A stretch of 64,000 nucleotides of DNA from a virus. Under the pieces are notes generated by a model that worked only from the letters and a program-made list of their open reading frames with translations, ran no database searches and had not been told where the DNA came from. Made by a program: the position numbers and the translations under genes. The stretch lies in the IMG/VR virus record IMGVR_UViG_3300031539_000013. The stretch is one strand, 5' to 3'. Of the stretch, positions 1-64,000 are shown piece after piece (the first letter of the stretch is position 1; each line of letters starts with the position of its first letter).

Positions 1-1051
1 TGTCGTTGATAGATATGGCAAACCTATCATTATCGAGGGTAACAATATTAAATGCCCTCACCTGTAAGAAATAATCCATTGAGATATTCCCATAATACAC
101 TATCTCGTAAGTCTCTGCCCAACACACCCCATCCTTGTCAACCGGAGGAGCATGATATATTTTAAAGACAAGATTAATGATAGAGCTGGGAACATTGTCT
201 CCTAGTTCTGTTTCCTCGGTATAAAATGGGATGTAAACATCAAAATCATCTGACTTGATTACTGAACACACCCGCCCTGATCTATCTTTATAGACTATCC
301 CGAAAGAATGAACAGCACCACATTTTAGTTGGGGAAATTTTATTGTCAGACCAAGAGCCAAGATATAGGCAGTGATAACAAAATTTTCATATATGTCGTC
401 AACATCCCCTGCCTGGAATACTGGCACTTGCATAAAGGATTGATTCCTTGCATAAAAGAAAATCTTATTAGCACTCCATATACCATATACAATTTCAGCA
501 CCTACTCCGGCAGCTACCAAGGCGGCTATGAGCCCTGCTTTCACATCAACATAGGTGTCTCCTGCCAGAGCAGTATAAGAGACAGTATAATTAATGCCCT
601 CCACAACATTCAAGACAGAGATGCTATATATGGCTCCCTCTATGATAGTCAATGGCAATGTGACTACCGCTACCCCATACAGTGTTCTCCAAGACTGAGT
701 GCCATCCCATATACTTTTATCTACAGGGATAGGGCTAGGGAGTCCATCGTCTCCCATATTATAATAAACCCATTCTATTGATCCAAGATCATAACTGACA
801 AGCAGTGTAACTAGCGGCTCGTCAAGCGATACATCTTCATAGGTAATCTCAGTCTCTACTACAATATCAATAACATCATAACCCTCTTTGATTTTGCCAA
901 ACACAAGCGCATTGCCTCCCACTAACTCCATGTGGCCTGCTGTGATAGGCACATAGGTAAACGGTTCTGCAACGATGCCTGCATCGACAATCTCCTTCAC
1001 CCTGTCATTATAGAAGGAGACACCAATATCCGAGTTATGAGATGCTAACAT
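1..1051 (-). CDS. virion/tail-associated protein; 3' end runs off the window
   Basis: Not in the ORF track. ATG at 1051-1049 opens a minus-strand frame (MLASHNSDIGVSFYNDRVKEIVDAGIV...) that I translated by hand to nt 1 without a stop. It lies 6 nt downstream of the 138-aa gene in the packed structural operon. Confidence 0.6.
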   Translation of the reverse strand, partial: MLASHNSDIGVSFYNDRVKEIVDAGIVAEPFTYVPITAGHMELVGGNALVFGKIKEGYDVIDIVVETEITYEDVSLDEPLVTLLVSYDLGSIEWVYYNMGDDGLPSPIPVDKSIWDGTQSWRTLYGVAVVTLPLTIIEGAIYSISVLNVVEGINYTVSYTALAGDTYVDVKAGLIAALVAAGVGAEIVYGIWSANKIFFYARNQSFMQVPVFQAGDVDDIYENFVITAYILALGLTIKFPQLKCGAVHSFGIVYKDRSGRVCSVIKSDDFDVYIPFYTEETELGDNVPSSIINLVFKIYHAPPVDKDGVCWAETYEIVYYGNISMDYFLQVRAFNIVTLDNDRFAISIND

Positions 1052-1057
1052 TTCATT

Positions 1058-1474
1058 TTATGTTAAATAAATAGTCCCAAGAGTATTCCATTTTATTGTG
1101 CTTGTCCCATCGCCCACTATCTGATCATCAACGAAGTCAATCTGAGCACGTATCTTTGATGTTGCAGGGTTTCCTGTGTCCTGAAACAAGATGCCATAGC
1201 GATAATTAAGGGTTGCCCTTGGGCCAATAACCTTATCTGTTGCATCAAGATAATAATTATATCCATCTGCCACAGATGCCTTGCCCTCTATTGCCACACC
1301 GCCTGCAGTATAAGGGCCGCTTGCAGCTATCTCGTTTGCAGATACGTCATCAACAAACTGCTGTGTCCCGGCATTAGGAATATGACTATTGTTGAGTAGC
1401 ATAAGTTTCCATGTCTCCCCTACCCACACATCAGTAATTTCCTTTTTTACAAACTTTGGTATTAAACTTGGCAT
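1058..1474 (-). CDS. hypothetical virion protein (138 aa)
   Basis: Track ORF, co-oriented and tightly spaced within the tail/fibre module. Confidence 0.6.
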   Translation of the reverse strand: MPSLIPKFVKKEITDVWVGETWKLMLLNNSHIPNAGTQQFVDDVSANEIAASGPYTAGGVAIEGKASVADGYNYYLDATDKVIGPRATLNYRYGILFQDTGNPATSKIRAQIDFVDDQIVGDGTSTIKWNTLGTIYLT

Positions 1475-1485
1475 TTTATTATTAT

Positions 1486-3246
1486 TTAAGTTGCTGTTAT
1501 TACTGTAATCACATTAGAACTTATACTTGTCTCCCCTGTTGCGTATGCTCGTACCCTATAATAATAGGTAGTCCCTGCAGTTAATAATGTAACAGATATA
1601 GACTCTGCATAATCTGGTGTCCACTTATTTTCAAATCCAAAGATAAACGATCCAAATACAGGATCCGTTGAAACATCTATTTTATAGCTGGTAGCCCCAA
1701 CGGAAGGTTGCCAGTTAGCAGTAAAACTTGTCTGTAACACATTTGTTGCCACAATAGCCACAGGTGGGTCGGGACTAGATGTTGTCACAACAGTAATGAT
1801 ATTAGAGTTTACGCTTACCATTCCTGTCGAAGTATAAGCCCTCATACGATAATAATACGTTGTATTTTCTGTTAATCCAATAATCGTATGGTTTAAGACT
1901 GTCCCTACATTCTTATTCTCATATCCGGCTACAAAGGAAGTAAAGGCACTGTCTGTTGCTACATCGAGATAGTTTCCTATTGCTGTCGGTGATGCTGAAT
2001 TAATCCAATTAGCAGTAAATCTTGTTTGAAAAACATTTATAGCAGTCTGCGCAATAGGAGCCGATGGTCCTAACGGTAATGTAGCAACGGTTATTGTTGT
2101 AGAGTTCGCACTGGTACCCCCTGTATTATATGCCCTTATGCGATAATAATAAGAAGTGTATATTATTCGCTCGGGTAGCCCTGTGATGCCATGACCCAAC
2201 ACATTACCTACATCCAAATTCTCATAACCTGAGACAAATGAAATAAAATTAGGGCTTGTAGATACATCAATTTTATATCCTGTTGCTGTTGCGGCAGCAC
2301 CCCAATTGGCAGAGAAACTTGACTGATCCATATTTGTGCCAGCAGTAGGAACGGGAGCAGCAGGAGCATTTGGCAATGTTGCAACCGTGATAGTATTTGA
2401 ATTTGCACTTATCTCAACGCCTAAATAAGCCCTTACCCTGTAATAATAGGTAGTGTTTGCAGATAGTTCGGTGTTTATAAGAATACTTGTTGCGCCATCC
2501 GGAGTTATTTGATTGTCTTTTACCAGTGCAGTAAAGAGAATATCAGTTGCTACATCATACCTGTATCCCTGTGCCCCGCTTACTGCCTCCCAATTCATCC
2601 GAAAAGCGGTTTGCGCTACATCTGTCGCATCATCAGCTACAGGTGCTCCGAGAGCGGATGTTGTAACCGTTGTGATTACATTTGAATTTATGCTTAACTG
2701 TCCATCAGAAGCCCATGTCCTTACTCTTGTATAATATGTCGTGTCATGTGTCAACCCTGATATTGTTATGAATACATCCGTCCCAACACTCTTGTTATTA
2801 TATCCAGAGACAAAAGAAGCGAAAGTAGGGTCTACAGATACATCAATGTAATACTGCAATGCATTTAATGAAGGTGAAGCATTCCAGTTAGCTGTAAATC
2901 TATTCCCAAATATATTTATTGAAGCAATATTTAATGGTGGCAATGGTGCTGTTGCAACCGTATGGGTAGTGATCATATTTGAGTTATCGCTGATACCTCC
3001 TACATTATATGCCCTCACTCTATAATAATAGGTGTTATATTGATCTTCCTCTGTTAGTCCGGTTATGTTTAATGTTAATACATCCCCTACATCTAAATTC
3101 TCATACCCGGGCAAGAATGAAGCAAAAGTGTTACTTGTTGACACATCAATAGAATAACCTGTTGCTGTAGTAACAACATCCCAATTGGCAGTAAATGAAT
3201 TAATACTCATAGCAGTAGCAGCAGCAGCCACAGGAGCATCAGGACG
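1486..3246 (-). repeat. array of six ~97-aa FN3 coding repeats
   Basis: Periodic ...F(T/S)ANW....A.GY.IDVSTS..F.SFV.GYEN..VG........GL...T.YYYRVRAY...G.S.NSN.ITV.T from about aa 358 to the C terminus. Confidence 0.8.
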
Positions 3247-4317
3247 TTCAACATTAGTGACTGTTGGGGCAGGTATCGTTATCGCTAATTGGATGTATCC
3301 GGGCTCTGATGTCCTTGAAATCTCCATGCCTCGCTCCTGAGTATCAAACTTATTAATTGTCTCAATAAGATACCATTTTGATTTGTCGTCACTACTGCGA
3401 GCGATGACCTCAACAGCCCTGACCTCCTCTCCTCCTGAATTGACAATAATCTGCAACTTATTATTTAACGATATCATCTCGTTGGCAAGACCTGTGGCTG
3501 TCTCTTCCTCCGCTTGGGGCACAGGGACAATGCTTGCAGGCGAGAAGGTACTCTTTCTCCAATCCATGTAAACATAGCGATAGGCAAACTGAAATAATGT
3601 CTGTCGAAGGTTGTTTATCTTACGAGTATCATCCGATCTATATGTCACCTCTGGTGGATGAGTGGGGGGCATCGCCTCCAAATAGAAGTTCTTAACATCC
3701 ATGGAGTAATATGCATCCTCAATAAGACAGTTTAAATCTGTCCAGTGCGTCCCGTCATCTATCTTCGGTTCATTGCCTGTATTGCTGTCTATGATGCTTT
3801 TATAGAACTTATTGCCATCAGATACAATTTGATCGGTGCTATATGATGCTGTTGCATCCCATTCCTCGATGTCAGGGTATAGCCCATAGCCAATCTGGTG
3901 ATAGAATGATTTTTTTGCACGTTCAATATCCATCTGATAGATAGGGTTTAGATTGTCCGTCCAGACAATCCTCCCATGCACCACCTTGGCATTATATATC
4001 TTATAGTCAGGATTAAACCCTATTGCATTATACTGATCATAATACACAACTGTCTGTACCCTTGTGTCGATGTTAATCTCAATTATCCATGCTGAACCAA
4101 AAAATGTATCAATATAGAACACATAGAGATTCCTGTTCTCAGGATCAAGGCATCTGCCATTTAGAAGGATGTTTGTGATAGCTGAATCTGCTAATGGGTT
4201 AACCGTCCCTGCCTCTTTGATGAGCCTCACAGACCTCCAATATGATTTCAGTGCAGTGCCTTTTATTGCTGCGGCACTGTCATAAGAAAGGGTTAATATT
4301 TTTGCGTATAAACTCAT
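1486..4317 (-). CDS. tail fibre/adhesin: N-terminal domain plus six tandem fibronectin type III (FN3) modules
   Basis: 943 aa. A CBM5/12-like segment EEWDATASYSTDQIVSDGNKFYKSIIDSNTGNEPKIDDGTHWTDL sits in the N-terminal part. Six repeats each end in TYYYRVRAY-type strands. TAATG stop/start overlap with the upstream gene at 4317. Confidence 0.8.
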   Translation of the reverse strand: MSLYAKILTLSYDSAAAIKGTALKSYWRSVRLIKEAGTVNPLADSAITNILLNGRCLDPENRNLYVFYIDTFFGSAWIIEINIDTRVQTVVYYDQYNAIGFNPDYKIYNAKVVHGRIVWTDNLNPIYQMDIERAKKSFYHQIGYGLYPDIEEWDATASYSTDQIVSDGNKFYKSIIDSNTGNEPKIDDGTHWTDLNCLIEDAYYSMDVKNFYLEAMPPTHPPEVTYRSDDTRKINNLRQTLFQFAYRYVYMDWRKSTFSPASIVPVPQAEEETATGLANEMISLNNKLQIIVNSGGEEVRAVEVIARSSDDKSKWYLIETINKFDTQERGMEISRTSEPGYIQLAITIPAPTVTNVERPDAPVAAAATAMSINSFTANWDVVTTATGYSIDVSTSNTFASFLPGYENLDVGDVLTLNITGLTEEDQYNTYYYRVRAYNVGGISDNSNMITTHTVATAPLPPLNIASINIFGNRFTANWNASPSLNALQYYIDVSVDPTFASFVSGYNNKSVGTDVFITISGLTHDTTYYTRVRTWASDGQLSINSNVITTVTTSALGAPVADDATDVAQTAFRMNWEAVSGAQGYRYDVATDILFTALVKDNQITPDGATSILINTELSANTTYYYRVRAYLGVEISANSNTITVATLPNAPAAPVPTAGTNMDQSSFSANWGAAATATGYKIDVSTSPNFISFVSGYENLDVGNVLGHGITGLPERIIYTSYYYRIRAYNTGGTSANSTTITVATLPLGPSAPIAQTAINVFQTRFTANWINSASPTAIGNYLDVATDSAFTSFVAGYENKNVGTVLNHTIIGLTENTTYYYRMRAYTSTGMVSVNSNIITVVTTSSPDPPVAIVATNVLQTSFTANWQPSVGATSYKIDVSTDPVFGSFIFGFENKWTPDYAESISVTLLTAGTTYYYRVRAYATGETSISSNVITVITAT

Positions 4318-5723
4318 TATGCGTCTATAATTAAGTCTTTACAAAGTTTAGCTGCTGAATCTGTATGTCCTGCTTGTGCAATTATAAGGTCTGTATTATT
4401 TTCTCCTGTTCCTATTGCTGTTCCCGTACCTGTAACTGCTACTGCAACTATATTGCTCCATGTTTTCTCAGTACTTTGATCTGATGGTGCTGCCTCATAA
4501 TAAGTCGTACCCGCACCGTCAATATAAAATATTAATCCACCAGCGGGACCCACATCGCGTAAAGTATAAGCCCCAACAATATCTATAAATGAACGACAAG
4601 CACGAATACGATGTGTACTAACCTTACTTGTATTATCCATACTGCCCGAACCAAATTTTAGTGCGAAGGCATACGAAGCTGGGCTCGCAATACTTTCACT
4701 CGAACTCCAATAAGAATCACTTACTCCACTAAAGAAACCACCTATCCCATTTAAGAAAAGTTCTGTACGCATCGCATTTATCCCATCTCTTGATGGCAAG
4801 AACCAATCATCTGCTCTCCATAATGTAGTTATTGATTGTATATTTGAATCTTCACTTGCTCCAACTTCATTATACGCACGTATTCTGAAAAAATATTGTG
4901 TTTCTCCGACAAGTCCTGTCACTTCTTTAAGTAATACATTACCTACATCAAGATTAGTAAACCCTGCTACCATAGCAGTAAAATTCTCATCAGTAGCCAC
5001 ATCAAGATAATAACCGCTTGCCCCTACTACAGCACTCCAATTTGCCATAAAAGTTATAGCAGTTATTTCACTTCCATCAAGAGTTATCGGGGGGGTAGGC
5101 ACACCATCATCCTGTAACCATAACAAGCAATTGTCTCCAAGCAGTTCAAATAACAAATCAAACTTACCCCCCGGCACGGCACGGAAACCGCTACTGTCAT
5201 CTGCTCCTGTATTTGGTGGAGTCCAATGGCTGTCACCTACCTCCTTCATTTTACCTCCTGCAAGCATCTCTCCACCTAGTTCTTCCAATAGCTCATCCAT
5301 ATCTGCTTCCGTAGGCATCTTCCATCCGGGAGGACAGAAATCGGCTGACATAGCCTGACCATGTGTATATAATCTTCCGTAGATAGAGATATTGTCGTCA
5401 TTATCATTATACACCTTGCTGCCGGGATAATCTACATCGTAGTTTTTCTTCATCCATGTCTGATTGCCTACGGTAAACTCATCAAACCCATAATAGATAA
5501 ACTCGCCCCCTATTGCTCCACCATAATAGGCTGCCGGGGCAGATACTCCTAATAAGATTTCTATTTCGCCCTGTAATGTCTCCCAGATTCCGGCACCGTG
5601 CTGCTCGTCACTGCTCAAAGTTCTTGCGTTCAAAGATCCTGCATAATCACCAGGAGGAAGATTTGATGGGGAGTCATCAGCATTAAGCCCCCCACGAAAA
5701 TCGTGCGGATCATTAATCTTCAT
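4317..5723 (-). CDS. chimeric adhesin: Fib_succ_major-like domain + FN3 + DUF1566 (Lcl C-terminal)-like domain
   Basis: Three motifs support the three domains. VGNQTWMKKNYDV...YGRLYTHGQAM...CPPGWKMPTEADMDELLEELGG..AGGKMKE...HWTPPNTGADDSSGFRAVPGG matches my memory of TIGR02145. FMANWSAVVGASGYYLDVATDENF...QYFFRIRAYNEVG is FN3. DDWFLPSRDGINAMRTELF...YWSSSE is DUF1566-like. Confidence 0.75.
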   Translation of the reverse strand: MKINDPHDFRGGLNADDSPSNLPPGDYAGSLNARTLSSDEQHGAGIWETLQGEIEILLGVSAPAAYYGGAIGGEFIYYGFDEFTVGNQTWMKKNYDVDYPGSKVYNDNDDNISIYGRLYTHGQAMSADFCPPGWKMPTEADMDELLEELGGEMLAGGKMKEVGDSHWTPPNTGADDSSGFRAVPGGKFDLLFELLGDNCLLWLQDDGVPTPPITLDGSEITAITFMANWSAVVGASGYYLDVATDENFTAMVAGFTNLDVGNVLLKEVTGLVGETQYFFRIRAYNEVGASEDSNIQSITTLWRADDWFLPSRDGINAMRTELFLNGIGGFFSGVSDSYWSSSESIASPASYAFALKFGSGSMDNTSKVSTHRIRACRSFIDIVGAYTLRDVGPAGGLIFYIDGAGTTYYEAAPSDQSTEKTWSNIVAVAVTGTGTAIGTGENNTDLIIAQAGHTDSAAKLCKDLIIDA

Positions 5724-6802
5724 TAGCGTTTAGGGCTTTGGCGGTATGTGCTATATAACATTCTCATGTACTCATCTTTTGTGAAGCTATTTTCAAAGAA
5801 GCGTAGTGCTTCAATGGATTCAGTAAATTCTCTTTTAAGGCGTTCCTTCTCGTTGTACGCAACTCTAGGGTTATTCTCATCTTTATGCCACAAGATGTAA
5901 TTACGAAGTGGAGCAACTATCTCGCGCGGGATGACCGTTGTTCCGTCAAACTTCATCCCTGATGAGATGTATTCCAAGACAATCTCTGACCGTGGTGTTG
6001 ATCCGGAAAATACTATCCTGCGTGGGGTACTCTCCAAGTCAAAACGGAAGTAAGCACGATCTATCCCTCCCGGTAGCCCATATAATCCTCCTACAAACTG
6101 ACCATTGCGAAAATGATCACTGAAGAATATCGCATTTGATACTCCCTCTGATTCATCTGAGTCAGCATTTCCTACAACATCTCCGGTGTCGAAAGATGCT
6201 TCCCTTGTCACCGCATCACATAGTATGTTTGCTGCGCCATAAGTGCCGGATAGTGTTATTGTATCAACTCTCTTTACTGCGGGAGCATTGGGTGTCGTGG
6301 TGACGGCAGCACCCGTGAGATCACCCGATGTGTTTGTTATCGTTGTAAGTCCTGTAAAATCAACCCCTGCTACCGATGCTGTGAGTATAATGTCTGCACC
6401 CGAGGAGGTGACGACAACACCCCCTACAAGGTATGCTGCTGCATGATCTGTAACAAATTGTGCTGCTGTCTGAATAAGGGTATTGTAATAAGTCCTTGGC
6501 AAAAGGATTCTGTCATGAGGGGTGATAGCTCTTAGTTTACCATTAACAGGATAACCAAGTACTGACCAATCAACAAAATCCCCGGGCAAATCGCATGTCT
6601 TAGCCAGCGACATGTGTAAATACACAATTTCTTTTCCGATATCCGTGTGAAACAGCGCAAACTCCTCCGAAAAGCCCTCCACAGCTATCTGTGTGAGCCG
6701 TAAATATTGTTTCATGGAATAGTCCTGCAACCTGTTAAGCACAGACATCACTACATATCTGACTGTCACTAATCCGCTTATTTTTGGTGATTCTATTGAC
6801 AT
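5723..6802 (-). CDS. hypothetical virion protein (359 aa)
   Basis: Track ORF with a 1-nt TAATG overlap with the downstream gene. Lies in the structural module. Confidence 0.6.
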   Translation of the reverse strand: MSIESPKISGLVTVRYVVMSVLNRLQDYSMKQYLRLTQIAVEGFSEEFALFHTDIGKEIVYLHMSLAKTCDLPGDFVDWSVLGYPVNGKLRAITPHDRILLPRTYYNTLIQTAAQFVTDHAAAYLVGGVVVTSSGADIILTASVAGVDFTGLTTITNTSGDLTGAAVTTTPNAPAVKRVDTITLSGTYGAANILCDAVTREASFDTGDVVGNADSDESEGVSNAIFFSDHFRNGQFVGGLYGLPGGIDRAYFRFDLESTPRRIVFSGSTPRSEIVLEYISSGMKFDGTTVIPREIVAPLRNYILWHKDENNPRVAYNEKERLKREFTESIEALRFFENSFTKDEYMRMLYSTYRQSPKR

Positions 6803-6805
6803 GGC

Positions 6806-7465
6806 TTATTGGTTTTCAGGTCTTATAACTTCATCATTTGTGGTGTCCGGCATCGGCTTCTTGCTCATTATCTCAATCACCTGAGAGATCATATTCTCTT
6901 CCATCCCGCTAGGCATGGCAACATCATCGTAATCATCAAGTTGATTAAGAGGCACTATCATCAGCACATCAAGGCTATCAATGGTGACAACGGTAGGTAG
7001 CTTTTCCAATCTTAACATGTGGCTAGCCTCTCCTGCACCCGTGCTGTGACTGTTCTGTTCAAGGCTGTAAGTAGGCACTGAGTCTATTGTGCTGACATCC
7101 AATGCTCCAAACACCACACTGGCAGTTGCTTCTATTGGAACAAGCACCGTTGTTGGGTCAGCATGGTTTGATACTTGCCGCAACCCCATTCCGTCAGGTA
7201 ATTGTACCGGGGAAAATGGTAGCAAGGCATGGGCTTTTGCTCCTACCTGATCTGCCACGTCAACGGCATAGACCTTGCTCCATGCGTCTAGTTGACTAAA
7301 CTCACTGTACTTCTTACCATTCAGCCATGCGTTGTAAACAGACTGATTGAATACATTATTAAGGTGTACTGCGATCTCCTCGGGATGGAACACCGTCTTA
7401 CTGTCACCAGCGTTATCCGAGGCAAGGAAGCTCTGTATCGACTCTATTAAGTGAATTTTTTTCAT
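6806..7465 (-). CDS. hypothetical virion protein (219 aa)
   Basis: Track ORF, tightly packed in the structural module. Confidence 0.6.
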   Translation of the reverse strand: MKKIHLIESIQSFLASDNAGDSKTVFHPEEIAVHLNNVFNQSVYNAWLNGKKYSEFSQLDAWSKVYAVDVADQVGAKAHALLPFSPVQLPDGMGLRQVSNHADPTTVLVPIEATASVVFGALDVSTIDSVPTYSLEQNSHSTGAGEASHMLRLEKLPTVVTIDSLDVLMIVPLNQLDDYDDVAMPSGMEENMISQVIEIMSKKPMPDTTNDEVIRPENQ

Positions 7466-7609
7466 TTACTTCTTCTTTTTTGGTACGTGGATGGGTAATT
7501 TCTTACCCTTACTTGCGCTGTCCCATTCCTTGACATTAACCCCCTGTCTTCTTAACTCTTTCTCATGAGCGTGAAAATATGCTCTCTGTGCTTTACTTTT
7601 GTACGGCAT
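7466..7609 (-). CDS. small basic protein, 47 aa (MPxKSKAQ-type, DUF3008-like from memory)
   Basis: Below the track size cut-off. Hand translation gives MPYKSKAQRAYFHAHEKELRRQGVNVKEWDSASKGKKLPIHVPKKKK*. It fills the 7466-7611 gap exactly, and its stop abuts the next gene's ATG. Confidence 0.45.
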   Translation of the reverse strand: MPYKSKAQRAYFHAHEKELRRQGVNVKEWDSASKGKKLPIHVPKKKK

Positions 7610-7611
7610 GA

Positions 7612-8310
7612 CTATCCAGTTTTAAGTTTCTGTTCACTATAAGCAACTATCTCTTCAATACGGAGGTTTACCCCAATAAGAGCCATACACATCTTAGTCA
7701 GGGTAAAGTGCTCATCAACGGGATATTCTAGTTCTGTTGAATTAGCAGAGTCATAAGTAATCCCCCCATCAAATTCAGTATAAGCAAATACCGGATCAAT
7801 GGGAAACCTGTAATAATTAAGGTCACATGCGGTTATGGTCACTGGCCTGATATGTATGCCATCGACACGCATCACCCCAATAGGGTTCTGTAATGTCGGT
7901 CTCTTGGTGTAATTGCCTTCCCTCGATGCGAACTCATGCTCCCTTAATATCTCTACTGGCCTTGGTAGTGATGTGGGAGTACCGTTGATTGTCTTTGAGT
8001 AATTATAAGCAAGGGTGTCTCTGTGAGCATAATTATCGGGATATAGCATGACACCTGCCGTCACTGTCCTGTTTGCCAACCGCACCTTAAACGCTTTCAT
8101 ATCATCAGTGTTCTTTAGTGTGATGTCTGCACGTTCATTGGGAATCGGTCTCCCTGGTTGATATTCTTCGGGGATACCATATTTTTGCCGGAACAGGTCA
8201 ATGTTCACAACTTTGATGAGCATCTTAAACCGATCAGGAGTAATGATGTTACCATCATAGTCTTTGTTTACTATGAACTCAATAAGCGTGTATATCTCTC
8301 CCAAATTCAT
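7612..8310 (-). CDS. hypothetical virion protein (232 aa)
   Basis: Track ORF in the structural module. Confidence 0.6.
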   Translation of the reverse strand: MNLGEIYTLIEFIVNKDYDGNIITPDRFKMLIKVVNIDLFRQKYGIPEEYQPGRPIPNERADITLKNTDDMKAFKVRLANRTVTAGVMLYPDNYAHRDTLAYNYSKTINGTPTSLPRPVEILREHEFASREGNYTKRPTLQNPIGVMRVDGIHIRPVTITACDLNYYRFPIDPVFAYTEFDGGITYDSANSTELEYPVDEHFTLTKMCMALIGVNLRIEEIVAYSEQKLKTG

Positions 8311-8453
8311 TCTACGTTCCTCCTATTACAGTCTGTTTTTTATGTTAATCAGTTATTAATAATTATCAAATAAATTAGTATTATACATATAGAAGAAATA
8401 AAGACTGCTTTGTATTCAAAGGTTTTCATTTTTTCTTTTTAGTTGCCATATCT

Positions 8454-9968
8454 TCATACTGCTAATTTAAAAGCTATATTAAAAGCATTAAGTTTTGTGT
8501 TTGCACTTAATCCTGTCTCTCCAATCACTATATCTATCCAACTTATAGGAGGGTCAATCTCTGCATTGAGATTAGCTATATTGGTATTGATTGCATCAAG
8601 TAAATCCTGACCAACCAATTCATCTGTTATTATAGTTATCGAAGCTGCACCTGCAACAAGGCCATTAAGAATAGCAAAATTATCATTCAATGCTTTTAAA
8701 TAGCCCACAGAGCTTAACCCATTTGTTAAACTCAATATTTCACTCTCATAATAAGCAAATCCAAAAAACCCAGTGCCAACCAAACCAGTGCTTCTCCAAA
8801 GTAAATCTCCTGTTGCTACATCAAAACAAGCCACACTCGAATTAGCTGCTTCATGTACTAACAAAACATCTTCTTCTGCTAAATTTGAAACGACCATTGG
8901 AGTTGAATCCCATGCTCCATTTGTAAGATATGTTCTTACTAAAGCAAGTGTTTCAATATCGAAAGCCACAACTGCATCATTCGCACCGGAACGAACTATA
9001 TAAGTTATCCCATCATGAACAACAACTCCCTGCGTTCCCGTATCTGGAAGTTCTGATACAAGAGTAATCGTTTCGTCTAAAGCACTTAAAGCAGCATCAG
9101 GGGCTTGCTGATTATTTAACTGTGTAGTTCCAAATGGACTCCATTCTGTTTTCGTCCCTGTACCAAGTTGCACTACTAAAGCAGTTGTTATATCTACAAC
9201 TGCTGCTGTTATCCATCTTCCATAACTTAGAGCAGGTTGACCACAAGAACCAACTTTTTTGCCTAAAGTATCATACTTCTTTTCTAATGCTCCCGTTGCT
9301 GCATCAAGTATATAAATCTCATAATTCTGAAGAGGATCGTCACCGCCTCCATCTGTTTCTGCAATTATATGACCATTACAATAAACGACTTGCGTTATTG
9401 CCCTGCTGTTTGCCTGATACATAGCCTCTGCATCAACTTCATAAGTCCATTCCACTGAACCATCTGTCACATCATAAGCTATCACCCTACAATCTTCCGC
9501 ATGACCTATGTACCAATCATAATTTTGCTGATAATCATAGGCATCCCCCGTGCCTGTATAAACAAAGCCATCGGCATAAGCAATTACGTTTTTATGATCT
9601 GTATTAAGTCCATTTACCTCCCATACCAAATTAAGATCAGCATCATAAACTTTTATTGCTCCACCATAAGCAATGTTATCCCAATAATGGCAAACAATAA
9701 AATAGCCATATCCATCATTTACAAGTATAGTATTTCCCCATACACTGAATCTGCTTCCCGTAACAGTAACAAAATCCAAAACAGCCCCATTTATAGCATT
9801 AAGTTTATAAAGTTTAAAATATGATTGATAATAAATAAATCCCTGCGCCTGATCAACGGCAGGAGTGCATCCATGTGTTTCCGCAAAATGCCAAAGCTCT
9901 GCACCTGTTTCAAGACTTAAACAATGAAGTCCGTCATCTGCTCTTGTAAGTATGTGTTTCTCAGCCAT
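8454..9968 (-). CDS. PQQ/BamB-like beta-propeller repeat protein; tail-associated by position
   Basis: 504 aa with recurring G(A/D/S)xxW blade motifs (TGAELWHF, LNLVWEVNG, DGSVEWTYEV, TGDLLWRSTG) and a non-repeat C-terminal region of about 100 aa. Confidence 0.6.
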   Translation of the reverse strand: MAEKHILTRADDGLHCLSLETGAELWHFAETHGCTPAVDQAQGFIYYQSYFKLYKLNAINGAVLDFVTVTGSRFSVWGNTILVNDGYGYFIVCHYWDNIAYGGAIKVYDADLNLVWEVNGLNTDHKNVIAYADGFVYTGTGDAYDYQQNYDWYIGHAEDCRVIAYDVTDGSVEWTYEVDAEAMYQANSRAITQVVYCNGHIIAETDGGGDDPLQNYEIYILDAATGALEKKYDTLGKKVGSCGQPALSYGRWITAAVVDITTALVVQLGTGTKTEWSPFGTTQLNNQQAPDAALSALDETITLVSELPDTGTQGVVVHDGITYIVRSGANDAVVAFDIETLALVRTYLTNGAWDSTPMVVSNLAEEDVLLVHEAANSSVACFDVATGDLLWRSTGLVGTGFFGFAYYESEILSLTNGLSSVGYLKALNDNFAILNGLVAGAASITIITDELVGQDLLDAINTNIANLNAEIDPPISWIDIVIGETGLSANTKLNAFNIAFKLAV

Positions 9969-11317
9969 TATAAAGCGTATAAAGCAATTCTCTTAATATA
10001 TCCATCCATCGGATATTTTCCTGTATTTGTCGAACATCCTAACATTAAAGCATAATTGTCATCGGGATAAGTGGCTGCCGCATTAAAATAGATCATTGGT
10101 ATATCCACTCCATCTTTTGTCGCTGTAATTACTATTGTAGTGTAATTTGCAGTAACTTCCATATTAAATTCTTCTCCATAAACATAAAATTCAGGAGTAC
10201 TTAATGCACTTTGTATTGAACTCACCCCGAAAGTATGCGTAAAGTATAAATGCTTTAGATTTCCAGCATCTCCTTCTCTTATTCGGAAAAACCCATTTTC
10301 TTGAAGAGTTCCCTTTTTTATCAATGATGAATTAGTATAGGGTATTTGTGAATCTATCCTACCAACACATTCCACTTTGACAATATTATTATTATTCGGT
10401 AAAGAAGAATTATCACTTATCAAACCACAATAATCACCCCCATCTAAATTAACAGTTCTCCAACGTATTCCATTAACCGTATATTCAGGTCTGGAATCAA
10501 CTCCTGTTATGTAAGCATTAACAGAATTAGCAATCCTTCCGGGGGCTAAGTTATACCACTTAGCAACCACATTCTTATCACCCAAACCGTAATCAACAAC
10601 ATTTATCTTAATACCACATTTCCAATGATACGCATCCCATAGTGATGCAATATTTCCTGTATCAATTAATCTCTGGTATTCAATTTCAAGCGATAATCTT
10701 TTTACTATTACTCCACCATCAGCAAGTACAGCAGTCTGGTAGGTATCAGCATAATCTAATGCTGCTGTACTTATTTCTGGCCATTCTGACTGCGCCCCTG
10801 CACGATTGCCTTTAATAACGCCTCTCTCATCAAGCAACCCTGACCAGAACTGTGAAAGCTCAAAATAAGAGTATAAATTAGTTAATTCTGCCTCTGACAA
10901 AGTAACCCCGCTTTTAAGAATCCCTATAAACCGAATATGATATGGTGTGGAATTATCATACTTAACTATTGTCCTTGAAAAGTCATATCCTACAAGTTCA
11001 CTCACCTCTACATCTCTTACTATCCCATTTCTGTTAAACCACAAATAATCAGTATCATCAGCCTTTAGTGTTTCATTATCGGGTATCTGAAAGGTAGCCT
11101 CTGAAGTATATGGAATATAATCGCCTGAAAAGTCTTTACCAGTAATAGCAATATCATAACCATTAGATGTAATATCTTCAAGGTTATCACCACTTAATCC
11201 TCCAATATAAAAGAAGTCAAATCGTGCCGCCCAGAAACTACTCCACGAAAAGCCTGACCTCAAAGCTGTCCTGAATGGCTCTCTTAGTGGGATGCTATGT
11301 CTCATCTGTGATCTCAT
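9968..11317 (-). CDS. hypothetical tail protein with a LamG/concanavalin-like C terminus
   Basis: 449 aa. The C-terminal ...GKYPMDGYIKRIALYAL resembles the F.G.ID.V.IY..AL ending of LamG-type domains. TAATG overlap at 9968. Confidence 0.55.
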   Translation of the reverse strand: MRSQMRHSIPLREPFRTALRSGFSWSSFWAARFDFFYIGGLSGDNLEDITSNGYDIAITGKDFSGDYIPYTSEATFQIPDNETLKADDTDYLWFNRNGIVRDVEVSELVGYDFSRTIVKYDNSTPYHIRFIGILKSGVTLSEAELTNLYSYFELSQFWSGLLDERGVIKGNRAGAQSEWPEISTAALDYADTYQTAVLADGGVIVKRLSLEIEYQRLIDTGNIASLWDAYHWKCGIKINVVDYGLGDKNVVAKWYNLAPGRIANSVNAYITGVDSRPEYTVNGIRWRTVNLDGGDYCGLISDNSSLPNNNNIVKVECVGRIDSQIPYTNSSLIKKGTLQENGFFRIREGDAGNLKHLYFTHTFGVSSIQSALSTPEFYVYGEEFNMEVTANYTTIVITATKDGVDIPMIYFNAAATYPDDNYALMLGCSTNTGKYPMDGYIKRIALYAL

Positions 11318-11326
11318 AGCAAGGGG

Positions 11327-11863
11327 TTATTGTCTGTATGCGCCAAAAACATCAATCACATATCCTGCGGCAACATTAAGTGCGTAGAGAGTACTTAAAT
11401 CATCAACTTCATAAGCCACGGATTCCCCCGGTGCTAATTCACCACTCCCTGCGGCTAACCCTACTGGCCCAATATAAACATTCCCCGCATTTGTAGAAAG
11501 TGCTTTTATTGTAACATAGCCGGGATAAACATAATTGGCGACATGAGTTTCTACGTCAGGCGTTAGTCTTGCTGAAAAAGGAGTATTAGGATAATCCGAG
11601 TTCGCCTTTAGACTTGACATCAGATACGATAATGCTGGCGCGGTGTGGGAATTGAACTCATAGACAAATTCGAGGGCAGTAGTGTAAGTCACCCCGTTGA
11701 GGGTTGCTCCGGCTACCTTAAATGGAGGACAGATAGTGAGGTCTTTCTGGTTGATGTGACGGATGCCTATGGTGTCTCCTTTGCAATAGGCTTCAAAATC
11801 GAGACTATACCTGTCTGTCCCGTTGATCAAGATGTGCGCATCGGCAATTACTATTGTTATCAT
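11327..11863 (-). CDS. hypothetical virion protein (178 aa); first gene after the terminator
   Basis: Track ORF, preceded by a 138-bp spacer that holds a strong hairpin terminator. Confidence 0.6.
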   Translation of the reverse strand: MITIVIADAHILINGTDRYSLDFEAYCKGDTIGIRHINQKDLTICPPFKVAGATLNGVTYTTALEFVYEFNSHTAPALSYLMSSLKANSDYPNTPFSARLTPDVETHVANYVYPGYVTIKALSTNAGNVYIGPVGLAAGSGELAPGESVAYEVDDLSTLYALNVAAGYVIDVFGAYRQ

Positions 11864-11924
11864 AACGATATGTTTTACTGGTTAACAACAAACGAACTAC
11901 AATAATTTGGAAGTAAAGTTAGAC

Positions 11925-11969
11925 AATAAAAACAAAAAATAAGGGATTCTAATTAAAAAATCCCTTATT
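11925..11969 (-). terminator. rho-independent terminator after the head-gene block
   Basis: Perfect 10-bp inverted repeat AATAAGGGAT (11938-11947) / ATCCCTTATT (11960-11969). On the minus strand it is followed by TTTTTTGTTTTT. Confidence 0.6.
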
Positions 11970-12001
11970 GACATAGTATGGGCAGGATGAAAAAAGAATC
12001 G

Positions 12002-12907
12002 TTATTCGTCAATATTGGTGTCTTGACCACCTTTGCCTGCTTTCGGGTTCTTGGCAAGGAGGGCAGCCATAAGGTCTTTTCTGAACCCCTCATCACCCTT
12101 GTAGATGTCATATAAAACATCATGAGCACTTCGGGTAGGAGGGATATTGCATATATGTTCAGTCTTTCCTTCGGGTGTCTTCCATGCCCACTCCTTCGGT
12201 CCCGAGACAATAAGCCCCATGTCAACAGCCTTTTGTATAGACTCTCTGGCTTTCAACTCCTCATCGGCATTGACCATATCAAAGAACTTCTCAGGTCCAT
12301 CCTTTGACTTGTGTACTTTGCCATCAAGGATAATCCTCACCTGGGAAATCGTTAGATCATCAACACCCCTCACAAAATAGGCTTTTGCTACCAGACGGAG
12401 TCTTTCTTCCGATAAGCCCGTCTCTTTGTTATAAAGGAGTGTAGCAAGTTTATTATCAGTTTCTCTCTTTTCAGCCTTCTTTTCAGCTTCAGAGACAAGG
12501 TCTTCGAAGACAAACTTAACTCTCCTGCCCTCATTATCCCCCTCCTGACAAAAAGAAGATTTTCTCAAAAGGAAAAATATCAGTTCAATATCGGTGCGTT
12601 CCAGATACCGAGCACCATTATACCTGAATTTTTTAGGAAGGTACTGTTTCCTTCCAAGGTCATCCGCTACTACCTGTTCTGCATATCTCCATACCTCGAC
12701 ACCATCGTTTGTCTTAACGGTTCCCTTTAGATCAAAAGAGATAGAGTTAGGTTTATCGGGGAGGACGTTGTGTTTCAGTCGGCTTTTTACAATACGTTCT
12801 GAGGGATACACAACTTTAACAGGGAATTTGCCGTGAAAATGCTTCTCAATTGAAGCTACATCTGCTTTACTTAGCCTGATAGGCCCGTCATCATTCTTGT
12901 ATAACAT
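12002..12907 (-). CDS. hypothetical protein (301 aa) immediately downstream of the capsid gene
   Basis: Track ORF. Lys/Glu-rich central segment. A head-associated role is inferred from position only. Confidence 0.55.
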   Translation of the reverse strand: MLYKNDDGPIRLSKADVASIEKHFHGKFPVKVVYPSERIVKSRLKHNVLPDKPNSISFDLKGTVKTNDGVEVWRYAEQVVADDLGRKQYLPKKFRYNGARYLERTDIELIFFLLRKSSFCQEGDNEGRRVKFVFEDLVSEAEKKAEKRETDNKLATLLYNKETGLSEERLRLVAKAYFVRGVDDLTISQVRIILDGKVHKSKDGPEKFFDMVNADEELKARESIQKAVDMGLIVSGPKEWAWKTPEGKTEHICNIPPTRSAHDVLYDIYKGDEGFRKDLMAALLAKNPKAGKGGQDTNIDE

Positions 12908-12975
12908 AGCATATTTGGTTTTAAAGGAAATGAGAAGCCCCCTATTGGAGCCTCCCTATCCTATGATTACTTCTT

Positions 12976-14361
12976 TTAGTTTGTCTCCATGAGGATAAAC
13001 TGATTACCTCCACGGAAATGAGCCCCTACGTGGCATCTCTGATACGTGTTTCTCTTATCAAACTCAGTGACTTTTAAGCCTTCGCCGGCACCACCTACCT
13101 GCCAAACTTCCATTCTCCTGGAATATTTCCCAAGAGCACGATACCTTGTTCCTATGGAATCAACCATATTACCGGATTTAGGATCTTTCTTTCTGTTGAT
13201 TGGCATCCATACTCCAAGTGTGGGTGCATCATAACCGTCTGCTCCTGCGAGTTTCTTGTTATTGAATGATCCCAACCTTTTCATAAGGAATGTCCTTTCA
13301 GACTTGGTAAGATAAGTGAAGTTCACTGATGCACTCAACGCTTCATTGCTGTTGAACAAAACGCTGTTAGTGGCTTGTTTTGCAAAGCTGATGTTCGTAT
13401 TTGCAAAATAGGTTTTCAATGAGTCCTCAATATTCTGATGAAGCGATATCCCTAACAGCCCGAGTATGTAGTTGCCTGCGTACTCTCTGTCAAGGGTGTT
13501 GTCCATCTCATTAAACTCATCTACATCGAAGGCACCTGCAGCGTATGACTGCTCATTTCCTACTCTCCTTGTGTAAGGTATGAGACCTTCAGTTGTCTTG
13601 ATGACCCTGTTCTCATTATCGTCATCAATAACTCCTGTTATGTTAGTGGTCTGCTTACCCCACATGAGCGCACCATCAATACGAAGTGCCATGCGGTAGT
13701 CAATGTCAATTTGTCCTTTGAAATAGAACGCTGGTATGGATTGTCCTTTTGTGGTCACATCAAACCATGTCTGATTAACCATCTCCGTTCCGGTGTATCC
13801 AATGGTCTCTTTGATGATCTGTGCACAGTTGGAATATTCCCATGTCCCTGAAACGGCACCCTGCGGCTGTCCTGATCCTTCCGAAAAAGCATTGGACACT
13901 ATTACCAGTTCCTCACCTGCTGTGAGAGCGGGGAAACGGTCTGTTGACTCGTTTGGTTCAACCGTTATTTCTGGTGCTGTGGCATCTGTAGTATCATCAA
14001 TATCGACAACAATACCTGTTACCTCATTTGGGAAAAGCATCTGGTCAAATTTCCTGAGATAGAAGTTATTGTTAGCGTCAAGGTCTGTAGTGTCAAGAAC
14101 GAATACAATGGGTTCTCCCTGTGCGGGTTGTGCCACAATCTCTCTTGAATGGACGATCTCATGAATATGGTTTTCTTCGAAGTGACCATACGTGTCGTTT
14201 GCAACTGGCTTCTCAAATCCCATGGACCTAGCCAACTGGAAAAAAGAAGCTCCCTGATCCCCATATCTGCTAAAAAGCGAATTGAGGTATTCCGGCTTAT
14301 GGATATCAAAGCCTGAAACTATGTCAGAGGCATATATTTGAGCAATAGCATCTGGATTCAT
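12976..14361 (-). CDS. major capsid protein (candidate)
   Basis: 461 aa, directly downstream of the scaffold-like gene in the order terL-portal-scaffold-capsid. No signature motif could be verified by eye. Confidence 0.65.
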   Translation of the reverse strand: MNPDAIAQIYASDIVSGFDIHKPEYLNSLFSRYGDQGASFFQLARSMGFEKPVANDTYGHFEENHIHEIVHSREIVAQPAQGEPIVFVLDTTDLDANNNFYLRKFDQMLFPNEVTGIVVDIDDTTDATAPEITVEPNESTDRFPALTAGEELVIVSNAFSEGSGQPQGAVSGTWEYSNCAQIIKETIGYTGTEMVNQTWFDVTTKGQSIPAFYFKGQIDIDYRMALRIDGALMWGKQTTNITGVIDDDNENRVIKTTEGLIPYTRRVGNEQSYAAGAFDVDEFNEMDNTLDREYAGNYILGLLGISLHQNIEDSLKTYFANTNISFAKQATNSVLFNSNEALSASVNFTYLTKSERTFLMKRLGSFNNKKLAGADGYDAPTLGVWMPINRKKDPKSGNMVDSIGTRYRALGKYSRRMEVWQVGGAGEGLKVTEFDKRNTYQRCHVGAHFRGGNQFILMETN

Positions 14362-14427
14362 TTTGTTATTTTTTAGATGTTGTTAATACTATTAAAATAC
14401 ATTGCCTCTTGTGATTACTGTTTTTTG

Positions 14428-15660
14428 TTACCCGTCAAGTTCTGCCTGATATGCTTTCTCTCTTTTGACCTCATCGGACTCTGGCTCTCCCGAAAGATCG
14501 GGGGTGTCAGTGTTCTTAGATGATGGATTATGGTATGCCTTCAAGAACTCCTCGTCTGTCATACTCCGTACACGTTCTGCTACAACCTGTATGATGTCTT
14601 CAAAATAGGTTTCCTTGATCTTATAGTACATCTGAGTGCCTACTGCGGTTACATTTTCTTTATTAACTTCCATCTGGTTGCTAACAATGTAATCCATGGT
14701 GTCGCTCAGTAATGACTTTTTTGCGTCCTCTGGCAAAGCAAAGTTCACAATAGGGTCTGTTGCACCTTTGGCACGAATCGGTAATTGGGCAAATTCGCCA
14801 ATCATCGCTTCGCCTACCTTCGTCCATGCGGTCTTATGCTGAGTTTCAATCTCAGGTGTCCACTTGACTTCTCCTGCAGGAGTTTCCTCTGCAGGTGCTT
14901 CCGGCATTTTGATCTTACCTTTAAGGTCTGTGAGTTTCGCCTTTGCTTTCGCTCCCTCTGCGGTCACGCCAATAAGGTTTACCTCATAATCAGCTTTATT
15001 TTGGTCAAGCTGCTCTTGGGTGAGATCGCCAGCCTCTACCTTTTTAGGATCAATTTTTGAAGGGTCCACACTGAATTTCGTCTCGAAATATCTGCGTACC
15101 TGTGGCTCCTTCCCTGCCAATGAGGGGTTTTCAACGACATGTTGTAAGACTAATGCATCCATGGGTTCCATGTTTGCGACATCCGATACATGTAGTTTAT
15201 TAAAAACACCTGCATCTTTGATCCCCGTCTCACGTACAAACTCATTCATCATGGCAATATCATCATTTGCAAACTGATGTTTTGGCTTTGCCTTAACGAG
15301 TGCGTCAAGTTCCTGGTTCTTCTGTCTCAGAATCTCCAGTTCCTTTAGTGCTCCGGGTATATTTGCTTTTTTAACATCCTCGACTGTCTTATACTGCTCT
15401 CCGAACATCTCGTTCAGCATGGTAGTTCTGATAGCCTCTGGATTGGGTACGTCTTTTTTATCTTCGGTTTTTATGTCCTCCGGCTTTTTTTCATCCGGTG
15501 GCTTATCGTCCGGTGGTTTATCATCCGGTTTCTTTTCATCAGGAATAGTAACTTCACCTCCCTGCTTTGTAATTTGTTCTGCGATTTTTGCCGAATCGAT
15601 ACCCTCTATATTCATAAGGGCTTCTATTTCTTCATCTCTGCCATCTTGTCTTTTTGCCAT
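14428..15660 (-). CDS. scaffolding protein (candidate)
   Basis: 410 aa, highly charged. PDDKPPDDKPPDEKKPED repeat and long predicted-helical K/E-rich stretches. Lies between portal and capsid. Confidence 0.6.
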   Translation of the reverse strand: MAKRQDGRDEEIEALMNIEGIDSAKIAEQITKQGGEVTIPDEKKPDDKPPDDKPPDEKKPEDIKTEDKKDVPNPEAIRTTMLNEMFGEQYKTVEDVKKANIPGALKELEILRQKNQELDALVKAKPKHQFANDDIAMMNEFVRETGIKDAGVFNKLHVSDVANMEPMDALVLQHVVENPSLAGKEPQVRRYFETKFSVDPSKIDPKKVEAGDLTQEQLDQNKADYEVNLIGVTAEGAKAKAKLTDLKGKIKMPEAPAEETPAGEVKWTPEIETQHKTAWTKVGEAMIGEFAQLPIRAKGATDPIVNFALPEDAKKSLLSDTMDYIVSNQMEVNKENVTAVGTQMYYKIKETYFEDIIQVVAERVRSMTDEEFLKAYHNPSSKNTDTPDLSGEPESDEVKREKAYQAELDG

Positions 15661-15701
15661 AGCTTTAATTTATTTTGGTTTAACAAAGGTAAGTAAATTT
15701 A

Positions 15702-17990
15702 TTATGCTGATACTGATGCCTCACTTTTTACTGTCTCTGACACAATCCCAAGGGTGCTCTCTAATTGAAGCAGTGATTTCTTCCTTACTAGTTCTTTCTC
15801 TGCAAATTCATTATCAATCTCTTTCTTAGCCTTATAAAGCCTTATCCCCTCATTTGTTTTGTTCTTTTCTTCTGCAATAGCGTTCTTCGATTTTTGCTCA
15901 TTTCCCTTTTGTTCTCTTTCGGCATCAAGCCTCATGTTTTCTCTTTGTAGGGTAAGTTGCTTTTCTTTATTCTTTTTGCTCTTATAGTTGAGGTATGCTT
16001 CTGCATATTTTAGGTTCCCACTCTCGAGAAGTCTTTCTATCATCAGAAAATCGGGTAATTCGATACCAATAATACCATCTCTGTCGGGGTTCATGGCTTT
16101 GATTGCAGCCTCTTTAATAGCTTCTTTCCTCTTATCGGTAGGTTTAGCCTCGTATTTGATGTAATAATCAGCATCAACAACATCTGCACCTACACTTATC
16201 ACCTGCACTCCTATCCTGCCTATTACTGGCATATATCCCTTGTATGCCTCTTTATTATGCTTTATAAGCAGTTGTAGCCTGAGTGATATATTCTTTGCTG
16301 TCCTCTCTTTGAGGTTAAGATAGGCACTATAAATCGGTCTGAGAGCATTGTTTGTTGCGGCCATGGCTATCTCTGATCCTCCTACTGACTGTTCTGGGTT
16401 GGGGTCTGATGCATCTGCGATCTTATTTATCCCTGTGAGCTCCCTGATAGCATTGGTGTTGAACTCAAATAGTGTGATGAACTCGCTCAATTGACTTCCT
16501 AATCCCCCCTCTAGTTCCTGTATTGGACGTGACGTTGCGGTGTTTGGGTTCCCTACATGGGTTGTGGCTTTCCAGATAAGATTACCTGTCTGTGTCCTTA
16601 TTTTAAGAAGTTCCAATGGTTGCATTTTATTTTTCCCAATAGTCATATTACTGAGAGAAGTAAACTCAATGGCAATACCTGGAGGTGCTGCCATAGCAAT
16701 GGCATTTTGTAGTTTATAGAAGGCGAGTGCCATCTGGTCAAGGTGATTCTCCGAAAGGCTTACAAGTGACCTATAAGGCAGTTTATAGAGATGATATGAC
16801 AATTCAACTTCTTTCTTCCCCGGTCTTGGCACATCATATTGCAGTCCGAAGTCATAAGTATAGTCAGTGCCTATTATCCACTTGCATTTATAAACAACTT
16901 TGATGTCGTATTTATCTGTCTTCTTACTGTCAGAGTTGTGAACCTTCCCCCATTTCTCTTCATATAGTAATTTAGAACCATATTTTGTAGTGCGGCTAGT
17001 CATATACCTGCTGTTTACTGACATCCACTCAGCATCCATGACATCTACAAGGAACCCATCGTAATTACCTATCTGTGTCTGTTCGTTATAAGTAAATTCA
17101 TTAAGTGCCACGTTACCACCACTACCATTATAGCTTCTTGCAAGTTCCAGCAACACCGATTCTTCAATCTCCGGATTAAGTTTACGGAGGTCTGAGATAA
17201 GCACCTGTATAATCTCACCTCCATATTCCATGTTTTTATGATCCCAATGTTTTGAATATTGACCTACGAATACGGCAGGGTCAACATATCTTGCTCTTAC
17301 CTTTGAGGTGTATGGGTCAACATAGTCTTTCGTCCCTGCACAGTTTATGACACAAAAATCCCTGATAATCTTCTTCTTAATCTCTTTCCATGCTGATATG
17401 TAGAATGTGTAGTCTAGTCCCTGCTCTATCTCCGTCTCTTTTGCCAACTTAAACCCTCCTGCTCCCTCATATAGATTCAACTCCTCCATCGTCTCGGGAA
17501 CATACTCATTTGATCTGTCAACACCAAGCCCCTGTTCGATGTACTGTATGGCTTCCCTGTACTTCATGCGATATTCCATGTCTAACTTGGCATCTTCCCT
17601 CTCATCGGTGCTAGAGGGGTCAACGGCTGTGGCTATCACCTGATGATCGGTTTGCTCCATCATGCCTTCCACCACACGAAGGAATTTAGGCATAACAGAA
17701 TACACCTCCCAACTGATGTTCATATATCCGGTGAGGTCTGAACCATCTTCGCTTGCATCTAAGAGTATTTTTTGATATTTGAGGGGGCTCTGCCGGCCAT
17801 CGGCAAGAGCTCTGAGGGCTTGTATCTCTGCTACCTGACTGTATGGGATGGCTGTCCTGCCTGATTTCCATCGGGCATACATGGCTTCACACCACTTCTT
17901 ACCCCACTCTTCGGTCTTGTCCTTTGGATTTATCTGATCTCTTGGGAAGGGGTAGTTCCCAGAACCGTATTTTACAAGCGATAATGCCAT
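15702..17990 (-). CDS. portal protein (candidate)
   Basis: 762 aa, begins 27 nt downstream of terL. Size and synteny are typical of a portal. Confidence 0.7.
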   Translation of the reverse strand: MALSLVKYGSGNYPFPRDQINPKDKTEEWGKKWCEAMYARWKSGRTAIPYSQVAEIQALRALADGRQSPLKYQKILLDASEDGSDLTGYMNISWEVYSVMPKFLRVVEGMMEQTDHQVIATAVDPSSTDEREDAKLDMEYRMKYREAIQYIEQGLGVDRSNEYVPETMEELNLYEGAGGFKLAKETEIEQGLDYTFYISAWKEIKKKIIRDFCVINCAGTKDYVDPYTSKVRARYVDPAVFVGQYSKHWDHKNMEYGGEIIQVLISDLRKLNPEIEESVLLELARSYNGSGGNVALNEFTYNEQTQIGNYDGFLVDVMDAEWMSVNSRYMTSRTTKYGSKLLYEEKWGKVHNSDSKKTDKYDIKVVYKCKWIIGTDYTYDFGLQYDVPRPGKKEVELSYHLYKLPYRSLVSLSENHLDQMALAFYKLQNAIAMAAPPGIAIEFTSLSNMTIGKNKMQPLELLKIRTQTGNLIWKATTHVGNPNTATSRPIQELEGGLGSQLSEFITLFEFNTNAIRELTGINKIADASDPNPEQSVGGSEIAMAATNNALRPIYSAYLNLKERTAKNISLRLQLLIKHNKEAYKGYMPVIGRIGVQVISVGADVVDADYYIKYEAKPTDKRKEAIKEAAIKAMNPDRDGIIGIELPDFLMIERLLESGNLKYAEAYLNYKSKKNKEKQLTLQRENMRLDAEREQKGNEQKSKNAIAEEKNKTNEGIRLYKAKKEIDNEFAEKELVRKKSLLQLESTLGIVSETVKSEASVSA

Positions 17991-18017
17991 CTCTCAGAAA
18001 TATTTTGAACAAAGTTA

Positions 18018-20261
18018 CTAATTTCTTATTGGACTATATGTACGCCTGCGTAGAAAATCATCAAGCACAAATTCTTGTTCATTGAGTTTCTGCACGGTGT
18101 CATATATGCCACGAGTGCCAAGTAGCGCATATCCTCCGGCAGTAAATAAGTCATAATTAGTCATATCCTCCGGCCCATCAATATCCCTGCACTCCTCCAA
18201 TACTTCAATGTGCGTCTCTTCGTCAGCCTCGTTCTCTATCCATGTCATGTACTCTGTGAAGATGTCCTGTTTAACCTTATTAGCTGTCTCTCCCGGGGTG
18301 TTGTTGATACGCATGGTTTTCGGGTCTATACGGTAAAGCAAAAACCCTCCATATCCTCTCTCATCAAAATAATCCCAGAGGAAAGGATAGTCTATCTCAG
18401 GGAACATAGGCACACCAAAATAGAGGCACATCATAAGCATATCTTCTCCATAGATATCTTTATCAAAAGTCCTCTGAGCATATATGCAGACAAATTTACG
18501 CTTCATACGGAAGTCACCATCCCTTAGTTGCCCTTTGCGGATGACTGCTCCTCCTCCCTTTGATTTGCGATTGCCCTCTGTCTTGTTAAACTTAAATGGG
18601 TCGCCTCCTGCTACTCCCCAATATGAGTTACCAGGCTTCCATAGCCCCTCATCATCACTCCATACCTTCTTATTGGATTCCGAGTCGTTAAGCTGATGAC
18701 TTACCTTAAACTTACCCTGTGGATTTTCAACAAAGATCACCTTTGAGTCTCTTATATTTTCTTTCCATACAAAGTTCCCCGTTACTATCGCCTGTTTGGA
18801 GAAGGTCAGTTCGTCAATATAGTTCTCCAATTTGTTCATGTTAAACCCTGATGATTTCGCTGCTGTGCGGAAACACTCTGCAAACCGGATAGGGTAAAGC
18901 CTGATGTTCTCTGATAACGCTTCCTGATCTTCTGCATCAATATATCCTTTTCTGGTGTTGAGCAAAAATTCCCTTGCTCCTATGTCTCTTTTTATGTACT
19001 CGGACTGCTGTTGTGTCGGGGTGTCGATGACACTCATCCCATATTCATCAATAAAACCCTGTAACCCATCATAGGCGGGAATGAAAAGCACTGCTAATCC
19101 TGATCGTGTTTGTCCATTGGGGTTGCGCTCGTAATAATCGCTCATCTTACACTGATGCTTAAAGGCACGTCCTCCTCCTTTCTCCATCTCCCCTACCGTG
19201 GATGTTTTGATGGTATAACCTACAATGTCACCTCCCATTACAAGACATTCCTTTACTACGGTGTGCCTGTCCCAACAGGAGAGTCCTTTTTTCAGCTTCC
19301 CTACCTCATCGTCATGATGGAAGTACAACTTATCACCGTCATAGGCAGATGGATCGGCTATCTCATAGTTAATACCCGATTCAAGCCCTAGGTCAGATGT
19401 TGACAATGACCCCTTTGAAGAGAGCCTTTTTGCCGGAGGAGAGAAGGATAGTTCTGTCTTGGGAGATGTTGAGCCTTCATAGTTAGGCTTAAAGAAGAAC
19501 GGCAGTTTTTTCCATGGTGCTACGAGGTGTCTCAGGAAACATTTGCGGGACTGCGTATCATTCATGGACTGAATGCCACCGAAAGCACCCATTGTCCTGC
19601 TTATGATCTCGTAACTGATGCATTCAGCCTTATATGTAGCACCCTCCCTTCTGTGCTTGGGGTAGTTGAAGCCAAAGAACACCCTTCGAGCAAAATCAAT
19701 AAATTCATACTCACCCTTTGCGTTCCTGGTAGCAATGCCCTTCTGGTTACATCGTGGAGAAATAGTCTCGGTAAATATTTTTCGTGCAAAGAGAAAGAAT
19801 CGCCTGTCCCTATCCCTGTACTTTGGCAGTCCGACATCAATGCTCCACCATCCGCAATAGAAATAATGCCATCCATCAATGTATGTAGGCACACCGTTGT
19901 TGTAAAACCAGTATCCGTTAAGCCTCCTGTCCCATTGTGTCCTGATAAAAGCTATTTCTTCTTCGTAGATGTCCTGATGTGCTTCAAGAGCCTCCCATAT
20001 CTCATCAAGGGTCTCATACCTTGAATGTAGTTCTTTTATCCTTTTGGGTAGCCTCGGGGGATGCCACTTCTGTTCCCGGGCAGGCAGTCCAAAATTATCT
20101 ACTAAGTGTGGCTCTGGAGGCACGGGGAGGGCTATCTCTATCGGGATAAGGTCTTTGTCGTCAATGTTCACCCATACACTCTTTTGAGCATCCTCGTATT
20201 GTGATAATATCTGAGGATCAACTTCTCTGTGGTACCGTTTTAATAGGGCTAAATGATTCAT
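18018..20261 (-). CDS. terL: terminase large subunit
   Basis: Walker-A-like KHRREGATYK, Walker-B-like LYFHHDDE and nuclease-like VAGGDPF. The track start at 20309 is a TTG overlapping the upstream gene. I prefer ATG 20261 (MNHLALLKRY...), 10 nt after the upstream stop. Confidence 0.8.
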   Translation of the reverse strand: MNHLALLKRYHREVDPQILSQYEDAQKSVWVNIDDKDLIPIEIALPVPPEPHLVDNFGLPAREQKWHPPRLPKRIKELHSRYETLDEIWEALEAHQDIYEEEIAFIRTQWDRRLNGYWFYNNGVPTYIDGWHYFYCGWWSIDVGLPKYRDRDRRFFLFARKIFTETISPRCNQKGIATRNAKGEYEFIDFARRVFFGFNYPKHRREGATYKAECISYEIISRTMGAFGGIQSMNDTQSRKCFLRHLVAPWKKLPFFFKPNYEGSTSPKTELSFSPPAKRLSSKGSLSTSDLGLESGINYEIADPSAYDGDKLYFHHDDEVGKLKKGLSCWDRHTVVKECLVMGGDIVGYTIKTSTVGEMEKGGGRAFKHQCKMSDYYERNPNGQTRSGLAVLFIPAYDGLQGFIDEYGMSVIDTPTQQQSEYIKRDIGAREFLLNTRKGYIDAEDQEALSENIRLYPIRFAECFRTAAKSSGFNMNKLENYIDELTFSKQAIVTGNFVWKENIRDSKVIFVENPQGKFKVSHQLNDSESNKKVWSDDEGLWKPGNSYWGVAGGDPFKFNKTEGNRKSKGGGAVIRKGQLRDGDFRMKRKFVCIYAQRTFDKDIYGEDMLMMCLYFGVPMFPEIDYPFLWDYFDERGYGGFLLYRIDPKTMRINNTPGETANKVKQDIFTEYMTWIENEADEETHIEVLEECRDIDGPEDMTNYDLFTAGGYALLGTRGIYDTVQKLNEQEFVLDDFLRRRTYSPIRN

Positions 20262-20271
20262 ATTCCCCCAA

Positions 20272-20871
20272 TTAATTATGCACGAAAAGCGGCTTCGGTA
20301 TATGAACAATTCTTAGCCTTCTTCGTCTGCAATAATTTGCACAATCTTCTGCATATCTCCCATCTGCGGATAGATGTATATGATTAAACCCGACCCTTCT
20401 AGCCACATCCAACTTCACAATGAATGAACCCATATCAATATGATTTTCTTTTACCTCAGAAATAAATAAATTATATTTCTCATAAGAATGCACGGTGTTG
20501 CAATAAACAAATCCCACAAATTCATTCCTGCACTCATTCATAAAAATTCTTATAAAATCAGGAACATAATAATTATCATCATTCGTAATAAGAACATAGT
20601 CCCTGTGGTTTAATGATAATTGTTTTAAAGCTATTTTTCGATTTGGATGCCCCCACGCTCCATTTACTGTTGGTGTTTCATAATATTGTATGCGAGCATC
20701 ATCATACGAATCTATAACATCTTTAACTTCTTTTGGCGCGGGTCCATCATGAATAATATGAATCTGCCATTGTGGACAGCTTTGTATTAAAATACAATCA
20801 ATCATAATTCTTAATGGCACTGCACGTTGATACGCGGCAATTATAATATGAAGGATACGAGGACGTATCAT
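20272..20871 (-). CDS. glycosyltransferase (GT-A fold)
   Basis: N-terminal ILHIIIAAYQR... strand and ITNDDNYY acidic (DxD-type) motif. ATGA overlap with the upstream glycosyltransferase. Confidence 0.6.
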   Translation of the reverse strand: MIRPRILHIIIAAYQRAVPLRIMIDCILIQSCPQWQIHIIHDGPAPKEVKDVIDSYDDARIQYYETPTVNGAWGHPNRKIALKQLSLNHRDYVLITNDDNYYVPDFIRIFMNECRNEFVGFVYCNTVHSYEKYNLFISEVKENHIDMGSFIVKLDVARRVGFNHIHLSADGRYAEDCANYCRRRRLRIVHIPKPLFVHN

Positions 20872-21569
20872 ATTACTTTTATTAATCGTGTATTTGCATT
20901 TTTAAAATCATCATCAAAATCTTCCGGTGTCCTGCCCATGTGCCAACCCCAATTATTAGCAATATTCTCCTCGCTCTGTCTGCAATGTAACTCCTCATAC
21001 CTATCTATAACATAATTTAAAGATAGATATTTAAAGTGCATAGCTATAATACCGGATTTAACATCCAAAATATATTCTCCCTCCGGTCTGGCAAAATGAC
21101 AGCCTGGCTCATAATTAATATTTTTTATCTTATCTGGACGAAATAAAAACATCTTACTCCTGAGTTCTATCCCCATATTAACCTCATCATAGATTTGTCC
21201 CTGAGTGGTAGGAAATACATTAGAAAACATTTCAAACATGAAGGGCAGGATAACTGTCCCCTTAGACCGTTCAAGGGCAAGTTCTAATCTTTTGTGATAA
21301 ACTATCTCATCCACGTCAGCGACAATAACCCAATCTGCACCCGACTCTTTCCAGCAATCATTCTTTAAATTTATAAGGATGTCTTCTCTATATTTACCAT
21401 CAGTATTAAATTCTATAATATTCGCTCCAAATTGCTTTGCTATATTTACAGAATTATCTGTTGATCGGTTATCAAAGACAGTAACACTCCCATATTGGGA
21501 ATAATGCCTGAGAAAATAAGGTAACATTTTTTCTTCGTTGTAACAAAATGTAAAGGTTTCTATTTTCAT
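20868..21569 (-). CDS. glycosyltransferase family 2-like (paralog A)
   Basis: FCYNEEKMLPYFLRHYSQYG..VFDNRSTDNS...VADVDE. 233 aa. ATGA overlaps at both ends. Confidence 0.65.
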   Translation of the reverse strand: MKIETFTFCYNEEKMLPYFLRHYSQYGSVTVFDNRSTDNSVNIAKQFGANIIEFNTDGKYREDILINLKNDCWKESGADWVIVADVDEIVYHKRLELALERSKGTVILPFMFEMFSNVFPTTQGQIYDEVNMGIELRSKMFLFRPDKIKNINYEPGCHFARPEGEYILDVKSGIIAMHFKYLSLNYVIDRYEELHCRQSEENIANNWGWHMGRTPEDFDDDFKNANTRLIKVI

Positions 21570-22267
21570 ATCCTTGGTATTACAATTTTAATTAATCTAT
21601 CAAAATCCGCACCTACCTGCTCTGGTGTTCGCAATAAGTGGGTGCCAAGTTTTAAGTCTCTGTTCTGTTGACTCATCCTTGCTCCTGAGTTTACAGTTCT
21701 ATCAATCGTATATTCCCTACCGAGATGCTTCATGTGAAGTGTTTTTATTGGGCCTTTCCTCTCAATGACTACGTTACCCTGTGGTATTGCCAGATGACAT
21801 CCTGGGATATAATTCATCTCAGTTATTTGATCGGGACGAATAAGATTCATCTTAGGCCATGTCTCATGTCCAAGTTTCACCTCATCATAGATTTGCCCCT
21901 GAGTGGTAGGGAAGTGATCAATAAACATATCGAACATATCTGGCTCAATGACTGTGGCTTGAATTTTCCCTAGATGTGCTATCAGATCAGGACAATAAAT
22001 AAACTCATCCATGTCTATGACAATACACCAATCTGCCTTCGATCCTCGCCAGCAATGTTCTTTTATCTGGAGATTAGTCATGTCGTCAAACTGACCACAA
22101 GTGTCGAACAGTCTTATTTCGGCCCCTTCTGATTGCGCTATCTCTACTGAATGATCAGTGGAGTAATTGTCATAAACGATAATCTTCCCATACTGAGAAT
22201 AATGTCTCAGGAAATACGGAAGAATCTTTTCTTCGTTATAACAGACCGCATAGACCTCTATTCTCAT
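21566..22267 (-). CDS. glycosyltransferase family 2-like (paralog B)
   Basis: VCYNEEKILPYFLRHYSQYG..VYDNYSTDHS...VIDMDE. Same 233-aa length and roughly half the residues identical to paralog A by eye. Confidence 0.65.
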   Translation of the reverse strand: MRIEVYAVCYNEEKILPYFLRHYSQYGKIIVYDNYSTDHSVEIAQSEGAEIRLFDTCGQFDDMTNLQIKEHCWRGSKADWCIVIDMDEFIYCPDLIAHLGKIQATVIEPDMFDMFIDHFPTTQGQIYDEVKLGHETWPKMNLIRPDQITEMNYIPGCHLAIPQGNVVIERKGPIKTLHMKHLGREYTIDRTVNSGARMSQQNRDLKLGTHLLRTPEQVGADFDRLIKIVIPRI

Positions 22268-22358
22268 TTTCTTCTTTTAAAAATCTTCCTTAAAAAATTC
22301 AAAAACGCTGCTAGATTTGGTGTTGCGCCAGTTGCCCTTACTTCATTGTCTTTAGTTT

Positions 22359-22871
22359 TCATGTCATATTTATTAATGAGAGCCAAAATCCTTTCTCCAT
22401 TATTTCCTGATAATATGGTATCAATCCAAGGTGTTTCACATCATTCCATGTTATTTCACATGAAGGCCAAGTCTCTTGACTCTTAAATTTATCTTTGTTA
22501 TAAAAATAATCGTGCGCCATAATTACACAGTCCTTCTTTAGATGAGGGGCAAGAGACTGTACTTCTTTTATCTTATTCCCATTATCACAAAGTATTAACG
22601 TCCGTGGTTTAATCAGGTTTATGATAAAACCCATATTCAAGAAAATATCCATCTGGCAAAAAATCATGTTCCACGGGAGATATTCTGTCTTTATATCCCG
22701 TCTCTGATCGAAAGTTATGAAGTCGAAATTATTATCTATTTCTTTTCTCAGATCATAAATGATATTCGTAAGCCGTCCCGTCATCGTGCCAAGTTCGATT
22801 ATTCTATCAGGGATCATTGCAATCTTGAAATACTCCCAAAATATATCCTCTATTGTTGATATTTGTAACAT
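22359..22871 (-). CDS. class I SAM-dependent methyltransferase (candidate sugar methyltransferase)
   Basis: IIELGTMTG resembles SAM-binding motif I. Start moved from the track's 22922 to ATG 22871, which makes a TAATG junction with the upstream gene. Confidence 0.5.
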   Translation of the reverse strand: MLQISTIEDIFWEYFKIAMIPDRIIELGTMTGRLTNIIYDLRKEIDNNFDFITFDQRRDIKTEYLPWNMIFCQMDIFLNMGFIINLIKPRTLILCDNGNKIKEVQSLAPHLKKDCVIMAHDYFYNKDKFKSQETWPSCEITWNDVKHLGLIPYYQEIMEKGFWLSLINMT

Positions 22872-23539
22872 TACTTCTGTCCTGTATTCCAAGTTGTAGC
22901 CTGATCTCCGGTATGTACACAATAGTCATCTGGCAATACTGCCGCCCTATAACCACGTCTGAAATATTCCTCCCCGATTTTGCATTCTCTTAATGCTAGA
23001 AAATCATCTTTAGTTGACCATTGCGCCCAGGGTGCTATCTCTTTATAAACCCGCATACTCCTTATCCCTGGATGAAAAGTAAAACCATGCCAGAGATTAT
23101 CCATTCCAGCAATAGAAGCATATCTATATTCAACTCCCCCCGTTATTTGTACCTCTGAATCGACAGGTTGATTATGGATGTTTGATATCCATGTCTGCAT
23201 CACTAAATGATTATTATTAACTGGTAGTAGAGCAAGTTCAATAAATCCTGGCTTAATAAACTCCCAATCATCCTCTGTATGAAATACAAAGGGTGTTTTA
23301 ACCATTGAATAGGCTCTATCGATACTATCAATTAATCCCATATTTACCCCATTGAGCAAAAGAGTATAATTAGGATAGAGATCACAAAGTACTTTATGCA
23401 TCTCTTTATTTGCAGAATCTTCTACAATGATAAATTCTTCAATAGGATAGGTATTCATTGCATTAAAACTCTCGATAGTTCTTTTAAGAAGTTCTATCCT
23501 ATTACATGATGTTAATACTACGCTTACTGTTGATTCCAT
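22871..23539 (-). CDS. glycosyltransferase family 2
   Basis: VSVVLTSCNRIELLKRTIESF...EFIIVEDS, the classic GT2 N terminus plus an acidic motif. Confidence 0.65.
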   Translation of the reverse strand: MESTVSVVLTSCNRIELLKRTIESFNAMNTYPIEEFIIVEDSANKEMHKVLCDLYPNYTLLLNGVNMGLIDSIDRAYSMVKTPFVFHTEDDWEFIKPGFIELALLPVNNNHLVMQTWISNIHNQPVDSEVQITGGVEYRYASIAGMDNLWHGFTFHPGIRSMRVYKEIAPWAQWSTKDDFLALRECKIGEEYFRRGYRAAVLPDDYCVHTGDQATTWNTGQK

Positions 23540-24297
23540 ATTCTATTTTTTTTACAAAATTTTATAATATTATCATCATAAATGGTACACTTTTCATTGA
23601 TTGCATCAAACCATGATAATGGACGTGGAGGTGTATTTGGATTACCTGTTCCTCTGGCAACTTTCTTTAGCCATTCCTCATGGGATTTCGTGAAATAATG
23701 ATTAACTCTACATATTTGATTCGGAGAATCAGTAACCGGCCCCTGAAATGGTGCTTTCGCTTCGTTAACAGCAGTTCGGGTATATTCTCCTCTATGTGGG
23801 TCAGAGATTCCTGTGCAATACTGAGTATTGATAATAGATTTTATCCACATTCGTTCATCAGGTTCTCTCCATACATAATTATCAGTAACCTTCCCTTCTG
23901 GTTTTGTTTCATGTCCTGAACTACCAAAGGTTGTCCACGGTAAGCCAAGTGATCCAAATTCTTCATAATCCTTCAATAACTTCTTAATGTCTTTGTGTTG
24001 AAGCAGAACAATAAACTCATCCACATCAACCATCGCCATCCAATATGCCGGATGACTTTTAAGTGTATCCTGATTGAGATAAGTAGGTAAAAATAATGAA
24101 TCCCTATCTATCCTGATGACAGAAACCTTATCTCCCCAGATATTATGAACTGGAATGATGCTACGATGATCATACATCACAATATGCTCAAATCCTATGG
24201 CAAGGTGATATTTTACCCATTCGTCCAAATAGTCGCCATCGTCTCGGACGTAAGTGCTAATTATTGCGTAATATCTCATCCTGATATTGTTTTTCAA
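23524..24297 (-). CDS. GT-A glycosyltransferase (GT92/DUF23-like)
   Basis: YAIISTYVRDDGDYLDEWVKYHLAIGFEHIVMYDHRS ... MVDVDEF. Confidence 0.55.
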   Translation of the reverse strand: MKNNIRMRYYAIISTYVRDDGDYLDEWVKYHLAIGFEHIVMYDHRSIIPVHNIWGDKVSVIRIDRDSLFLPTYLNQDTLKSHPAYWMAMVDVDEFIVLLQHKDIKKLLKDYEEFGSLGLPWTTFGSSGHETKPEGKVTDNYVWREPDERMWIKSIINTQYCTGISDPHRGEYTRTAVNEAKAPFQGPVTDSPNQICRVNHYFTKSHEEWLKKVARGTGNPNTPPRPLSWFDAINEKCTIYDDNIIKFCKKNRIWNQQ

Positions 24298-24820
24298 GTT
24301 CGATTATTCCTTTATTTCTTTCTTTAATAAACCATAATGGGTTTCCTCCCCATATCTCCCATGAAGGAATACTTCTTTTTACAAAACTCATTGCCCCTAT
24401 CGCTGCACCTTCATTAATCTCGAGTCCTTGCATGATGACTGTGCCGGAACCTATCTGCACAAATTTTCTCAAATACACTGGTGCTCCAATAACGTGAGTG
24501 TATTTATCAGGTGTCATAGGACTTATCATAAAGTCTCCTCCAAAATCATCCGTTGCACTGAATATAGTACATCTGGGTGACAGCCCGGTGTAATCCTCCA
24601 TTGTAATACCATACTTGCCATATAGACCGCAATATGCTCCGATATGAATATTCTTTCCAAGCGTTATGCTTCCTGATAGCACACAGAAATCATCAATACG
24701 CACATTATTGCCTATTGATATGTCTGTTCCATAAATAGAACACTTATCGGAAATTAATATATTTTCCCCAACTGATTTTAATCCAAGACTACTTACTTCA
24801 TCTTTTGTTAGAAATCCCAT
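24257..24820 (-). CDS. hexapeptide-repeat (left-handed beta-helix) acetyltransferase, PglD/WbbJ-like
   Basis: Imperfect hexapeptide repeats (ISIGNNVRIDDFCVLSGSITLGKNIHIGAYCGL...; IGSGTVIMQGLEINEGAAIGAMSFV). Confidence 0.7.
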   Translation of the reverse strand: MGFLTKDEVSSLGLKSVGENILISDKCSIYGTDISIGNNVRIDDFCVLSGSITLGKNIHIGAYCGLYGKYGITMEDYTGLSPRCTIFSATDDFGGDFMISPMTPDKYTHVIGAPVYLRKFVQIGSGTVIMQGLEINEGAAIGAMSFVKRSIPSWEIWGGNPLWFIKERNKGIIELEKQYQDEILRNN

Positions 24821-25439
24821 CTGTATATATTTTAAATTTACTTAAATCTGGATATGGCAATTCAATATCTGGCATGTCTTTTTTTGTCCCGTCTAAGTTA
24901 TAAAATTGTTGGATTAAAAGTAGTCCAAATTCTGCTATTATTGGATTCATATAAAAATTCCATCCAAGTTGTGTAAAATTATCTTCGTGATAATCACATT
25001 CATTTCTTCCACTAAATCTTGCTTTTTTAAACCATTCGTAAGCATCTTTATTGTCTGTGAGAATACACCCTCCCTTCCCAAGTTTTAAATGTTTATAAGG
25101 GCCCGTGAAGGAGCAACACATAAATGTATCTGGCCTATACATATTAGCCGTGAACCTTAATGCAGAATCCCATACCCGTGTACTCATTAACCAATAAGCT
25201 CCCTTAATTGTCTTATGGGGTACTTGATAGAATAAAACCTCCCCCCCTGCATGAATTATCTCACATGGCACGCTCATATATGTTCTACATGGAATCCCTA
25301 CTTTCTTTCCTTTGATATTGTCATACGTTAAGGCAAGGAATAAAGCATTGCTCTCATTGTCCACGCAAGCACAATACGGAGCACCAGTATAGTCTGCTAT
25401 TCTTTCTTCAAAAGCCTTAGTTACATCATGAGGTTTCAT
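24798..25439 (-). CDS. DegT/DnrJ/EryC1/StrS-like PLP aminotransferase, unusually short (213 aa)
   Basis: FEERIADYTGAPYCACVDNESNALFLAL...GIPCRTYMSVPCEIIHAGGEVLF and SFTGPYKHLKLGKGGCILTD (candidate PLP lysine), in the usual order but compressed. Confidence 0.5.
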   Translation of the reverse strand: MKPHDVTKAFEERIADYTGAPYCACVDNESNALFLALTYDNIKGKKVGIPCRTYMSVPCEIIHAGGEVLFYQVPHKTIKGAYWLMSTRVWDSALRFTANMYRPDTFMCCSFTGPYKHLKLGKGGCILTDNKDAYEWFKKARFSGRNECDYHEDNFTQLGWNFYMNPIIAEFGLLLIQQFYNLDGTKKDMPDIELPYPDLSKFKIYTDGISNKR

Positions 25440-26218
25440 TGGAATATATAATTCAAATCATCACTAATGCAATCCTCTGATGAGGTGCTTTCATCCCTGA
25501 ACTCATGCAATCGTTCTCCTTCACGAAGTCCCGTTAGCCTTATTAAAGTATCGATATTCCCATATCGCTTGGCAAATTCATTTGCAATATCAATCATCCT
25601 GAATGACTTCATCTGTATGATTCTTATACCAACCTCATCTTTGCTCTCCCAGATGTAATTAATAAGTTCTTGGGGATGTATGAAAAAGCGAGTCATCTTA
25701 TCTGATGTAAGGTTAATGCAATTGCTCTTGTTGATCTGTTCTTTCCATATAGGTAGAACTGAGCCTGTTGACCAAAGGACATTGCCTGATCGGATACTTA
25801 AAAATCCAGCTTTCGTTACCATGTCTTCAGCCAGTGATTTTGTCTTGCCATACACATTGTCGGGATTAATGGCTTTGTCAGAACTCATATTAACCAGTTT
25901 AACACTATGATGTAAGCAGGCATATACTACATTCATTGTGCCAACTACATTATCCCTGGCAGCCTCCATTGGTTGTTGTTCGCAAATATTAACATGCTTT
26001 AGTGCCGCAAAATGAAAGACATAATCCATGCCTTTACAAGCATTAAGAATAGCGGGATAATTACAAATATCACCAATCACATAGTTATACTTCGGATGTT
26101 TCGCTTTCATCCTTACCTGTTGTGCTTCATTACGTGAAAAAATGGTTACATTTTCACCTACTCTCTCGGCTAGCTTACTGCCGATAAATCCTGTTCCTCC
26201 TGTTATAAGTACTTTCAT
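25436..26218 (-). CDS. UDP-sugar 4,6-dehydratase/epimerase of the CapD/PseB/PglF (Polysacc_synt_2) type
   Basis: ITGGTGFIGS (Rossmann), FHFAALKHVNICEQQPMEAARDNVVGTMNV, SSDKAINPDNVYGKTKSLAE (YxxxK), IRSGNVLWSTGSVLPIWKEQI, LTSDKMTRFF. Confidence 0.8.
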   Translation of the reverse strand: MKVLITGGTGFIGSKLAERVGENVTIFSRNEAQQVRMKAKHPKYNYVIGDICNYPAILNACKGMDYVFHFAALKHVNICEQQPMEAARDNVVGTMNVVYACLHHSVKLVNMSSDKAINPDNVYGKTKSLAEDMVTKAGFLSIRSGNVLWSTGSVLPIWKEQINKSNCINLTSDKMTRFFIHPQELINYIWESKDEVGIRIIQMKSFRMIDIANEFAKRYGNIDTLIRLTGLREGERLHEFRDESTSSEDCISDDLNYIFQ

Positions 26219-26850
26219 TTTAGTTGGTTTTTATATTCAATTAAAAAAACATCGCGTCCTGGTTCTACAAATTCCTTAGAATATGCTTTTCTGTCCTTAC
26301 ACATACATATCCACTGCTCTGCTGCAAATCTATCATTTTTATCTAGGGTGTCAATCTTTGGTAATCGGTAGATATAATCCCTCCTAAACCACCAGAAGTT
26401 ACCTGAGAAATGGTCTGGTGACTTACAGAAATTTACCGATGACACATCATAGCCTGTCGATACACGGTCATAATGCTCTCTCCAACGATTAATTACGCTT
26501 TCGTTGATCCATGCCCTCCAATGATTTATTATCGTCTCAAACGGTCTCGTTATAGACTTGGTGTGGAAATAGAAGCCTACGTGTGGTGTGATGTCTGCCT
26601 CAATCAGTTTTAATGTAGGGAACTCATACTCCATGGGGTTCTCGGAGAAATATTTGATTTTTAGTTTCGGATAAAGATTGACTACCACCTTTTCAAGTAA
26701 TGCCTTTTCTGCGGGAGACCCTATACACCCGATGCTTATCTCATCACAGGCATCGTAAAGCCCTGATGTCAATAAAATTCGCATCTGATCTGTAATTACG
26801 GAATAGTAATGATTTACCATATAAATGTGCCAATAGCCGAGAATTTTCAT
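26215..26850 (-). CDS. hypothetical protein (211 aa) in the glycan cluster
   Basis: Track ORF with ATGA overlaps at both ends. HFSGNFWWF motif. Function unknown. Confidence 0.55.
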   Translation of the reverse strand: MKILGYWHIYMVNHYYSVITDQMRILLTSGLYDACDEISIGCIGSPAEKALLEKVVVNLYPKLKIKYFSENPMEYEFPTLKLIEADITPHVGFYFHTKSITRPFETIINHWRAWINESVINRWREHYDRVSTGYDVSSVNFCKSPDHFSGNFWWFRRDYIYRLPKIDTLDKNDRFAAEQWICMCKDRKAYSKEFVEPGRDVFLIEYKNQLK

Positions 26851-27485
26851 GTTGTTTCTTTTTTGGGTGTCTCCTCATCCCTTACTTTCTTTGCGAAGTC
26901 CTCCGGTCTGAGTGCCAGTCTCTCGTTTTCCATGTATCGGAGTATTTCATCTTTTAGATAGGGGTTGTTGTCCTCATTCAATATCTCCATTAGATTGTCT
27001 TCCAGTTCATCCCTTAGTTCTGCAAGTTTTGTGATGCTCTTGGAGTCTCCTGACTGTATCTCCAACATGAGATTGCTATAAGCAGCCTCAATGCTCACCT
27101 GATAACTGTATTTGTAATTACGATGCATCCTGACGTACTGCACTACCTTTTTGTTGACAATACCATTCTTTCCCTTTAGGATATCCTCAATAGGGCTTTC
27201 AAATACTCCTCCCTCAACAACTTCAAACCCTACGTCATGGGCCACCTCAATCTTTCTTTTAAGCACATCGGAATACTTTCTTCTGTATGGACTATGCTTA
27301 TCGTACATCAGGAGTATGTAGAGGTGTACCTTGTTGTTGTCGATGTCTTCTCCTGCACTTGCTCTAAACTCTTTTATCTTACCAAGTTCCTTGTAGAATT
27401 GTGTCACAGATACTCCCTCCGGTATCTTCTCGGGGTTGAACATCATATTGACGTACTCTTTGCTATGGAATTGCCCTAGTCTCAT
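26847..27485 (-). CDS. hypothetical protein (212 aa)
   Basis: Track ORF with ATGA overlaps at both ends. A small-terminase role is possible but unsupported. Confidence 0.5.
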   Translation of the reverse strand: MRLGQFHSKEYVNMMFNPEKIPEGVSVTQFYKELGKIKEFRASAGEDIDNNKVHLYILLMYDKHSPYRRKYSDVLKRKIEVAHDVGFEVVEGGVFESPIEDILKGKNGIVNKKVVQYVRMHRNYKYSYQVSIEAAYSNLMLEIQSGDSKSITKLAELRDELEDNLMEILNEDNNPYLKDEILRYMENERLALRPEDFAKKVRDEETPKKETT

Positions 27486-28189
27486 AAATCAAGTTTTTGT
27501 TGGATATTATCATATTCCGTTTTTTCATTGGACCATATACCTTCTTTAAATTGTCCCGTTCTAATATTTTGATCTACAAACGGAATAAAATTTAACCAAT
27601 CAGCCCCTATGTGTTCACATACAATTGTTTGACCAATTCTTGATTTACACCATTCTGCTAAATGGGAATAATCTATTTGCTTATTATTGCACCTATAAAC
27701 ATGCCCTCCTATTTTATAAGGAGGATCAATAAACCAAGAAGCGTTTTCATTTTCAATACTTTCATATGAGCCTAATCGTATATTCCAATGTTTAATTTTC
27801 CATAATTGAGATGCTATTTTATTCAACGCATAGTTTTGATGATTTGGCCTATCTCTTAATCTGATTGTTGCTAAATGACGGGGTTCATAAAATCCAAATC
27901 CTATTGTAAATCCTATCAATAAACGCTGTTCCTCACAATCATAAGTATAATTATTAATATTTTCGCCGGCTTTAAATCTCGGTAGAGATAATATATCTTG
28001 GGGGGAGCATTTTTGCAACCATTGCCAAATTTTAATTATAACATCGTATTTATCAACAATCAAAATATCTCGGTCAAAATATCTCAAAGCATAACGAGCG
28101 GTACCGCAAAAGGGCTCAATTATCTTATCGTGCTTTGGTGCAGGATAAAATTTAACTATATTCGTTTTTGCTCCGTAATAGCTCCACAT
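27482..28189 (-). CDS. dam: N6-adenine DNA methyltransferase (D12/Dam class)
   Basis: YYGAK, EPFCGTA (FxGxG) and FIDPPY (DPPY), in Dam order. Confidence 0.85.
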   Translation of the reverse strand: MWSYYGAKTNIVKFYPAPKHDKIIEPFCGTARYALRYFDRDILIVDKYDVIIKIWQWLQKCSPQDILSLPRFKAGENINNYTYDCEEQRLLIGFTIGFGFYEPRHLATIRLRDRPNHQNYALNKIASQLWKIKHWNIRLGSYESIENENASWFIDPPYKIGGHVYRCNNKQIDYSHLAEWCKSRIGQTIVCEHIGADWLNFIPFVDQNIRTGQFKEGIWSNEKTEYDNIQQKLDL

Positions 28190-28193
28190 AACT

Positions 28194-28898
28194 TTAAATT
28201 TTAGCCAGTATAAATCTTCTCTGCACCCTCACAAGCCCTTTTCCGCTATTAACCTTCTGATGGAGCTCGTATTGGAGAGGGATGTCTGTTATCCGTCGTA
28301 AAACGACTGTATCGCCTACCTCAACATCCACACCATCATCGGTATTAAACTCATCGACATATTCTCTGTTGGGTGCGCTGAGATACCTCACAACACCGAA
28401 TGACACGTTCACATTGGATTTATTGTTGAGTGTCACCAGTTCCATCCCAAGTGCCTCCAACCTCTTTTTCTTAGCTGTGACAAACGGATCATCGCATGGC
28501 TCAATAAGACAGTAACCATTAAGGGACTTCACAAAACCATCACCATAAACAGCGAAAATGTTCTGGTATTCGGTAAAAATATACCTATCGTTTCCCTCGA
28601 GTATGTATCGCTTGCTCTCTCTGGCTAGTGCGTTTATCACCGACATGTAGTATATGATGACGTGATCACCAAACTTTAGATCCATGGTTGTCAGCCATGG
28701 CATACCCTTATTTCCCTCGCCACAATAACTCAGGTGTGATGGTAAACCGTAAACCTCTCCCGTTACCGTGGCATTTTTTTCTGGCTCATAGGTGTTATCA
28801 ACGTACAACTCCACTCCATTCTTCAACTTTATCGAATCATTCTCGGGGTCGAGTTTTATCATCACATAGTTATTGAGGCATCTTTTATAGTCCATCAC
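28194..28898 (-). CDS. hypothetical protein, possibly two GroES-like beta-barrel halves
   Basis: VMIKLDPEN..IKLKNGVELYVD...VTGEVYGLP...LKFGDHVIIYY and a second CLIEP...SFGVVRYL...VEVGDTVVLRR segment resemble Cpn10 strand patterns. Weak. Confidence 0.4.
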   Translation of the reverse strand: MMDYKRCLNNYVMIKLDPENDSIKLKNGVELYVDNTYEPEKNATVTGEVYGLPSHLSYCGEGNKGMPWLTTMDLKFGDHVIIYYMSVINALARESKRYILEGNDRYIFTEYQNIFAVYGDGFVKSLNGYCLIEPCDDPFVTAKKKRLEALGMELVTLNNKSNVNVSFGVVRYLSAPNREYVDEFNTDDGVDVEVGDTVVLRRITDIPLQYELHQKVNSGKGLVRVQRRFILAKI

Positions 28899-28906
28899 TT
28901 CAATTA

Positions 28907-29122
28907 TTAGTTAATTATTCTCTTAAGATTCCATAAGTCAGTTTTATTGACCTGTAAATCAAATATCCCATGTCCTGTTTCCCTTGTGTCAATACATAGG
29001 CGATTAGTATTAAAGTCATTATCGTGCGGCTCTTTTCTTGATAGCTCACCAAAACACATTTTCTCTTGTGAGTGTATTTTGAATTTACAGTCCTTGTGAG
29101 GACACCACATCGGTCTATTCAT
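28907..29122 (-). CDS. small Cys-containing protein (71 aa)
   Basis: Start moved to ATG 29122 (MNRPMWCPHKDCKF...), 1 nt after the upstream stop. Confidence 0.5.
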   Translation of the reverse strand: MNRPMWCPHKDCKFKIHSQEKMCFGELSRKEPHDNDFNTNRLCIDTRETGHGIFDLQVNKTDLWNLKRIIN

Positions 29123-29123
29123 A

Positions 29124-29474
29124 TCACTTTTTCTCCTTTGCCTTTTCTGCTCTTTTGCCATAATCCCGGGCGTAGATACATATCGTCTTGCCGTCTATCT
29201 CTTCCCATCGGATAAGACCTTCTCGTTCCATCTTCTCAAACCTGGCTTTCATAGCACGTTTATCTGCCCTGGTGCTTCTCTGCCAGAGAGGAATCTCGTT
29301 GACATGCATAGAAATCCTCTGTCCATGGTACGTAACGACAGTATATTCCTTTGCAACCTCGGTAGCTTTCACCCTTATGGGTTTTTCTTTTGGAGGCTTC
29401 GATATGGGTTTTTCCCAAAGCCAGTACCGGAGCCACAGCCAAAATCTCTTTAGAAGGAAGGCAATACCTTTCAT
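29124..29474 (-). CDS. hypothetical protein (116 aa), N-terminal hydrophobic segment
   Basis: Track ORF. ATGA overlap with the upstream 56-aa ORF. Confidence 0.5.
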   Translation of the reverse strand: MKGIAFLLKRFWLWLRYWLWEKPISKPPKEKPIRVKATEVAKEYTVVTYHGQRISMHVNEIPLWQRSTRADKRAMKARFEKMEREGLIRWEEIDGKTICIYARDYGKRAEKAKEKK

Positions 29475-29641
29475 TGCGTCTGGGGTTTTGCTTTTATGGA
29501 AGCAAGGTGAGTAGCCAGTTCTGAGGATAGTTTCGAAACAGATACTTTTTTCTGCAATCCTCTTTTTATCCGTAGCACAATGTCTTGTGCCTGTGCAGAT
29601 GTTACCGGATCCATTTTCTCTTGTCTAACTCTTTTTGCCAT
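29471..29641 (-). CDS. small basic protein (56 aa)
   Basis: Below the track cut-off. MAKRVRQEKMDPVTSAQAQDIVLRIKRGLQKKVSVSKLSSELATHLASIKAKPQTQ*. ATGA coupling to the next gene. Confidence 0.4.
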   Translation of the reverse strand: MAKRVRQEKMDPVTSAQAQDIVLRIKRGLQKKVSVSKLSSELATHLASIKAKPQTQ

Positions 29642-29686
29642 GATGTGATAGTTTAATTATGGTGATGTCAAAATTATGAAAATTTT

Positions 29687-30049
29687 TTAAATAAGCATTT
29701 TCCCCAGATATCCTGCGAGATATCCAAGTGGTTCAATAGTGCCCCCTAAATGGCAGAACTCTTTTATTCGATCCTCTAAGTGTCTTTTTTCATGACAGAG
29801 GATATTTATTCGCTGTTTCTTTGAGGTCATCCGGTATAAAATTAAAATACTCTCCTTTCGGTTGGAATGATAAAAATGATCTCCTCCATTCACCCTGGAT
29901 AAATTTGTTTTGACGTAATCTAAATCATCTTTTGACACCCCAATTGATAATAGCTGTTTTTTTACTTTTTTAAAATCTTTAACTGAGTTCGTTTCCATGA
30001 GAGTTACCTTCCACTCATAAATATCTACTTTGAATTTTTTAATCTTCAT
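29687..30049 (-). CDS. small HExxH protein (candidate mini zinc metallopeptidase)
   Basis: 120 aa with LCHEKRHLED (H-E-x-x-H) near residue 86. Confidence 0.4.
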   Translation of the reverse strand: MKIKKFKVDIYEWKVTLMETNSVKDFKKVKKQLLSIGVSKDDLDYVKTNLSRVNGGDHFYHSNRKESILILYRMTSKKQRINILCHEKRHLEDRIKEFCHLGGTIEPLGYLAGYLGKMLI

Positions 30050-30069
30050 TTATTATAGTTTTAAATCTA

Positions 30070-30102
30070 CAAATGCAAAACCTCCCCAACTCAGTAGGGA
30101 GG
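30070..30102 (-). terminator. rho-independent terminator after the radical-SAM gene
   Basis: CCTCCC (30081-30086) / GGGAGG (30097-30102) stem, followed on the minus strand by TTTTGCATTTG. A second 7-bp hairpin TTGGCTA/TAGCCAA lies at 30128-30148. Confidence 0.5.
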
Positions 30103-30188
30103 TCGCTACATTAAACAAGAAAAGCATTTGGCTATCGGCATTAGCCAACAACAAAGATAGACAATATTTGCTTCCTGTTCTCATTTTT

Positions 30189-31037
30189 TTATTCGTTAAT
30201 ACTAAATTTATACGTGTTAATTTTTTTACAATTAGCTGCTATAATAATTGGATTTGCCCATTCACGTTGAAATAAATTCCATTTTCTTTCTTTCAATACA
30301 ACACCATCTTTATCTTGATAACGCATTGCAAAAGGGAAAAATCCTGCCCTAATTGTTTGATTAATTCTTTTTTCTGCTTTTTCAATAGTATCTTTTGGAT
30401 ATCCAATCAAAACATAAGCTCTAGCCTTCCTGTTCTCCAAAGTGATATTTGCTTCTTTAAACATTTTCCCAGCTTCAATCAGTGGTTCATAATCATCAAG
30501 TGTGTCGTAGGCACAAAACAGTTCTTTAAGCCTAATGGATGTAAATAAATCAATATGCCATTGTTTTAATATCTTTGCTTCAATACCACCGCTAAATATT
30601 GCAGGTTGTTTTTGGTTTCTTAACATTTCAAAAACATCTTTTATGTGTTGATCAGAACAAGCAAGTAAATTATCATCAATTACGTTCCATCCGGACTTTA
30701 TTTTTAATTCTTTTAATTCAGATTCTCTTTTCCATACTGAACAAAACCAACATTTGTTTGGGCATCCTCTTGAAGTAATTGTATATCCTTCTTTAATATA
30801 CATACCCGGTTCAAATTCTCCACCAACTTCATTAAATGCTGGTCCTCCAATCTTAACAGGAGCAACACCCTTCCATCCCTGATATAATTTTTCTGCGATT
30901 GGAATATCCCATGTAAAAGCCACAGATATATGAATCTGATCCGCTACATCAAAAAGATCAGGCATGCGATTAATAATTACATTCTCATCAATTGGTGTTG
31001 CTTTTGTCTTTCTTGGGAATATTCTTAACACTTTCAT
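30189..31037 (-). CDS. radical SAM enzyme
   Basis: RGCPNKCWFCSV is a CxxxCxxC cluster motif at about residue 90, followed by a TIM-barrel-like alternating pattern. 282 aa. Confidence 0.7.
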   Translation of the reverse strand: MKVLRIFPRKTKATPIDENVIINRMPDLFDVADQIHISVAFTWDIPIAEKLYQGWKGVAPVKIGGPAFNEVGGEFEPGMYIKEGYTITSRGCPNKCWFCSVWKRESELKELKIKSGWNVIDDNLLACSDQHIKDVFEMLRNQKQPAIFSGGIEAKILKQWHIDLFTSIRLKELFCAYDTLDDYEPLIEAGKMFKEANITLENRKARAYVLIGYPKDTIEKAEKRINQTIRAGFFPFAMRYQDKDGVVLKERKWNLFQREWANPIIIAANCKKINTYKFSINE

Positions 31038-31249
31038 GCTTCATATTCTTTAAGTAATTTTAAAGATGCGATCATTTGAATGGTGTCTCCACTCGCTATT
31101 GCCTTTTCAGCACGGGTAATATCCCTTTGTATCATTACGGATGTGAACATACCCGCATTTTTGGGCAGTGAACGATATTCTGTAATCATTTCCCTTGCTC
31201 GATTCATTTCTTCGAGTAATCCTTCCATTAAATTTTTTACTTCTGCCAT
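31034..31249 (-). CDS. hypothetical protein (71 aa)
   Basis: Track ORF. ATGA overlap with the radical-SAM gene. Confidence 0.5.
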   Translation of the reverse strand: MAEVKNLMEGLLEEMNRAREMITEYRSLPKNAGMFTSVMIQRDITRAEKAIASGDTIQMIASLKLLKEYEA

Positions 31250-31252
31250 TTT

Positions 31253-31432
31253 TTATTTTTTAGGTAATAATTTGAAGGTTATTTTATTCTTATAGATTTT
31301 TTCTACACGAAGTCTGCTTCCTCTGACTTCAACTATTTCCCCAACTCTGAAAACTAAGGAATTTTCTTTCCCCATTTGCTCGTTGAACTTTTCTGTTGAG
31401 ATAGATTCAAATCGTCCTAGTGTGTTGTCCAT
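31253..31432 (-). CDS. small protein (59 aa)
   Basis: Below the track cut-off. MDNTLGRFESISTEKFNEQMGKENSLVFRVGEIVEVRGSRLRVEKIYKNKITFKLLPKK*. Confidence 0.4.
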   Translation of the reverse strand: MDNTLGRFESISTEKFNEQMGKENSLVFRVGEIVEVRGSRLRVEKIYKNKITFKLLPKK

Positions 31433-31450
31433 AATTTTAATTTTAAGTGA

Positions 31451-32047
31451 TTATTTAGGTAATTCAATATTATCAAGATATGGATGATCTTCTTCGTTCT
31501 TAGGTACATTTGCAAAATCTATGTCATTATAACTTTCTTGTTTTTCACCTTCTGGATTTTTGTTTTTTAAAAAAATTAAAACTTCTTCTAAGTTATCTGT
31601 TATAAGTTTTATGTTATCTGTTAACTGTTTATATACTGGGTACAGTAGAGGGGTAGGTAGAGTAACCACTTGGAGGGTAGGTTGAGGGGTAGGTTGAGGT
31701 ACAGTAGCGTCACCACCTGAGGTGCTTTTTAGTACCACTAATTTAAACAGAGGTGACTTCCATTCATTTGCTCCCTTCTTGTATTCAATCAACTCCCACG
31801 TAACCATATCGTTAACACATGCATAATATGTTTTTTTATTGCCTATGCACGAGCCTGTCATTGCTGTATCCATAGGACATTTAAACCATTCTGCCCAATT
31901 ACATCTATTATTTTGATTAACGAGAAACAAGTATAAGCTGATATGTTGTGGGGTTATTCTCAAATCGGCACTATTAAACACCCAAGAATAGAACGCTTTT
32001 ATCTGTTCAAACCCATTAATTCTATATTGATTTACCTGTGTACTCAT
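31451..32047 (-). CDS. hypothetical protein, possible DNA-binding/replisome-organiser-like protein
   Basis: 198 aa with a PQPTPQPT linker encoded by a 12-nt tandem repeat at 31676-31699. The functional guess is weak. Confidence 0.35.
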   Translation of the reverse strand: MSTQVNQYRINGFEQIKAFYSWVFNSADLRITPQHISLYLFLVNQNNRCNWAEWFKCPMDTAMTGSCIGNKKTYYACVNDMVTWELIEYKKGANEWKSPLFKLVVLKSTSGGDATVPQPTPQPTLQVVTLPTPLLYPVYKQLTDNIKLITDNLEEVLIFLKNKNPEGEKQESYNDIDFANVPKNEEDHPYLDNIELPK

Positions 32048-32080
32048 TTACAAACAACTTGTAAAAATTTGACAAAAAAA

Positions 32081-32242
32081 TTATTTTATTTTGAAAAATG
32101 ATTTATTGAGTAGCTTTTTCTGTTCCACCCTTCCATCCTTAACCATGTTATAGATTGTTTTCTTGCTGGTGACGCTTAATAACTCCATCAGCCTTTCGAT
32201 TGACACATACTGTACTCCGCTTATTGTAACTACATCCATCAT
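32081..32242 (-). CDS. small helix-turn-helix protein (excisionase/AlpA-like), 53 aa
   Basis: Below the track cut-off. MMDVVTISGVQYVSIERLMELLSVTSKKTIYNMVKDGRVEQKKL... Confidence 0.45.
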   Translation of the reverse strand: MMDVVTISGVQYVSIERLMELLSVTSKKTIYNMVKDGRVEQKKLLNKSFFKIK

Positions 32243-32359
32243 GTAATTTTTAATTAAAAAATGATCCCCGGCAAAATAAACCTAACCTAAAGTGTATTAT
32301 GAAAAAACTAATCTATTAACCTGATCAATGAAAAGAATGAACCGGGGATCAAAAGGTCT

Positions 32360-32629
32360 TTATCCCATAGACTTTACATCCTCCGTAGAGCCCCTGCTTG
32401 ATTTCTTCGCACTTATATTAGCCTTATATAAATTGCGCACACGATCAAGGGCTACATCTATCTCGTCTTCATCAAAGAGTTCTGTTTTTGAATCATAAAC
32501 GGAGTCTGAGTTTTTTGCTGAAGGGGTGTATATACTATATCTCAAGACACATCCTCCATTGTCAGCAGGTTCAATATTTATACTCTGGATTTCCTGCATA
32601 GATTTCAACTTAATTTCTTTTAGTTCCAT
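32360..32629 (-). CDS. hypothetical protein (89 aa)
   Basis: Track ORF. Confidence 0.5.
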   Translation of the reverse strand: MELKEIKLKSMQEIQSINIEPADNGGCVLRYSIYTPSAKNSDSVYDSKTELFDEDEIDVALDRVRNLYKANISAKKSSRGSTEDVKSMG

Positions 32630-32672
32630 GACAAATAGTATTTTAAATTATTATTCAAAGATACACATTATT

Positions 32673-33548
32673 TTAAATCTTGTTATCCCGGCAGAACTTA
32701 TCAAGCCTAGTGAATAAATTTCTATCCTGATAGAAGAGTGTGAGGCGTACCTTCGCCATCATGCCCTGATCCTTCTTTACCGTGCCCCAGAGATGTATGT
32801 AACGTGGTTTTGTCAGATCTAATCCTTTATTTATCTGCATGGCATCTTTAGCCATTACCTCTACTTTTCTTCTCAGGTGGTGTTTTTTTATAAGTGATGA
32901 TAGGAAGTATTGCTCATGGAAGAGATTTTGGTGTATGAGCATCTCATGAAACTTTTTAAAGAAGAGAATCTGGTTCTCCGGTGCAAAAATATACTTCTCA
33001 CTACATGCTTTCCACTCGGGGAAGATACTTAGGTCATTTCCCCCACATATACCACAGTTATAAGCATAATCATACACAGGGTTATCTACAATGGCTTGTG
33101 GTTTAACAGGGGCAGCCCTGAAGCATGGTTTTAACTGTTTATAATATTTATATCCATCCAGGTTAAACGGCTCTTGTGATTGAAAGCATAGGTGTGCGTT
33201 AAGGATTCTTTTTGGAAGGGGATTCCATATAAAAACGTCATTATCGACATGAACAAACGGCTCTTTTTGTTCGTTATAAGCTATCAGTTTGCCGTAAGCC
33301 CAAAAGAAACGGGACACCTTCTTCATCTTATCGAGGGCGGTAGAATAACTTGTGACGGGAAATTTTAGTTTTTTAAATATATCCACGCCCCATGAGGTAG
33401 AAACAATCTGCACCTCGGGGAAATTTCTCGAGGCACAGAATGTTGCCAGGGCTGTTGTGAAAAGGAAGTCGCTATATTTTGTGAATCCACATTTATTGCC
33501 GAAGGATTCATCTGTGTTAAAGTATGAAAACACTGCTTTTCTTATCAT
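32673..33548 (-). CDS. hypothetical protein with a DxD-type motif (possible nucleotide-sugar transferase)
   Basis: 291 aa. FVHVDNDVFIW after an N-terminal beta-alpha-like region. Confidence 0.4.
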   Translation of the reverse strand: MIRKAVFSYFNTDESFGNKCGFTKYSDFLFTTALATFCASRNFPEVQIVSTSWGVDIFKKLKFPVTSYSTALDKMKKVSRFFWAYGKLIAYNEQKEPFVHVDNDVFIWNPLPKRILNAHLCFQSQEPFNLDGYKYYKQLKPCFRAAPVKPQAIVDNPVYDYAYNCGICGGNDLSIFPEWKACSEKYIFAPENQILFFKKFHEMLIHQNLFHEQYFLSSLIKKHHLRRKVEVMAKDAMQINKGLDLTKPRYIHLWGTVKKDQGMMAKVRLTLFYQDRNLFTRLDKFCRDNKI

Positions 33549-33560
33549 AAGTAGAGGATG

Positions 33561-33851
33561 TTACCGTTCGTTGAACATATCCTCGTTGACGGCTACCTTG
33601 TTGGTGCAGTCCCATAGTCCTCCGATCACATCACCATAATAGGTGCCTGTGGTGCCTGTTTCTCCACTGCAAAGGACTTCCTTCGCTGTCTCAAACCGCC
33701 AGTTCCATTCACATTCCGATATAGTGCCTGTACGACAATCCCACTGGTCATGTCTTTGCTTACCCTCTTTCTTGGGGTAGTTAACAGGGTCCGGCTTCTC
33801 GTTTACCCTGCACTGAAGTGATACACATGTATCAACATATCCGTTTGCCAT
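33561..33851 (-). CDS. Cys/Trp-rich small protein (96 aa)
   Basis: Track ORF with 7 Cys residues. Confidence 0.45.
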   Translation of the reverse strand: MANGYVDTCVSLQCRVNEKPDPVNYPKKEGKQRHDQWDCRTGTISECEWNWRFETAKEVLCSGETGTTGTYYGDVIGGLWDCTNKVAVNEDMFNER

Positions 33852-33900
33852 AATGTTTTGTTTTTGAAATGGTTATACTCACTAATTACTTACTCACTCA

Positions 33901-34083
33901 CTATTCAGTCTCACCATCGCCTGCATCAACGATCCCCGAGAGGGCGTGTTGTAGTAAAGCAAAGTTTTCTTCACTTATGTTGATGGTCTGTTCAAAGTTC
34001 TCGAAGTGTTGCATCACTTCTTTGTTACCGTCTTTTTTAGTCACACGGTACTTTATTTTTACGTTTGCTATAACATTTGCCAT
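33901..34083 (-). CDS. hypothetical protein (60 aa)
   Basis: Track ORF. Confidence 0.4.
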   Translation of the reverse strand: MANVIANVKIKYRVTKKDGNKEVMQHFENFEQTINISEENFALLQHALSGIVDAGDGETE

Positions 34084-34094
34084 GGTAGTAGAGT

Positions 34095-34625
34095 TTAGAT
34101 AGAAGGTTCGGTGTAGAAGGATTTAATAATCCCATAATAGGTTCCTGCAGCGCTGACACCTCTCACCCGGTAAAAATACTTGGTGTTGGGGGTTAGTCCT
34201 ATCATGTCTTTATGAATAGACTGGTTGGTAGTTCCCGTAACAGGTGTCTCATCACATGTCACCCATGCTCCAAGAGTAGGGTTGACGGTGCTATATTCAA
34301 ATCGCACCACCGTAGATTCATCGTGGGGATTGACATGGGCACGGAAGGTTGCTATGGTATCAGTTATATCGGTTGCCTCATCTGTGACTACCGTAGGGGG
34401 AATAACTGTTGTATCCACCCTGTACCCATGCTCCAGAACGAGCAGAGCATGTTCTATACGTGTTTCCATCTCATCAGTGGGTATTTCCACCTCCTGCACG
34501 TCTATGATGGTCTTTCTTTGCGCCCCCTCTCTTCCGGGACGCTGGTCAGCATCTCCCTTGTCTTTCAATAAAGTACTCAGGACATTTAACCGTGTTTTGA
34601 CATTAACATCTTTTACTGTTGCCAT
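34095..34625 (-). CDS. FN3-domain protein (176 aa)
   Basis: C-terminal ...FRAHVNP....VRFEYS...GLTPNTKYFYRVRGVSAAG. Confidence 0.55.
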   Translation of the reverse strand: MATVKDVNVKTRLNVLSTLLKDKGDADQRPGREGAQRKTIIDVQEVEIPTDEMETRIEHALLVLEHGYRVDTTVIPPTVVTDEATDITDTIATFRAHVNPHDESTVVRFEYSTVNPTLGAWVTCDETPVTGTTNQSIHKDMIGLTPNTKYFYRVRGVSAAGTYYGIIKSFYTEPSI

Positions 34626-34679
34626 TGTTTATTAAAGGTTAAATTTGACAATTATACGATGCCAAAGTTATGTTATTTT

Positions 34680-35636
34680 TTAATTAAAGACAAATTCTTC
34701 TATTGCTTTAAAGATTTGGTATGGTACATAAGGATTAACTGAGTTACCTAATGCCTTTATTTTGTCCATCCTATGGGGAACCCTTGCATTACTTCCGCAA
34801 AGTTCGGATGCAACTTCAATCCAGTTTCGTAACCAATTTGCATGCCCGGTCTGTCTCTCCTGTTCCTTTTGCCTACTTGATAAGCCATTCCGGGAGTATC
34901 CTTGTAATCCCTTGCTGATAATGTCGTTATTGATTTCAATTTCCCTGTCAGGGTTAATGTTTTCGATCTCGTCTTGTCCCCGTTGCTGTATTGATAGTTT
35001 CCTGATTCCTGACTTCTTAATGTCGGCAGGGATCTTTGAATTTGGCTTGACACACCCAAACTGCTTGTTTTCCCATTCTTGTATTTTCTTCTTGCCGTTC
35101 CGTTTTTTGTTATCACTATTTCTGTTTCGTCCTTGCACCATCTTTCTGTTGCTGTCAGAGTAAGCAATGATCCAGACCCGATCCCTTTTGTCCCATGCTC
35201 CGATGCTCGCAGATGGAATAATAAACGGCTGGACTTCATAGCCTTCACTTTCCAGCGAAGCACATATATCTTCGAGTGCCAGTTCGATGATTCCAGGAAC
35301 GTTTTCACCAACAACCCAAGGGGGCTGTATTTCCCGTATAACTCGTAACATTTCCGGCCAGAGCCAGCGAGGATCATCTTTGCCTCTTTGCTTCCCGGCA
35401 ACACTGAACCCCTGGCAGGGAAACCCGCCTGTGAGAATGTCAATGATTCCCCGATATTCTGTTCCGTCAAATTCTTTGATGTCTCCATATCTTTTTATGT
35501 TTGGGAAATTCTTTATTAACTTAGTATTACAAAATGGATCATTTTCGACTTGGAATATATTCTCCCATCCAATCCATTCGGCAGCCAGATCAAAACCACC
35601 AATTCCGGTGAAAAGACTTGCATGTTTAAAATTCAT
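34680..35636 (-). CDS. dcm: DNA (cytosine-5)-methyltransferase
   Basis: Motif I FTGIGGFD, motif IV GGFPCQGFS, motif VI ENVPG, motif VIII-like GAWDKRDRVWIIAY and motif X KALGNSVNP. The middle 125 aa are low-complexity (see the finding on the second open frame, 34757-35488). Confidence 0.85.
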   Translation of the reverse strand: MNFKHASLFTGIGGFDLAAEWIGWENIFQVENDPFCNTKLIKNFPNIKRYGDIKEFDGTEYRGIIDILTGGFPCQGFSVAGKQRGKDDPRWLWPEMLRVIREIQPPWVVGENVPGIIELALEDICASLESEGYEVQPFIIPSASIGAWDKRDRVWIIAYSDSNRKMVQGRNRNSDNKKRNGKKKIQEWENKQFGCVKPNSKIPADIKKSGIRKLSIQQRGQDEIENINPDREIEINNDIISKGLQGYSRNGLSSRQKEQERQTGHANWLRNWIEVASELCGSNARVPHRMDKIKALGNSVNPYVPYQIFKAIEEFVFN

Positions 35637-36067
35637 TCTTTTTTTCTTAACAGTGCGTACACATCTTTATTTTTATCATCATCAACGGGGAGGGAGGCTA
35701 TGCGGAAGATCATCTTACGTGGCATATCTTCGTTTGCCAGGTGACGGTTGCACTCCCATGTCTTTTGTATAACATGACGTGCTAGTTCACAGCTATTGAA
35801 CACCGCACCACCACCATAAGCCCTGCGGAGACACCACCCGTCAGTGTCATCGCGCATGATGAAGAAGTCCGATTCCGTATGCTCATCCGTATCGACAAAC
35901 ACCGACACCGAGGAAAATTCGTTATTTATGATGTCATAGAGGCCTAGCTGCCGTACCGTGTTTCTACTCAGATGGATCTCTCCCTTGTGGTAAAAACTGA
36001 TTGTAGCCACCCCCCGCGTGTTACGTGGCGATATAAACTTGCTCTTACTCAGCTTCTCAATATGCAT
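35633..36067 (-). CDS. hypothetical protein (144 aa)
   Basis: Track ORF. ATGA-type overlap with dcm. Confidence 0.5.
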   Translation of the reverse strand: MHIEKLSKSKFISPRNTRGVATISFYHKGEIHLSRNTVRQLGLYDIINNEFSSVSVFVDTDEHTESDFFIMRDDTDGWCLRRAYGGGAVFNSCELARHVIQKTWECNRHLANEDMPRKMIFRIASLPVDDDKNKDVYALLRKKE

Positions 36068-36071
36068 GGGA

Positions 36072-36494
36072 TTAAGAAATGTAGTGTTTCAACAGGGTTT
36101 CTATAGCCTCAATCTTTTCTTGCAGGGATTTTCTCTCTTCAATTAGCATGTCAACCATTTGTCCTGTACTCAGGCGTGTGGATTCTTCTTTCTGAGTAGG
36201 AACGGGTGTTATGCGGTCAGTCACTTCCGGCATATAAGAAATTCCTTCCTTTTCAGGCAGCACCTTTCCGTGCTTCACACCGTACTCCTGTAAGCCCTGA
36301 CCGCTATTGACCCATGCCAATGCCTTCTCCCATGGCATGTTACCGACTTTGTCCCAATAGTGCTTATTAAATAAACAAGATACCTGTGCGGAAGTAATAC
36401 CAACACAGTTCCCTGCTTCTTTCTTTGACAGGTGTTCTTTCTTTAATGCCAGAAGAAACTTGTCTGCCGTAGCTTGTTTTGCAATGTCATTCAT
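36072..36494 (-). CDS. putative HTH DNA-binding protein (140 aa)
   Basis: LSKKEAGNCVGITSAQVSCLFNK resembles a helix-turn-helix. Confidence 0.4.
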   Translation of the reverse strand: MNDIAKQATADKFLLALKKEHLSKKEAGNCVGITSAQVSCLFNKHYWDKVGNMPWEKALAWVNSGQGLQEYGVKHGKVLPEKEGISYMPEVTDRITPVPTQKEESTRLSTGQMVDMLIEERKSLQEKIEAIETLLKHYIS

Positions 36495-36524
36495 AGTTTT
36501 TCTTGTTTTAAATTAATATATAAC

Positions 36525-36968
36525 TCATTTACCGTCCTCCCGGTTGTCAAAATCACCAAAATGCTCAATAACACGCTCATCGTCTTCAATCTCATCGGGA
36601 TTGTGGTTGGTAATAAATTTTTTATTCGCATCCCATTTTTTAGTAACTTCCGGTGCTTGCATCTGCCCCAATTCGTCATCGTACAGAAAACTTTTCTTAC
36701 CACCATCGTATGATTCTTTCGTCACAGGAGTAAATTTAATGTCTGACTCCAATCCTTCTTTACCCAACATTGATTTAGGGATACCCAGGCTACTCCTGAG
36801 TTTTTCAAATCTATATTGCGCATCAGCCCGCGCGTCAACTGCCGATTGCTCAGATTCCGTTAGTTCTGAGGATATGGGCTTAATTTCACCCTGTGACACG
36901 TTCTCAGAGGAGACATTCTCCACATCAGGTTCCATTACCGTAATCTTAATTTCTTTTTTCATATCCAA
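36525..36968 (-). CDS. acidic hypothetical protein (147 aa)
   Basis: Track ORF. Confidence 0.5.
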   Translation of the reverse strand: MDMKKEIKITVMEPDVENVSSENVSQGEIKPISSELTESEQSAVDARADAQYRFEKLRSSLGIPKSMLGKEGLESDIKFTPVTKESYDGGKKSFLYDDELGQMQAPEVTKKWDANKKFITNHNPDEIEDDERVIEHFGDFDNREDGK

Positions 36969-36982
36969 TAATTATTATAGGT

Positions 36983-37375
36983 TTAATAACGACTGCCACC
37001 AGATACATAACGCACAAAACTGTCCATACCACCCCTACCTCTCCTCGCAAGACTCTGACGACCCTTCTCTATATCATTAGTGAATAACTTCAATATTACG
37101 GTCTCACCATTGTCATAATAACACCTGCCCTTCCTCGTAAATACCCACATCAATGTATTATAGTCTATGCCCGTCTTTTCACTCAATATACGCTTATTAG
37201 TACAACCCCCTACCACCACACCCTCATTCTCACTACCTAGCTTATAATGATGGAAAATAAACAGCTCTTTGCTGCTTAATCTTATGTCCCTACGCCTTTT
37301 TACCATATCTACTATGCTATTTTCACCACCGAGAATAGAACCCTTACAGTTCCTATGTGGTGTAAAATTACACAT
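36983..37375 (-). CDS. hypothetical protein (130 aa); first gene of the leftward operon
   Basis: Track ORF bordering the divergent intergenic region. Confidence 0.5.
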   Translation of the reverse strand: MCNFTPHRNCKGSILGGENSIVDMVKRRRDIRLSSKELFIFHHYKLGSENEGVVVGGCTNKRILSEKTGIDYNTLMWVFTRKGRCYYDNGETVILKLFTNDIEKGRQSLARRGRGGMDSFVRYVSGGSRY

Positions 37376-37649
37376 TACTTTTTAATAAACAACAAAATTT
37401 ACAATTTATTTTTCCTAAGTGTGTATGGGCTTGCAGTCAATATATAGTTTTTTGCGATCCAAAAGTTTTCCGAAATGCAAAACCCGAACCCGCCCCCATC
37501 AATCCAAAGGTTCCAACATCTTTTGGGATCAAATAAAGCACGTTTTAAGCCTGTTACAAGAAGGAAAGCGCATTTATAAATCTGATCAGTGGGGTAGGGG
37601 AGGCCCTGACTAATGCAAATCGCTAGGGCTCTGCATCCAAGGGGAAATA

Positions 37650-37751
37650 TTCTATTTGACATAATAATAGTTATAGGCAAAATAGGGGCTGTGCTGCTTG
37701 CCTCATTCAATGGGCTGTTGAGGACTGCTGCTTTTTTCTATTTGACATAAT
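37650..37751. repeat. 16-bp direct repeat TTCTATTTGACATAAT, two copies (37650-37665 and 37736-37751)
   Basis: Exact copies 86 bp apart in the 512-bp divergent non-coding region. Each contains TTGACA. Confidence 0.6.
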
Positions 37752-37887
37752 GTTATCTTTGGAAGTGGATTAACTCACCAATTAAATGTAGCAAATGACT
37801 AATAACATGTATTGTAAACCGATTAGTTTTGTAACTTTGTACTGATAATTAAACAAGTTACGGCAATAATAACTAATAATCGGCATT

Positions 37888-38433
37888 ATGAATGATCTGT
37901 CTTCCTCTCCTTCTCTCTCTCCTGATCTATTGAAGATGTATAATTCTTTAAGTGATGTTAATAAACAAATCTTTGTTAAGGTGTTTAAATATCTTTGGGG
38001 TGTGGTGTGCCCTCTGTCCCGTTTCGTTAGGCATGGCGGTATATTGCACTCGTTCTGGGCTGTTGATCAGATCCGCGATAAATACGGCCTGAATGATACC
38101 AGGCTGGTCCTGTTGTCTTATTTATACCAGGTCAGCAATGCAGGAAAGAAAGTCGTTCACACTGATACAATTTATAATGGCATGATTCTACCTAATATTA
38201 TTGAATCAACTAAGCGCAGGGAGTTATTTAAACTTAAACATGATGGATATATTAACAGGACCCGGCGGGATCCTTCCCGGCTTCATTATGTCTCTGGCTT
38301 CTCTCCGGGTAATGCCTTTATTATTCTCTTACCTTCTGGGGTGTCACTGATTGAGAAGTTTGAGAAGGAGTTATATAATTTGCTCCTGCAATCATCTCTT
38401 AATGATCTGACAGGGGCAAATAAAAAGCCCTGA
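37888..38433 (+). CDS. hypothetical protein (181 aa), possible winged-helix regulator
   Basis: Track ORF. First rightward gene after the divergent region. TAACTTTG (-7-like) at 37832-37839. Confidence 0.5.
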   Translation: MNDLSSSPSLSPDLLKMYNSLSDVNKQIFVKVFKYLWGVVCPLSRFVRHGGILHSFWAVDQIRDKYGLNDTRLVLLSYLYQVSNAGKKVVHTDTIYNGMILPNIIESTKRRELFKLKHDGYINRTRRDPSRLHYVSGFSPGNAFIILLPSGVSLIEKFEKELYNLLLQSSLNDLTGANKKP

Positions 38434-38583
38434 TATATATTTCACCTTCAATCAGAGCTCAATAATAGCTTTTAACTATCGGGGCATGTCTCTTCCCTCC
38501 TTCCTTATAATTCTTTACTTTCTCTTTTGGTGCTATTTATATTATCAGGCTCTTAAAGTCTCTTAAATCTCTTTATTTGGTGT

Positions 38584-38784
38584 TTATTTCTTCTCTTTTA
38601 CTGCTTTATTATACAGTGGTATTAATTCATCTTGCATTGTGTGAAGCTCGCTCCCTGTCATTTTCATCAGGTCCTTTAATGGTGTTTGCTCTATTTCTGC
38701 CTTTCCTTGCATTGTCTGAATGTTTATAATTGATCCCATCAATGCGGGGCATTCGTTTGCTGTTTGTTGTTCTATTGTTTTCAT
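38584..38784 (-). CDS. hypothetical protein (66 aa)
   Basis: Track ORF. Confidence 0.4.
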   Translation of the reverse strand: MKTIEQQTANECPALMGSIINIQTMQGKAEIEQTPLKDLMKMTGSELHTMQDELIPLYNKAVKEKK

Positions 38785-38824
38785 TGTCTTGTATGTTTTA
38801 TTGGTTAGTACTCTTTACTTGGTG

Positions 38825-39040
38825 TCAGTCTATTGACTTGTTAATATCATCAATTAGCTGGTCCGTTTCCTTCTCTCGCTCTTCTGACATCTTCCCGGCA
38901 AATAGATTGCGATATAGCCGGATGTTATTAGCTGCCCTATTTAGTAAGTCATTTTTTACACTGCATACATTATGGAGCCGCCTTATTTCTTGCGTCTTCT
39001 GTCTCACTAGATAATTTATATGATCTGTTTCGTAGCTCAT
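38825..39040 (-). CDS. hypothetical protein (71 aa)
   Basis: Track ORF. Confidence 0.4.
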   Translation of the reverse strand: MSYETDHINYLVRQKTQEIRRLHNVCSVKNDLLNRAANNIRLYRNLFAGKMSEEREKETDQLIDDINKSID

Positions 39041-39051
39041 TGTCTCAGGTT

Positions 39052-39252
39052 TTAATTATTAACTAATCTGGTGTACTTCTCAACCAACCGGCTTAACTCG
39101 TCCTCGGTGTATCCGTTTACCCTCTTGCCGGTGTCCTCGGCTCTCTTTAGCATCCTCTGAAGCCCTTCTAAATTAGCTCTGTATTGCTTTTTTATCTGTT
39201 CAGGTGTGCAATTATATAAAATTGCTTGCTGGTGTCTTGTCATTAACTGGCT
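39052..39252 (-). CDS. hypothetical protein (66 aa)
   Basis: Track ORF 39052-39324, trimmed to ATG 39252 (MSQLMTRHQQ...) to avoid overlapping the 54-aa ORF upstream. Confidence 0.4.
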   Translation of the reverse strand, partial: SQLMTRHQQAILYNCTPEQIKKQYRANLEGLQRMLKRAEDTGKRVNGYTEDELSRLVEKYTRLVNN

Positions 39253-39259
39253 CATAGTT

Positions 39260-39424
39260 CTATTTACTTTCAACATTAATGCAAATAACTGTTTCCCCTT
39301 TGTATTCAAAAGTTTCGCGATCAATAGCGAGAAAATTATTCTCTTCTATGTAATCCTTTGCTGCAACCCCATTGTAAAAGGTCCGACCATTTACCTTGTA
39401 GATTTTTTTCTCTGGTGTCTTCAT
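39260..39424 (-). CDS. small protein (54 aa)
   Basis: Below the track cut-off. MKTPEKKIYKVNGRTFYNGVAAKDYIEENNFLAIDRETFEYKGETVICINVESK*. Confidence 0.35.
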   Translation of the reverse strand: MKTPEKKIYKVNGRTFYNGVAAKDYIEENNFLAIDRETFEYKGETVICINVESK

Positions 39425-39434
39425 ATCTCTATTA

Positions 39435-39548
39435 TTATAAGGTTATAGAACTAATCAGCATCAGGGCCAGCATCAGGGCCAGTGCAAACAGCGTAAAAAA
39501 GGCGCGTTCTGTCCTGTCCTCTTTGGTTGTTAAATCGTTGTTTCTCAT
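39435..39548 (-). CDS. tail-anchored small membrane peptide (37 aa)
   Basis: MRNNDLTTKEDRTERAFFTLFALALMLALMLISSITL*. It contains the 12-nt tandem repeat at 39459-39482. Confidence 0.3.
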   Translation of the reverse strand: MRNNDLTTKEDRTERAFFTLFALALMLALMLISSITL

Positions 39549-39653
39549 TGCTTTATGTTTTTGGTTTGTGTTTTTCGTTTCATTATCAGTAACAAAGATA
39601 AACATTATTTTGATATAAACAAACATTTATTATTATATTTTTCTATTATTTTA

Positions 39654-39685
39654 TTTGTTTTATTCATTTCTTTGTTTTATCTTTG
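39654..39685 (+). promoter_or_regulatory. Bacteroidota-type promoter (-33 TTTG / -7 TAnnTTTG)
   Basis: TTTG at 39654-39657 and TATCTTTG at 39678-39685 with a 20-nt spacer, about 40 nt upstream of ATG 39725. Confidence 0.45.
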
Positions 39686-39724
39686 TCCTGTATTATTTAA
39701 TTATTCACTAATAAATCAAATGTT

Positions 39725-40003
39725 ATGAAATCAATTAATTGTAAAGTAGAACAGTTTGAAGGTCGCAACGGATCGGTTAAAAATCAATTCCGTATTTTTA
39801 CTAATAAAGGCTGTTTCTTTCAGTCTTACAGCTCTATTATCGCATTTAAACCAATTACTGGCAAAATTCAGTTAGATGTTTATAAATGGGACTATTCCGT
39901 GACTCCCGGGAAATATCGGAACCAGTTTTTGAATGAGACTAAAAAAGAGACGGAAGCCAAAATCAAAAACGGGACATATTTACTAACTGATCTTAATAAG
40001 TAG
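39725..40003 (+). CDS. hypothetical protein (92 aa)
   Basis: Track ORF. Confidence 0.5.
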   Translation: MKSINCKVEQFEGRNGSVKNQFRIFTNKGCFFQSYSSIIAFKPITGKIQLDVYKWDYSVTPGKYRNQFLNETKKETEAKIKNGTYLLTDLNK

Positions 40004-40007
40004 TATC

Positions 40008-40232
40008 ATGACGATTTACGAAATAAAGGAAAGGACACAAGGCACAGCCCCGTATTTTTTCACACGTGACACCCTGAAATTTTTCCATCAGACAATGGCC
40101 AGTTTTAAAGTTAAGAAACAAGCTGACGGCAGATATTTTATAACTGCCCCAATGAAGGACCACACCGGGCGTATTGTTGGTCATACTGAAAGATATTTCA
40201 ATCCTGAAACAAATAAACTCGATAACGAATAG
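40008..40232 (+). CDS. hypothetical protein (74 aa)
   Basis: Track ORF. Confidence 0.5.
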   Translation: MTIYEIKERTQGTAPYFFTRDTLKFFHQTMASFKVKKQADGRYFITAPMKDHTGRIVGHTERYFNPETNKLDNE

Positions 40233-40258
40233 TTTTTTATTGGTGTTTTCTGGTTAGC

Positions 40259-40294
40259 CCTGCGCCCCGCTTATCTTATCAGGGGGTGCAGGGG
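40259..40294 (+). other. GC-rich 11-bp hairpin
   Basis: CCCTGCGCCCC (40259-40269) pairs with GGGGTGCAGGG (40284-40294), with one G-U pair. No U-tract on either strand. Confidence 0.5.
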
Positions 40295-40498
40295 TACCGG
40301 AAAGAACCACAAATTTAAAAGATATGATTAAACGCATTCTAAAGCACAATTTAGCCCCTTTCATCCTTATTCCTGCCTCTGCCCTCTATTGGGTGTTGTT
40401 ATGGCTCCTGGGGATGCTATTGGGTGCTATGTGATAATATTTACATTGGGTACAACAGTAATAATTTAATTTGATAATATTAACCAAAAACACACAAA

Positions 40499-40699
40499 AT
40501 GGCACAAGAAGAAAGAGCAACCGTAAAACTTCAATATGGCACGTATAAAGCTGAAGTTATTGTCTATTGCACTGAAAATGATGAGCAAGAGCAAATAATT
40601 GCCCGTGCATGGGGACAAGTCAAGGAATGGTTAACCTTACCAATGGCATATAGCAGCGCAAAAATAATTGAACGGAAAAAATGGTCAGACTATGAGTAA
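40499..40699 (+). CDS. hypothetical protein (66 aa)
   Basis: Track ORF. Confidence 0.45.
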   Translation: MAQEERATVKLQYGTYKAEVIVYCTENDEQEQIIARAWGQVKEWLTLPMAYSSAKIIERKKWSDYE

Positions 40700-40964
40700 T
40701 ATCCCATACACCAGCAAAGAGATGCAGGACAAGTTTATTGTGTGCTTCGTCCTGCTATCCGGCAAACGTCCGGCCCTGGACTGTGTTCGCCATGCCACGG
40801 GACCGCATAAAGGCTTGCCCGTACTATATAAGTCAATAGCTCATGCAAGTTTTGATAAGCATTTTGACCCGAAATGGGATGATGTTATACCTGCAGCAGA
40901 GTATTTTGAGCGGGTGTCGTCACAAGAAAATAAAGTTACCAAACCAAATAAAGCAGAATTATGA
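40692..40964 (+). CDS. hypothetical protein (90 aa)
   Basis: Track ORF trimmed to ATG 40692 (MSNIPYTS...), which overlaps the upstream stop. Confidence 0.45.
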   Translation: MSNIPYTSKEMQDKFIVCFVLLSGKRPALDCVRHATGPHKGLPVLYKSIAHASFDKHFDPKWDDVIPAAEYFERVSSQENKVTKPNKAEL

Positions 40965-41293
40965 AACACACAAAAGGAAATTGGTATGTAAATCCATTGA
41001 AAGGAAAGAAGTACGAAAATAAATTTTATGTGCTTACAGACGGAGTTCCCTGCGATAAATGCGGAAAAGGGGGAGATCACAGACATATTTGCGTTACGCT
41101 TGAGTCAGCAGTTGGATTAGAACAAGCAAGAGCCAATGCAAAACTCATTGCAGCAGCACCGGACTTGCTTGAAGCTATTCAGCCCTTAATAAATGCGTGT
41201 GCTGCAATGATAGAGGGCGAATGGGCTAAAGACCCTGATAAAGATGAAGACATAATTAATGCAAAAGCCGCCGTTAAAAAAGCCTCAGAGTAA
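40961..41293 (+). CDS. hypothetical phage protein (110 aa)
   Basis: ANAKLIAAAPDLLEA motif, which I recall from many small phage proteins. ATGA overlap upstream. Confidence 0.5.
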   Translation: MKHTKGNWYVNPLKGKKYENKFYVLTDGVPCDKCGKGGDHRHICVTLESAVGLEQARANAKLIAAAPDLLEAIQPLINACAAMIEGEWAKDPDKDEDIINAKAAVKKASE

Positions 41294-41360
41294 TGCCACA
41301 GTACACCCTCTTTGGAGAAAAAGATAAAGTAAAAGAAATCTCAAAACTATTTCAATAATT

Positions 41361-41681
41361 ATGAAAAAAGTAATTCATTTACAGACACAAAACACCGAAG
41401 GAGGAAATATCTCTCTTATCAAACAAATAGGATGGGTGTCCCTTACCTTCGATAACACAAAGATCACTATTGATGCTTATAAGGGTGGTGGCTATTCTGC
41501 CGAGCCCCGGGAAGACTGTTTTATGGAGATTGTTGACGAAAAGGAGGTTTTCAATCTTACAGCCGAACAACTGCTCCGGGTGATACGCTTTTATGTAGCA
41601 TACAGCACCGATAAGGATGCGATTCCGCACACCAAAAACAAATTCCATTACATAGCGCGTGATGCGATCAAGAAGCCTTAA
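41361..41681 (+). CDS. hypothetical protein (106 aa)
   Basis: Track ORF. Confidence 0.45.
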   Translation: MKKVIHLQTQNTEGGNISLIKQIGWVSLTFDNTKITIDAYKGGGYSAEPREDCFMEIVDEKEVFNLTAEQLLRVIRFYVAYSTDKDAIPHTKNKFHYIARDAIKKP

Positions 41682-41714
41682 AACGCCTTAAAACTTGCAT
41701 TTTTAAAAAAGACC

Positions 41715-41722
41715 TATCTTTG
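41715..41722 (+). promoter_or_regulatory. -7-like box TATCTTTG
   Basis: Matches TAnnTTTG, 7 nt upstream of ATG 41730, which would imply a near-leaderless mRNA. It is preceded by the tandem 10-mer GCCTTAAAAC x2 (41675-41694). Confidence 0.3.
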
Positions 41723-41729
41723 CATAATT

Positions 41730-42146
41730 ATGGAGACACAGACACGCAATAAAATGAAGCAGATGAAAGTCATATATAACAGTGATGTGGCTGTCCTGGA
41801 CTTCCTTGCTGACCTGCAGGACCCTAACGCTATCCGTAACTTACAGCAGTTAGTAGATGAGCTTGCGGGGAGATCGGGAACGCTATTGCTCAACTGCCCT
41901 CTGGATGGCTTGGTTGTGCTCATTCTGCATAAATCACCGTTTGGCTTTAATGATGATGGTAATAACCTGATACTATATGCAGATAACACCCTGCGTGGGC
42001 TTATTAAGTACTTCAAAAATCAGTTAGACCATACTTCAGAAGATCATGGAGATATTTACCGGGCCTTGGATGACATCACTCGGCAGCTATATTTCTCATG
42101 GTGTAATGAAGAAGATAATAATACTCACCTCAATGATATGGGGTAG
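41730..42146 (+). CDS. hypothetical protein (138 aa)
   Basis: Track ORF. Confidence 0.5.
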   Translation: METQTRNKMKQMKVIYNSDVAVLDFLADLQDPNAIRNLQQLVDELAGRSGTLLLNCPLDGLVVLILHKSPFGFNDDGNNLILYADNTLRGLIKYFKNQLDHTSEDHGDIYRALDDITRQLYFSWCNEEDNNTHLNDMG

Positions 42147-42235
42147 TATATGATTGGGCAGGGGTTTCTTGTGTTTCCCTCTGCCCTTTCTTTTTTCTGA
42201 GAAATAAACACCAGTGTTAAACGAATAAACTTAAA

Positions 42236-42667
42236 ATGAAGATGATTACCCTGGCTTTTATAATTTGCTTGCTTCCGGCCTCTCTAACGGCACCTCCCTC
42301 TCCGACAATGAATATCATTGCACCGGATGAGATAAGGCCATACGAGGCTGTGTGGAACGCTCATTGTAGCGTTGAATCTAATTTTGATACTGATGCCATT
42401 GGAGATTTGATGTATAAAGAATATTCCTATGGCATTGTTCAGATCAGAAGGTCCCGACTACTTGACTATTATCTTCAAACAGGAATATGGTATGATGTGG
42501 AAGATATGTTTGATGTCGAGAAGTCAAAAGAAGTATGGATGTACTATGCCTGTCAATGCGATCCTTGGGAGATAGAGAGAATTGCCCGTCTATGGAATGG
42601 GGGCCCTCGAGGTATGCAAAAGAAATCAACAATTAAATATTATCTTAAAATCAATTCTGCCTTATGA
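42236..42667 (+). CDS. lytic transglycosylase (SLT-type) endolysin with an N-terminal signal/anchor
   Basis: MKMITLAFIICLLPASL hydrophobic N terminus. SVESNFDTDAIGD....YGIVQIR resembles the SLT E-S...GLMQ motif. Confidence 0.6.
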   Translation: MKMITLAFIICLLPASLTAPPSPTMNIIAPDEIRPYEAVWNAHCSVESNFDTDAIGDLMYKEYSYGIVQIRRSRLLDYYLQTGIWYDVEDMFDVEKSKEVWMYYACQCDPWEIERIARLWNGGPRGMQKKSTIKYYLKINSAL

Positions 42668-42828
42668 AGAAAAACACGCTTATTGAAAACAAAGCCCATG
42701 ACCGGGAAGATGAAGCAGGGGATCCGCTTGACGGACGTTCTACCCTCGGGTGCCTCTTTATTGGGGTGCTATTGCTTGCTGGTGGCTTGCTTACGCTTAT
42801 CAAAATCGTAGAATACTTCAGACCATGA
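42664..42828 (+). CDS. small membrane protein (54 aa), holin/spanin candidate
   Basis: Below the track cut-off. ...LGCLFIGVLLLAGGLLTLIKIV.. transmembrane segment. ATGA overlaps at both ends. Confidence 0.45.
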   Translation: MKKNTLIENKAHDREDEAGDPLDGRSTLGCLFIGVLLLAGGLLTLIKIVEYFRP

Positions 42829-42986
42829 GAGCAACCCTGATTATACTGATGTGCCTGATCGCCATTATGTTTCTGTTCTTTGCCTCTTTTGCAGAGAATG
42901 TGGCCTGCTCCTTTGTCTTTGTCCTTCTCGCTGTTCTTAGCGTGTTCGTGGGATATATTATTTACTCCAAAATAGATAAGCTATGA
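42825..42986 (+). CDS. small two-TM membrane protein (53 aa), holin candidate
   Basis: MRATLIILMCLIAIMFLFFASFAENVACSFVFVLLAVLSVFVGYIIY. Track ORF trimmed to the ATG that overlaps the upstream TGA. Confidence 0.45.
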   Translation: MRATLIILMCLIAIMFLFFASFAENVACSFVFVLLAVLSVFVGYIIYSKIDKL

Positions 42987-43105
42987 AAACAATGAAAAAG
43001 GATGGTAAAAAGTATATACTTGTTGATATTGGAAGAGGTCAAACAATGTGGAAAGAAGTTAAGCCTAATAAATTTATTGCATTTATTAAATCTTTATTCA
43101 AATGA
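42983..43105 (+). CDS. small basic protein (40 aa)
   Basis: MKTMKKDGKKYILVDIGRGQTMWKEVKPNKFIAFIKSLFK*. ATGA overlap upstream. Confidence 0.3.
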   Translation: MKTMKKDGKKYILVDIGRGQTMWKEVKPNKFIAFIKSLFK

Positions 43106-43109
43106 AAAA

Positions 43110-43715
43110 TTACACACCCCGAAAAAAGAAAGAAGTAAAGTTAGAGTAGTTTTCTGATTGACCGCCGTCAATATAAAATATACCCCTTCCATATCTGAAT
43201 ACATCAAATCCAAGAGGGTTGCCTTTTGAAACTGCTGTAAGAACATTTGCTCCTCCACCTACTATATAATATGCCGATGGTGAACCAGATGTTTCACTTC
43301 CGGTCTTTGTAGGATCAACTGCAAAGTTTTGCCAACCACCATAAGGATACGCTCCATAAGTTTTACCTCCAACATAAAATACCTTATAAACACTTGCACT
43401 CGAACCGCAAATCATAACTAACCCACCAGCCGCTATTTCAGCGATAGCACCCGGAGCAAGCCAGACAATCCATCCAAATAAATAGTGTCCAGAAGTCCAT
43501 GTAAATGAACTCGCATTATCACAAACCATTCCCGCCTTTCCATTAGTGTTCATAGTCAATGACCCATGATTAGTACCTTGAATAGGAAAGTCAGTATCAA
43601 CAACAGGAGAACGCCCGGCAGCCCATGTAGAAGCCTCGGCTACTGTAGGCGATGATGGGGTTCCATCAAAATCAACAATGGTTATTAAATCTTTTGTATA
43701 TGCTGGTACTGCCAT
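43110..43715 (-). CDS. hypothetical (structural-looking) protein (201 aa)
   Basis: Track ORF. Gly/Ala/Ser/Thr-rich, beta-rich composition. Confidence 0.5.
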   Translation of the reverse strand: MAVPAYTKDLITIVDFDGTPSSPTVAEASTWAAGRSPVVDTDFPIQGTNHGSLTMNTNGKAGMVCDNASSFTWTSGHYLFGWIVWLAPGAIAEIAAGGLVMICGSSASVYKVFYVGGKTYGAYPYGGWQNFAVDPTKTGSETSGSPSAYYIVGGGANVLTAVSKGNPLGFDVFRYGRGIFYIDGGQSENYSNFTSFFFRGV

Positions 43716-43748
43716 TATTTTATTTTATCACTCAAAGTTATATCTTTT

Positions 43749-44291
43749 TTAAGAATACGTTACACTTGTTAAATCATCTCCTGTATAATGCAATGTCTTT
43801 GTTAAATCAATTCCTGATGGGGTATCTCCAGAAAGGACAAGGCTCGTTAAAACTCCTAAAGTATAGTTAAATGTTTTTACTATTTCCATCCCGCCACCAA
43901 TATCATAAGTAATATAATCAATATCATCTCCGCCATAGGAAATAACATAAGGATAACCTTTAAGATTCTTAGACACCGTTTCAAATGCTTCAGAATATGC
44001 TGTATATCCTGTTATGTCCGAAGTAGCATGTTTATGTGATTTAGGAGTGAATGAGGCAGGGATGCCTGTTAGCTTAGAATATTCAACGGTATTGATAAGA
44101 TTGATATTCCCTACCTGCCCTGTCTCAATAGTGCCTGAAACAGTGCCTATGATGCCAAATTCATTAAGTTTGGCTACTATGAAAGCTGTGGTTGTCCTCG
44201 GAAAGAGCCTGACAAGCTCTCCGTCTGTTACTCTACGTCCAGTTTTGTTTTGCAGTCTTATTTGCATAGGGGTGGAATATTTACTATGCAA
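43749..44291 (-). CDS. tail-fibre-like protein (180 aa)
   Basis: PASFTPKSHKHATSDITG resembles the HxH...DI motif seen in fibre tips. Weak. Confidence 0.4.
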   Translation of the reverse strand: MHSKYSTPMQIRLQNKTGRRVTDGELVRLFPRTTTAFIVAKLNEFGIIGTVSGTIETGQVGNINLINTVEYSKLTGIPASFTPKSHKHATSDITGYTAYSEAFETVSKNLKGYPYVISYGGDDIDYITYDIGGGMEIVKTFNYTLGVLTSLVLSGDTPSGIDLTKTLHYTGDDLTSVTYS

Positions 44292-44304
44292 AGGTATGAA
44301 TTAT

Positions 44305-44784
44305 TTAAAAACTATCCCAGAATTGTTTGTTTAAAGCACCCACAATGGATTTTTGTTCCTCGAGGCTATATCGATATCCAATAAGCATCCCCCGTGTCGT
44401 GGGGAAGCTCTTGGCATATTGTACGAGCAATTCTGCTTCAAGCTGCTTAACTTCATCCCATCGTGCTGTAACCCTGCTATTAGTTTTCTCTTCAAGGTCC
44501 AGAGCATAGGATATTCGTTCTTCCTCCGTGCCATCCATGAATAGTCCTCGTTCGCCTGGTGTGCATAGAATTATATTGCCGAAGTAGAATCTGAAATATG
44601 GATATTCTTTTACCGGAAGGATGTTCAGGAAACAATTTTTCCATAATGGTGTCCGGGCATACTCACGGAGCCAAAGCCCCGATATAAACGACTTCGATGG
44701 CAGCTTGTCCCAAAGAGTCTTAAATATCATCGTCTGAGCTATGTCAGACACCCTTGCGGATGGTATCTCGTGTAAATAAGCCAT
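44305..44784 (-). CDS. hypothetical protein (159 aa)
   Basis: Track ORF. Confidence 0.5.
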   Translation of the reverse strand: MAYLHEIPSARVSDIAQTMIFKTLWDKLPSKSFISGLWLREYARTPLWKNCFLNILPVKEYPYFRFYFGNIILCTPGERGLFMDGTEEERISYALDLEEKTNSRVTARWDEVKQLEAELLVQYAKSFPTTRGMLIGYRYSLEEQKSIVGALNKQFWDSF

Positions 44785-44900
44785 TGTTGATTACTTATCT
44801 TTCTTCTCTTCTTTTCCAGGTTATTATCAATACCAATAGTACAATTCCCGTCGTCATCAATAATTGGTTCGTCACATTCACAGTATTCTGTATTTTCCAT
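44739..44900 (-). CDS. small Cys protein (53 aa), MENTEYC paralog 1
   Basis: Track ORF trimmed to ATG 44900. It shares 30 nt around the start with the gene at 45445-45705. Confidence 0.4.
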   Translation of the reverse strand: MENTEYCECDEPIIDDDGNCTIGIDNNLEKKRRKISNQQWLIYTRYHPQGCLT

Positions 44901-44901
44901 A

Positions 44902-45432
44902 TCACTTATTGTTAATAAAGTTAATAGCCCATTTAATTCCAATTTTTGCTCCAAGTTTTTTAGCAACCTCTTTTCCAAATTCAAATCTATTGTCAACCCA
45001 TGTATTTATTTCTTCCTCGCTCGGCATCCTCCTGGAAGCGTATTCTTCCATAGCTTCAATAATCCAATCCTTTAACATCAACTCAGACTTATAGGCAACT
45101 GGATAAGTGCTTATAAAAGTCCATAAAGATTCATTAAGATTATCTTCAAGTATCTCTTCCACACTCTTTGCACCGTCTTTGGGCTGATTGTTTGCAGGAT
45201 GGAATTTATAGAGCAGACATCCTTTTGGAACATAATCAGGCTGTTTGGAATTTTCCCATTCTTCACGCATTTTATTTTCTTCACCTGCTTCAAGGGCGGC
45301 AAGCTCGTCAATAAGATCATACTTTTTATCCATCCATTTAAGCTCTGCCTTTGTCGGTGACATACTTGTGCTTACAGGTTTTGCTTCATAATGCTCAATC
45401 AACTCTTTCAGTTTTTCAATCTTGTCATTCAT
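44902..45432 (-). CDS. hypothetical protein (176 aa)
   Basis: C-terminal WIIEAMEEYASRRMPSEEEI is shared with the gene at 46143-46511. Confidence 0.5.
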   Translation of the reverse strand: MNDKIEKLKELIEHYEAKPVSTSMSPTKAELKWMDKKYDLIDELAALEAGEENKMREEWENSKQPDYVPKGCLLYKFHPANNQPKDGAKSVEEILEDNLNESLWTFISTYPVAYKSELMLKDWIIEAMEEYASRRMPSEEEINTWVDNRFEFGKEVAKKLGAKIGIKWAINFINNK

Positions 45433-45444
45433 CTCACTTGTGGT

Positions 45445-45705
45445 TTAGATTAATTCGATATAAACATTGCTATATTTTTTTAAAGGAACAGCAAGTCCCC
45501 TTGCAAGAAAGTTATTACATATTTTAGTCCAGCCTTCATCGTTGACTAATTCATCCCATTTTACAATTTTATGGACTTCACATACATTTACCATAGGTGT
45601 AGTCTTTGCTGGTGGATGATTGCCATGGGCTCTCAGTTCTAATCCTACTTTATACTTAGCAGGATTTATGCAATCTTTAATATCACAGTATTCTGTATTT
45701 TCCAT
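45445..45705 (-). CDS. small Cys protein (86 aa), MENTEYC paralog 2
   Basis: Track ORF. Confidence 0.5.
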   Translation of the reverse strand: MENTEYCDIKDCINPAKYKVGLELRAHGNHPPAKTTPMVNVCEVHKIVKWDELVNDEGWTKICNNFLARGLAVPLKKYSNVYIELI

Positions 45706-45710
45706 ATCAC

Positions 45711-45923
45711 TTACTGTTTAGTTAATATTCCATCATGCCAAATTGCAAAGCACAATGGTCTCATTGCTGTATTCCCTGCATTATATTCGATTTTCCCAAG
45801 CGGACAATCTTGACACCATTTATCATCCCAATCTGTTGTATCGGGCTTTATACATAATTTATCATAAAGCTCTTGTAGATTTTCTTTGGTGATTTTTACT
45901 CCTATATCAATTTCTTTTTCCAT
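45711..45923 (-). CDS. hypothetical protein (70 aa)
   Basis: Track ORF. Confidence 0.45.
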   Translation of the reverse strand: MEKEIDIGVKITKENLQELYDKLCIKPDTTDWDDKWCQDCPLGKIEYNAGNTAMRPLCFAIWHDGILTKQ

Positions 45924-46142
45924 TACTTATTGTTTATTAATCATTTATTTTAGATACTATCCAGCATAGACATAGAACAAAACCTATAACTGCACCAATT
46001 AAAAATACTATCAATACTTTCATTACTTATTGTTTATGAAGTTAATAACCCATATAATTGTATTAAAAGCATTGCCGATATTATTATAAGAATAATAAAT
46101 ATTCCCGTTCTTATTTCACTTATATAAATCCAATTCCAAAAT

Positions 46143-46511
46143 CTATCTATCCATTTCATTATAAACCTTTTTTACTATTTTAATAACGTCATCCCATTGA
46201 AAGTAATAATTTTCATTTATATCTTCCGCATCTTCTGTTATAGTACATCTTATAGTATTCAGCATTGCTTTCTTAATTTTTTCCTCGCTCGGCATCCTCT
46301 GGCTGGCGTATTGCTCCATAGGTTGAAGATACCAATCAATGTAAGTAAGCCACACCTCAATATCCTTAGGGTGTAAATGAAATTCTAATGTAGTATAAGG
46401 TAGTCCTTTATCCTCAATAATTCCCCATTTACAATGCACAATACACATTGTCCCATTTTTCGGCAAATCCGCCTCCGACTTAATGTAAATCTTTTCGTAT
46501 AACTCTTTCAT
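46143..46511 (-). CDS. hypothetical protein (122 aa)
   Basis: WYLQPMEQYASQRMPSEEKI module is paralogous to the gene at 44902-45432. Confidence 0.5.
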   Translation of the reverse strand: MKELYEKIYIKSEADLPKNGTMCIVHCKWGIIEDKGLPYTTLEFHLHPKDIEVWLTYIDWYLQPMEQYASQRMPSEEKIKKAMLNTIRCTITEDAEDINENYYFQWDDVIKIVKKVYNEMDR

Positions 46512-46678
46512 CTCACTTTGGTTTTAACATCATCACTTACGTCTTTTATATAAGCTGTAATTATCAAACAGCCAGACAGTACAATAAGAATTACTATCTG
46601 TGTCGTTAATGGTGGATCTTTAATAGCTATCACAACAAGAATAACTATTCCAACTAACAATCTTAATATTTTTTCCAT
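46508..46678 (-). CDS. small two-TM membrane protein (56 aa)
   Basis: Below the track cut-off. MEKILRLLVGIVILVVIAIKDPPLTTQIVILIVLSGCLIITAYIKD... ATGA overlap downstream. Confidence 0.4.
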   Translation of the reverse strand: MEKILRLLVGIVILVVIAIKDPPLTTQIVILIVLSGCLIITAYIKDVSDDVKTKVR

Positions 46679-46729
46679 CTCACTTGTTTTTTGGTTTAAA
46701 CTCCTCTTTCGTTTTCATGATACCTTGTC

Positions 46730-47224
46730 TTATGGTAGTAAGTTATCTTTTTTGAACTGAGCATATTCTATCTTCATCTCCTCTATATCGTTGTACCACT
46801 GGAAGAACTTCCATTCAGGATACTTCGCTCTTTCTTCTGATGTGCCCTGATCAACGAGGGTGTGGAAAACTGGTAACACCACCCGCACGTTCCTTGGGTT
46901 TAATTTAAACCAGGGATATCTTCCTTTCGGAAGCACATGGGCAAAACAACTGTAATATATGCCTTCCCCTTTAAAAGTTGTGATGTCAACATCAGTGTAA
47001 GGACAGATTACCCTCCCGGCTTCATTGCGAGCGTTATCCCATAGGCAATCAAATAACTCTACCTGGTTATCAAAGCCCCAATCAAATGTCCTTATACGCT
47101 CTCTCTTGGTGCGGAAGGCAGGTTTCTTAGGCTTCCTATCCTGACGTTTCCACTGGTGTCGTTGGCAAAAGCCACCTCCCCATACCGGATAATAACAATT
47201 CTCTGCTTTGCATGTTTTAGCCAT
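46730..47224 (-). CDS. zinc-finger protein, possible His-Me/HNH-like nuclease
   Basis: N-terminal CKAENCYYPVWGGGFCQRHQ. CFAHVLPKGRYPWFKLNPRNV...H. The functional call is weak. Confidence 0.35.
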   Translation of the reverse strand: MAKTCKAENCYYPVWGGGFCQRHQWKRQDRKPKKPAFRTKRERIRTFDWGFDNQVELFDCLWDNARNEAGRVICPYTDVDITTFKGEGIYYSCFAHVLPKGRYPWFKLNPRNVRVVLPVFHTLVDQGTSEERAKYPEWKFFQWYNDIEEMKIEYAQFKKDNLLP

Positions 47225-47226
47225 GA

Positions 47227-47568
47227 TTATACTTCATTTCTGAGCGCATTAATAACTTCACAGGTGAAATTCCCTGCTCCCAACGCACTGAATATCCCTA
47301 CTATGGCAAATAGCCACCAAGGCGAGAATATTATTATGTAAAATAGACTCAGTAGGAGTCCCAACCAGACCGATAAACAAAAGCTGCACCGCACGAACTT
47401 AATGATCATCGAATCGCAGTTGTGCTCCATTACATGCCTATTGTTCTGTTTCTCGATCCATTTACCAAATTCACGGAAGAGCATATTTTTCCTGATAATG
47501 CGTGTCCACAGGATAGCTACCATCCCGGCAATGATTCCCAAAAATGTCATGTAAATAATATCTTTCAT
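47227..47568 (-). CDS. membrane protein (113 aa)
   Basis: Three hydrophobic segments. Confidence 0.5.
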   Translation of the reverse strand: MKDIIYMTFLGIIAGMVAILWTRIIRKNMLFREFGKWIEKQNNRHVMEHNCDSMIIKFVRCSFCLSVWLGLLLSLFYIIIFSPWWLFAIVGIFSALGAGNFTCEVINALRNEV

Positions 47569-47587
47569 CGTTTTTAAGTATTAGTTT

Positions 47588-47634
47588 AATAAAAAAAGAG
47601 GCTATTATAATCATCTCGATCTTTCGTAGCCTCC
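47588..47634 (-). terminator. rho-independent terminator after the RecT-like gene
   Basis: GAGGCTA (47598-47604) / TAGCCTC (47627-47633), followed on the minus strand by T7. The loop is long, at 22 nt. Confidence 0.45.
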
Positions 47635-47682
47635 TTATCCCTTTTGTAGTAATCAACAAGAGTGTGAGCTACAAATATACAG

Positions 47683-49404
47683 CTAATTTGCGTTAAGTAA
47701 CAAATTTATTTCATCGACACTCGCTATCTTCAGGAATGTTTCTTTGTCACAATAAGAAGATGGTAATTTTAATTTATCATGTAGTTCCATAAATCTTGGC
47801 GTAGTAATCTGCGGTGTCACACCCATAAGTTTATTGAACAGACCTTTTACCAGACTGAAATCTCTCGGTGTCTCTGCAGGGATTTCTATATCGTATTTGT
47901 TCCCTGCCTCAATTTTCTCTGGCTCTGCCTTCTTTGTGGTGTTGAGGAACGCATCAATCTTAGCCTCCTCCTTCCCTTTGTCAAAGTCTTTATTAACCGG
48001 GATTTCTCCTGCCTGAGTATTCACAGCCGGTTCCTTGCCTACTGCTGATGCAGCCTCTTGCTTTTCCCTTTCCTCATTTGCTTTCAGATAGGGCGCAACA
48101 TACTCTGCAAGATTTTCGTTCTGGTGTGCAAAGACGATCTCCCTGAGTTTCTTGTTAGTGTTCTTACCACCGATTATCTCACAACTCTCCATCATATCCA
48201 TGTCCTCCATAACCAGCTTTAACAATATGGGTGTGTCCATGGCTTCCATCTGCTTCAATGTCCACTGCCCGTCAATGATTTCTTCTGCTGGTGTTTTGCC
48301 ATCATTATCAATCTCCTCCTGGTTGGTGATGTTACCTGCCTCATCCCTGATCACAAGCACGCCATTTATAGATTCGGCTGAACCTTTCTCTGCTTTAAAA
48401 GGTGATTCGTCATGCTTTGTAAGATGCGTTACAGAATAATTTTCCATAATGCGACTCTTATCATCTTTATGTTGCATACCTTCTACTTCTGGATTAAAAG
48501 ATAAATTATTTTCTGCTATCTGTTTGTCCATGGATTCTCTTGCTAGTCTTACATTTTCTGTATAACGCTCTTCGTTTTTATCTACTGGAATGACTTCTGC
48601 CTCTTGGATGTTCTTATCCCCTACCTTGCCAAATTTGTTGTTAGGGATCTTGTCAACCACTCTGTCTGTCATCTTTGTCGATCTGGTCTTTGCATGTTCC
48701 TTATCGGGGATCGTAATCTTTGCACCAGATTCAGTTTCAATTATCTCGGTAGTTTCCTTCCCAATGTCCTGTGCCTCCTCTGTGGTGTACATATTAAGAA
48801 GTACGTCAGAAAATAAGTCACGCGCGATATTCCCTAACGCCCTGTAGTTCAACATCCGGTCAGGTGTTTTGTACCATGCTGATTTCTTCCATTTCCATCC
48901 ATCCTGACCGCTCACCTGAGAAGATGTTATCCAAAGCCCCATTCTTTTTGCTTTGTCAACTGAAAAGGTGCGGGTTAAGGTAGTCCCATTATCTTCTCGT
49001 GTAGCAGTAATAGATACTACCATGTTTTCATCCTCAATACTCCCTGTTACGGTTTCTTTCCATGAGTCTTTTTTTAACTTTCCCGAGGCAAATATCATGG
49101 TTTTCGCTAAATCTCCTTTTATTGAGAGCAATCCACTTACGGGGATGACATGCTGTAACGCTGTCATTGGAGGTATGGCAAGCTGTTGTGCCTGCAATAA
49201 TACCACAACTACGGCAGGGACTTTCCCTTTTGTGTAATCCGGTTTATTATCCGCACCTTTTTCGTAGAAGTGATCAGGCACTAACTTGCTGTCAAGCAAC
49301 ATCCCTGCAAACTGCTTCATCCCTTCAATGGTGTCGTAGGCATCCTCTACAAATTTAGGAAGCCTTACATCCGATACTTTTACAATACTTTTTTCTGTTT
49401 CCAT
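47683..49404 (-). CDS. recT: RecT/Red-beta-like single-strand annealing protein with a long acidic C-terminal extension
   Basis: N-terminal ~230 aa: ...AVVVVLLQAQQLAIPPMTALQHVIPV.G..SIKGD... and WYKTPDRMLNYRALGNIARDLFSDVLLNMYTTEE, as I recall for RecT-family proteins. About 340 further residues are E/K/D-rich. Confidence 0.6.
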   Translation of the reverse strand: METEKSIVKVSDVRLPKFVEDAYDTIEGMKQFAGMLLDSKLVPDHFYEKGADNKPDYTKGKVPAVVVVLLQAQQLAIPPMTALQHVIPVSGLLSIKGDLAKTMIFASGKLKKDSWKETVTGSIEDENMVVSITATREDNGTTLTRTFSVDKAKRMGLWITSSQVSGQDGWKWKKSAWYKTPDRMLNYRALGNIARDLFSDVLLNMYTTEEAQDIGKETTEIIETESGAKITIPDKEHAKTRSTKMTDRVVDKIPNNKFGKVGDKNIQEAEVIPVDKNEERYTENVRLARESMDKQIAENNLSFNPEVEGMQHKDDKSRIMENYSVTHLTKHDESPFKAEKGSAESINGVLVIRDEAGNITNQEEIDNDGKTPAEEIIDGQWTLKQMEAMDTPILLKLVMEDMDMMESCEIIGGKNTNKKLREIVFAHQNENLAEYVAPYLKANEEREKQEAASAVGKEPAVNTQAGEIPVNKDFDKGKEEAKIDAFLNTTKKAEPEKIEAGNKYDIEIPAETPRDFSLVKGLFNKLMGVTPQITTPRFMELHDKLKLPSSYCDKETFLKIASVDEINLLLNAN

Positions 49405-49422
49405 TTGTCTGTTGTTATTAAA

Positions 49423-50037
49423 TTATAGTTTATAGTTGTACTCTCCTTTTTTGTCAACCCATGACCTCTCCTGTGGAGGTATCCATTTTGCTCCAATAAA
49501 TTCAAAGAATCTTTCTTCCGTGTCGAATACCGGAGGCAATGTAGGAGCAAGTTTATATTCCGGCTTTATCTTCCATGTGCTTTTACGGATGCACTCGTCC
49601 TTTTTCCTCAATCCATTTTCTGTACCGCACCACCCTCTACGATTCCATTGCATAGCCAATGCGGTATGTGAGAAAAAACTACTTCCCGTCCGAATAGCAA
49701 GCATACGTCCATAATCTTTCTCCGTAGTGATGTATAACTCGATATGCAAGTCTGATTCGAGATAAAAGAACTTCTTTAGCCGTGTGCCATTAATAGTAAG
49801 TCCCTTAAATCCCATCGGGAACGCCTGCCCCATTGAGAACTCATCCTTTGGCACAACGACACACTCCACATCACCTACGTACGCCACCTCTCTACGCACC
49901 GATCCTGCGATAGAACCTTTGATTATATACGGTGTTAAGTACTTCATAAACCTGTCAGCCACGTTCTTGCCTACTGCAAGCGGGATTTTATGTTCGGTTG
50001 TGCTCATTTTTGCGTGAAAATATTGAAGTATATTCAT
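49423..50037 (-). CDS. minimal Pol X/Pol-beta-like nucleotidyltransferase (204 aa)
   Basis: AGSVRREVAYVGDVECVVV (GS...DxD-like), YGRMLAIRTGSSFFSHTALAMQWNRRGWCGTENGL and TEERFFEFIGAKWIPPQER follow the Pol X palm/thumb motif order. Confidence 0.55.
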   Translation of the reverse strand: MNILQYFHAKMSTTEHKIPLAVGKNVADRFMKYLTPYIIKGSIAGSVRREVAYVGDVECVVVPKDEFSMGQAFPMGFKGLTINGTRLKKFFYLESDLHIELYITTEKDYGRMLAIRTGSSFFSHTALAMQWNRRGWCGTENGLRKKDECIRKSTWKIKPEYKLAPTLPPVFDTEERFFEFIGAKWIPPQERSWVDKKGEYNYKL

Positions 50038-50048
50038 AGTTTATCCTC

Positions 50049-50234
50049 CTATCCTTTTGGTTTCTCGATTAATGCATTAATGCATAATTCTTTACAGAAA
50101 TATGTTTGTTGCATATTACAACAATCACAATCTTTCTGCTTTAGTATCCGTGTGTGTTTTCCAGGATAATCTGGATAATCTCTTTTCTCATCCTGATTAA
50201 TTAACTTAGTTTCCATAACTACCCTTTTATACAA
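50049..50234 (-). CDS. small Cys-rich protein (61 aa)
   Basis: Track ORF. Confidence 0.4.
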   Translation of the reverse strand: MYKRVVMETKLINQDEKRDYPDYPGKHTRILKQKDCDCCNMQQTYFCKELCINALIEKPKG

Positions 50235-50530
50235 GTTTGTCCACTGAGCTTGTTATACCATCTCCCCTGCCCATCCCTGATAACCTTATTGCCATCAAGG
50301 AGAAAGGTGATCGTGGCCCAGCACCCATCGGTGATCTGATTGAGCTGAGTCATGTTCGTCTCATTGTACTCAAAAAGCACCTCCCTGGCATAGTTGCCAA
50401 TGAAAACTTCCATAACCAATTCCCTGTACTGTTTCGTCTGCCCTGCCTTTGTCGTGAATGATTTGGGTGGTCCTACCCATACTACCCGTCCTGAGTATTC
50501 AAAATTGTTGATTGACTTGTTCTGAGCCAT
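50219..50530 (-). CDS. DUF3127-like OB-fold protein (possible ssDNA-binding)
   Basis: 103 aa. G.V..V.....F.TK.G....YRELVMEV....Y..EVLFE...... pattern, as recalled for the Bacteroidota DUF3127 family. Confidence 0.45.
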   Translation of the reverse strand: MAQNKSINNFEYSGRVVWVGPPKSFTTKAGQTKQYRELVMEVFIGNYAREVLFEYNETNMTQLNQITDGCWATITFLLDGNKVIRDGQGRWYNKLSGQTCIKG

Positions 50531-50533
50531 AAT

Positions 50534-51520
50534 TTATGATCTTAGAATTGTTAATACTTCTTGTAATTTTTTCTGAGACTCCTCAAATGTCTCTGTAGCC
50601 TCCTCACTTTTCAATCCCGGCCATTCCACTTTTTCAAGGGCAGTGGCATAGTTCCAGAGTTTTTCTTCATCCGTAAGAAAATCTGAGGCATGACCTCCAT
50701 CGCCGGGGCGTGGTTCTATTTGTGCTGTAACTGAATCTTTCATTTCAGGAACAGGAGTTTCTCCTTTGACATTATAAAATTCGGCATATTTCTGCTCCCA
50801 TACTTCATTTTCCATTTCAGCAATCTCATCTTCTGTAGCAGAGATATTCCCTTTCTTAAAATTCTTTACTCCATATTGAAGTACCATAATGACCCCTATC
50901 TTATAAAGAGCATTAGTTCTTTCGACAATAGTATTCTGATGTGCCAACGCTTTTGCATCATCAATGACCTTCTGCTGTGCATCAAATTTCTTTTCTTTCG
51001 CACCAAGTATAAATTGATTCCACTGGTTATCATCACACCTCATGATTGCTTCATCGGTAAGTGGCTTCCCAATTTCATTAAATGCAAAGATCGTTTTGGT
51101 GACATCTACCTTGGAGATGTATTCATCCAATCCGACTAACTGCTCTTTCCTTCCCGGAAGTTTCAGCAATCTCTCTGCCCTGATCTTGATAGCCTCTTTC
51201 TGGTCATCAATAGCATCCTCCTGTTTTTTAAGGTGCTGTTCTACTTCGGAAATTAATGCCACGACTTCTTTCTCCTTGGCGATCCATGCTTTCTGCTCTT
51301 TTACCGCATCTTCCCTACCTGCTTTGCATATCCTCTCTGCAAGCGTTCTATGATCCCTGCACACAATTCTCGCATCATGTACCTTCTTATAACCCTCTGT
51401 GTCATCAATACCGTTGATTTTAAGAGGTAGGTAATCTGTTTTCAGCTTTGCAATAACAGCCTCCGTTACGTTCTGTTTTGCCAGTTCTGTTGTAATGATG
51501 TTCTCTGCTGTCTCTTTCAT
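50534..51520 (-). CDS. hypothetical coiled-coil protein (328 aa) in the recombination module
   Basis: Track ORF. DUF1351-like by position and composition only. Confidence 0.4.
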   Translation of the reverse strand: MKETAENIITTELAKQNVTEAVIAKLKTDYLPLKINGIDDTEGYKKVHDARIVCRDHRTLAERICKAGREDAVKEQKAWIAKEKEVVALISEVEQHLKKQEDAIDDQKEAIKIRAERLLKLPGRKEQLVGLDEYISKVDVTKTIFAFNEIGKPLTDEAIMRCDDNQWNQFILGAKEKKFDAQQKVIDDAKALAHQNTIVERTNALYKIGVIMVLQYGVKNFKKGNISATEDEIAEMENEVWEQKYAEFYNVKGETPVPEMKDSVTAQIEPRPGDGGHASDFLTDEEKLWNYATALEKVEWPGLKSEEATETFEESQKKLQEVLTILRS

Positions 51521-51535
51521 AATATATGTCCTTAA

Positions 51536-51817
51536 TTAATCAACGATAAATGAATTATCAAGATGAGTTTTTTGTCCCTCCCATAAAATAGCAGAGTTGC
51601 CATCAATTGCTGCCATCATGTGCGGATGATGATTCTCTGAAAGATATTTCATCATATAAGATGATGCGTCTTCAAAGGTCATAGCCTTTAACTTGTTTTC
51701 TATAAATTCAGAAAACTTTTTTTCCTGTTCTTCAGCTTCTCCGCATTCAAGAGGACAAGCATCTGATGTCTGCTGCCAAAATTCATTCAGCAAATTTTTA
51801 ATTTCAGTTACTTTCAT
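51536..51817 (-). CDS. hypothetical protein (93 aa)
   Basis: Track ORF trimmed to ATG 51817 (MKVTEIKNLL...), 5 nt after the rusA stop. Confidence 0.45.
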   Translation of the reverse strand: MKVTEIKNLLNEFWQQTSDACPLECGEAEEQEKKFSEFIENKLKAMTFEDASSYMMKYLSENHHPHMMAAIDGNSAILWEGQKTHLDNSFIVD

Positions 51818-51822
51818 GATTT

Positions 51823-52245
51823 TTAATTTAATGTTGTTAATACTATTTCTGTGCGTGGTTGATCTGAATAAACCTTCTTCCGGATAACAAAGCATATCAG
51901 TGAGTCATCTCTGTAATAAATTCTATTCATCGAGTCTGTTACGAATTTTTCAAGATTATCACCATCCGGTTTTGATGTATGCCATTCAGGTGCGGAATCT
52001 TTTAGTATCTCGCTATTCTTTCCCGTGCCATAATGTGACTTAGGTCGTCGCATATAAAAAGTTAACTCTAAAAATATTGGACCATCTATTGGTTTTTCAG
52101 GAGCATTCTGTTGGAGAATACCTGCAAATGTTAATTTCTTCTCTGCTGAAGGGTCATAAGTGCGCACAAACTTACCAACGCTTGTATGCCTATGCCTCAT
52201 CTGCGCCTTAGCATCACCGAGTACTGTAAGTTTAATCTGTGTCAT
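51823..52245 (-). CDS. rusA: RusA-family Holliday junction resolvase
   Basis: KPDGDNLEKFVTDSMNRIYYRDDSLI, the RusA catalytic PD.DN...D...DD signature. 140 aa. Confidence 0.8.
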   Translation of the reverse strand: MTQIKLTVLGDAKAQMRHRHTSVGKFVRTYDPSAEKKLTFAGILQQNAPEKPIDGPIFLELTFYMRRPKSHYGTGKNSEILKDSAPEWHTSKPDGDNLEKFVTDSMNRIYYRDDSLICFVIRKKVYSDQPRTEIVLTTLN

Positions 52246-52482
52246 TTATCTGCAATATTTATATAAAAACCATGCTTGTTCATAGGAAAATGCAACTGCC
52301 CTTGCGCTGTCAATAAAGTTTTTTTCTACAAGTTCCTTCCATCTTACAGAACCCATAAACATTACATCCTTAACTGCTTCAGGATGCCCATTCCAGCATG
52401 TAGGGCAACACATAGTATCATGATATGCCCCGTTTCTACATTTGTAATCCTTGTCTTCCATAGTTTTTATATTTCGTGACAA
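52246..52482 (-). CDS. Cys-rich small protein (78 aa)
   Basis: Track ORF. Confidence 0.45.
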   Translation of the reverse strand: MSRNIKTMEDKDYKCRNGAYHDTMCCPTCWNGHPEAVKDVMFMGSVRWKELVEKNFIDSARAVAFSYEQAWFLYKYCR

Positions 52483-52694
52483 TCTGTAATTCTTATATCT
52501 TTTACTGTAATTCCTTTTTTGACAAATAGAATATTTTTAACAGCAAACGCTATGACCGATTCATCTGCTATAGAATTTAACGATTCAGGGACCGATATAG
52601 GTAACGTAAGCCCAAACATCTCATCTTTATCGGTTAAAATCTCACAACTAACTTTAAATTCATGTATTCCAAATAATTTTTTAAACCATCCCAT
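52467..52694 (-). CDS. hypothetical protein (75 aa)
   Basis: Track ORF. Confidence 0.45.
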   Translation of the reverse strand: MGWFKKLFGIHEFKVSCEILTDKDEMFGLTLPISVPESLNSIADESVIAFAVKNILFVKKGITVKDIRITDCHEI

Positions 52695-52699
52695 GTCGT

Positions 52700-52945
52700 T
52701 TAAGTTTTAATTTCTCTTCCTAATACCTGTAACTGCTCCGGTCTGAAGCATCGGATAGCACCGGATGTCCTGTGCTCACATATAGCCACGCTGTAGCTTA
52801 CTCCTATTCTCATATCCTCGTTCATTTCAATGATGGTGTAATCAAGTCCCCAATGGAGCAACCACCATTCATCTTTCTCATACAGCGTTTCTCCTTCATC
52901 GCCTAACTCATCCTTTTCCTGTGTCACCGTAACAAGTACTCTCAT
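52700..52945 (-). CDS. hypothetical protein (81 aa)
   Basis: Track ORF. Confidence 0.45.
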   Translation of the reverse strand: MRVLVTVTQEKDELGDEGETLYEKDEWWLLHWGLDYTIIEMNEDMRIGVSYSVAICEHRTSGAIRCFRPEQLQVLGREIKT

Positions 52946-53196
52946 ATCCTGATCTCATATTCAATCGTTAAGTCCTCCACCACACGTTTTAAGGCATAAT
53001 AGAGCCTTCTGTCAATCAACTTGGCCTGTAACACTCCATGAAGCATCTCAGAGCCAGGGAGAGGGCTAGAAACATTCTTAGCACCAATCTTATTAAGATG
53101 GCGTGCTTTCTCTATCGTCTCCGCAATGAACTGGATGTTCTTGGTCTTCTCTTCCGGTGTCAGTATCTCTATTATCTCCTTTTTCATCTTCTTCAT
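52942..53196 (-). CDS. hypothetical protein (84 aa)
   Basis: Track ORF. Overlaps the 3' 104 nt of the upstream ORF. Confidence 0.4.
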   Translation of the reverse strand: MKKMKKEIIEILTPEEKTKNIQFIAETIEKARHLNKIGAKNVSSPLPGSEMLHGVLQAKLIDRRLYYALKRVVEDLTIEYEIRI

Positions 53197-53506
53197 ATCT
53201 AAAGTAATGTCCTCTTCTTGAAATCTTTACTCTGCCAGTTACCGAATCATCCACAACATCCCTGCTACACCTATTGGCCCTTGCCGCTTCTGCTATTGTG
53301 TCAAATCTTGCTATCTCCTGATCTTGCCTATCATATTGAATAACTTTTTTGTTATGATGTGCTGATAATTCCTTTGTTCTCTGCTCCCATGCAGCTACCC
53401 AAATCTGATTTAAAAATATCCTTGCCTCACCTGTCTTATCCTCGGGAATAATCTCAAATGCTTTCATGTCACGAAGGACCTTATTTACTACTCGTCCCTG
53501 ATCCAT
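53093..53506 (-). CDS. NUMOD/IENR-like DNA-binding protein (homing-endonuclease-associated type)
   Basis: VIQYDRQDQEIARFDTIAEAARANRCSRDVVDDSVTGRVKISRRGHYFRY fits the pattern seen in homing-endonuclease DNA-binding modules. The tail after FRYEE is low-complexity and overlaps the next ORF. Confidence 0.4.
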   Translation of the reverse strand: MDQGRVVNKVLRDMKAFEIIPEDKTGEARIFLNQIWVAAWEQRTKELSAHHNKKVIQYDRQDQEIARFDTIAEAARANRCSRDVVDDSVTGRVKISRRGHYFRYEEDEKGDNRDTDTGREDQEHPVHCGDDRESTPS

Positions 53507-53509
53507 CTT

Positions 53510-54136
53510 TTAAACAATTTCATTTCTCAGATATTCATCTCTTGCAATTCTTGCTTTTTCTTTTGTTTTAAAAAATCCTAAGTAAATTCTTTCCCCCTTT
53601 CGGCTAAATAGAACATAAAACCTATTAAAATTAGGATAAATAGCATAATCTATGCCCCGTCTTCTATTTAACGAATTTAAATAAGGAGTCGTAAAATGAC
53701 AATTCTCTGGGGTATAATCTCCGTTATTATCTTTACGATCAATCTCTAATCCATCTTCATAACCGTGAGTAATAGCCCATTTATAAAATGCTAAAAAATC
53801 ATACCTCCATTCAGAACATACCTTTATTCCTCTCTCCCCATAATTTTTATATGCATAAACATTTGGATTGGTAGTCCTTGAAATCATTCCACACCAACGT
53901 CCATACATTTTGGTCCGTTTCATCCCATGTTTATAATTAGGATTGCTCTTACCATAATGGCTTCTATTATTCTTTTTCATTGTGATAGATAATGGAGCAC
54001 CCCCGGCTGCTTTAATCATCGGCATCTGTGTCGATACGACAAGAGTAGATGAAACCAGGGATGCAGTATTTTTAATATTTTCCATTATAGATACCGTGAT
54101 TAAAGCGTAGTAAAGATATGCTATTGCTAATAGCAA
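53510..54136 (-). CDS. homing-endonuclease-like DNA-binding protein (HNH_3/AP2-like family)
   Basis: TKMYGRWCGMISRTTNP....YKNYGERGIKVCSEWRYDFLAFYKWAITHGYEDGLEIDRKDNNGDYTPENCHF. The true start is probably internal, at ATG 53980 or 54085. Confidence 0.5.
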   Translation of the reverse strand: MLLAIAYLYYALITVSIMENIKNTASLVSSTLVVSTQMPMIKAAGGAPLSITMKKNNRSHYGKSNPNYKHGMKRTKMYGRWCGMISRTTNPNVYAYKNYGERGIKVCSEWRYDFLAFYKWAITHGYEDGLEIDRKDNNGDYTPENCHFTTPYLNSLNRRRGIDYAIYPNFNRFYVLFSRKGERIYLGFFKTKEKARIARDEYLRNEIV

Positions 54137-55230
54137 TCCAAATTTATTTTTTTAAACTCAGCAAGAAGTTGATCTTCTGGGGGCTTCTCTCGTATTCGAT
54201 TATTAAAGGTGCGATTCTTTGACCCTTTCCGCTCACTCCATGTTGCGCTTCCTAATCGCCCAAAATCAATCATCTCTGCTCCGGCAAGGGTTAGTTCTTT
54301 TATTAATATATTTTTAAGCCCACTCCTTTCTTCATCAATGAGACTTGATATGCCATTAAGTACCTTATCGTGTTTACAAAGATCATAAAGGCTTATTGTC
54401 CCTTCAACACTCTCTCTTTCTTTAAGAAATTTTTCACTTTGAAATTCACGATATGCTTCTGTGGTGTCAGGTTCAGGCTCGTAACGCATCACCTCTGCCT
54501 CCCATTTTTCCATCTCCCCCATATTACCCTGCTTCTCTGCCTCCTTCATCTTGGCAAATGCGGCTTTAGCTGGCAATATCCGGTTATCCCAGAATGACTT
54601 ACTGATGTCAATGATGCGCTTACAGAGGTCGTCATCACGCTGCACCTTCTCAACCATGAAATCATTACCATCTTTCAGAATGGCTATCTCCGCGTAATCT
54701 GTCTCCATGATAATCATATAGACATGAACTTGAATCAGATAACTGATGGGAATCCCATCGGTCCACATCTGAGCACTCCAATAGCTTAAAGTCTTAATCT
54801 CGAGTACTGCCTCTGTCTTTAATGCCTCAGAGGTGATGAGATTAACACCACCCTTAATGTTCATGACACGGTCAAGGGATGCGAACAGCCACGGATAAGA
54901 GGGATTGACAACATAACCATTTACATTTCTGCATTGCCGAATGATCTTATTGTTCTTGTAATTATCAATCCATCCTGTCTCACTGCCATCGTAGTACTGC
55001 CATAACTCTGCTATCTTGTCCTCCATGTAGCGACCAAAAAACATCTTTGAGTTGTCGATCTGACGTTGCTCCAATTGACCTATTTTTTCATAGAAGGTGC
55101 GTGTCACCGTATCGTATTTGTTAAGTCCGAGCACTGTCGAAATTTCTGATCCCCCGATGCCGTTTAACCGGAATTTAAACCATTCAGGGGTGTGCTGTGG
55201 TATCCTTGTTATTATTAGATCACTTCTCAT
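54127..55230 (-). CDS. YqaJ/lambda-Exo-like PD-(D/E)XK recombination exonuclease
   Basis: PEWFKFRLNGIGGSEISTVLGLNKY (YqaJ N-terminal motif). ASLDRV ... LEIKT (D...ExK). Confidence 0.75.
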   Translation of the reverse strand: MRSDLIITRIPQHTPEWFKFRLNGIGGSEISTVLGLNKYDTVTRTFYEKIGQLEQRQIDNSKMFFGRYMEDKIAELWQYYDGSETGWIDNYKNNKIIRQCRNVNGYVVNPSYPWLFASLDRVMNIKGGVNLITSEALKTEAVLEIKTLSYWSAQMWTDGIPISYLIQVHVYMIIMETDYAEIAILKDGNDFMVEKVQRDDDLCKRIIDISKSFWDNRILPAKAAFAKMKEAEKQGNMGEMEKWEAEVMRYEPEPDTTEAYREFQSEKFLKERESVEGTISLYDLCKHDKVLNGISSLIDEERSGLKNILIKELTLAGAEMIDFGRLGSATWSERKGSKNRTFNNRIREKPPEDQLLAEFKKINLDCY

Positions 55231-55994
55231 ATATTAAGTATAAAATTATAAAGTTTTTGATTCCATTTTGCGTCAGCAAGAGCATTATGCTCGTCTTCTT
55301 GTTTTGGATAGAGAGGATGTGTTTTTAGATGCTTAGCTTTATCTATCATTCCAGTTTTATCAAGATATTCTAAAACATTATGTGTTACCGAAGGATATTC
55401 AATCTTGCTTAATTGCTCTGAAGACATAGAATCTGCCTTTTCATCAAACATCTGTTTTAAATCCTTACAATACATGGGAAATCCTTTCGGAAGATCCATC
55501 ATTTTGCCAAATAATTGACAGAACACCACCCAATCATAATCTGCATGATAACCATAAAAATCAATAGACCTATTCTCAGAGGCTAAAACTCTATACTTAT
55601 TTAGATGTTTATTCCATTGATTATCATTAAGACTTCCTTCCTCTGATATAGGATTTACAAAAGCAAAAACTTCGTTTGCAATTTCTTGCCGGGATTTCCC
55701 TGAATCCCTGAATATTGATTTGATGGTATTATTATTTAATCCAAGATAATTTCGAGCATCCCCATGTACGTGTTCTATGTAAATAGGGGTTATTACATGT
55801 TCCCATAGCCATGTGTCTTTGCATATTTCATTAAGATCACATTCTTTGTTAAGAGCATAATATTCCCTGCTGTCTTCACAGACAATGCCTATACTTATTA
55901 GATTAATAGTTGGTGTAGGATAGCCTACCTTAATACCCAACAACTTATGTTGTTTAAAGTATTCTTTAAATTCTGTGTCAATAAAATATTTCAT
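55227..55994 (-). CDS. DEDDh 3'-5' exonuclease (DnaQ-like)
   Basis: FIDTEF (Exo I), YHADYDW (Exo II) and HNALADAKW (Exo III, H-x4-D). Confidence 0.75.
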   Translation of the reverse strand: MKYFIDTEFKEYFKQHKLLGIKVGYPTPTINLISIGIVCEDSREYYALNKECDLNEICKDTWLWEHVITPIYIEHVHGDARNYLGLNNNTIKSIFRDSGKSRQEIANEVFAFVNPISEEGSLNDNQWNKHLNKYRVLASENRSIDFYGYHADYDWVVFCQLFGKMMDLPKGFPMYCKDLKQMFDEKADSMSSEQLSKIEYPSVTHNVLEYLDKTGMIDKAKHLKTHPLYPKQEDEHNALADAKWNQKLYNFILNI

Positions 55995-56419
55995 AAGTTC
56001 ATAGCTTGCGGAGGCTTCATGCCATCCAGATTTAACGGCTTTAGTTCCTTGAATATCTCGGAAAAGATACTGTTTAACATTTCAGCTTGAACGGACATAA
56101 GCTCAACCTCCTGTTTCCCTTCATTGCTGATGTCGTTGTACCATCTGTCATACCACTTACTGAGATCATTGACAAGCCCCTCATGCTGTTTGGTGAGTTC
56201 TACGCCCTGATTGTAGAACTCCTGATAGAACTGTAGCCAGTCCTTGTAATTCTTTAACGTGGCTTCTGCTGTTGCCTTTAACCCGGCATTAGCCCATCCA
56301 TGCATGGGATCGTCCATGATCTTCTGCGCATCATCTACCTTTTTTGCTTGCGCATCAACCATTTTTTTCTTAAATAGCTCAAGCATGTTGGCGAATTTGT
56401 AATTATTTACGTTGCTCAT
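55991..56419 (-). CDS. hypothetical protein (142 aa)
   Basis: Track ORF. Confidence 0.5.
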   Translation of the reverse strand: MSNVNNYKFANMLELFKKKMVDAQAKKVDDAQKIMDDPMHGWANAGLKATAEATLKNYKDWLQFYQEFYNQGVELTKQHEGLVNDLSKWYDRWYNDISNEGKQEVELMSVQAEMLNSIFSEIFKELKPLNLDGMKPPQAMNL

Positions 56420-56424
56420 AGTTA

Positions 56425-57030
56425 TTATAGTTTTTCAAATTCAATTACCCATACCCACGGATTGATGTCCCATCCATAGCCTCTTTTTTCGTTTATAGAA
56501 TCCCATAAATCAGAAAATCTTACCTTACAAGTAGAATAAGGAGCATTTACTCCATAATAATTTTGCGTTCCCTCTTCACATGCGTCCTCTTCTGAAATAT
56601 TGTGCAACCTTTCAACCCTAATCCCTGTTATTTCAAGTTTAATCCGGCAGGCTTCTTTAGGCATGAATCTTGGCGACTTCCATTTTTCCGATTGATTTTC
56701 GCCTTGCTCCTTATAAACATACGTTACGTTTTTATGAGGGTCATAATTCCATGTTTCTCTTACCCAAAGGATATCCTCGGCTTGACCGTAAGGACACTTA
56801 ATAGCTTCCTGATTAAATGTTCTGTCCTTTAATGACTTTTTATTTACAGATGATTTCTGGGTAAATCGCCAAGGCAGTTTACACGCATAGCCCATCCATT
56901 CAAACTGCCAATCATTGGGGTTTTGATTTATGACATTAAGTCCCCTTGTTCTTCTGGTTTGCGTTTTTCTCCCGTCCAGTATTGCCTGAACCATTGGCGT
57001 TGAAAATAAAATTGGTCTTTCCTTACTCAT
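56425..57030 (-). CDS. ASCH-like domain protein
   Basis: ILFSTPMVQAILDGRKTQTRR ... ILWVRETW. Start moved to ATG 57030 (MSKERPIL...). Confidence 0.5.
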   Translation of the reverse strand: MSKERPILFSTPMVQAILDGRKTQTRRTRGLNVINQNPNDWQFEWMGYACKLPWRFTQKSSVNKKSLKDRTFNQEAIKCPYGQAEDILWVRETWNYDPHKNVTYVYKEQGENQSEKWKSPRFMPKEACRIKLEITGIRVERLHNISEEDACEEGTQNYYGVNAPYSTCKVRFSDLWDSINEKRGYGWDINPWVWVIEFEKL

Positions 57031-57280
57031 GATAAAATACTTTGTATTCGTTAGTGAAAAAGAAATCTTCGTCATCAATGACAATGATCGATGCGCTCTT
57101 ACGGGGAAACTTAATCCTGTCCCCAGCCTTCACCTGGACACATGCTGCCCCTGCCTGTACCACCTCCCCTGTCTCTGGTAACATTTCTTTGGTGTTCTTT
57201 GGGATATACAGATTTCCGCTTGGGGTCCTCTCAGGAACCTTGTCTGGCTTAACCAATACTGCTGTACCTTGTACTATCAT
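57023..57280 (-). CDS. GroES/Cpn10-like co-chaperonin
   Basis: AVLVKPDKVPERTPSGNLYIPKNTKEMLPETGEVVQAGAAC.QVKAGDRIKF follows the Cpn10 pattern. 85 aa. Confidence 0.65.
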   Translation of the reverse strand: MIVQGTAVLVKPDKVPERTPSGNLYIPKNTKEMLPETGEVVQAGAACVQVKAGDRIKFPRKSASIIVIDDEDFFFTNEYKVFYHE

Positions 57281-57297
57281 GCTATCTTAAATTTATA

Positions 57298-59268
57298 TTA
57301 AAATGGTAACGAATCTAATTCATCCTTCCCGTTCCCGCTAAACACCTCATCCTCTTCCTCTGTCTTAGGGGGGTTGAGCTTGTTCGGGGTATTATGAGAT
57401 ATCGGTTTTTTCTCATCAATCATTACAAATTTGCCTCCCTTGGAATAGTCCAATCTCATTTGAACTTTCCCTACTTTCCCTATTTCCTCAAATCTAATCT
57501 TCTCGACATTTAAGATTGTAGGTGCAGTATCATCTATGTATATCTTATCATCTTCCGTTGGGTCATCAGGAATATCCTCTGGTTTCTTTTTTCTATACAT
57601 ATAACGATGTAATATGATGCCAATATCCGGTTTGTCCTTCCAACATGAACTTCCTTTTATGTCGTATAAACACGGCATCCGATAGTTAATCCCCTGTTTC
57701 TCAATTTTCGTAGGGTGTGCTATGAGGATGCAATGCAAGTCATATACATCACAAAAATTAACTATATAATCAAGTTGTTTTCCTATAAAAAAAGTCTCTG
57801 TTTCATTTTTAGGTTGCTCATGCTCTATCTTATTCCACGCATCAATAACAAACCCAAAAATGTTCTCTGTCTTTTTAAGGTATATAAGATATTGCAATAA
57901 AGACTCCATCGAATTTACCCGGTCTGTATTGATCTTTCCATTCCATGTTTCAAAATTTAATTTACTTGGAGACACGAAGAAAAAATGTTTTTGAATATAC
58001 CTCATTGTTTTCCATCTGAGCTCTTCGGACATTGAGTTCTTAAATCCTCTCCTGAAAAATTGTGATGTTATCACCTCTGCTATCTTTGCCTGTTCTCTTG
58101 ATGCAGGACGATTTTCAGGGGTGAACATAGCCCATTTGATATTTTCTTTATCGTTATGCCTGATAAACTCCGTCAAATACCATCTTGCAAAAACAGACTT
58201 CCCTGCCGAGGGTGTTCCTGTTATAACAGTAAACTGCTTATTCTTTAGCGTGAATAGATTATCTATAGCAGGAATCCCTATCCCTAATCCCGGGGTAAAC
58301 CCATCAGAAGCGATCATCTCTAATTCTTCCTTGACATCACTAGGAAGGATAATGCCTTTTATCGGGAATGAACTCAGGTTGTTATAGCACTCATCAACAC
58401 CTGCCTTGCCAAGAGCAGGCAGATGAGGGTCGGCCTTAGTATTGCCCTTAAACACATCATTGATGTCTTTATAGCCTATTGGATATTGTATGTACTTACA
58501 CCTCTCCTTGCCAAAGATAAGGGCTAACTGGTTGCGCAGGACACGTCCTGGTCTGTCATTATCGGTACTGAAGATGATTAGATCGACATCTTCAAAAAAA
58601 CTCTGGACATATTTATCATTGGCGTAGTCAAATTCTTTATCAAACTCTTTGGCATCGGGATTTGGAGCACCCTGCGGTACTGTGATTACATTTTTATATC
58701 CTGCCTCTTTCCATGTCAGCCAATCCCATTCTCCTTCTGTAATGATAACCTCCTTCTTTCCCTCTGCGTCAAAAGATAAATTCTGCATCCCAATAAAAAT
58801 AGAGCGAGTGCCAAGGTCTCTTTTCATCTGAAACCATTTAGGGGCATCATCCCCTGTCTTCCATCGCACATTGAAGTATTTTACATTAACAAGAGTCTCA
58901 TTAACATATACAGGGAATCCCATAATAGGCTTACTGCCCATAGAATATTCATATATCTTTTCCTTTTGTAAGGTTTTCATTGACAAGCCCCTTTTTTCTA
59001 TGTATTCTCTCACTTCTTTGGAATATGTTTCAGTGACTTGCTTTGGCATCCTAGATTTTTCTTGTACTTGCTTGAACTTATCCATAATGTCTAAATTGCC
59101 ACTCCAATGACAGTGATGGCATTTAAAATATCTTTCGCCTGTCTCATTATTTACCGTAAGACAATGCACGTTCTTATGCTTCTGCCTTGTGTCATTGCAC
59201 TTAGGGCAGATGGTAGTATAACGCACCTTATCGGCTCGCACCTCAATATTGAGTTCCTCAAATGTCAT
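57298..59268 (-). CDS. bifunctional primase-helicase (T7 gp4-like: zinc finger + Toprim + DnaB/RecA-type ATPase)
   Basis: CPKCNDTRQ...CHHCHWSGN zinc finger. ITEGEWD and STDNDRPG are the Toprim motifs. ITGTPSAGKS is Walker A and FVIDAWN is Walker B. Confidence 0.85.
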   Translation of the reverse strand: MTFEELNIEVRADKVRYTTICPKCNDTRQKHKNVHCLTVNNETGERYFKCHHCHWSGNLDIMDKFKQVQEKSRMPKQVTETYSKEVREYIEKRGLSMKTLQKEKIYEYSMGSKPIMGFPVYVNETLVNVKYFNVRWKTGDDAPKWFQMKRDLGTRSIFIGMQNLSFDAEGKKEVIITEGEWDWLTWKEAGYKNVITVPQGAPNPDAKEFDKEFDYANDKYVQSFFEDVDLIIFSTDNDRPGRVLRNQLALIFGKERCKYIQYPIGYKDINDVFKGNTKADPHLPALGKAGVDECYNNLSSFPIKGIILPSDVKEELEMIASDGFTPGLGIGIPAIDNLFTLKNKQFTVITGTPSAGKSVFARWYLTEFIRHNDKENIKWAMFTPENRPASREQAKIAEVITSQFFRRGFKNSMSEELRWKTMRYIQKHFFFVSPSKLNFETWNGKINTDRVNSMESLLQYLIYLKKTENIFGFVIDAWNKIEHEQPKNETETFFIGKQLDYIVNFCDVYDLHCILIAHPTKIEKQGINYRMPCLYDIKGSSCWKDKPDIGIILHRYMYRKKKPEDIPDDPTEDDKIYIDDTAPTILNVEKIRFEEIGKVGKVQMRLDYSKGGKFVMIDEKKPISHNTPNKLNPPKTEEEDEVFSGNGKDELDSLPF

Positions 59269-59600
59269 GCTTTAAGATATTTCTCTGCTTTGTCGTTACG
59301 AAGGATAAACAATGGGCCCTGCTCTACTTCGTCCTGAAAGGGGCAACAGTAGTCCAGCTTGGTGTCCCATCCACCCGACACCTTGTCATTGACACACGGA
59401 CGGATGAGATTGCGGATGGTAGACACCGCCAATCCGGTTAATGATGAGAACTGGTTAACGGTAAAGATATTGTACCGCACCATTCTCCTTATGCGCATCT
59501 TGTCAATCCCTGTGCGGGTGTTGATGATGTCTATGAGTTCGGGGTCAGTCTTTACAAACTTACACTCGGCTCCTGTTATTAAACCATATTTCTCTTCCAT
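59265..59600 (-). CDS. putative HTH protein (111 aa); first gene of the replication operon
   Basis: FTVNQFSSLTGLAVSTIRNLIR is HTH-like. ATGA overlap with the primase-helicase gene. Confidence 0.45.
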   Translation of the reverse strand: MEEKYGLITGAECKFVKTDPELIDIINTRTGIDKMRIRRMVRYNIFTVNQFSSLTGLAVSTIRNLIRPCVNDKVSGGWDTKLDYCCPFQDEVEQGPLFILRNDKAEKYLKA

Positions 59601-59622
59601 GGATGTAATTTAATTGTTTCTG

Positions 59623-59653
59623 CAAATATAAAGATAATATCAATACAAACAAA
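59623..59653 (-). promoter_or_regulatory. Bacteroidota-type promoter for the replication operon
   Basis: The minus strand reads TTTG (complement of 59650-59653), a 19-nt spacer, then TATATTTG (complement of 59623-59630), 23 nt upstream of ATG 59600. Confidence 0.45.
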
Positions 59654-59693
59654 TTAATTTATATTTTTTTATTATTTTTTTTATTCACATGAG

Positions 59694-59727
59694 AGCAAAA
59701 CAAAAGAGCACCGTTGCTGATGCTCCC
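59694..59727 (-). terminator. weak hairpin + T-tract
   Basis: GAGCA/TGCTC 5-bp stem (59706-59725) followed on the minus strand by TTTTGTTTTG. Lies downstream of the 232-aa gene. Confidence 0.3.
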
Positions 59728-59751
59728 TATCTACGCTTAAACGAATGACTT

Positions 59752-60450
59752 TTACAGACCGATTAGGGCAAGAATAATTGTGGTCGTAGTTGTTACTGCC
59801 GTAGTGAACCGCCAAAAATTCTTCCGATGTCTTTCCTTGTCCCTCTGCTTCTCTGTGTCCAATATGATTTTATCGTTGTTCTCATTGATCTGCTTGCAGT
59901 CTGCTAGGCTCTGTTCCTGCTGCACCACTATTTTCTTCAATACATTTGCCACGCTATCCCTTACCACAAACTGATCTTTGCAGTTGTTTATCTGTGATGT
60001 CATCACGGGCATTATTCTCTCCGAACTTCGTGCTTTTAGATAGTCTGCATGGATATATTTTATCTGGAGCTCATTAAACAGGTATTTCAATGCTCCCGGG
60101 TAATTATATGCTACTTCCTGAAGAAATATATAGCTACTGTCAGCCGTTATGAAATCGAGCCATGTCAATGCCGAATCTATCTCTACAGTCAACTCAGCTA
60201 TCTGTTTATCCTTTGCCAGGAATATTAGCATCAATGATTTAATCTTAGCCTCCTGTTTATCTATGGTGTCCTGTTGATTTTGAATCACACCCTCTCTTTT
60301 AGTAATTTGCTCTTTTAAGGACTTTTTAGAGAGTTTAAGAAATCCGATCTCTTCCTGATACTTAGCCACCTTTCTGCCTCCGAAGAACCCAAATAGCCCT
60401 ATAAGAACAATCAGAGCAATAATTAAAATGTTTTTCACTTGGTCTTTCAT
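59752..60450 (-). CDS. bitopic coiled-coil membrane protein (232 aa)
   Basis: N-terminal (ILIIALIVLIGLFGFF) and C-terminal (TAVTTTTTIILALIGL) hydrophobic segments flank a coiled coil. Confidence 0.5.
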   Translation of the reverse strand: MKDQVKNILIIALIVLIGLFGFFGGRKVAKYQEEIGFLKLSKKSLKEQITKREGVIQNQQDTIDKQEAKIKSLMLIFLAKDKQIAELTVEIDSALTWLDFITADSSYIFLQEVAYNYPGALKYLFNELQIKYIHADYLKARSSERIMPVMTSQINNCKDQFVVRDSVANVLKKIVVQQEQSLADCKQINENNDKIILDTEKQRDKERHRKNFWRFTTAVTTTTTIILALIGL

Positions 60451-60665
60451 TGTTTCTTTTCATTATTTTCATTAATTTCATCTCTTCTTTTACATTCCTC
60501 AGGACAGATAGGAGAACCATAACCATCAACTGATGGATGAGGGCAATCTTCAATGTTTTCGCAAAACCAACAATCCTGGAAAGGGAAGTCTATTTTCCGT
60601 TTGCCATACTTCTTATATATCTCACTGAACATTGCCATTATCTTAATTATTTTTTGGCGGTTCAA
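60447..60665 (-). CDS. Cys-rich small protein (72 aa)
   Basis: Track ORF. Confidence 0.45.
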   Translation of the reverse strand: MNRQKIIKIMAMFSEIYKKYGKRKIDFPFQDCWFCENIEDCPHPSVDGYGSPICPEECKRRDEINENNEKKQ

Positions 60666-61095
60666 AGCTTCTTGTTATTGTTGTCATGCCTCCTCTGATT
60701 TCAGCTATTTTATTAATCACATTAGCCTGAAAATCAGCGTATTTTTTTTGAAGTTCTTTTAATTTAGCCTCATCTTCTTTCCCCGCCCCGAACGTAGCGG
60801 CTATCTCAAGCACCATATAGTTATTATTCCTTTGCAGGTCTTGAAATACCCATAATGGAGCATAATCCCGACCAACTTTTTCAATCCTTACAGTATTCTG
60901 TTTTACATTTGCTACTAATACACTAACAACACTTATTGCCACAAAGACAGACCCAATCATTATTTTAACCCAGAAATTAAGAGTACTTCTTGCTTTGTTA
61001 GTATCTCTTATTAATCCCTGTGCATGAATGATTATATCACGAATGTCCTTCTCTTGTTCTTCGCTCATAATTATTTGTTTAATTAGTGAATCCAA
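60643..61095 (-). CDS. membrane protein (150 aa)
   Basis: One central transmembrane segment (IMIGSVFVAISVVSVLVA). Confidence 0.5.
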   Translation of the reverse strand: MDSLIKQIIMSEEQEKDIRDIIIHAQGLIRDTNKARSTLNFWVKIMIGSVFVAISVVSVLVANVKQNTVRIEKVGRDYAPLWVFQDLQRNNNYMVLEIAATFGAGKEDEAKLKELQKKYADFQANVINKIAEIRGGMTTITRSFEPPKNN

Positions 61096-61101
61096 CTTCT
61101 C

Positions 61102-61425
61102 TTACTTCATTCCTAACTTCTCTTTACCTTTTTTGATAAGATGATACCAGGCTGCATTATTCAAGTACCCTATCAATGCTGCTGCTATTAAATCCATAGG
61201 TAATGATTTAATTAATGGGATGTTTTCGATTATGGTATTATCAAACTCCGATTTTGAAGCTATCACCATTAGGATAAACATAAATATAAAGGATACAAAA
61301 ACTTCCGCAATGTTATCCTTAATCCAGAAAGAAAGGGACGGTGCAGTTTTTTTGTCTTTCTTATTTATGAATTTGACAAGGAAACTTGCTGTAATACCCA
61401 AAAGGGCTAATACCCATGCTAACAT
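61102..61425 (-). CDS. three-TM small membrane protein (holin-like topology)
   Basis: 107 aa with three hydrophobic segments and a basic C terminus. Confidence 0.45.
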   Translation of the reverse strand: MLAWVLALLGITASFLVKFINKKDKKTAPSLSFWIKDNIAEVFVSFIFMFILMVIASKSEFDNTIIENIPLIKSLPMDLIAAALIGYLNNAAWYHLIKKGKEKLGMK

Positions 61426-61489
61426 AATAACCTCCTATTTTTAATTTTAACTATTTTTAAATCTTCTACCATTTATATTGTTCCAAATC

Positions 61490-63154
61490 TCATTCTATTA
61501 TTATATTACCTGATCCATTTGTTATTATATATCCACCTGAGGATATTGGTGATGTGGCATGAGTGTCTATCTGTATATTTGTACCATAACCTGTGCCTGC
61601 AACGCTCCCTGTTGCATAAGCCCTTACGTAGTATGTAGTATTAGCTTCAAGTATCAGAGTGCAGGAGAAAGCACCTGTGCCACTTGCTGAAGGAACTATA
61701 TTATCTCCGGTAGTAGGATTAACAGAAGTATCGAAACATATTCCACGAGCACTAACCGTCCCCCCTCCGTCATCCGTTACATTACCTGCTACTACTGCCC
61801 TCACTGATGCGTAAGAAGTCAAGGCAGTTGTTACCTGTGGTAACTCTGGGGGTGATGGTTCTGCTGCATCATAAGCAAAAGCACCTAAATCTGGAGGATC
61901 ATTATGATAAAGGCTGTCACCGTCATACGTTAATCCTACTCCAATGCCTGCACCGATTAAATCACTTCCGGTATCTATATGCAAAAAAGTTAAAACAGGC
62001 AATCCCCCCCATGCTGTCCTTGCCCCTGAAAGCCCAGCACTATCTACTGAAATAAAATCAGCATCAGAAAGAGTCACCCCCGGAGGTGTGTTCCATGAGT
62101 TATATGAAGCAGTCTCCTGATTCCAAAGTGATCGCATCTGATAAGTTACATTATCATAAGCAATGTTATTCTTATATATCATTTCATGGTCAGGATAAAC
62201 AGAACCATTAGAAGGCACGTAAAATCCAGCCCATCCATTCTTATAAGCAATACAATTATATGTTTCAAAATTATGATTAAGAGTCGCTGAATTTTCATGG
62301 AAGCCGGTAGCCTTGTTATAGGCAGATACACAATTTATTAATCTCCTTTCAACATAATTAATATCAACTGTATTACCTGTTAGATATTTGAATCCATTGC
62401 CGTCTCCACCTGCTAACTTGCCATTATCCCATGCCCAACATCTGTCATAAATAATCAATCCCTCATTATCAGAATCCCAACCATCATCTCCATTGCTCCA
62501 TGCTCTGCAACCATAGTAATATGTATAAGCATCTGTAACTCCAGCCTGAGGCCATGAATTAAATCCATCTGATGTCTCTCCGGGGCTGTGATTTAGAGAA
62601 TCTACGTTATTATATGAATCACAATTATAATATCGTATTGAATCAGATAAATAACATTGAAATCCATGCCCTTCAACATTATGAACCACACACTGAGTAT
62701 GAGTTATGTTATTACAGCTATTTTGATATATCCCTCTTACGTTATCATCTGTTACACCTTGAGATACATTCCTAACCGTAATCCCTTTAATATGCCAATA
62801 GTCAGAGAAAGTAAATCTTATACCATAATTGGTTGTACCAGTTCTTATTAGATTAGTCCCGTCAATTACAGGTGTGTTGCCGGGATAAGCAAAAATACAA
62901 ATATCATTTCCATAAGTGCCATCAACATTACCAACTTCGATCCACGCCGTAGGATACCATGTGCCTGTTAATAAAAACAATGAATCTCCCGCCTCATCTA
63001 ATTGATCTATACCATGCTGAATAGTAAGAAAAGCATTAGCTGTATCTGCTCCCGAATCACCATCATTACCTGTAATGGCAGAAACATAATAGGTATCTTG
63101 ACCAAAAAGGCTAAAGCATAAGAACAATAACGGTATTATTAGTAGTTTTTTCAT
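61490..63154 (-). CDS. secreted right-handed beta-helix (pectate-lyase-fold) protein with a C-terminal FN3-like domain; candidate polysaccharide depolymerase
   Basis: Signal peptide MKKLLIIPLLFLCFSLFGQ. Repeating ...I.N..V.N..G.GF... coils (ITVRNVSQG, CVVHNVEGHGF, YNCDSYNN, NCIAYKNGWAGF). C-terminal TTYYVRAYATG. Confidence 0.65.
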   Translation of the reverse strand: MKKLLIIPLLFLCFSLFGQDTYYVSAITGNDGDSGADTANAFLTIQHGIDQLDEAGDSLFLLTGTWYPTAWIEVGNVDGTYGNDICIFAYPGNTPVIDGTNLIRTGTTNYGIRFTFSDYWHIKGITVRNVSQGVTDDNVRGIYQNSCNNITHTQCVVHNVEGHGFQCYLSDSIRYYNCDSYNNVDSLNHSPGETSDGFNSWPQAGVTDAYTYYYGCRAWSNGDDGWDSDNEGLIIYDRCWAWDNGKLAGGDGNGFKYLTGNTVDINYVERRLINCVSAYNKATGFHENSATLNHNFETYNCIAYKNGWAGFYVPSNGSVYPDHEMIYKNNIAYDNVTYQMRSLWNQETASYNSWNTPPGVTLSDADFISVDSAGLSGARTAWGGLPVLTFLHIDTGSDLIGAGIGVGLTYDGDSLYHNDPPDLGAFAYDAAEPSPPELPQVTTALTSYASVRAVVAGNVTDDGGGTVSARGICFDTSVNPTTGDNIVPSASGTGAFSCTLILEANTTYYVRAYATGSVAGTGYGTNIQIDTHATSPISSGGYIITNGSGNIIIE

Positions 63155-63651
63155 AGTTTTTCCATTAATGATACATTGTCAATAGTAAATGTGGCGGTTG
63201 ATGCTGTGTATGCCCTAATACCAAAACCACCATCACTGACATCAGCACCAGTTTCAAATTCAAAATTAGCGTGCCCATTGGAATATGATGTCTGTGCTAC
63301 ATATACGATTGTCCCATCTTGATTTTGAAACTTGATTGATGCCGTTCCACCACCCCCAATAACAATATCAAACTCAAGTTTATAGGTTGTATATACAGCC
63401 ATAACAGAAACCATAGTGATGTCGGGCTGAGACATAGTGCTGTTTGCTAAATCATCATAAGTAGCAACCTCGCCTCCAATCAACCAACTTGTTCCCTCTG
63501 TCCAATTAGTATTATCGGGAAAATCACCGTCAGTTATCTTCTCGGCGCCATAAGCCGCAGCATTACTCCCTGCAATAATACCCGGATATTGCCCCTGACA
63601 AAGCGCAAAGGCAAAAACTAAACTAAATATTAAAAGTAGTAATCGTTTCAT
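63151..63651 (-). CDS. secreted/lipoprotein-like protein, possible carbohydrate-binding module
   Basis: MKRLLLLIFSLVFAFALCQGQ (signal with a lipobox-like ALC). Start moved to the ATG that overlaps the upstream TGA. Beta-rich 160-aa body. Confidence 0.5.
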   Translation of the reverse strand: MKRLLLLIFSLVFAFALCQGQYPGIIAGSNAAAYGAEKITDGDFPDNTNWTEGTSWLIGGEVATYDDLANSTMSQPDITMVSVMAVYTTYKLEFDIVIGGGGTASIKFQNQDGTIVYVAQTSYSNGHANFEFETGADVSDGGFGIRAYTASTATFTIDNVSLMEKL

Positions 63652-64000
63652 TGCTGTAAGTTTCCGTAAAGTTGCCAATGATTAGTACCTCGTTTATACA
63701 GAGCTGCCCAAGCATTAATACCATCCGTAGCAACTGAATCTTTAAGACTTTCAATATGTACTCCTGCCCCTTCTTTAAAAACTATTACTCCTGCCCCTCC
63801 TTGAATGAAATTAATGGTTGTTCTGATAGGAAATGCAACATCACTATTAGGAGGTACAGTAAGCGATACAGACGTTGCCTTAGTACATGGAATAGTATTA
63901 CCGGCATCTGTAAGGATAAGGGTATAAGCATCAGTCACGTTTGCTGTTGTATCAGGTAATAGTTTGACATAAAGAGTTGAGCCGACAATGGCAGCAGCAC
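63648..64000 (-). CDS. hypothetical protein; 5' end probably beyond the window
   Basis: The track start at 63938 is a GTG. The same frame stays open to nt 64000 (...AAAIVGSTLYVKLLPDTTAN-VTDAYTL...). Confidence 0.5.
   Translation of the reverse strand, partial: AAAIVGSTLYVKLLPDTTANVTDAYTLILTDAGNTIPCTKATSVSLTVPPNSDVAFPIRTTINFIQGGAGVIVFKEGAGVHIESLKDSVATDGINAWAALYKRGTNHWQLYGNLQQ

Follow-up and report, generated by a model that had tools for sequence, protein, structure and literature searches.

Phage hypervariable regions that carry glycosyltransferase genes are already known from pelagimyophages (PMC7029224), and clade-specific glycan clusters have been described in Megavirinae (PMC10117803). 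The capsid and tail-tube proteins of mycobacteriophages are reported as glycosylated (Freeman 2023, as cited in PMC12619734), and domain 2 of the chlorovirus enzyme A064R is a cation-independent capsid-glycan transferase, with homologues in planctomycetes and homologues fused to GT10 (PMC9614988). In mycobacteriophages, chloroviruses, and Megavirinae, surface glycans differ between close relatives. We propose, from genes alone, that the same holds for an uncultivated phage in which ten genes would form a kit for synthesizing a rare amino sugar and building a sugar chain. If this is true, closely related phages would bear different surface glycans.

The ten genes lie at positions 20272-26850 of the window, a 64,000-nucleotide stretch from IMG/VR record IMGVR_UViG_3300031539_000013 (genome size about 77 kb). 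The phage falls in a clade whose members are uncultivated, about 65-78 kb in size, and probably phages of Bacteroidota; its own host is probably a Flavobacteria-type bacterium. All ten minus-strand ORFs of the original prediction are present, and genes called independently on three further assemblies of this phage have the same boundaries; at 22871 and 24279 these calls start at ATG, versus TTG in the mechanical ORF list. The predicted stop/start overlaps were all confirmed, as ATGA (4 nt) at 20868, 21566, 25436, 26215, 26847, and 27482 and as TAATG (1 nt) at 22871. Overlaps of 16-23 nt were found at 23524, 24257, and 24798, and exactly 10 nt separate the last stop codon (20272-20274) from the terL ATG (20261), as had been described. 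Overlapping junctions are enriched here (9/11) relative to the upstream flank (4/21; Fisher p = 0.0016, junctions counted by hand from gene calls on other assemblies). This tight chain runs up to terL, and no convincing internal terminator was found within it.

We compared 40 related loci in which both flanks are visible, as well as further partial ones. The upstream boundary is a conserved 212-aa gene (26847-27485, minus strand) that lies outside the cluster and has a core-gene-like GC3 (0.49). Its product has no match in Pfam, PHROG, NCBIfam, or the PDB; by position, it is a candidate small terminase. The downstream boundary is the large terminase gene (18018-20261, minus strand; phrog_6681, 2e-75). 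In 23 of the 40 loci, the 212-aa gene homologue abuts or overlaps terL, with a gap of -11 to +29 nt, whereas the other 17 carry 3.0-9.4 kb of widely differing glycan genes between the same flanks. Homology breakpoints coincide with the island edges; nucleotide homology to loci L003 and L004 (87.5%), for example, stops at 20264-20265, the terL-side edge. Islands differ between backbones whose TerL proteins are 93-95% identical and, conversely, three island genes are 96%, 91%, and 91% identical to those of locus L016, versus 74% for TerL. Basal TerL lineages have no island, and the comparison shows the island-less state to be the ancestral one.

The cluster is thus an accessory, hypervariable, recombining island at an insertion hotspot, as opposed to a constant component of the packaging operon. 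The view of it as an integral piece of the late operon, and not a moron, is correct as to its physical chaining to terL, but not as to its evolution, and the suspected indel next to terL is strikingly borne out by the loci with and without an island. Hypervariable regions with glycosyltransferase genes are likewise found in pelagimyophages (PMC7029224). As relatives have a different kit or none at the same spot, the product looks like a strain-variable glycan. Such islands are common in the clade, and the expectation that the arrangement would be unusual did not hold: islands occur in at least 17 of the 40 loci, in 12 further partial loci the gene just upstream of terL is homologous to the terL-proximal transferase gene, and a glycan cluster of 11 kb is also present in a cultured Flavobacterium myophage. 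Among the 149 island ORFs, 32 match GT2 and 15 match Glyco_tranf_2_4, while the remaining matches include methyltransferase, RmlD, DegT, Hexapep, and C-methyltransferase families. The island genes have a GC of 0.34-0.40 and a GC3 of 0.25-0.41, compared with 0.42-0.49 for the terL, portal, and capsid genes. This agrees with the predicted A+T enrichment over the head genes, and GC is just as low in the Dam, radical SAM, and fibre-like genes, which are also accessory genes of the window. Composition and mosaic identities both fit the horizontal origin suggested for the island.

We are highly confident that the ten genes form a glycan-biosynthesis island. HMM searches supported most of the predicted functions, with eight of the ten proteins assigned by Pfam at scores above gathering. 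Three of the genes may encode a sugar pathway. The first (25436-26218) specifies a Polysacc_synt_2 UDP-HexNAc 4,6-dehydratase of the PseB/PglF/CapD type (Pfam 1e-57), which also matches NCBIfam PseB (4e-49) and FnlA (1e-38), both under the equivalog cut-offs. At 260 aa against a usual size of about 330, its C-terminus is about 55 residues short; the structures 4j2o, 6bwc, and 2gn4 align across nearly its full length, and the SSDKA and YGKTK motifs are kept. The second (24798-25439; Pfam DegT 7e-14) encodes a DegT-like PLP-dependent sugar aminotransferase, as predicted, with the correction that the protein is half-size (213 aa versus about 370). It matches QdtB residues 36-109 and 184-222, its K116 aligns to the Schiff-base lysine, and it keeps all PLP-site residues, including the phosphate- and pyridine-binding ones. 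The third (24257-24820; Pfam Hexapep 7e-12) encodes a left-handed beta-helix acyl/acetyltransferase whose top NCBIfam match, under the cut-off, is the NeuD/PglB/VioB sugar acetyltransferase family (7e-13).

Together, these enzymes fit a predicted route from UDP-HexNAc to a UDP-2,4-diacetamido-trideoxyhexose. The dehydratase would convert UDP-GlcNAc to UDP-4-keto-6-deoxy-HexNAc, the miniature DegT enzyme would aminate C4, and N-acetylation by the beta-helix transferase would then give a bacillosamine-type UDP-2,4-diacetamido-2,4,6-trideoxyhexose; we infer this product and the order of the steps from the enzyme families.

The short forms of the aminotransferase and dehydratase, the low GC3, and a GIY-YIG homing endonuclease at the island edge of locus L061 might be taken to mean that the island is selfish or decaying cargo, that is, a recent, partly degraded bacterial glycan fragment of no coherent function, carried because the hotspot tolerates insertions. 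We consider this very improbable. The ten ORFs are all intact and tightly overlapped, and the catalytic residues are conserved; the half-size DegT protein and the short dehydratase are putatively active. Mini-DegT proteins make up a large conserved family of their own, with 374 clusters at E<=1e-10, most of them 195-230 aa long. In this family, E11, P50, T53, S110, F111, K116, and G124 do not vary, and D91 hardly does. A 62.5% identical mini-DegT protein is encoded in the Flavobacterium myophage cluster. Furthermore, several samples yielded assemblies of the same phage in which the first island protein and the gene calls across the island are identical, and islands persist across the whole clade.

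Five island genes encode GT2/Glyco_tranf_2_4 proteins that all lack transmembrane segments and have a DxD-like motif between residues 85 and 100: a Glyco_tranf_2_4/GT92-like GT-A enzyme (23524-24279; Pfam 1.8e-11 and 1.4e-7; DVD at residue 85), a GT2 enzyme (22871-23539; 8e-9; EDD at residue 89), two paralogous GT-A enzymes of the Glyco_tranf_2_4 (21566-22267; 1e-13; DMD at residue 85) and Glyco_tranf_2_4/GT2 (20868-21569; 1e-10; DVD at residue 85) types, and a GT2 enzyme adjoining terL (20272-20871; 3e-8). The first two are each 91% identical to their L016 homologues. The last is a frequent bookend of the islands: 8 of the 13 distinct complete islands have a homologue immediately upstream of terL, as do the 12 partial loci.

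The first island gene (26215-26850), originally left without a function, encodes a protein that AlphaFold2 (pLDDT 94.8) and Foldseek place in the GT-A (nucleotide-sugar transferase) fold; a DxD motif is absent. Its model matches TarI, DPMS, GtrB, ArnC, and IspD in the PDB (TM 0.5-0.58) and phage and giant-virus proteins in BFVD (TM 0.73-0.84), including annotated glycosyltransferases and a 638-aa target that the output lists without a name or the matching domain. All but one of the 13 distinct complete islands have a homologue, and in bacteria the homologues occur as fusions with Methyltransf_24, GT10-like, GT2, GT25, or RgpF domains. By this indirect link, the protein is probably a cation-independent glycosyltransferase from the family of A064R domain 2, the chlorovirus enzyme of capsid glycans.

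The predicted SAM methyltransferase (22359-22871, 170 aa) drew no significant match when searched alone, and its assignment is weak and at the family level. Among 32 relatives, matches are to Methyltransf_24 in 18, Methyltransf_23 in 13, and RMNT_CmcI in 3 (best 7.7e-4); in the PDB, the family profile matches CmcI best (E = 0.15), and the alignment covers SAM motif I. The protein is probably a class I SAM-dependent sugar O-methyltransferase of the CmcI/RMNT type.

In the mechanism we propose, the six soluble GT-A-fold transferases (five GT2-type with DxD, one A064R domain 2-like without it) would build an oligosaccharide stepwise, the small O-methyltransferase would cap it, and late in infection the chain would grow directly on an acceptor in the cytoplasm, in line with the absence of lipid-carrier machinery from the island and the genome record. 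The position of the island suggests co-expression with the packaging genes. Virion proteins are the most likely candidate acceptors, with a probability that we would put just short of even. Neither an extension nor a Ser/Thr tract that varies with the presence of the island was seen in the major capsid protein, the scaffold-position protein, or the neighbouring 301-aa protein, and no structural protein has a striking Ser/Thr-rich linker; the FN3 fibre, put forward as a Ser/Thr-rich target, is only moderately so (20%).

The enzymes could instead remodel host envelope glycans, making a new nucleotide sugar and adding residues to the host's lipid-linked precursors of O-antigen, capsule, or glycoproteins on the cytoplasmic side of the membrane, for export by the host flippase and polymerase. 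The changed surface would block superinfection or keep progeny off debris, and island variability would mirror host glycotype diversity. All the island enzyme families are typical of bacterial O-antigen/capsule loci, and the cellular homologues of the first island protein occur in multidomain polysaccharide enzymes. Soluble or peripheral GT2 enzymes usually have lipid-linked acceptors, and soluble ones also act on undecaprenyl-PP-linked intermediates at the inner membrane face, so missing transmembrane segments are compatible with such remodelling. The same role has been proposed for the glycosyltransferases of pelagimyophage hypervariable regions (PMC7029224). We nevertheless regard this reading, our second choice, as rather unlikely for our phage: the island has no transmembrane helices, neither it nor the genome record contains a membrane protein, an initiating phosphoglycosyltransferase, a flippase, a polymerase, or a ligase, and the terL-adjacent position implies late expression, which would leave little time to rebuild a cell surface. 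The seroconversion systems that are known (GtrABC, O-acetylases) sit in the membrane and come from temperate phages. No integrase is on record in this genome, and the phage is therefore probably lytic.

A C5-cytosine methylase is encoded at 34680-35636 (Pfam 6e-46), which is what would be expected if the island served to hypermodify DNA, with sugars placed on a modified pyrimidine before packaging to evade restriction. The island would then be akin to the phage clusters of Pyle et al., which combine a C5-methyltransferase, a TET-like dioxygenase, and a glycosyltransferase; GT-A enzymes do glycosylate 5hmC in other phages, their clusters can adjoin terminase or structural genes (bioRxiv 10.1101/2023.12.21.572611), and hypervariability would suit an arms race with restriction systems. 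However, no Tet_JBP/2OG dioxygenase or thymidylate-synthase-like (ThyA-like) hydroxymethylase is on record in the whole ~77-kb genome, and DNA glycosylation is for this reason improbable, in line with its lower ranking in the original prediction. The methylase is also 8 kb from the island, while known pathways are clustered, and the presence of Dam and C5 methylases suggests ordinary methyl protection. The known glycans on DNA consist of one to three hexose, HexNAc, or heptose units (bioRxiv 10.1101/2023.12.21.572611), whereas the island encodes a diamino-sugar pathway and, besides its methyltransferase, six transferases.

The sole sizeable unknown near the methylase, a DUF6734 protein (32673-33548, minus strand; Pfam 5e-40), is a GT8-like (glycogenin-like) glycosyltransferase and not a dioxygenase. 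Its AlphaFold2 model (pLDDT 94.5) matches glycogenin, GT8, XXYLT1, and UGGT in Foldseek at E about 2e-5, and H100-x-D102-N-D104 is invariant. The gene belongs to the core of the clade, lies apart from the island, and also occurs in relatives that have no island; in locus L027, it adjoins homologues of the first and last island genes, and it is probably functionally linked to the island.

Upstream, a terminator-like hairpin followed by a sigma-70-like promoter match (30052-30104, minus strand; consensus matches only, to a consensus that may not be that of Bacteroidota) is a possible start of the transcription unit containing the island. The sole intergenic spacer in the island (22268-22358, 91 nt) has no significant RNA structure (z = 0.88). 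The matching junction in L016 is a 4-nt overlap, and the gene following the spacer has a GC of 0.40, above that of its neighbours; the spacer is possibly a recombination seam.

The interval 20272-26850 is filled by ten co-directional ORFs, all on the minus strand, and the same gene boundaries were obtained when genes were called independently on further assemblies of this phage, from two ENA samples and one Logan run. The independent calls place ATG starts at 22871 and 24279, where a mechanical ORF list starts at upstream TTG codons. Direct inspection of the junctions revealed ATGA overlaps at 20868, 21566, 25436, 26215, 26847, and 27482 and a TAATG overlap at 22871, in agreement with every overlap listed in the original prediction. 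Three further island junctions overlap by 16-23 nt, a single spacer of 91 nt (22268-22358) is present, and exactly 10 nt separate the last stop codon from the terL ATG (20261). In a hand count from the gene calls, overlapping junctions were more common in the island than in the upstream flank (9/11 vs 4/21; Fisher p = 0.0016). The 91-nt spacer did not fold above shuffled controls as a terminator or RNA element would, and consensus matching detected no convincing terminator inside the island. The strongest terminator-like hairpin of the region, a 10-bp stem followed by a T-run, lies at 30052-30104 (minus strand), with a sigma-70-like promoter match (10/12) directly after it, based on a consensus that may not suit Bacteroidota. 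This site (30104-30052) may be the nearest plausible start of a transcription unit, possibly that of a long late operon.

A comparison of 78 IMG/VR loci whose TerL is 35-95% identical to that of the window revealed the indel next to terL that had been predicted. In 23 loci, the homolog of the 212-aa gene upstream of the island (26847-27485) adjoins or overlaps terL (-11 to +29 nt), whereas 17 loci (13 of them distinct) have 3.0-9.4 kb between these two genes. A Pfam scan of the 149 ORFs of the 17 islands detected GT2 (32 ORFs), Glyco_tranf_2_4 (15), methyltransferases (about 10), RmlD-type reductases (7), DegT (7), Hexapep (6), Polysacc_synt_2 (4), C-methyltransferases (4), MaoC dehydratases (4), and KAS-III-like enzymes (3). 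The insertions are thus always glycan islands, with very different contents. The 211-aa gene (26215-26850 in the window) comes first in 12 of the 13 distinct complete islands, and the homolog of the terL-proximal GT2 gene comes last in 8/13, as well as in 12 partial loci.

Island content is not predicted by backbone similarity. All ten island genes of the window are present only in locus L016, and different islands were found in loci with close backbones, namely L061 (TerL and flank gene both 95% identical) and L003/L004 (TerL 93%). Nucleotide homology to L003/L004 (87.5%) ends at 20264-20265, the start of terL, and that to L061 begins again where the flank gene stops (26847). The TerL of L016 is only 74% identical to that of the window, yet its DegT protein and two of its transferases are 96%, 91%, and 91% identical, which points to a recent exchange of an internal block. 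In a neighbor-joining TerL tree, the basal lineages are all island-less and the crown clade is mostly island-bearing, with nested exceptions (L071, L033, and L032/L027); the ancestral order was thus the flank gene directly followed by terL, with a later gain and some losses of the island. Among cultured phages, a megablast of 13 kb around the island gave no match; the nearest TerL proteins are only 28-31% identical, and these phages have no glycan genes beside terL. In L061, the closest relative by TerL, a GIY-YIG/NUMOD3 homing endonuclease (L061:1296-2201, plus strand) is located exactly at the upstream island edge and might promote cassette exchange.

The identifications initially made for the flanking genes hold. 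The 747-aa large terminase (18018-20261, minus strand) matches phrog_6681 (2e-75), the gene next to it codes for the portal, and an SU10-like capsid protein gene follows. The 212-aa flank gene is a candidate small terminase purely by its position beside terL; it matched no known TerS in Pfam, PHROG, or NCBIfam or when a 21-sequence profile was compared to the PDB, and an NCBIfam scan of ten flanking proteins gave nothing useful. Upstream of it is a D12-class, Dam-like adenine methylase (27482-28189, minus strand) with a GC3 of 0.23. The homologs of the genes on both sides of this methylase, 28194-28898 and 26847-27485, are directly adjacent in most relatives. The methylase looks like an insertion itself, so that the region would have at least two insertion points. 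Island genes have a GC3 of 0.25-0.41 and core genes one of 0.42-0.49, but the Dam, radical-SAM, and fiber-like genes are equally AT-rich, and low GC therefore marks the flexible gene pool in general. The radical-SAM protein (30189-31037, minus strand; GC3 0.20) is encoded between the DUF6734 gene and the packaging region and was assigned to no subtype by NCBIfam; its substrate could be a sugar, a nucleobase, or something else.

Eight of the ten island proteins exceed the Pfam gathering score, which backs eight of the functions originally assigned, while the predicted SAM methyltransferase had no significant match when scanned alone. The five GT2/Glyco_tranf_2_4 proteins score 34.3, 42.3, 51.9, 36.1, and 44.8 bits against cut-offs of 23.3-27.5. 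Each has a DxD-type motif at residues 85-100 (DDN98, DVD85, DMD85, EDD89, and DVD85), the placement of which after beta-strand 4 was judged from sequence position only. No transmembrane-like segment was detected in any island protein.

The dehydratase (25436-26218) matches Polysacc_synt_2 (1e-57), aligns over nearly its full length with the FnlA, CapD, and FlaA1/PseB structures (4j2o, 6bwc, and 2gn4), and retains the S/T-D-K and Y-x-x-x-K catalytic motifs as SSDKA and YGKTK. It falls below every NCBIfam equivalog cut-off (167 vs 408 bits for PseB and 133 vs 730 for FnlA); its subtype (inverting PseB, retaining PglF, or FnlA) and the stereochemistry of its product are therefore not fixed by its sequence. 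The acetyltransferase (24257-24820) matches Hexapep (7e-12), and its best NCBIfam match is the NeuD/PglB/VioB family TIGR03570, whose cut-off of 160.8 bits it misses with 48.7 bits.

Sequence searches against the PDB with the 211-aa, DUF6734, and 170-aa genes gave nothing significant, and for these three only structure prediction or family-level scans were informative. The 170-aa protein (22359-22871) does not significantly match a methyltransferase profile by itself (E = 0.12). Methyltransf_24 is weakly matched by 18 of 32 relatives, Methyltransf_23 by 13, and RMNT_CmcI (rhamnosyl-O-methyltransferase/CmcI; best 7.7e-4) by 3. When the family profile was compared to the PDB, CmcI came out on top (E = 0.15), aligned over SAM motif I (E-L-G-x-x-x-G). 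This protein is likely a class I SAM methyltransferase, probably a sugar O-methyltransferase.

The aminotransferase (24798-25439, minus strand; Pfam DegT, 7e-14), here called mini-DegT, has 213 aa compared to about 370 in characterized DegT members. It aligns to residues 36-109 and 184-222 of QdtB, with K116 at the QdtB lysine region, so that some 40 residues in the interior and most of the C-terminal domain (about 90 residues) have no counterpart; the full fold-type I architecture, with large and C-terminal domains over some 360-400 aa, was not found in mini-DegT. Its length is uniform among relatives, as all seven DegT-matching island ORFs are 207-214 aa. An exhaustive search retrieved 926 clusters (50% identity) at E ≤ 1e-3 and 374 at E ≤ 1e-10; lengths of 195-230 aa prevail among the best 150, and some family proteins are fused to other domains. 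In 48 members, E11, P50, T53, S110, F111, K116, and G124 are invariant and D91 is nearly so; this set comprises the Schiff-base lysine (K116), the SF motif, the phosphate-binding threonine, and the GxGG loop, with the pyridine-binding aspartate nearly invariant. Because of this uniform length, the size of the family, and the invariant PLP-site residues, we conclude from the alignments that mini-DegT is not a fragment; it looks like a genuine, streamlined family of putative PLP enzymes. The entries named in this family are that of the window, P0285-P0434 of the relatives, and gp172 of NC_055915. We know of no characterized member of this half-size DegT family. In the islands of L011, L029, and L038 (e.g., L011:2648-6510), genes for KAS-III-like, FabG-like (adh_short_C2), and MaoC-dehydratase proteins lie beside mini-DegT, which suggests that amino-sugars are N-acylated there with short hydroxy-acyl groups.

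The AlphaFold2 model of the 211-aa protein (pLDDT 94.8) has a GT-A/nucleotide-sugar transferase fold, with TarI, DPMS, GtrB, and ArnC at TM 0.5-0.58. The protein lacks a DxD motif, and H96, K98, H147, and E178 are invariant. Predicted viral structures (BFVD) fit the model much better than the PDB does (TM 0.73-0.84, E ~1e-14); they include uncharacterized phage proteins, unnamed proteins of 638 and 445 aa, a cedratvirus protein, and annotated glycosyltransferases of Klosneuvirus and Harvfovirus. The chlorovirus PBCV-1 enzyme A064R also has 638 aa, and its domain 2 (A064R-D2, residues 213-438), which in silico annotation had missed, is an inverting, cation-independent alpha-L-rhamnosyltransferase of the capsid N-glycan (PMC9614988). 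The unnamed 638-aa BFVD target matches at TM 0.78. Like A064R-D2, the modeled protein is a GT-A-like domain of about 200 aa without DxD. Described homologs of A064R-D2 are a Pithovirus protein fused to GT10 and hypothetical proteins of bacteria, one of which is a planctomycete (PMC9614988). When viral contigs were scanned with the 211-aa gene, only close relatives came up and no distant (chlorovirus) ones. In cellular genomes, we found 60 distant homologs (24-36% identity), many on contigs of chromosomal size, in Planctomycetota, Verrucomicrobiota, Actinomycetota, Chlamydiota, and Thermoactinomycetaceae. Nine of the ten scanned are fused to a glycan-synthesis domain (Methyltransf_24 or _11, GT10-like, GT2, GT25, or RgpF). 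Since this profile matches the published description of A064R-D2, we infer by analogy that the first island gene belongs to that family.

The PglF/E/D and PseB/C/H pathways are established chemistry, and the route proposed here rests on them. By this analogy, the dehydratase would convert UDP-GlcNAc to a UDP-4-keto-6-deoxy-HexNAc, mini-DegT would aminate the latter to a UDP-4-amino sugar, and the acetyltransferase would yield a UDP-2,4-diacetamido-2,4,6-trideoxyhexose. The same three enzyme classes act in the same chemical order in the early Pgl and Pse steps, and the catalytic motifs and the PLP lysine are kept. On the other hand, the three window enzymes are far below the NCBIfam equivalog cut-offs, the DegT protein is half as long, and the downstream Pse/Leg enzymes, the PglC-type initiating transferase, and the oligosaccharyltransferase are missing from the island. 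The six transferases would then build a methylated oligosaccharide from the diacetamido sugar and host nucleotide-sugars.

Domain scans of the island detected none of the components of Wzx/Wzy-type O-antigen or capsule loci or of GtrABC seroconversion (initiating phosphoglycosyltransferase, flippase, polymerase, or membrane-bound GtrA/GtrB/GtrC) and no oligosaccharyltransferase, and no glycan export or polymerase protein is on record among the genome-wide precomputed hits and the proteins scanned. The absence of these enzymes from the island and its location among packaging genes favor a direct, sequential glycosylation of a cytoplasmic phage product. The acceptor is most likely a virion protein, a reading to which we give nearly even chances. 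No structural protein has a strong Ser/Thr tract, and the capsid protein, the scaffold-position protein, and a 301-aa neighbor do not differ in C-terminus, length, or Ser/Thr content between at least 12 island-bearing and at least 7 island-less loci. The enzymes could instead remodel host glycans on lipid-linked intermediates, on which soluble GT2 enzymes normally act, as genes of this kind in aquatic phages are usually interpreted (PMC7029224); we regard this as a serious though less probable alternative.

Glycosylation of the phage DNA is improbable. The island does resemble phage 5hmC DNA-glycosylation clusters in its GT-A transferases, which in such clusters are sometimes near the terminase, and the genome has a C5-methyltransferase as well (Pyle et al., bioRxiv 10.1101/2023.12.21.572611). 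However, known pathways require an enzyme forming hydroxymethyl-pyrimidine, and Pfam detected no TET/JBP (5mYOX) dioxygenase or ThyS-like hydroxymethylase in the scanned proteins and genome-wide precomputed hits, a search that divergent enzymes could escape. In addition, the C5 methylase is 8 kb away rather than adjacent, and the pathways described, which yield mono- to trisaccharides, are far simpler than this island (bioRxiv 10.1101/2023.12.21.572611).

Returning to a virion acceptor, a parallel is found in mycobacteriophages, in which C-terminal glycans on capsid and tail-tube subunits were shown by mass spectrometry (Freeman et al. 2023, as cited in PMC12619734). There too, soluble glycosyltransferases encoded by the phage modify phage products in the cytoplasm, in some cases together with methyltransferases, and gene content varies between related phages. 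For the window phage, by contrast, no C-terminal extension was detected in the capsid-region proteins compared. It also differs by its own nucleotide-sugar, six transferases, a defined hotspot beside terL, and a host that is probably a Gram-negative Bacteroidota. Giant viruses, with the PBCV-1 capsid N-glycan enzymes (A064R and others) and the clade-specific fibril clusters of Megavirinae (PMC9614988, PMC10117803), share a dehydratase/aminotransferase/acetyltransferase pathway of their own to bacterial-type amino-sugars such as bacillosamine, several soluble GT-A transferases with methyltransferases, and a cluster content that differs among clades. The structural matches of the first island gene to giant-virus proteins and its A064R-D2 traits (no DxD, planctomycete homologs, and GT10 fusions) add to this likeness, with A064R-D2 compared by its published description. 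Unlike the window phage, with its single-domain, miniaturized proteins, these viruses have eukaryotic hosts and multidomain enzymes.

Among cultured phages, the gp181-gp169 cluster of vB_FspM_immuto (NC_055915) has a predicted gene content in which the mini-DegT gp172 precedes a hexapeptide "pilin glycosylation protein" and an epimerase/dehydratase for nucleotide-sugars, together with five glycosyltransferases and a methyltransferase. This phage is a 160-kb myovirus whose cluster is not beside the terminase gene, and only mini-DegT is close (62.5% identity), the other enzymes being at most 35% identical over partial alignments. The hypervariable regions of pelagimyophages and cyanomyophages are likewise strain-variable in aquatic phages and carry glycosyltransferase and deoxy-sugar genes (predicted roles), but they span 35-45 kb of T4-like myoviruses and mix LPS-type genes with tail-fiber genes (PMC7029224), whereas the islands described here are compact (3-9 kb) and purely glycan, with sharp edges between two packaging-region genes.

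Virus-encoded glycan pathways are thus already known in chloroviruses, Megavirinae, and mycobacteriophages, as are variable glycosyltransferase-rich regions in marine myophages and, for gene content only, a comparable cluster in a cultured Flavobacterium myophage. Since this kind of system is known, the term "unusual" in the original prediction was too strong. What is new is the compact, purely glycan island with nucleotide-sharp boundaries at a single hotspot beside terL, the extreme turnover of its content between near-identical backbones, the miniaturized enzymes, including a large unrecognized half-size DegT family, and the model-based fold assignments for the 211-aa family and DUF6734, both functionally unannotated in the libraries and papers searched. 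We tentatively propose that, in a widespread clade of environmental phages with probable Bacteroidota hosts, the terL hotspot is a "serotype locus", where interchangeable pathways of miniaturized enzymes, among them the half-size PLP aminotransferases and A064R-D2-like transferases, would give different virion glycan coats to near-identical phages. To our knowledge, virus-encoded glycosylation has been shown experimentally only in a few giant viruses and in mycobacteriophages. If the proposal is true, the hotspot would be to phages what O-antigen diversity is to bacteria, and no self-contained virion glycosylation system would precede it except those of actinobacteriophages and giant viruses. 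A variable glycan island in an abundant uncultivated clade would show phages diversifying a glycan phenotype much as O-antigens are diversified, with consequences for how hosts are recognized, for the stability of particles, and for competition among phages in nature; the value of the finding hinges on experimental identification of the acceptor. For enzymology, three candidate families emerge: the short DegT-like proteins (about 210 aa, PLP site intact), the DxD-less GT-A family found in phages, giant viruses, and bacteria alike, and the GT8-like DUF6734.

The DUF6734 gene (32673-33548, minus strand) is outside the island. Its model (pLDDT 94.5) looks like retaining transferases of GT8/GT24, glycogenin among them, and its H-x-D-N-D motif is invariant. 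The GT8-like fold and the invariant DxD motif rule out that it is a hidden TET-like dioxygenase, which would have spoken for DNA glycosylation, and no mention of DUF6734 was found in the literature searched. It is kept in relatives with and without the island, which indicates that the clade has a core GT8-like transferase. At L027:740-2826, homologs of the last and first island genes are located directly upstream of DUF6734 instead of beside terL. This arrangement hints that the three transferases cooperate and that a second glycan locus exists.

We modestly favor Bacteroidota as the host. The closest TerL relatives in culture come from phages of Flavobacterium, Cellulophaga, Tenacibaculum, and Maribacter, the mini-DegT counterpart that is 62.5% identical comes from a cultured Flavobacterium phage (immuto gp172), and one DUF6734 homolog is binned in a Bacteroidales MAG.

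The genome outside the window was covered by contigs of 76-77.6 kb and several shorter ones from several samples, reached via three window proteins; the longest of the former carries the exact window proteins. The replication and repair genes code for a primase-helicase, RecT, a YqaJ nuclease, RusA, a GroES-like protein, a C5-cytosine methylase, and Dam, and the structural-type genes for fiber-like and beta-helix (tail-spike-like) proteins and a 2209-aa protein. No integrase is on record among the genome-wide precomputed hits and the proteins scanned. The C5-cytosine DNA methylase is full-length (34680-35636, minus strand; Pfam 6e-46) and located about 8 kb from the island; the presence of both this enzyme and Dam suggests that the phage DNA is protected by methylation. 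Outside the window, the 2209-aa protein and one of 1009 aa (L085:1690-8319 and L086:14673-17702, on contigs with the rest of the genome) have no Pfam match. In size they recall proteins of crAss-like and N4-like phages, either giant virion proteins or virion RNA polymerases. In the window, 37888-42667 (plus strand) is the sole plus-strand ORF block in an otherwise minus-strand genome and may be a divergently transcribed early or regulatory module.

Follow-up and report, generated by a model that had tools for sequence, protein, structure and literature searches.

Soluble UDP-GlcNAc 4,6-dehydratases of pseudaminic acid pathways are represented by PseB/FlaA1 (2gn4) and Pen (6bwc), and the DegT/DnrJ/EryC1/StrS aminotransferases compared here by GDP-perosamine synthase (3bn1), PseC (2fnu), WecE (4piw), Mimivirus L136 and the C. 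jejuni aminotransferase 1o61, which we take to be PglE. DegT enzymes have a two-domain architecture of about 350-400 aa, with a large PLP domain and a small domain to which both the N-terminal segment and the C-terminal region contribute; the N-terminal segment and the small domain help bind the nucleotide. Among viruses, Mimivirus R141, L136 and L142 make Vio4NAc for the fibrils, and di-N-acetylbacillosamine is the predicted product of Moumouvirus australiensis Ma467, Ma465 and Ma466 (PMC9614988).

Within the window, a 64,000-nt stretch of viral DNA, three adjacent genes on the minus strand encode, in order of transcription, a trimmed, PseB/Pen-like putative UDP-HexNAc 4,6-dehydratase (P0002, 260 aa, 25436..26218, Pfam Polysacc_synt_2), a predicted PLP-dependent sugar aminotransferase of a short type referred to here as mini-DegT (P0001, 213 aa, 24798..25439, Pfam DegT_DnrJ_EryC1) and an AntD-like left-handed beta-helix N-acyltransferase (P0003, 187 aa, 24257..24820, Pfam Hexapep). 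The ORF coordinates give overlaps of 4 nt between P0002 and P0001 and of 23 nt between P0001 and P0003, and together with the Pfam assignments they bear out the overlapping arrangement, enzyme classes and order described in an earlier sequence-only reading of this DNA. Families and gene order also support its enzymatic logic of a 4,6-dehydratase, a C4 aminotransferase and an N-acyltransferase in pathway order. The same reading had called all three enzymes miniaturised, which applies strongly to the aminotransferase and moderately to the dehydratase, but not to the acyltransferase, whose size is normal (the AntD chain has 205 aa). The short lengths are real, as the available space excludes hidden exons or frameshifts and the homologues are equally long. 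The trio sits upstream of five small glycosyltransferase genes and the terminase gene.

The trio probably represents a phage nucleotide-sugar branch that makes a UDP-2-acetamido-4-acylamido-2,4,6-trideoxyhexose for a glycan built on an intracellular acceptor. P0002 would oxidise and dehydrate UDP-GlcNAc to UDP-2-acetamido-2,6-dideoxy-hexos-4-ulose. P0001, carrying PLP on Lys116, with the ring nitrogen contacting Asp91 and the phosphate contacting Ser110 and Ser/Thr30, would then move an amino group to C4, presumably from glutamate, and P0003 would acylate the C4 amine from an acyl-CoA. The resulting sugar would be of the bacillosamine type or its L-altro isomer, and five downstream soluble GT-A enzymes together with a probable O-methyltransferase would build the short glycan.

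P0002 matches PF02719 (Polysacc_synt_2) with 195.9 bits (1.1e-57) and contains the motifs GGTGFIGS at residue 7, SSDKA at 112-116, YGKTK at 123-127 and MTRFF at 175. The YxxxK pair, named as catalytic in the earlier reading, is kept as Y123 and K127, both of which are invariant in 74 sequences, as are D114 and K115. The best NCBIfam match is PseB (TIGR03589; 167.3 bits, below the cutoff of 407.75), and the PDB sequence matches include 4j2o (1e-38), 6bwc (1.9e-37), FlaA1 2gn4 (1e-36) and PglF (2e-24). The AF2 model (pLDDT 96.1) aligned in VIA-align with Pen over 259 aa (Z 34.4, rmsd 1.3), with the inverting dehydratase 2gn4 at Z 33.8 and with PglF at Z 29. Related dehydratases form a conserved clade of 253-292 aa in metagenomes. 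By sequence comparison and model, P0002 appears to be a trimmed PseB/Pen-type enzyme, to which Pen, PseB (FlaA1) and FnlA/CapE are more similar than PglF is.

These comparisons weaken the specific PglF/PglE/PglD orthology suggested by the earlier reading, according to which the three proteins would be strict orthologues making UDP-N,N'-diacetylbacillosamine. The same three enzyme classes in the same order and the structural match of P0002 to PglF are what such orthology would predict, and a giant virus is predicted to make a bacillosamine sugar with a 278-aa dehydratase (PMC9614988). However, P0002 scores 130-136 bits against PseB, Pen and FnlA, compared with a partial 89 bits against PglF, and its Tyr123, nine residues after D114, stands where the retaining dehydratase PglF has Met405, which likewise lies nine residues after a Thr-Asp-Lys (PglF positions were fixed by the variant names T395V, D396N/K397A and M405Y). 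The acyltransferase points the same way, its closest solved relative being AntD and not PglD, and we regard strict orthology of the trio as unlikely.

P0003 (Hexapep, 6.8e-12) is about 50% identical to AntD along its whole length (PDB 3vbi-3vbp; E 6.6e-48), its residues 3-179 aligning with residues 21-199 of 205; the entry 3vbn is AntD of Bacillus cereus (PMC6031040). A Pfam search of P0003 for the PglD_N domain (PF17836) gave no match, and against the NeuD/PglB/VioB model TIGR03570 it reached 48.7 bits over the C-terminal 52 residues only, below the cutoff of 160.8. Since P0003 is AntD-like and without the PglD N-domain, no PglD-type catalytic His is expected, and the group transferred may be an acyl other than acetyl. 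The substrate of AntD, as reportedly established by Kubiak and Holden in 2012, is dTDP-4-amino-4,6-dideoxyglucose, which has no 2-acetamido group, so that the likeness fits a UDP-GlcNAc-derived sugar only loosely. This substrate is also said to have a D-gluco C4 amine, as bacillosamine does, which counts for the orthology with PglF, PglE and PglD.

The identity to AntD also agrees with a pathway that starts from UDP- or dTDP-glucose instead of UDP-GlcNAc and leads to a viosamine/anthrose-like 4-acylamido-4,6-dideoxyhexose. A probable sugar O-methyltransferase is encoded in the cluster, and both anthrose and the Vio4NAc of Mimivirus are 2-O-methylated (PMC9614988). Moreover, mini-DegT genes in other loci adjoin GDP-mannose 4,6-dehydratases or other SDR types and are therefore not tied to HexNAc. 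Nevertheless, the membership of P0002 in Polysacc_synt_2 and the activity on UDP-GlcNAc of its nearest solved relatives with a substrate in the entry title (2gn4, 5bjv and 4tqg) make a glucose-derived sugar decidedly unlikely. No AntA-like acyl-CoA enzyme was found among the cluster genes of the window.

The match of P0001 to PF01041 (52.2 bits, 7.1e-14; gathering cutoff 19.8) is partial, covering positions 26-97 and a second stretch of the 360-position profile, and the NCBIfam equivalog scores fall below their cutoffs for both PseC (29.9 vs 423.5 bits) and LegC (33.4 vs 420). The N-terminal FE..IA.Y.G motif was correctly recognised by the earlier reading (F10 E11 .. I14 A15. Y17. G19). The lysine motif that it gave as SF...K...GKGG is likewise present but was misquoted in its spacing, the actual order being SF-TGPY-K116-HLKL-GKGG; four residues separate SF from K116 in P0001, compared with the standard three in the wider family. 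In the alignment with GDP-perosamine synthase (3bn1), K116 falls on the lysine that is replaced in the K186A variant. Both K116 and S110 were found in 102 out of 102 sequences, and D91 in 101, down to 33% identity. P50 and G124 are also invariant in the alignment and T53, E11 and Y82, like D91, nearly so, while the position that binds the PLP O3' (Gln/His of the DxAQ motif) is occupied by Leu, Lys or Arg.

The AF2 model of P0001 (pLDDT 96.5, pTM 0.92) consists of a seven-stranded large-domain core with a short C-terminal tail, in place of the two-domain DegT architecture. Its top structural matches in Foldseek and VIA-align are sugar aminotransferases only, and the DegT sugar aminotransferases align at a Z of about 20 over ~198 aa (VIA-align). 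The model, the structural alignment and the PLP residues agree that the PLP-binding core, whose possible absence the sequence-only reading had raised, is retained. According to the hhalign and VIA-align ranges, P0001 has lost the N-terminal ~30 residues, two helices at the periphery and the greater part of the small domain, and the absence of the first and last of these makes the substrate range of mini-DegT uncertain. A split partner carrying the missing small domain was also considered, but it finds no support: there is no second DegT match in the cluster genes of the window, and none is listed among the families of 223 neighbours one or two positions away on either side in other loci.

Proteins resembling P0001 at 67-85% identity, with lengths of about 205-230 aa, make up at least 8000 clusters. 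Mini-DegT proteins are represented by 926 sequences at 50% identity, and nearly all of the best 150 of these 926 either have about 200-260 aa, are fragments, or contain the module as part of a fusion. A mini-DegT is encoded on at least 598 viral contigs in IMG/VR, and a genome scan with a reach of relatives at 59% identity or more matched 23 out of 185,579 species genomes, all 23 being MAG contigs. The family is very large, essentially confined to phages and under purifying selection (dN/dS median 0.14, maximum 0.28; 286 pairs). Literature searches found no publication on a short DegT family in phages, and the family is obscured by current database annotation, in which its genes appear as full WecE-type enzymes or as AHBA synthase. 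In many aquatic phages that are otherwise unrelated, jumbo phages among them, the mini-DegT gene ranks with the best conserved. The cultured Flavobacterium phage vB_FspM_immuto encodes a homologue with 62% identity to P0001.

Of the two options left by the sequence-only reading, a minimal version or a relic, the first is upheld. A degraded relic or inactive pseudoenzyme would be in keeping with a length of about 55-60% of the usual and with a Pfam profile matched in parts only. Against this stand thousands of homologues of the same length, the median dN/dS, the confidence of the model, its Z of ~20 to DegT enzymes and the invariance of the Lys, Ser and (in all but one sequence) Asp of the PLP site; the conservation data already contradict a relic, which we consider extremely improbable. 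Sequence conservation and the predicted fold mark the 213-aa protein as a minimal form kept by selection.

The gene context of mini-DegT was examined in 57 unique IMG/VR loci with 6 kb flanks. A beta-helix N-acyltransferase was found within two genes of mini-DegT in 45 of them (using a profile built without mini-DegT ORFs) and is missing in L006, the most syntenic relative. In one representative, P0201, mini-DegT is joined to a GNAT acetyltransferase, and in two loci ATP-grasp genes adjoin it. The acyltransferase linkage, the GNAT fusion and the ATP-grasp neighbours suggest that the amine formed by mini-DegT goes on to be acylated.

A dehydratase is absent within 6 kb of mini-DegT in 44 of the 57 loci, and more than 70 clusters contain a fusion of GT1, FkbM methyltransferase and mini-DegT (about 866 aa). 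Together with the missing N-terminal segment and the much reduced small domain, both observations would be expected if the substrate of mini-DegT were not a free nucleotide sugar but a keto sugar that has already been transferred to a glycan or protein, or if mini-DegT acted only in complex with a glycosyltransferase. However, the flanks span 6 kb only, the host could supply NDP-4-keto-6-deoxy sugars where a dehydratase is missing, and in the window the dehydratase gene overlaps the mini-DegT gene. Moreover, we know of no aminotransferase that acts at the glycan level, and such a mode of action, on an attached sugar or in complex, seems very improbable here. A broader proposal is that mini-DegT is the smallest working fold-type I PLP aminotransferase and has a new mode of action, either attached-glycan amination or docking to a glycosyltransferase; the first part of the argument is that the elements gripping the nucleotide have been shed, and docking is hinted at by the recurrent GT1-FkbM-mini-DegT fusion, but we hold this proposal to be very doubtful. 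Synthesis of a free UDP-linked 4-acylamido sugar by the trio is the reading we retain.

The genes around the trio, all on the minus strand, are consistent with assembly of such a sugar into a glycan. Directly upstream of P0002, at 26215..26850, lies a gene for a 211-aa DUF8361-like viral protein (nearest atlas clusters DUF8361, score 0.98, mostly viral), which had no match in the local Pfam copy and is possibly glycosyltransferase-like; its relatives occur within 6 kb of mini-DegT in 29 of the 57 loci. On the downstream side, a 257-aa GT-A glycosyltransferase (23524..24297; Glyco_tranf_2_4 1.8e-11, Glyco_transf_92 1.4e-7) is followed by a 222-aa GT2 glycosyltransferase (22871..23539; Glycos_transf_2 8.1e-9), relatives of which were found in 43 of the 57 loci. 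The gene at 22359..22922, which is probably translated only from Met18 onwards, encodes a probable sugar O-methyltransferase similar to CmcI and rhamnosyl O-methyltransferases. It had no Pfam match, and its nearest atlas clusters (RMNT_CmcI, FtsJ or Methyltransf_24; scores 0.94-0.97) are to be read as a lead only; RMNT_CmcI genes recur two genes from mini-DegT in other loci. Three small GT2-type glycosyltransferases identified by Pfam (233, 233 and 199 aa) occupy 20272..22267, the first two being paralogues with 49% identity (BLASTP 2e-79).

The last glycosyltransferase gene overlaps that of the large terminase (18018..20309; phrog_6681 2.9e-75, phrog_6547 7.6e-67), which is followed by the portal gene (15702-17990). 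Because the cluster runs unbroken into the terminase, portal and capsid genes, virion proteins are the most likely acceptor, ahead of the host surface or another target, an assignment drawn from gene position, and the product of the trio probably serves virion glycosylation. Upstream of the gene chain are a terminator-like site (30079-30104) and a promoter-like site (30052-30079); with 58 sites found vs 50.7 expected, the sigma-70 promoter scan does not rise above background and tells little, and less still if the host belonged to the Bacteroidota.

If active, a PLP-core-only enzyme of ~210 residues would define the minimal sugar aminotransferase. It would offer biocatalytic amination a small scaffold and would show, as an experiment made by nature, how much of the fold an aminotransferase can do without. 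Mini-DegT is also a marker of phage glycan cassettes, and by this measure phage amino-sugar glycans, probably on virions, may far outnumber the few cases studied.

Compared with known systems, mini-DegT proteins share with DegT enzymes the fold-type I PLP core with its seven-stranded sheet, the Schiff-base Lys, the Asp facing the ring nitrogen and the Ser/Thr facing the phosphate, the FE..A.Y.G and G.N..M motifs, and the pairing of their genes with dehydratases and N-acyltransferases. Unlike DegT enzymes, they are about 205-215 aa long and lack the N-terminal segment as well as two helices that flank the fourth core strand; of the small domain a tail of about 30 residues (LPYPDL) is left, the O3'-binding Gln/His is replaced, and the distribution is essentially phage-confined. 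P0002 resembles PseB and Pen in its Polysacc_synt_2 family, TGGTG NAD(P) motif, S-D-K and YxxxK catalytic residues, MTRF motif and whole-model superposition (Z 34, rmsd 1.3-1.4), but with 260 aa, compared with about 325-345 aa, its loops and surface are trimmed, and it is followed by mini-DegT and a beta-helix acyltransferase, whereas PseB is followed by PseC and the GNAT enzyme PseH. Like AntD of D-anthrose biosynthesis in Bacillus cereus, P0003 is a beta-helix protein that lacks an N-domain of the PglD type, and it conserves both the DDF loop and the Ser that is mutated in 3vbk; unlike AntD, it is phage-encoded, and its partner dehydratase points to a 2-acetamido sugar. The giant-virus trios likewise comprise a virus-encoded dehydratase, aminotransferase and acetyltransferase that feed virion glycans, and the Moumouvirus dehydratase Ma467 is also short at 278 aa (PMC9614988). 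Their aminotransferases, however, are full length (352 and 384 aa) and belong to a eukaryotic-virus setting, in contrast to the 213-aa P0001 of a phage.

The three genes lie on the minus strand and encode P0002, a 260-aa dehydratase (25436-26218; Pfam Polysacc_synt_2, 1.1e-57), P0001, a 213-aa mini-DegT aminotransferase (24798-25439; DegT_DnrJ_EryC1, 7.1e-14, with the profile covered in part), and P0003, a 187-aa acyltransferase (24257-24820; Hexapep, 6.8e-12). The ORFs, which overlap by 4 nt and 23 nt, and their Pfam assignments bear out the three overlapping genes and the order dehydratase-aminotransferase-acyltransferase proposed in the sequence-only reading. The window is a phage contig, with the large terminase and portal directly downstream of the gene cluster. 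On the 5' side of the trio are a D12-type methyltransferase-like gene and a gene for a viral protein resembling DUF8361 (26215-26850, minus strand); relatives of the latter occur within 6 kb of mini-DegT in 29 of 57 unique loci, and it may therefore be a further component of the glycan cassette. The interval between the trio and the terminase is filled by five GT-A glycosyltransferases, all small, and a probable O-methyltransferase of the CmcI-like type. A tandem pair of GT2_4 paralogues (233 aa each, 49% identical), also glycosyltransferases, occupies 20868-22267 on the minus strand. The putative methyltransferase ORF (22359-22922, minus strand) has TTG as its listed start; a database record of the same protein begins at Met, residue 18, and with that start the 52-nt overlap with the GT2 gene upstream would largely disappear. 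Genes for a lipid carrier, a flippase or a polymerase were not recognised in the stretch examined.

The 213-aa aminotransferase had been read as either a minimal functional enzyme or a degraded relic. Searching 5.8 billion proteins with this sequence gave at least 7996 significant matches (7996 of the 8000 candidates scored), and the best 120 of these were all 204-231 aa long and 67-85% identical. A second search, unrestricted in length, covered 1.84 billion 50%-identity representatives and yielded 926 matches, of which 374 reached 1e-10 or better; among the top 150 of the 926, which extend down to about 35% identity, nearly all were of about 200-260 aa, fragments or whole-module fusions. Pairwise dN/dS was at most 0.28, with a median of 0.14 (286 unsaturated pairs). 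The same-length homologues and the low dN/dS contradict the relic option: the protein is a member of a conserved family and a minimal form under selection, with predicted enzyme activity. IMG/VR contained at least 598 pattern matches, 561 of them confirmed, on contigs of up to 348 kb. Among 185,579 species genomes there were 23 loci, all on MAG contigs and scattered over phyla, the pattern expected of mis-binned phage DNA. Cultured Flavobacterium immuto phages carry a 214-aa mini-DegT (62% identity), and a Synechococcus phage has a distant copy. In the 57 loci mini-DegT is 64-74% identical to the window copy, and most neighbours are unrecognisable by tblastn. Literature searches found no paper describing a DegT family of about 210 aa, and PHROGs v4 returned only a full-length aminotransferase family with a weak match to residues 6-73. 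Fold and chemistry are known; the variant is new in being strongly reduced in size, restricted to phages and very abundant.

An AlphaFold2 model of mini-DegT from a 102-sequence alignment (pLDDT 96.5, pTM 0.92) has six helices and seven core strands (22-26, 46-50, 67-71, 77-83, 89-94, 106-110 and 124-128). In Foldseek and VIA-align comparisons the predicted structure falls among sugar aminotransferases (Z 18-20); the alignment covers about 198 of the 213 residues (rmsd about 2.9) and a range of residues ~29 to ~325 in chains of ~365 residues. In a profile search of PDB sequences, the PLP lysine, K116, aligned with the residue that is changed in GDP-perosamine synthase variant K186A. P50, S110, K116 and G124 are invariant in the 102 sequences and D91, T53, E11 and Y82 nearly so; position 30 is Thr/Ser, 54 Tyr/Phe and 161 Asn/His. 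In the window clade one extra residue precedes the lysine; the spacing in the wider family is the canonical SFxxxK. Leu, Lys or Arg stands at the position where the O3'-binding Gln/His is usual. As profile alignment with the full-length DegT of phage immuto (399 aa) shows, mini-DegT lacks the first ~30 residues, the helices between core strands 3/4 and 4/5, and the small domain past the last large-domain helix. Judging by the VIA-align ranges, the LPYPDL tail, which is conserved, superposes in the model on a late small-domain segment. In immuto (MW353175) the 214-aa and 399-aa proteins are encoded in one glycan cluster, at 8000-8644 and 11154-12353, by genes with an identical WecE-type transaminase annotation.

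P0002 contains GGTGFIGS, SSDKA (112-116), MTRFF and, as the expected YxxxK motif, YGKTK (123-127); D114, K115, Y123 and K127 are shared by all of 74 sequences, among them full-length enzymes of the Bacillus group. Of the solved structures, those it matches best by sequence are WbjB/FnlA-like 4j2o, Pen 6bwc and FlaA1/PseB 2gn4 (1e-36 to 1e-38), whereas the match to PglF is weaker (2e-24) and partial. Moreover, Tyr123 stands where PglF has Met405, as judged from the PglF variant names D396N/K397A and M405Y, which makes the catalytic set PseB/Pen-like and speaks against the proposed PglF identity. The AF2 model (pLDDT 96.1) superposes on Pen (Z 34.4, rmsd 1.3, 259 aa) and on the inverting dehydratase 2gn4 (Z 33.8); since the latter superposition reaches chain residue 331, the 60-80 missing residues represent trimmed loops and surface rather than a lost domain. 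The closest homologues form a metagenomic clade (253-292 aa, 42-75% identity); several of them lie on contigs with the same lengths as contigs listed for mini-DegT homologues, and probably share these contigs with them.

The PglD identity proposed for P0003 is likewise not supported: Pfam detects no PglD_N domain, the score lies below the NeuD/PglB/VioB cutoff, and the protein matches PDB 3vbi-3vbp over its whole length (E 6.6e-48). Entry 3vbn is Bacillus cereus AntD, the N-acyltransferase in the pathway to D-anthrose (PMC6031040), in whose biosynthesis 3-hydroxy-3-methylbutyryl-CoA is involved (PMC8141488). Both the DDF loop of AntD and the Ser replaced in variant 3vbk are conserved in P0003. 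Kubiak and Holden reportedly described in 2012 that AntD itself transfers the 3-hydroxy-3-methylbutyryl group, with dTDP-4-amino-4,6-dideoxyglucose as acceptor. The enzyme logic of the proposed pathway stands, but the trio is a hybrid in which a PseB/Pen-like dehydratase of trimmed size is joined by the phage-specific mini-DegT and an acyltransferase of the AntD-like type.

Of the 57 loci, 45 have a hexapeptide-repeat acyltransferase no more than two genes from mini-DegT and 51 have one within 6 kb; Pfam finds Hexapep in 26 immediately downstream genes (11 of them with PglD_N) and further copies at the remaining neighbour positions. An SDR dehydratase occurs within 6 kb in only 13 loci, variously as Polysacc_synt_2, GDP-mannose 4,6-dehydratase or another type. 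The conserved unit is thus the aminotransferase with an N-acylating enzyme, while the keto-sugar supply varies and is probably often the host pool. Other neighbours include ATP-grasp ligases, FkbM and CmcI methyltransferases, GT1, GT2, GT10 and GT11 glycosyltransferases and, occasionally, MaoC and BKACE acyl-CoA enzymes. Mini-DegT is fused to a GNAT acetyltransferase in P0201 and forms GT1-FkbM-mini-DegT fusions of ~866 aa (e.g., P0124) in more than 70 clusters (P0396-P0470), some on contigs above 280 kb (jumbo phages). The most syntenic relative (L006:5201-7366) shares the terminase (75% identity), dehydratase and mini-DegT; the beta-helix acyltransferase is absent and a glycosyltransferase lies directly 3' of mini-DegT, so the amine may be left free or receive its acyl group elsewhere. 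Two genes from mini-DegT, some phages encode PhyH dioxygenases (5), BKACE (4), DnaJ (4), MaoC dehydratases (2) or collagen-repeat proteins (2), a hint of acyl groups that are unusual and of collagen-like fibres that carry glycans. In P0169 and P0136, HNH endonuclease domains (one with AP2) are fused to, or called together with, the mini-DegT N-terminus, suggesting homing endonucleases inserted beside a highly conserved gene.

The product of the trio would most likely be a UDP-2-acetamido-4-acylamido-2,4,6-trideoxyhexose, either bacillosamine-type or the L-altro isomer, with acetyl or another acyl group. Gene context favours virion-protein glycosylation as its use, given how many GT-A enzymes are soluble and that the cluster continues uninterrupted into packaging and head genes. 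Short dehydratases are also found in giant viruses (Ma467, 278 aa; Mm422, 279 aa; PMC9614988), and the fibril glycans of giant viruses are the nearest documented parallel to the virion glycosylation proposed here.

Follow-up and report, generated by a model that had tools for sequence, protein, structure and literature searches.

We found that a cytosine-5 methyltransferase gene in a viral window (the whole 64,000-nt stretch of DNA analysed here, IMGVR_UViG_3300031539_000013) is open in two frames of the minus strand, and that the two polypeptides predicted from this one stretch of DNA probably form one DNA (cytosine-5) methyltransferase. The frame A product (alpha, 318 aa) would be the catalytic large domain, with motifs I-VIII and X joined by a disposable low-complexity linker that takes the place of the small domain of a normal enzyme. 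The frame B product (beta, 243 aa) would be made from a start codon that lies within frame A, in a frame shifted one base to the right. The C-terminal 136 residues of beta would supply one to several tandem target-recognition units and then motif IX, and its N-terminal ~107 residues, which share DNA with motifs IV-VIII, probably dock beta onto alpha. We infer the translation of frame B, the heterodimer, its methylation activity and the docking role of the beta N-terminal half from sequence.

Two open frames at one locus

Layout. An earlier sequence-only reading had placed both ORFs exactly where we found them. They lie on the same strand and overlap by ~730 nt, a stretch that includes the catalytic core. 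The longest open stretch of the third frame in this gene is 30 codons. A megablast search of GenBank phages for close phage relatives gave no match to the region. The features of the locus are as follows.

34680..35636, minus strand: frame A ORF (alpha), 318 aa, 36.5 kDa, with motifs I-VIII, a low-complexity linker and motif X
34757..35488, minus strand: frame B ORF (putative beta), 243 aa, 27.1 kDa, pI 10.1, in the +1 frame and wholly within frame A
35589..35612, minus strand: frame A motif I FTGIGGFD, read from the sequence and aligned to M.HhaI
35486..35488, minus strand: predicted frame B start codon, created where frame A reads TAT-G in 'RYGD'
35168..35488, minus strand: dual-coding stretch, with B residues 1-107 (the N-terminal half) over frame A motifs IV-VIII
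35403..35429, minus strand: frame A motif IV GGFPCQGFS with the catalytic Cys, from the M.HhaI alignment; the frame B reading of these bases is AGFPARGSV
35292..35306, minus strand: frame A motif VI ENVPG; the frame B reading of these bases is KTFLES
35160..35201, minus strand: frame A motif VIII region GAWDKRDRVWIIAY; just past it, selection shifts from frame A to frame B
34833..35159, minus strand: frame A linker, residues 160-268, K/N/R/Q-rich, stop-free and highly variable in length and sequence among homologs
34820..35167, minus strand: predicted frame B recognition region, with three units (35033-35167, 34934-35032 and 34820-34933)
34760..34819, minus strand: putative frame B motif IX LKLHPNFAEVMQGFPIGWTK; read in frame A, these bases end ELCGSNARVPHRMD
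34710..34763, minus strand: frame A motif X KIKALGNSVNPYVPYQIF, at whose start lies the TAA stop of frame B (34757-34759)

Frame A. All of the motifs that had been assigned to frame A from the sequence were present (FTGIGGFD, GGFPCQGFS, ENVPG, GAWDKRDRVWIIAY and KALGNSVNP), and they make up the C5-methyltransferase set of I (FxGxGG), IV (PCQ), VI (ENV), VIII (RxR) and X (GNxVxP). Frame A matched PF00145 (E 5.6e-46, residues 3-312), the NCBIfam model TIGR00675 (E 9.6e-35) and phrog_363 (E 4e-70). By its motifs and profile matches, frame A qualifies as a DNA (cytosine-5) methyltransferase. A protein search returned 7985 homologs, and one identical frame A protein was found on 6 contigs from two sources. 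The alignment to M.HhaI reached frame A residues 5-161 only. In our alignment of frame A relatives, the interval between motifs VIII and X held no target-recognition domain (TRD) or motif IX on the frame A chain, and was occupied by a hypervariable low-complexity linker, which shrinks to ~25 residues in one relative.

Frame B. Frame B matched phrog_1008 (E 4.3e-16), its profile matched 47,375 cluster representatives, and a protein search found 34 homologs that gene callers had called as genes. No Pfam or NCBIfam model matched frame B; the PF00145 comparison proposed in the sequence-only reading gave a match for frame A and for an A-B-A chimera (161 bits) and none for B. Pfam also returned nothing on fragments of B plus motif X, nor on those beta proteins whose own frame includes X, and the frame B profile had no match among PDB sequences. 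AlphaFold2 models of B alone reached a mean pLDDT of 56.7 with 31 aligned sequences and 62.3 with 79, with moderate confidence only at residues ~30-100 and 120-150. Foldseek searches of these poor models (mean pLDDT ~57-62) against the PDB gave no match at E <= 0.001.

Start signals. The predicted frame B start is preceded by an A-rich stretch, AAAAAGAT, that resembles one before the frame A start. A +1 ATG occurred within a narrow interval (alignment columns 46-52, ~23 codons before PCQ) in 94/94 related loci. Tyr codons followed by G were TAT in 41 cases and TAC in 6 at the start-codon column, against 323 TAT and 403 TAC among the other Tyr codons. Upstream of the B start (5-18 nt), a Shine-Dalgarno-like motif was present in 29/32 Bacillota-like loci against 17% expected, and was not enriched in the non-Bacillota loci (17% vs 19%).

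Putative recognition units and motif IX. Each putative recognition unit of B opens with an (L/I)PT(L/P)-type or TL-type core (LLTLTATE, SLPTLRSQ and ITTLSARDYKD), and relatives carry 0 to 5 units per locus, which are swapped between close relatives. Further downstream, KLHPNFAEVMQGFPIGW of frame B followed by KALGNSV of frame A aligns to motifs IX-X of M.HhaI. Against M.HhaI 273-318 (KLHPRECARVMGYPDSY...GNSV), the motif IX bases gave E 0.028 in the frame B reading and E 6.6 in the frame A reading, a weak score from a single comparison in which the M.HhaI sequence was entered by hand. Identity across the motif IX block was 0.514 in B and 0.313 in A. Joining A, B and A into a chimera extended the phrog_116 match from 1-210 to 1-316 (+22 bits) and raised the Pfam score from 157.9 bits for frame A to 161, and the chimera scored below frame A on phrog_363. 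The tail of frame B resembles a TRD and motif IX, with homology scores that are weak. The motifs divide into I-VIII and X on alpha and IX on beta, where the motif IX call combines a weak alignment with strong conservation. The earlier suggestion that frame B houses the TRD/motif IX-like sequence gains support from B-phase selection and from the M.HhaI match, which appeared in the B reading only.

Conservation and selection across relatives

Open frames. Among 94 distinct related loci aligned on frame A, the +1 frame had 0.02-0.09 stops per site upstream, none across a stretch of ~260 columns that begins just ahead of PCQ and reaches motif IX, and 0.08-0.11 thereafter, so that the proposed check of whether homologs keep both frames open returned a stop-free +1 frame in all 94. 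The third (+2) frame had 0.05-0.1 stops per site throughout. In the window gene the +1 frame is open for 245 codons, a length that none of 300 synonymous shuffles reached (mean 73). In the comparison of relatives, the observed +1 open stretch was 78% of the gene length compared to 31% in the shuffles, and in 71/85 loci 0/300 shuffles matched the observed +1 length. The reverse test gave the same picture: B-synonymous shuffles predicted 5 frame A stops per locus in the region from the TRD to motif IX, and only 1.5% of shuffles were free of them, while none occurred in 81 loci. Two control canonical methyltransferase genes had +1 open stretches of 51 codons, equal to the shuffle mean, which ruled out an open +1 frame as a general property of dcm genes.

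The viral loci were chosen by similarity to full-length frame A and are a biased test of frame A openness. This bias is offset by a genome scan seeded with frame B, which is unbiased for A and recovered 80 loci, distributed over many bacterial phyla and also archaeal MAGs; in 74/80 the frames were nested, with A spanning B and carrying motif X. The nested arrangement was seen in nearly every sampled member of a very large gene family, and the two open frames reflect neither chance nor an evolutionary relic nor faulty assembly.

Selected frame. Substitution patterns show that the constrained frame changes from A over motifs I-VIII to B just past motif VIII. A comparison of 11 close relatives gave, for B codon positions 1/2/3, 0.103/0.230/0.162 differences per site over motifs IV-VIII (A phase) and 0.201/0.185/0.361 downstream of motif VIII (B phase), where amino acid divergence was 0.435 in A vs 0.272 in B. 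Within the IV-VIII overlap, B identity was 0.376 vs 0.286 in a stop-free synonymous null (z=41), an excess almost absent from A-only control regions with equal A identity. The dominant constraint over this dual-coding stretch is still that of frame A. Among the explanations offered by the sequence-only reading, two products from one locus is the one favored by the maintenance of both frames, the ATG of B's own and the switch in selection from A to B.

Variants. In four relatives (L116, L117, L155 and L172) frame A ends soon after motif VIII, and B continues in frame through motif IX to motif X. These variants, with motif X in frame on B, tie frame B to the enzyme. Three other relatives (L112, L162 and P0024) are frameshifted relative to the norm. 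A dcm gene on a Listeria plasmid has a TRD, IX and X of its own in its main frame, and a long +1 ORF spans its catalytic core as well, which indicates that the nested ORF need not always supply the TRD. RVPHRMD in A and GFPIGWT in B are indeed encoded by one stretch with a one-base offset, and across the clade EPxVGRxAxGVPxRVD (A) and NPxWVEWLMGFPxGWT (B) are identical nucleotides in two frames. The proposal that one sequence, read in two frames, gives both C-terminal motif families holds to that extent. It does not hold for alternative enzyme families, since the two motifs coexist in one gene; L116, L117, L120 and L155 carry both motifs consecutively within a single frame.

Alternative explanations and significance

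We consider it unlikely that B is a genuine protein with a separate role, such as a DNA-binding regulator or anti-restriction factor, beside a self-sufficient A of low or no sequence specificity. B is basic and without a family assignment, its N-terminal half is constrained, and the Listeria dcm gene has a nested +1 ORF despite a TRD of its own, all of which would fit such a function. However, the B tail has the motif IX signature and TL-type units where A has only a variable linker, the variants with motif X in frame link B to the enzyme, and the activity of M.EcoHK31I needs a beta chain of this kind. A single canonical-looking chain made by ribosomal or transcriptional slippage, running from A (I-VIII) to B (TRD, IX) and back to A (X), or from A to B only, is improbable to a greater degree. 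It would restore the I-VIII / TRD-IX / X order of single-chain enzymes, agrees with the slightly higher Pfam score and better phrog_116 match of the chimera, and in L116, L117 and L155 a single +1 shift past motif VIII would yield a canonical enzyme. The window also has A-runs at both would-be junctions: the A6 run at 35103-35108 is there as described, and ACA AAA TAA is present at the B stop, at 34757-34765, one base off the range first given. Yet only 14/81 relatives have a homopolymer of at least 6 within 120 nt after motif VIII, and only 1/81 has a run of at least 4 just before the B stop. Because the runs are not conserved, we rejected them as recoding sites, and A-B-A recoding, as the sequence-only reading had envisaged it, is unsupported. 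The B stop is built from frame A codons ATA-A/G, its median distance ahead of the GN of motif X is 4 codons (81 loci), and it occurs in two different frame A contexts. Slippage also leaves unexplained the openness of B for ~107 codons upstream of the junction, its conserved ATG and Shine-Dalgarno-like motif, and the openness of frame A across the TRD region, and the chimera falls below A on phrog_363. The 81 loci lacked the signs of a programmed frameshift, namely a conserved slippery site and a downstream frame open only from the shift.

The same A6 and A4 runs, together with the few frameshifted loci, could suggest phase variation, in which homopolymer indels switch a population between A-only and fused A-B forms. 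We regard this as highly improbable, given that the runs are not conserved, that 74/80 unbiased loci have the standard nested form and that six contigs have identical sequence. Least credible is the absence of any function, with B as a relic in decay, an accidental open frame in purine-rich sequence or a result of misassembly. Past motif VIII the sequence is rich in A and G and poor in T (16% T), a composition that makes stops less frequent, but shuffles that preserve composition and protein fail to reproduce the open frames, the third frame is stop-rich, and the canonical control genes do not exceed their shuffles. Openness conserved across phyla, start signals of B's own and B-phase substitutions also speak against this reading. 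Conservation across phyla and identical sequence in independent assemblies refute both the evolutionary relic and the homopolymer indel, which had been listed as possible explanations.

If alpha and beta do form one enzyme, the many short phage Dcm enzymes that seemingly have no TRD would have the missing part in the +1 frame of the gene, which would explain their ability to recognize DNA, and the single case of M.EcoHK31I would become the general organization of a very large family. Gene callers give one frame or the other, and it is only for calls in the beta frame that Pfam and NCBIfam have no model; a function could then be assigned to many thousands of 'hypothetical proteins'. The family would also be a large natural data set on two proteins that share ~730 nt including a conserved catalytic core, with relevance for predicting phage methylation specificity. 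Silent recoding or codon optimization of frame A would destroy beta, which matters for engineering.

We propose more tentatively, at somewhat less than even odds, that a nested beta is the normal, ancestral organization of a very large Dcm clade of phages, prophages and mobile elements in bacterial phyla and archaeal MAGs. In that case ~107 codons over motifs IV-VIII would be dual-coding with purifying selection on both frames, and the beta N-terminal domain would have been born by overprinting on the catalytic core. Such an overlap would belong with the longer and more broadly conserved ones described on a single strand in prokaryotes and their viruses. Recognition subunits would then account for tens of thousands of 'hypothetical proteins' (the 47,375 cluster representatives), whose tandem exchangeable units would set and diversify methylation specificity.

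Comparison with known systems

Nested phage genes. Lambda Rz1 lies inside Rz as an embedded +1-frame phage gene with its own start, and the products are thought to cooperate. Our locus is similar in having a complete same-strand gene with its own predicted start inside another. Its proteins are unrelated to those of lambda, and its overlap is ~730 nt and includes a conserved enzymatic core. Closer in layout are gene pairs of Paenibacillus larvae phages, such as LEYRA_61/LEYRA_62 of phage Leyra (MG727701.1), which have the same two-frame arrangement and were both deposited as 'DNA-cytosine methyltransferase', an annotation only. Leyra and Bacteroides phage BS-TP4 are cultured relatives. Comparative-genomics papers on these phages list the genes and do not remark on the nesting, and we found no description of a family-wide nested arrangement in the literature on overlapping or nested frames in methyltransferases.

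Single-chain and split enzymes. The primary work on M.AquI is reportedly that of Karreman and de Waard 1990, and that on M.EcoHK31I is said to be by Lee, Kam and Shaw 1995 and Fung et al. 2006. In single-chain C5-methyltransferases, motifs I-VIII and X belong to the large domain, and the variable region and motif IX to the small one (PMC3404938). Our locus shares motifs I-VIII and X with M.HhaI and M.HaeIII, and their large/small domain division corresponds to A versus the C-terminal half of B. It differs in having the small-domain sequence on a separate ORF in another frame. M.AquI is described as a C5-methyltransferase in which a break within the variable region separates a catalytic chain (I-VIII) from a recognition chain (PMC3404938). 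The relatives L116, L117, L155 and L172 are like M.AquI, as A ends past motif VIII and B holds the TRD-like region, IX and X. In contrast, the window keeps motif X on the catalytic chain, and its beta ORF begins far upstream in the catalytic core and not near a split point.

M.EcoHK31I. By our comparison, the best match appears to be the experimentally characterized M.EcoHK31I of E. coli, whose beta likewise lies inside alpha in another frame. In the published work, alpha and beta are both needed, and beta, which carries motif IX, is encoded wholly within alpha in a different frame; beta shortened at its N terminus associates more weakly with alpha (PMC2836561, PMC3404938). This is the one known case of the nested arrangement with experimental proof. 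No EcoHK31I-named protein was among the matches listed in our protein searches, including a search with a proteobacterial beta that returned unnamed proteins only, and tblastn of the B tail against plasmids gave no match. A small E. coli plasmid match considered as M.EcoHK31I turned out to be the Eco29kI system.

Here, too, the beta ORF is wholly within the alpha ORF in a different frame (74/80 of the B-seeded loci), and alpha carries I-VIII and X and beta the putative IX, a likeness drawn from the published description. The conserved ATG, the Shine-Dalgarno-like motif and the constraint on the N-terminal half of B would agree, indirectly, with two required chains that associate through the beta N terminus. 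The sizes are comparable, as the expression plasmid names M38 and C23 (PMC2836561) suggest ~38 and 23 kDa and the calculated masses here are 36.5 and 27 kDa. The predicted TRD of M.EcoHK31I is placed in alpha and not in beta by the published descriptions (PMC2836561, PMC3404938), whereas our locus has TL-type units in beta and a variable low-complexity linker in alpha. What looks undescribed is the extent of the arrangement: beta has the recognition units, ~107 codons over the catalytic core are dual-coding, and the family is very large. Set beside M.EcoHK31I, the overlap here covers catalytic motifs IV-VIII, and the nested arrangement is general for a very large family found mostly in phages and prophages.

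Nested reading frames in the window

The profile matches identify frame A, the minus-strand dcm-type ORF, as a predicted cytosine-5 DNA methyltransferase. It matched PF00145 (E = 5.6e-46), phrog_363 (E = 4e-70), and TIGR00675, and its alignment to M.HhaI was limited to residues 5–161, corresponding to motifs I–VIII. The motifs, the A6 run, and the ACA AAA TAA at the frame B stop described in the sequence-only reading were located to within one base:

35636..34680, minus strand, frame A, ORF of 318 aa
35488..34757, minus strand, frame B, 243 aa in the +1 frame, wholly within A
35103-35108, A6 run
34757-34765, ACA AAA TAA at the frame B stop

Homopolymer indel errors in the assembly, an option raised in that reading, are excluded because the identical frame A protein was found on six contigs from two sources.

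Frame B had no match in Pfam or NCBIfam, and its residues 11–242 matched phrog_1008 (labelled "DNA methyltransferase", E = 4.3e-16). Beyond the overlap with the catalytic core, it contained three units with (L/I)PT(L/P) or TL-type cores followed by LKLHPNFAEVMQGFPIGW; one of these cores, ITTLSARDYKD, is similar to the TL core of recognition domains. The number of recognition-type units varied from 0 to 5 per relative, and units were exchanged between close relatives. When joined to KALGNSV of frame A, LKLHPNFAEVMQGFPIGW aligned to residues 273–318 of M.HhaI, spanning motifs IX and X (E = 0.028; the M.HhaI sequence used agrees with the PDB alignment at 280–301). Read in frame A, this DNA did not align to M.HhaI. 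The sequence-only reading had suggested comparing A, B, and an in silico A-B-A chimera, and the chimera lengthened the phrog_116 match from 1–210 to 1–316.

The frame A ATG overlaps the TGA stop of an upstream 144-aa ORF (35633-36067) in an ATGA arrangement at 35633-35636, which suggests translational coupling in a tightly packed minus-strand gene block. Adjoining minus-strand ORFs at 29687-32047 matched phrog_9298, a radical SAM domain protein (E = 8e-21), and more weakly phrog_19658, a replication initiation protein, in keeping with a module for phage replication and DNA metabolism. The whole window yielded no tRNA genes.

Conservation and selection of both frames

Frames A and B are a genuine pair of nested genes, and the pair is conserved. 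The loci analysed were 80 viral and 31 metagenomic ones similar to frame A, and 80 from genomes seeded on frame B motif IX. The sequence-only reading had asked whether homologous genes keep both frames open, and they did. Frame A spanned B and held motif X in 74/80 B-seeded loci, which came from Bacteroidota, Bacillota, Patescibacteria, Pseudomonadota, Desulfobacterota, other phyla, and archaeal MAGs. In a frame A alignment of 94 unique loci, +1 stops occurred at 0.02–0.09 per site in the first ~60 columns, were absent from a span of about 260 columns reaching from immediately upstream of PCQ to motif IX, and rose to 0.08–0.11 beyond it; the +2 frame had 0.05–0.1 throughout. The +1 open stretch covered 78% of gene length vs 31% in synonymous-codon shuffles preserving the frame A protein, and its observed length was reached by 0/300 shuffles in 71 of 85 loci. 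In two control genes, canonical methyltransferases of restriction-modification systems, the +1 open stretch was 51 codons, equal to their shuffle mean. Synonymous shuffles of frame B predicted five frame A stops after motif VIII, and none were seen in 81 loci.

Homologs of frame B exist among proteins predicted by gene callers, and their -1 frame read a Dcm in every locus examined (L001-L004, L118, L119), with the Dcm-reading frame broken near the N-terminus in L003. At E ≤ 0.001 the frame B profile matched 47,375 cluster representatives, of which 6,112 also passed E ≤ 1e-30. All B-frame matches listed in word-indexed protein searches were without Pfam domains or an informative name. GMMQNG, a motif widespread in "hypothetical proteins", is what the Dcm motif GYDAEW becomes when read in the +1 frame.

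Selection shifted between frames along the gene. Over motifs IV–VIII, where frame A is the main constraint, substitutions in a set of 11 close relatives were highest at the frame A third codon position. Downstream of motif VIII they were highest at the B third position (0.361 vs 0.201 and 0.185), and protein divergence there was lower in frame B (0.272) than in frame A (0.435), which is a low-complexity linker of very variable length in this region. Identity in the motif IX block was 0.514 for B vs 0.313 for A. In distant relatives, B identity over motifs IV–VIII was 0.376 vs 0.286 in a synonymous null forbidding +1 stops (z = 41), and A-only regions at equal A identity had almost no excess of +1-frame identity; by this comparison the N-terminal half of frame B appears to be selected as a protein.

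Frame B also has its own predicted start. A +1 ATG occurred about 23 codons before PCQ, within a small interval, in every locus. The Tyr codon creating this ATG was TAT in 41 cases and TAC in 6, vs 323 TAT and 403 TAC elsewhere in these genes. A Shine-Dalgarno-like motif (e.g. AAGGAG) lay 5–18 nt upstream in 29/32 Bacillota-like loci vs 17% expected. It was not enriched in loci of other hosts, including Bacteroidota, which rarely use such motifs, and in the window both start codons are preceded by a similar A-rich context. The frame B ORF begins at or before the frame A start in a more distantly related Dcm subtype, seen at L118:2990-3900 (contig k141_545994) and in other relatives of higher GC content.

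Slippage and variant relatives

Recoding by slippage at the A-runs, as proposed in the sequence-only reading, would join the frames into a single A-B-A enzyme, but the runs were not conserved. Only 14/81 loci had a homopolymer run of at least 6 within 120 nt after motif VIII and 1/81 had a run of at least 4 just before the B stop, a stop that frame A codons create at two differing places near motif X. Recoding would also need neither B open upstream of the junction nor A open downstream. In four relatives (L116, L117, L155, L172), frame A terminates shortly downstream of motif VIII and frame B runs in frame past motif IX to EPxxIPRVAxGxxNRxDRLKxLGN, including motif X, which ties frame B to the enzyme.

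In three single loci the reading crosses from one frame to the other. Frame A motifs I–VI pass into B in one frame in L112 (Ga0114969_10070999), frame A passes into the last units of B in L162 (a Lachnospiraceae MAG), and frame B passes into frame A before motif IX in the related protein P0024; these could be mutants or pseudogenes, sequencing errors, or natural fusions. In L099:795-1170, and in proteins P0067, P0073, and P0082, frame A has an insertion of ~125 codons that separates "ARV", the shadow of motif IX, from "RIKALGN". Directly after the B stop, the +1 frame of the L099 insertion holds a 117-aa HNH endonuclease-like ORF (phrog_1271, E = 4.9e-6; phrog_8048, E = 1.7e-5; only weak zinc-ribbon matches in Pfam), and frame A remains open across it up to motif X, which makes this ORF a third nested gene. 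The dcm of Listeria monocytogenes plasmid pj1-0208 (L205:1462-2694) is a canonical single-chain enzyme that carries a TRD, IX, and X of its own in frame. Its 177-codon +1 ORF over motifs I–VIII, a length reached by 0/1000 synonymous shuffles, contains GMMQNG and LSDILE...KYFLS, and the B profile does not match it; this ORF may represent a separate nested gene belonging to another Dcm clade. In Bacteroides finegoldii plasmid 28 (L206, NZ_OY725930.1), frame A has two in-frame TGA codons (1549-1551 and 1669-1671) exactly at Trp residues conserved in homologs (AAEWMGW, F.EWRG). Frame B is intact, and the record annotates no CDS over most of the gene, both TGA sites included; the gene could belong to a phage-like element that recodes TGA to Trp, or be a pseudogene.

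Comparison with known methyltransferases

In records of Paenibacillus larvae phages both CDS of the nested pair are annotated, but the corresponding papers leave the nesting undiscussed, and our literature search turned up no account of such nesting as the rule for a whole family. Most of the conserved motifs of M.HhaI and M.HaeIII lie in the large domain, and the variable region and motif IX in the small domain (PMC3404938), so frame A corresponds to the large domain and the frame B tail to the small one. The nested pair is probably a two-chain cytosine methyltransferase, a variant of the M.EcoHK31I kind: frame B would be translated, its product would form a heterodimer with that of frame A, and the pair would methylate DNA. 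The alpha and beta chains of M.EcoHK31I must associate; motifs I–VIII, X, and a predicted TRD lie in alpha and motif IX in beta, and N-terminal truncations of beta weaken its binding to alpha (PMC2836561, PMC3404938). Compared by published description, the window shares this architecture, with frame A as alpha and frame B as beta, but the predicted TRD of M.EcoHK31I is in alpha, whereas the recognition units in the window are in beta.
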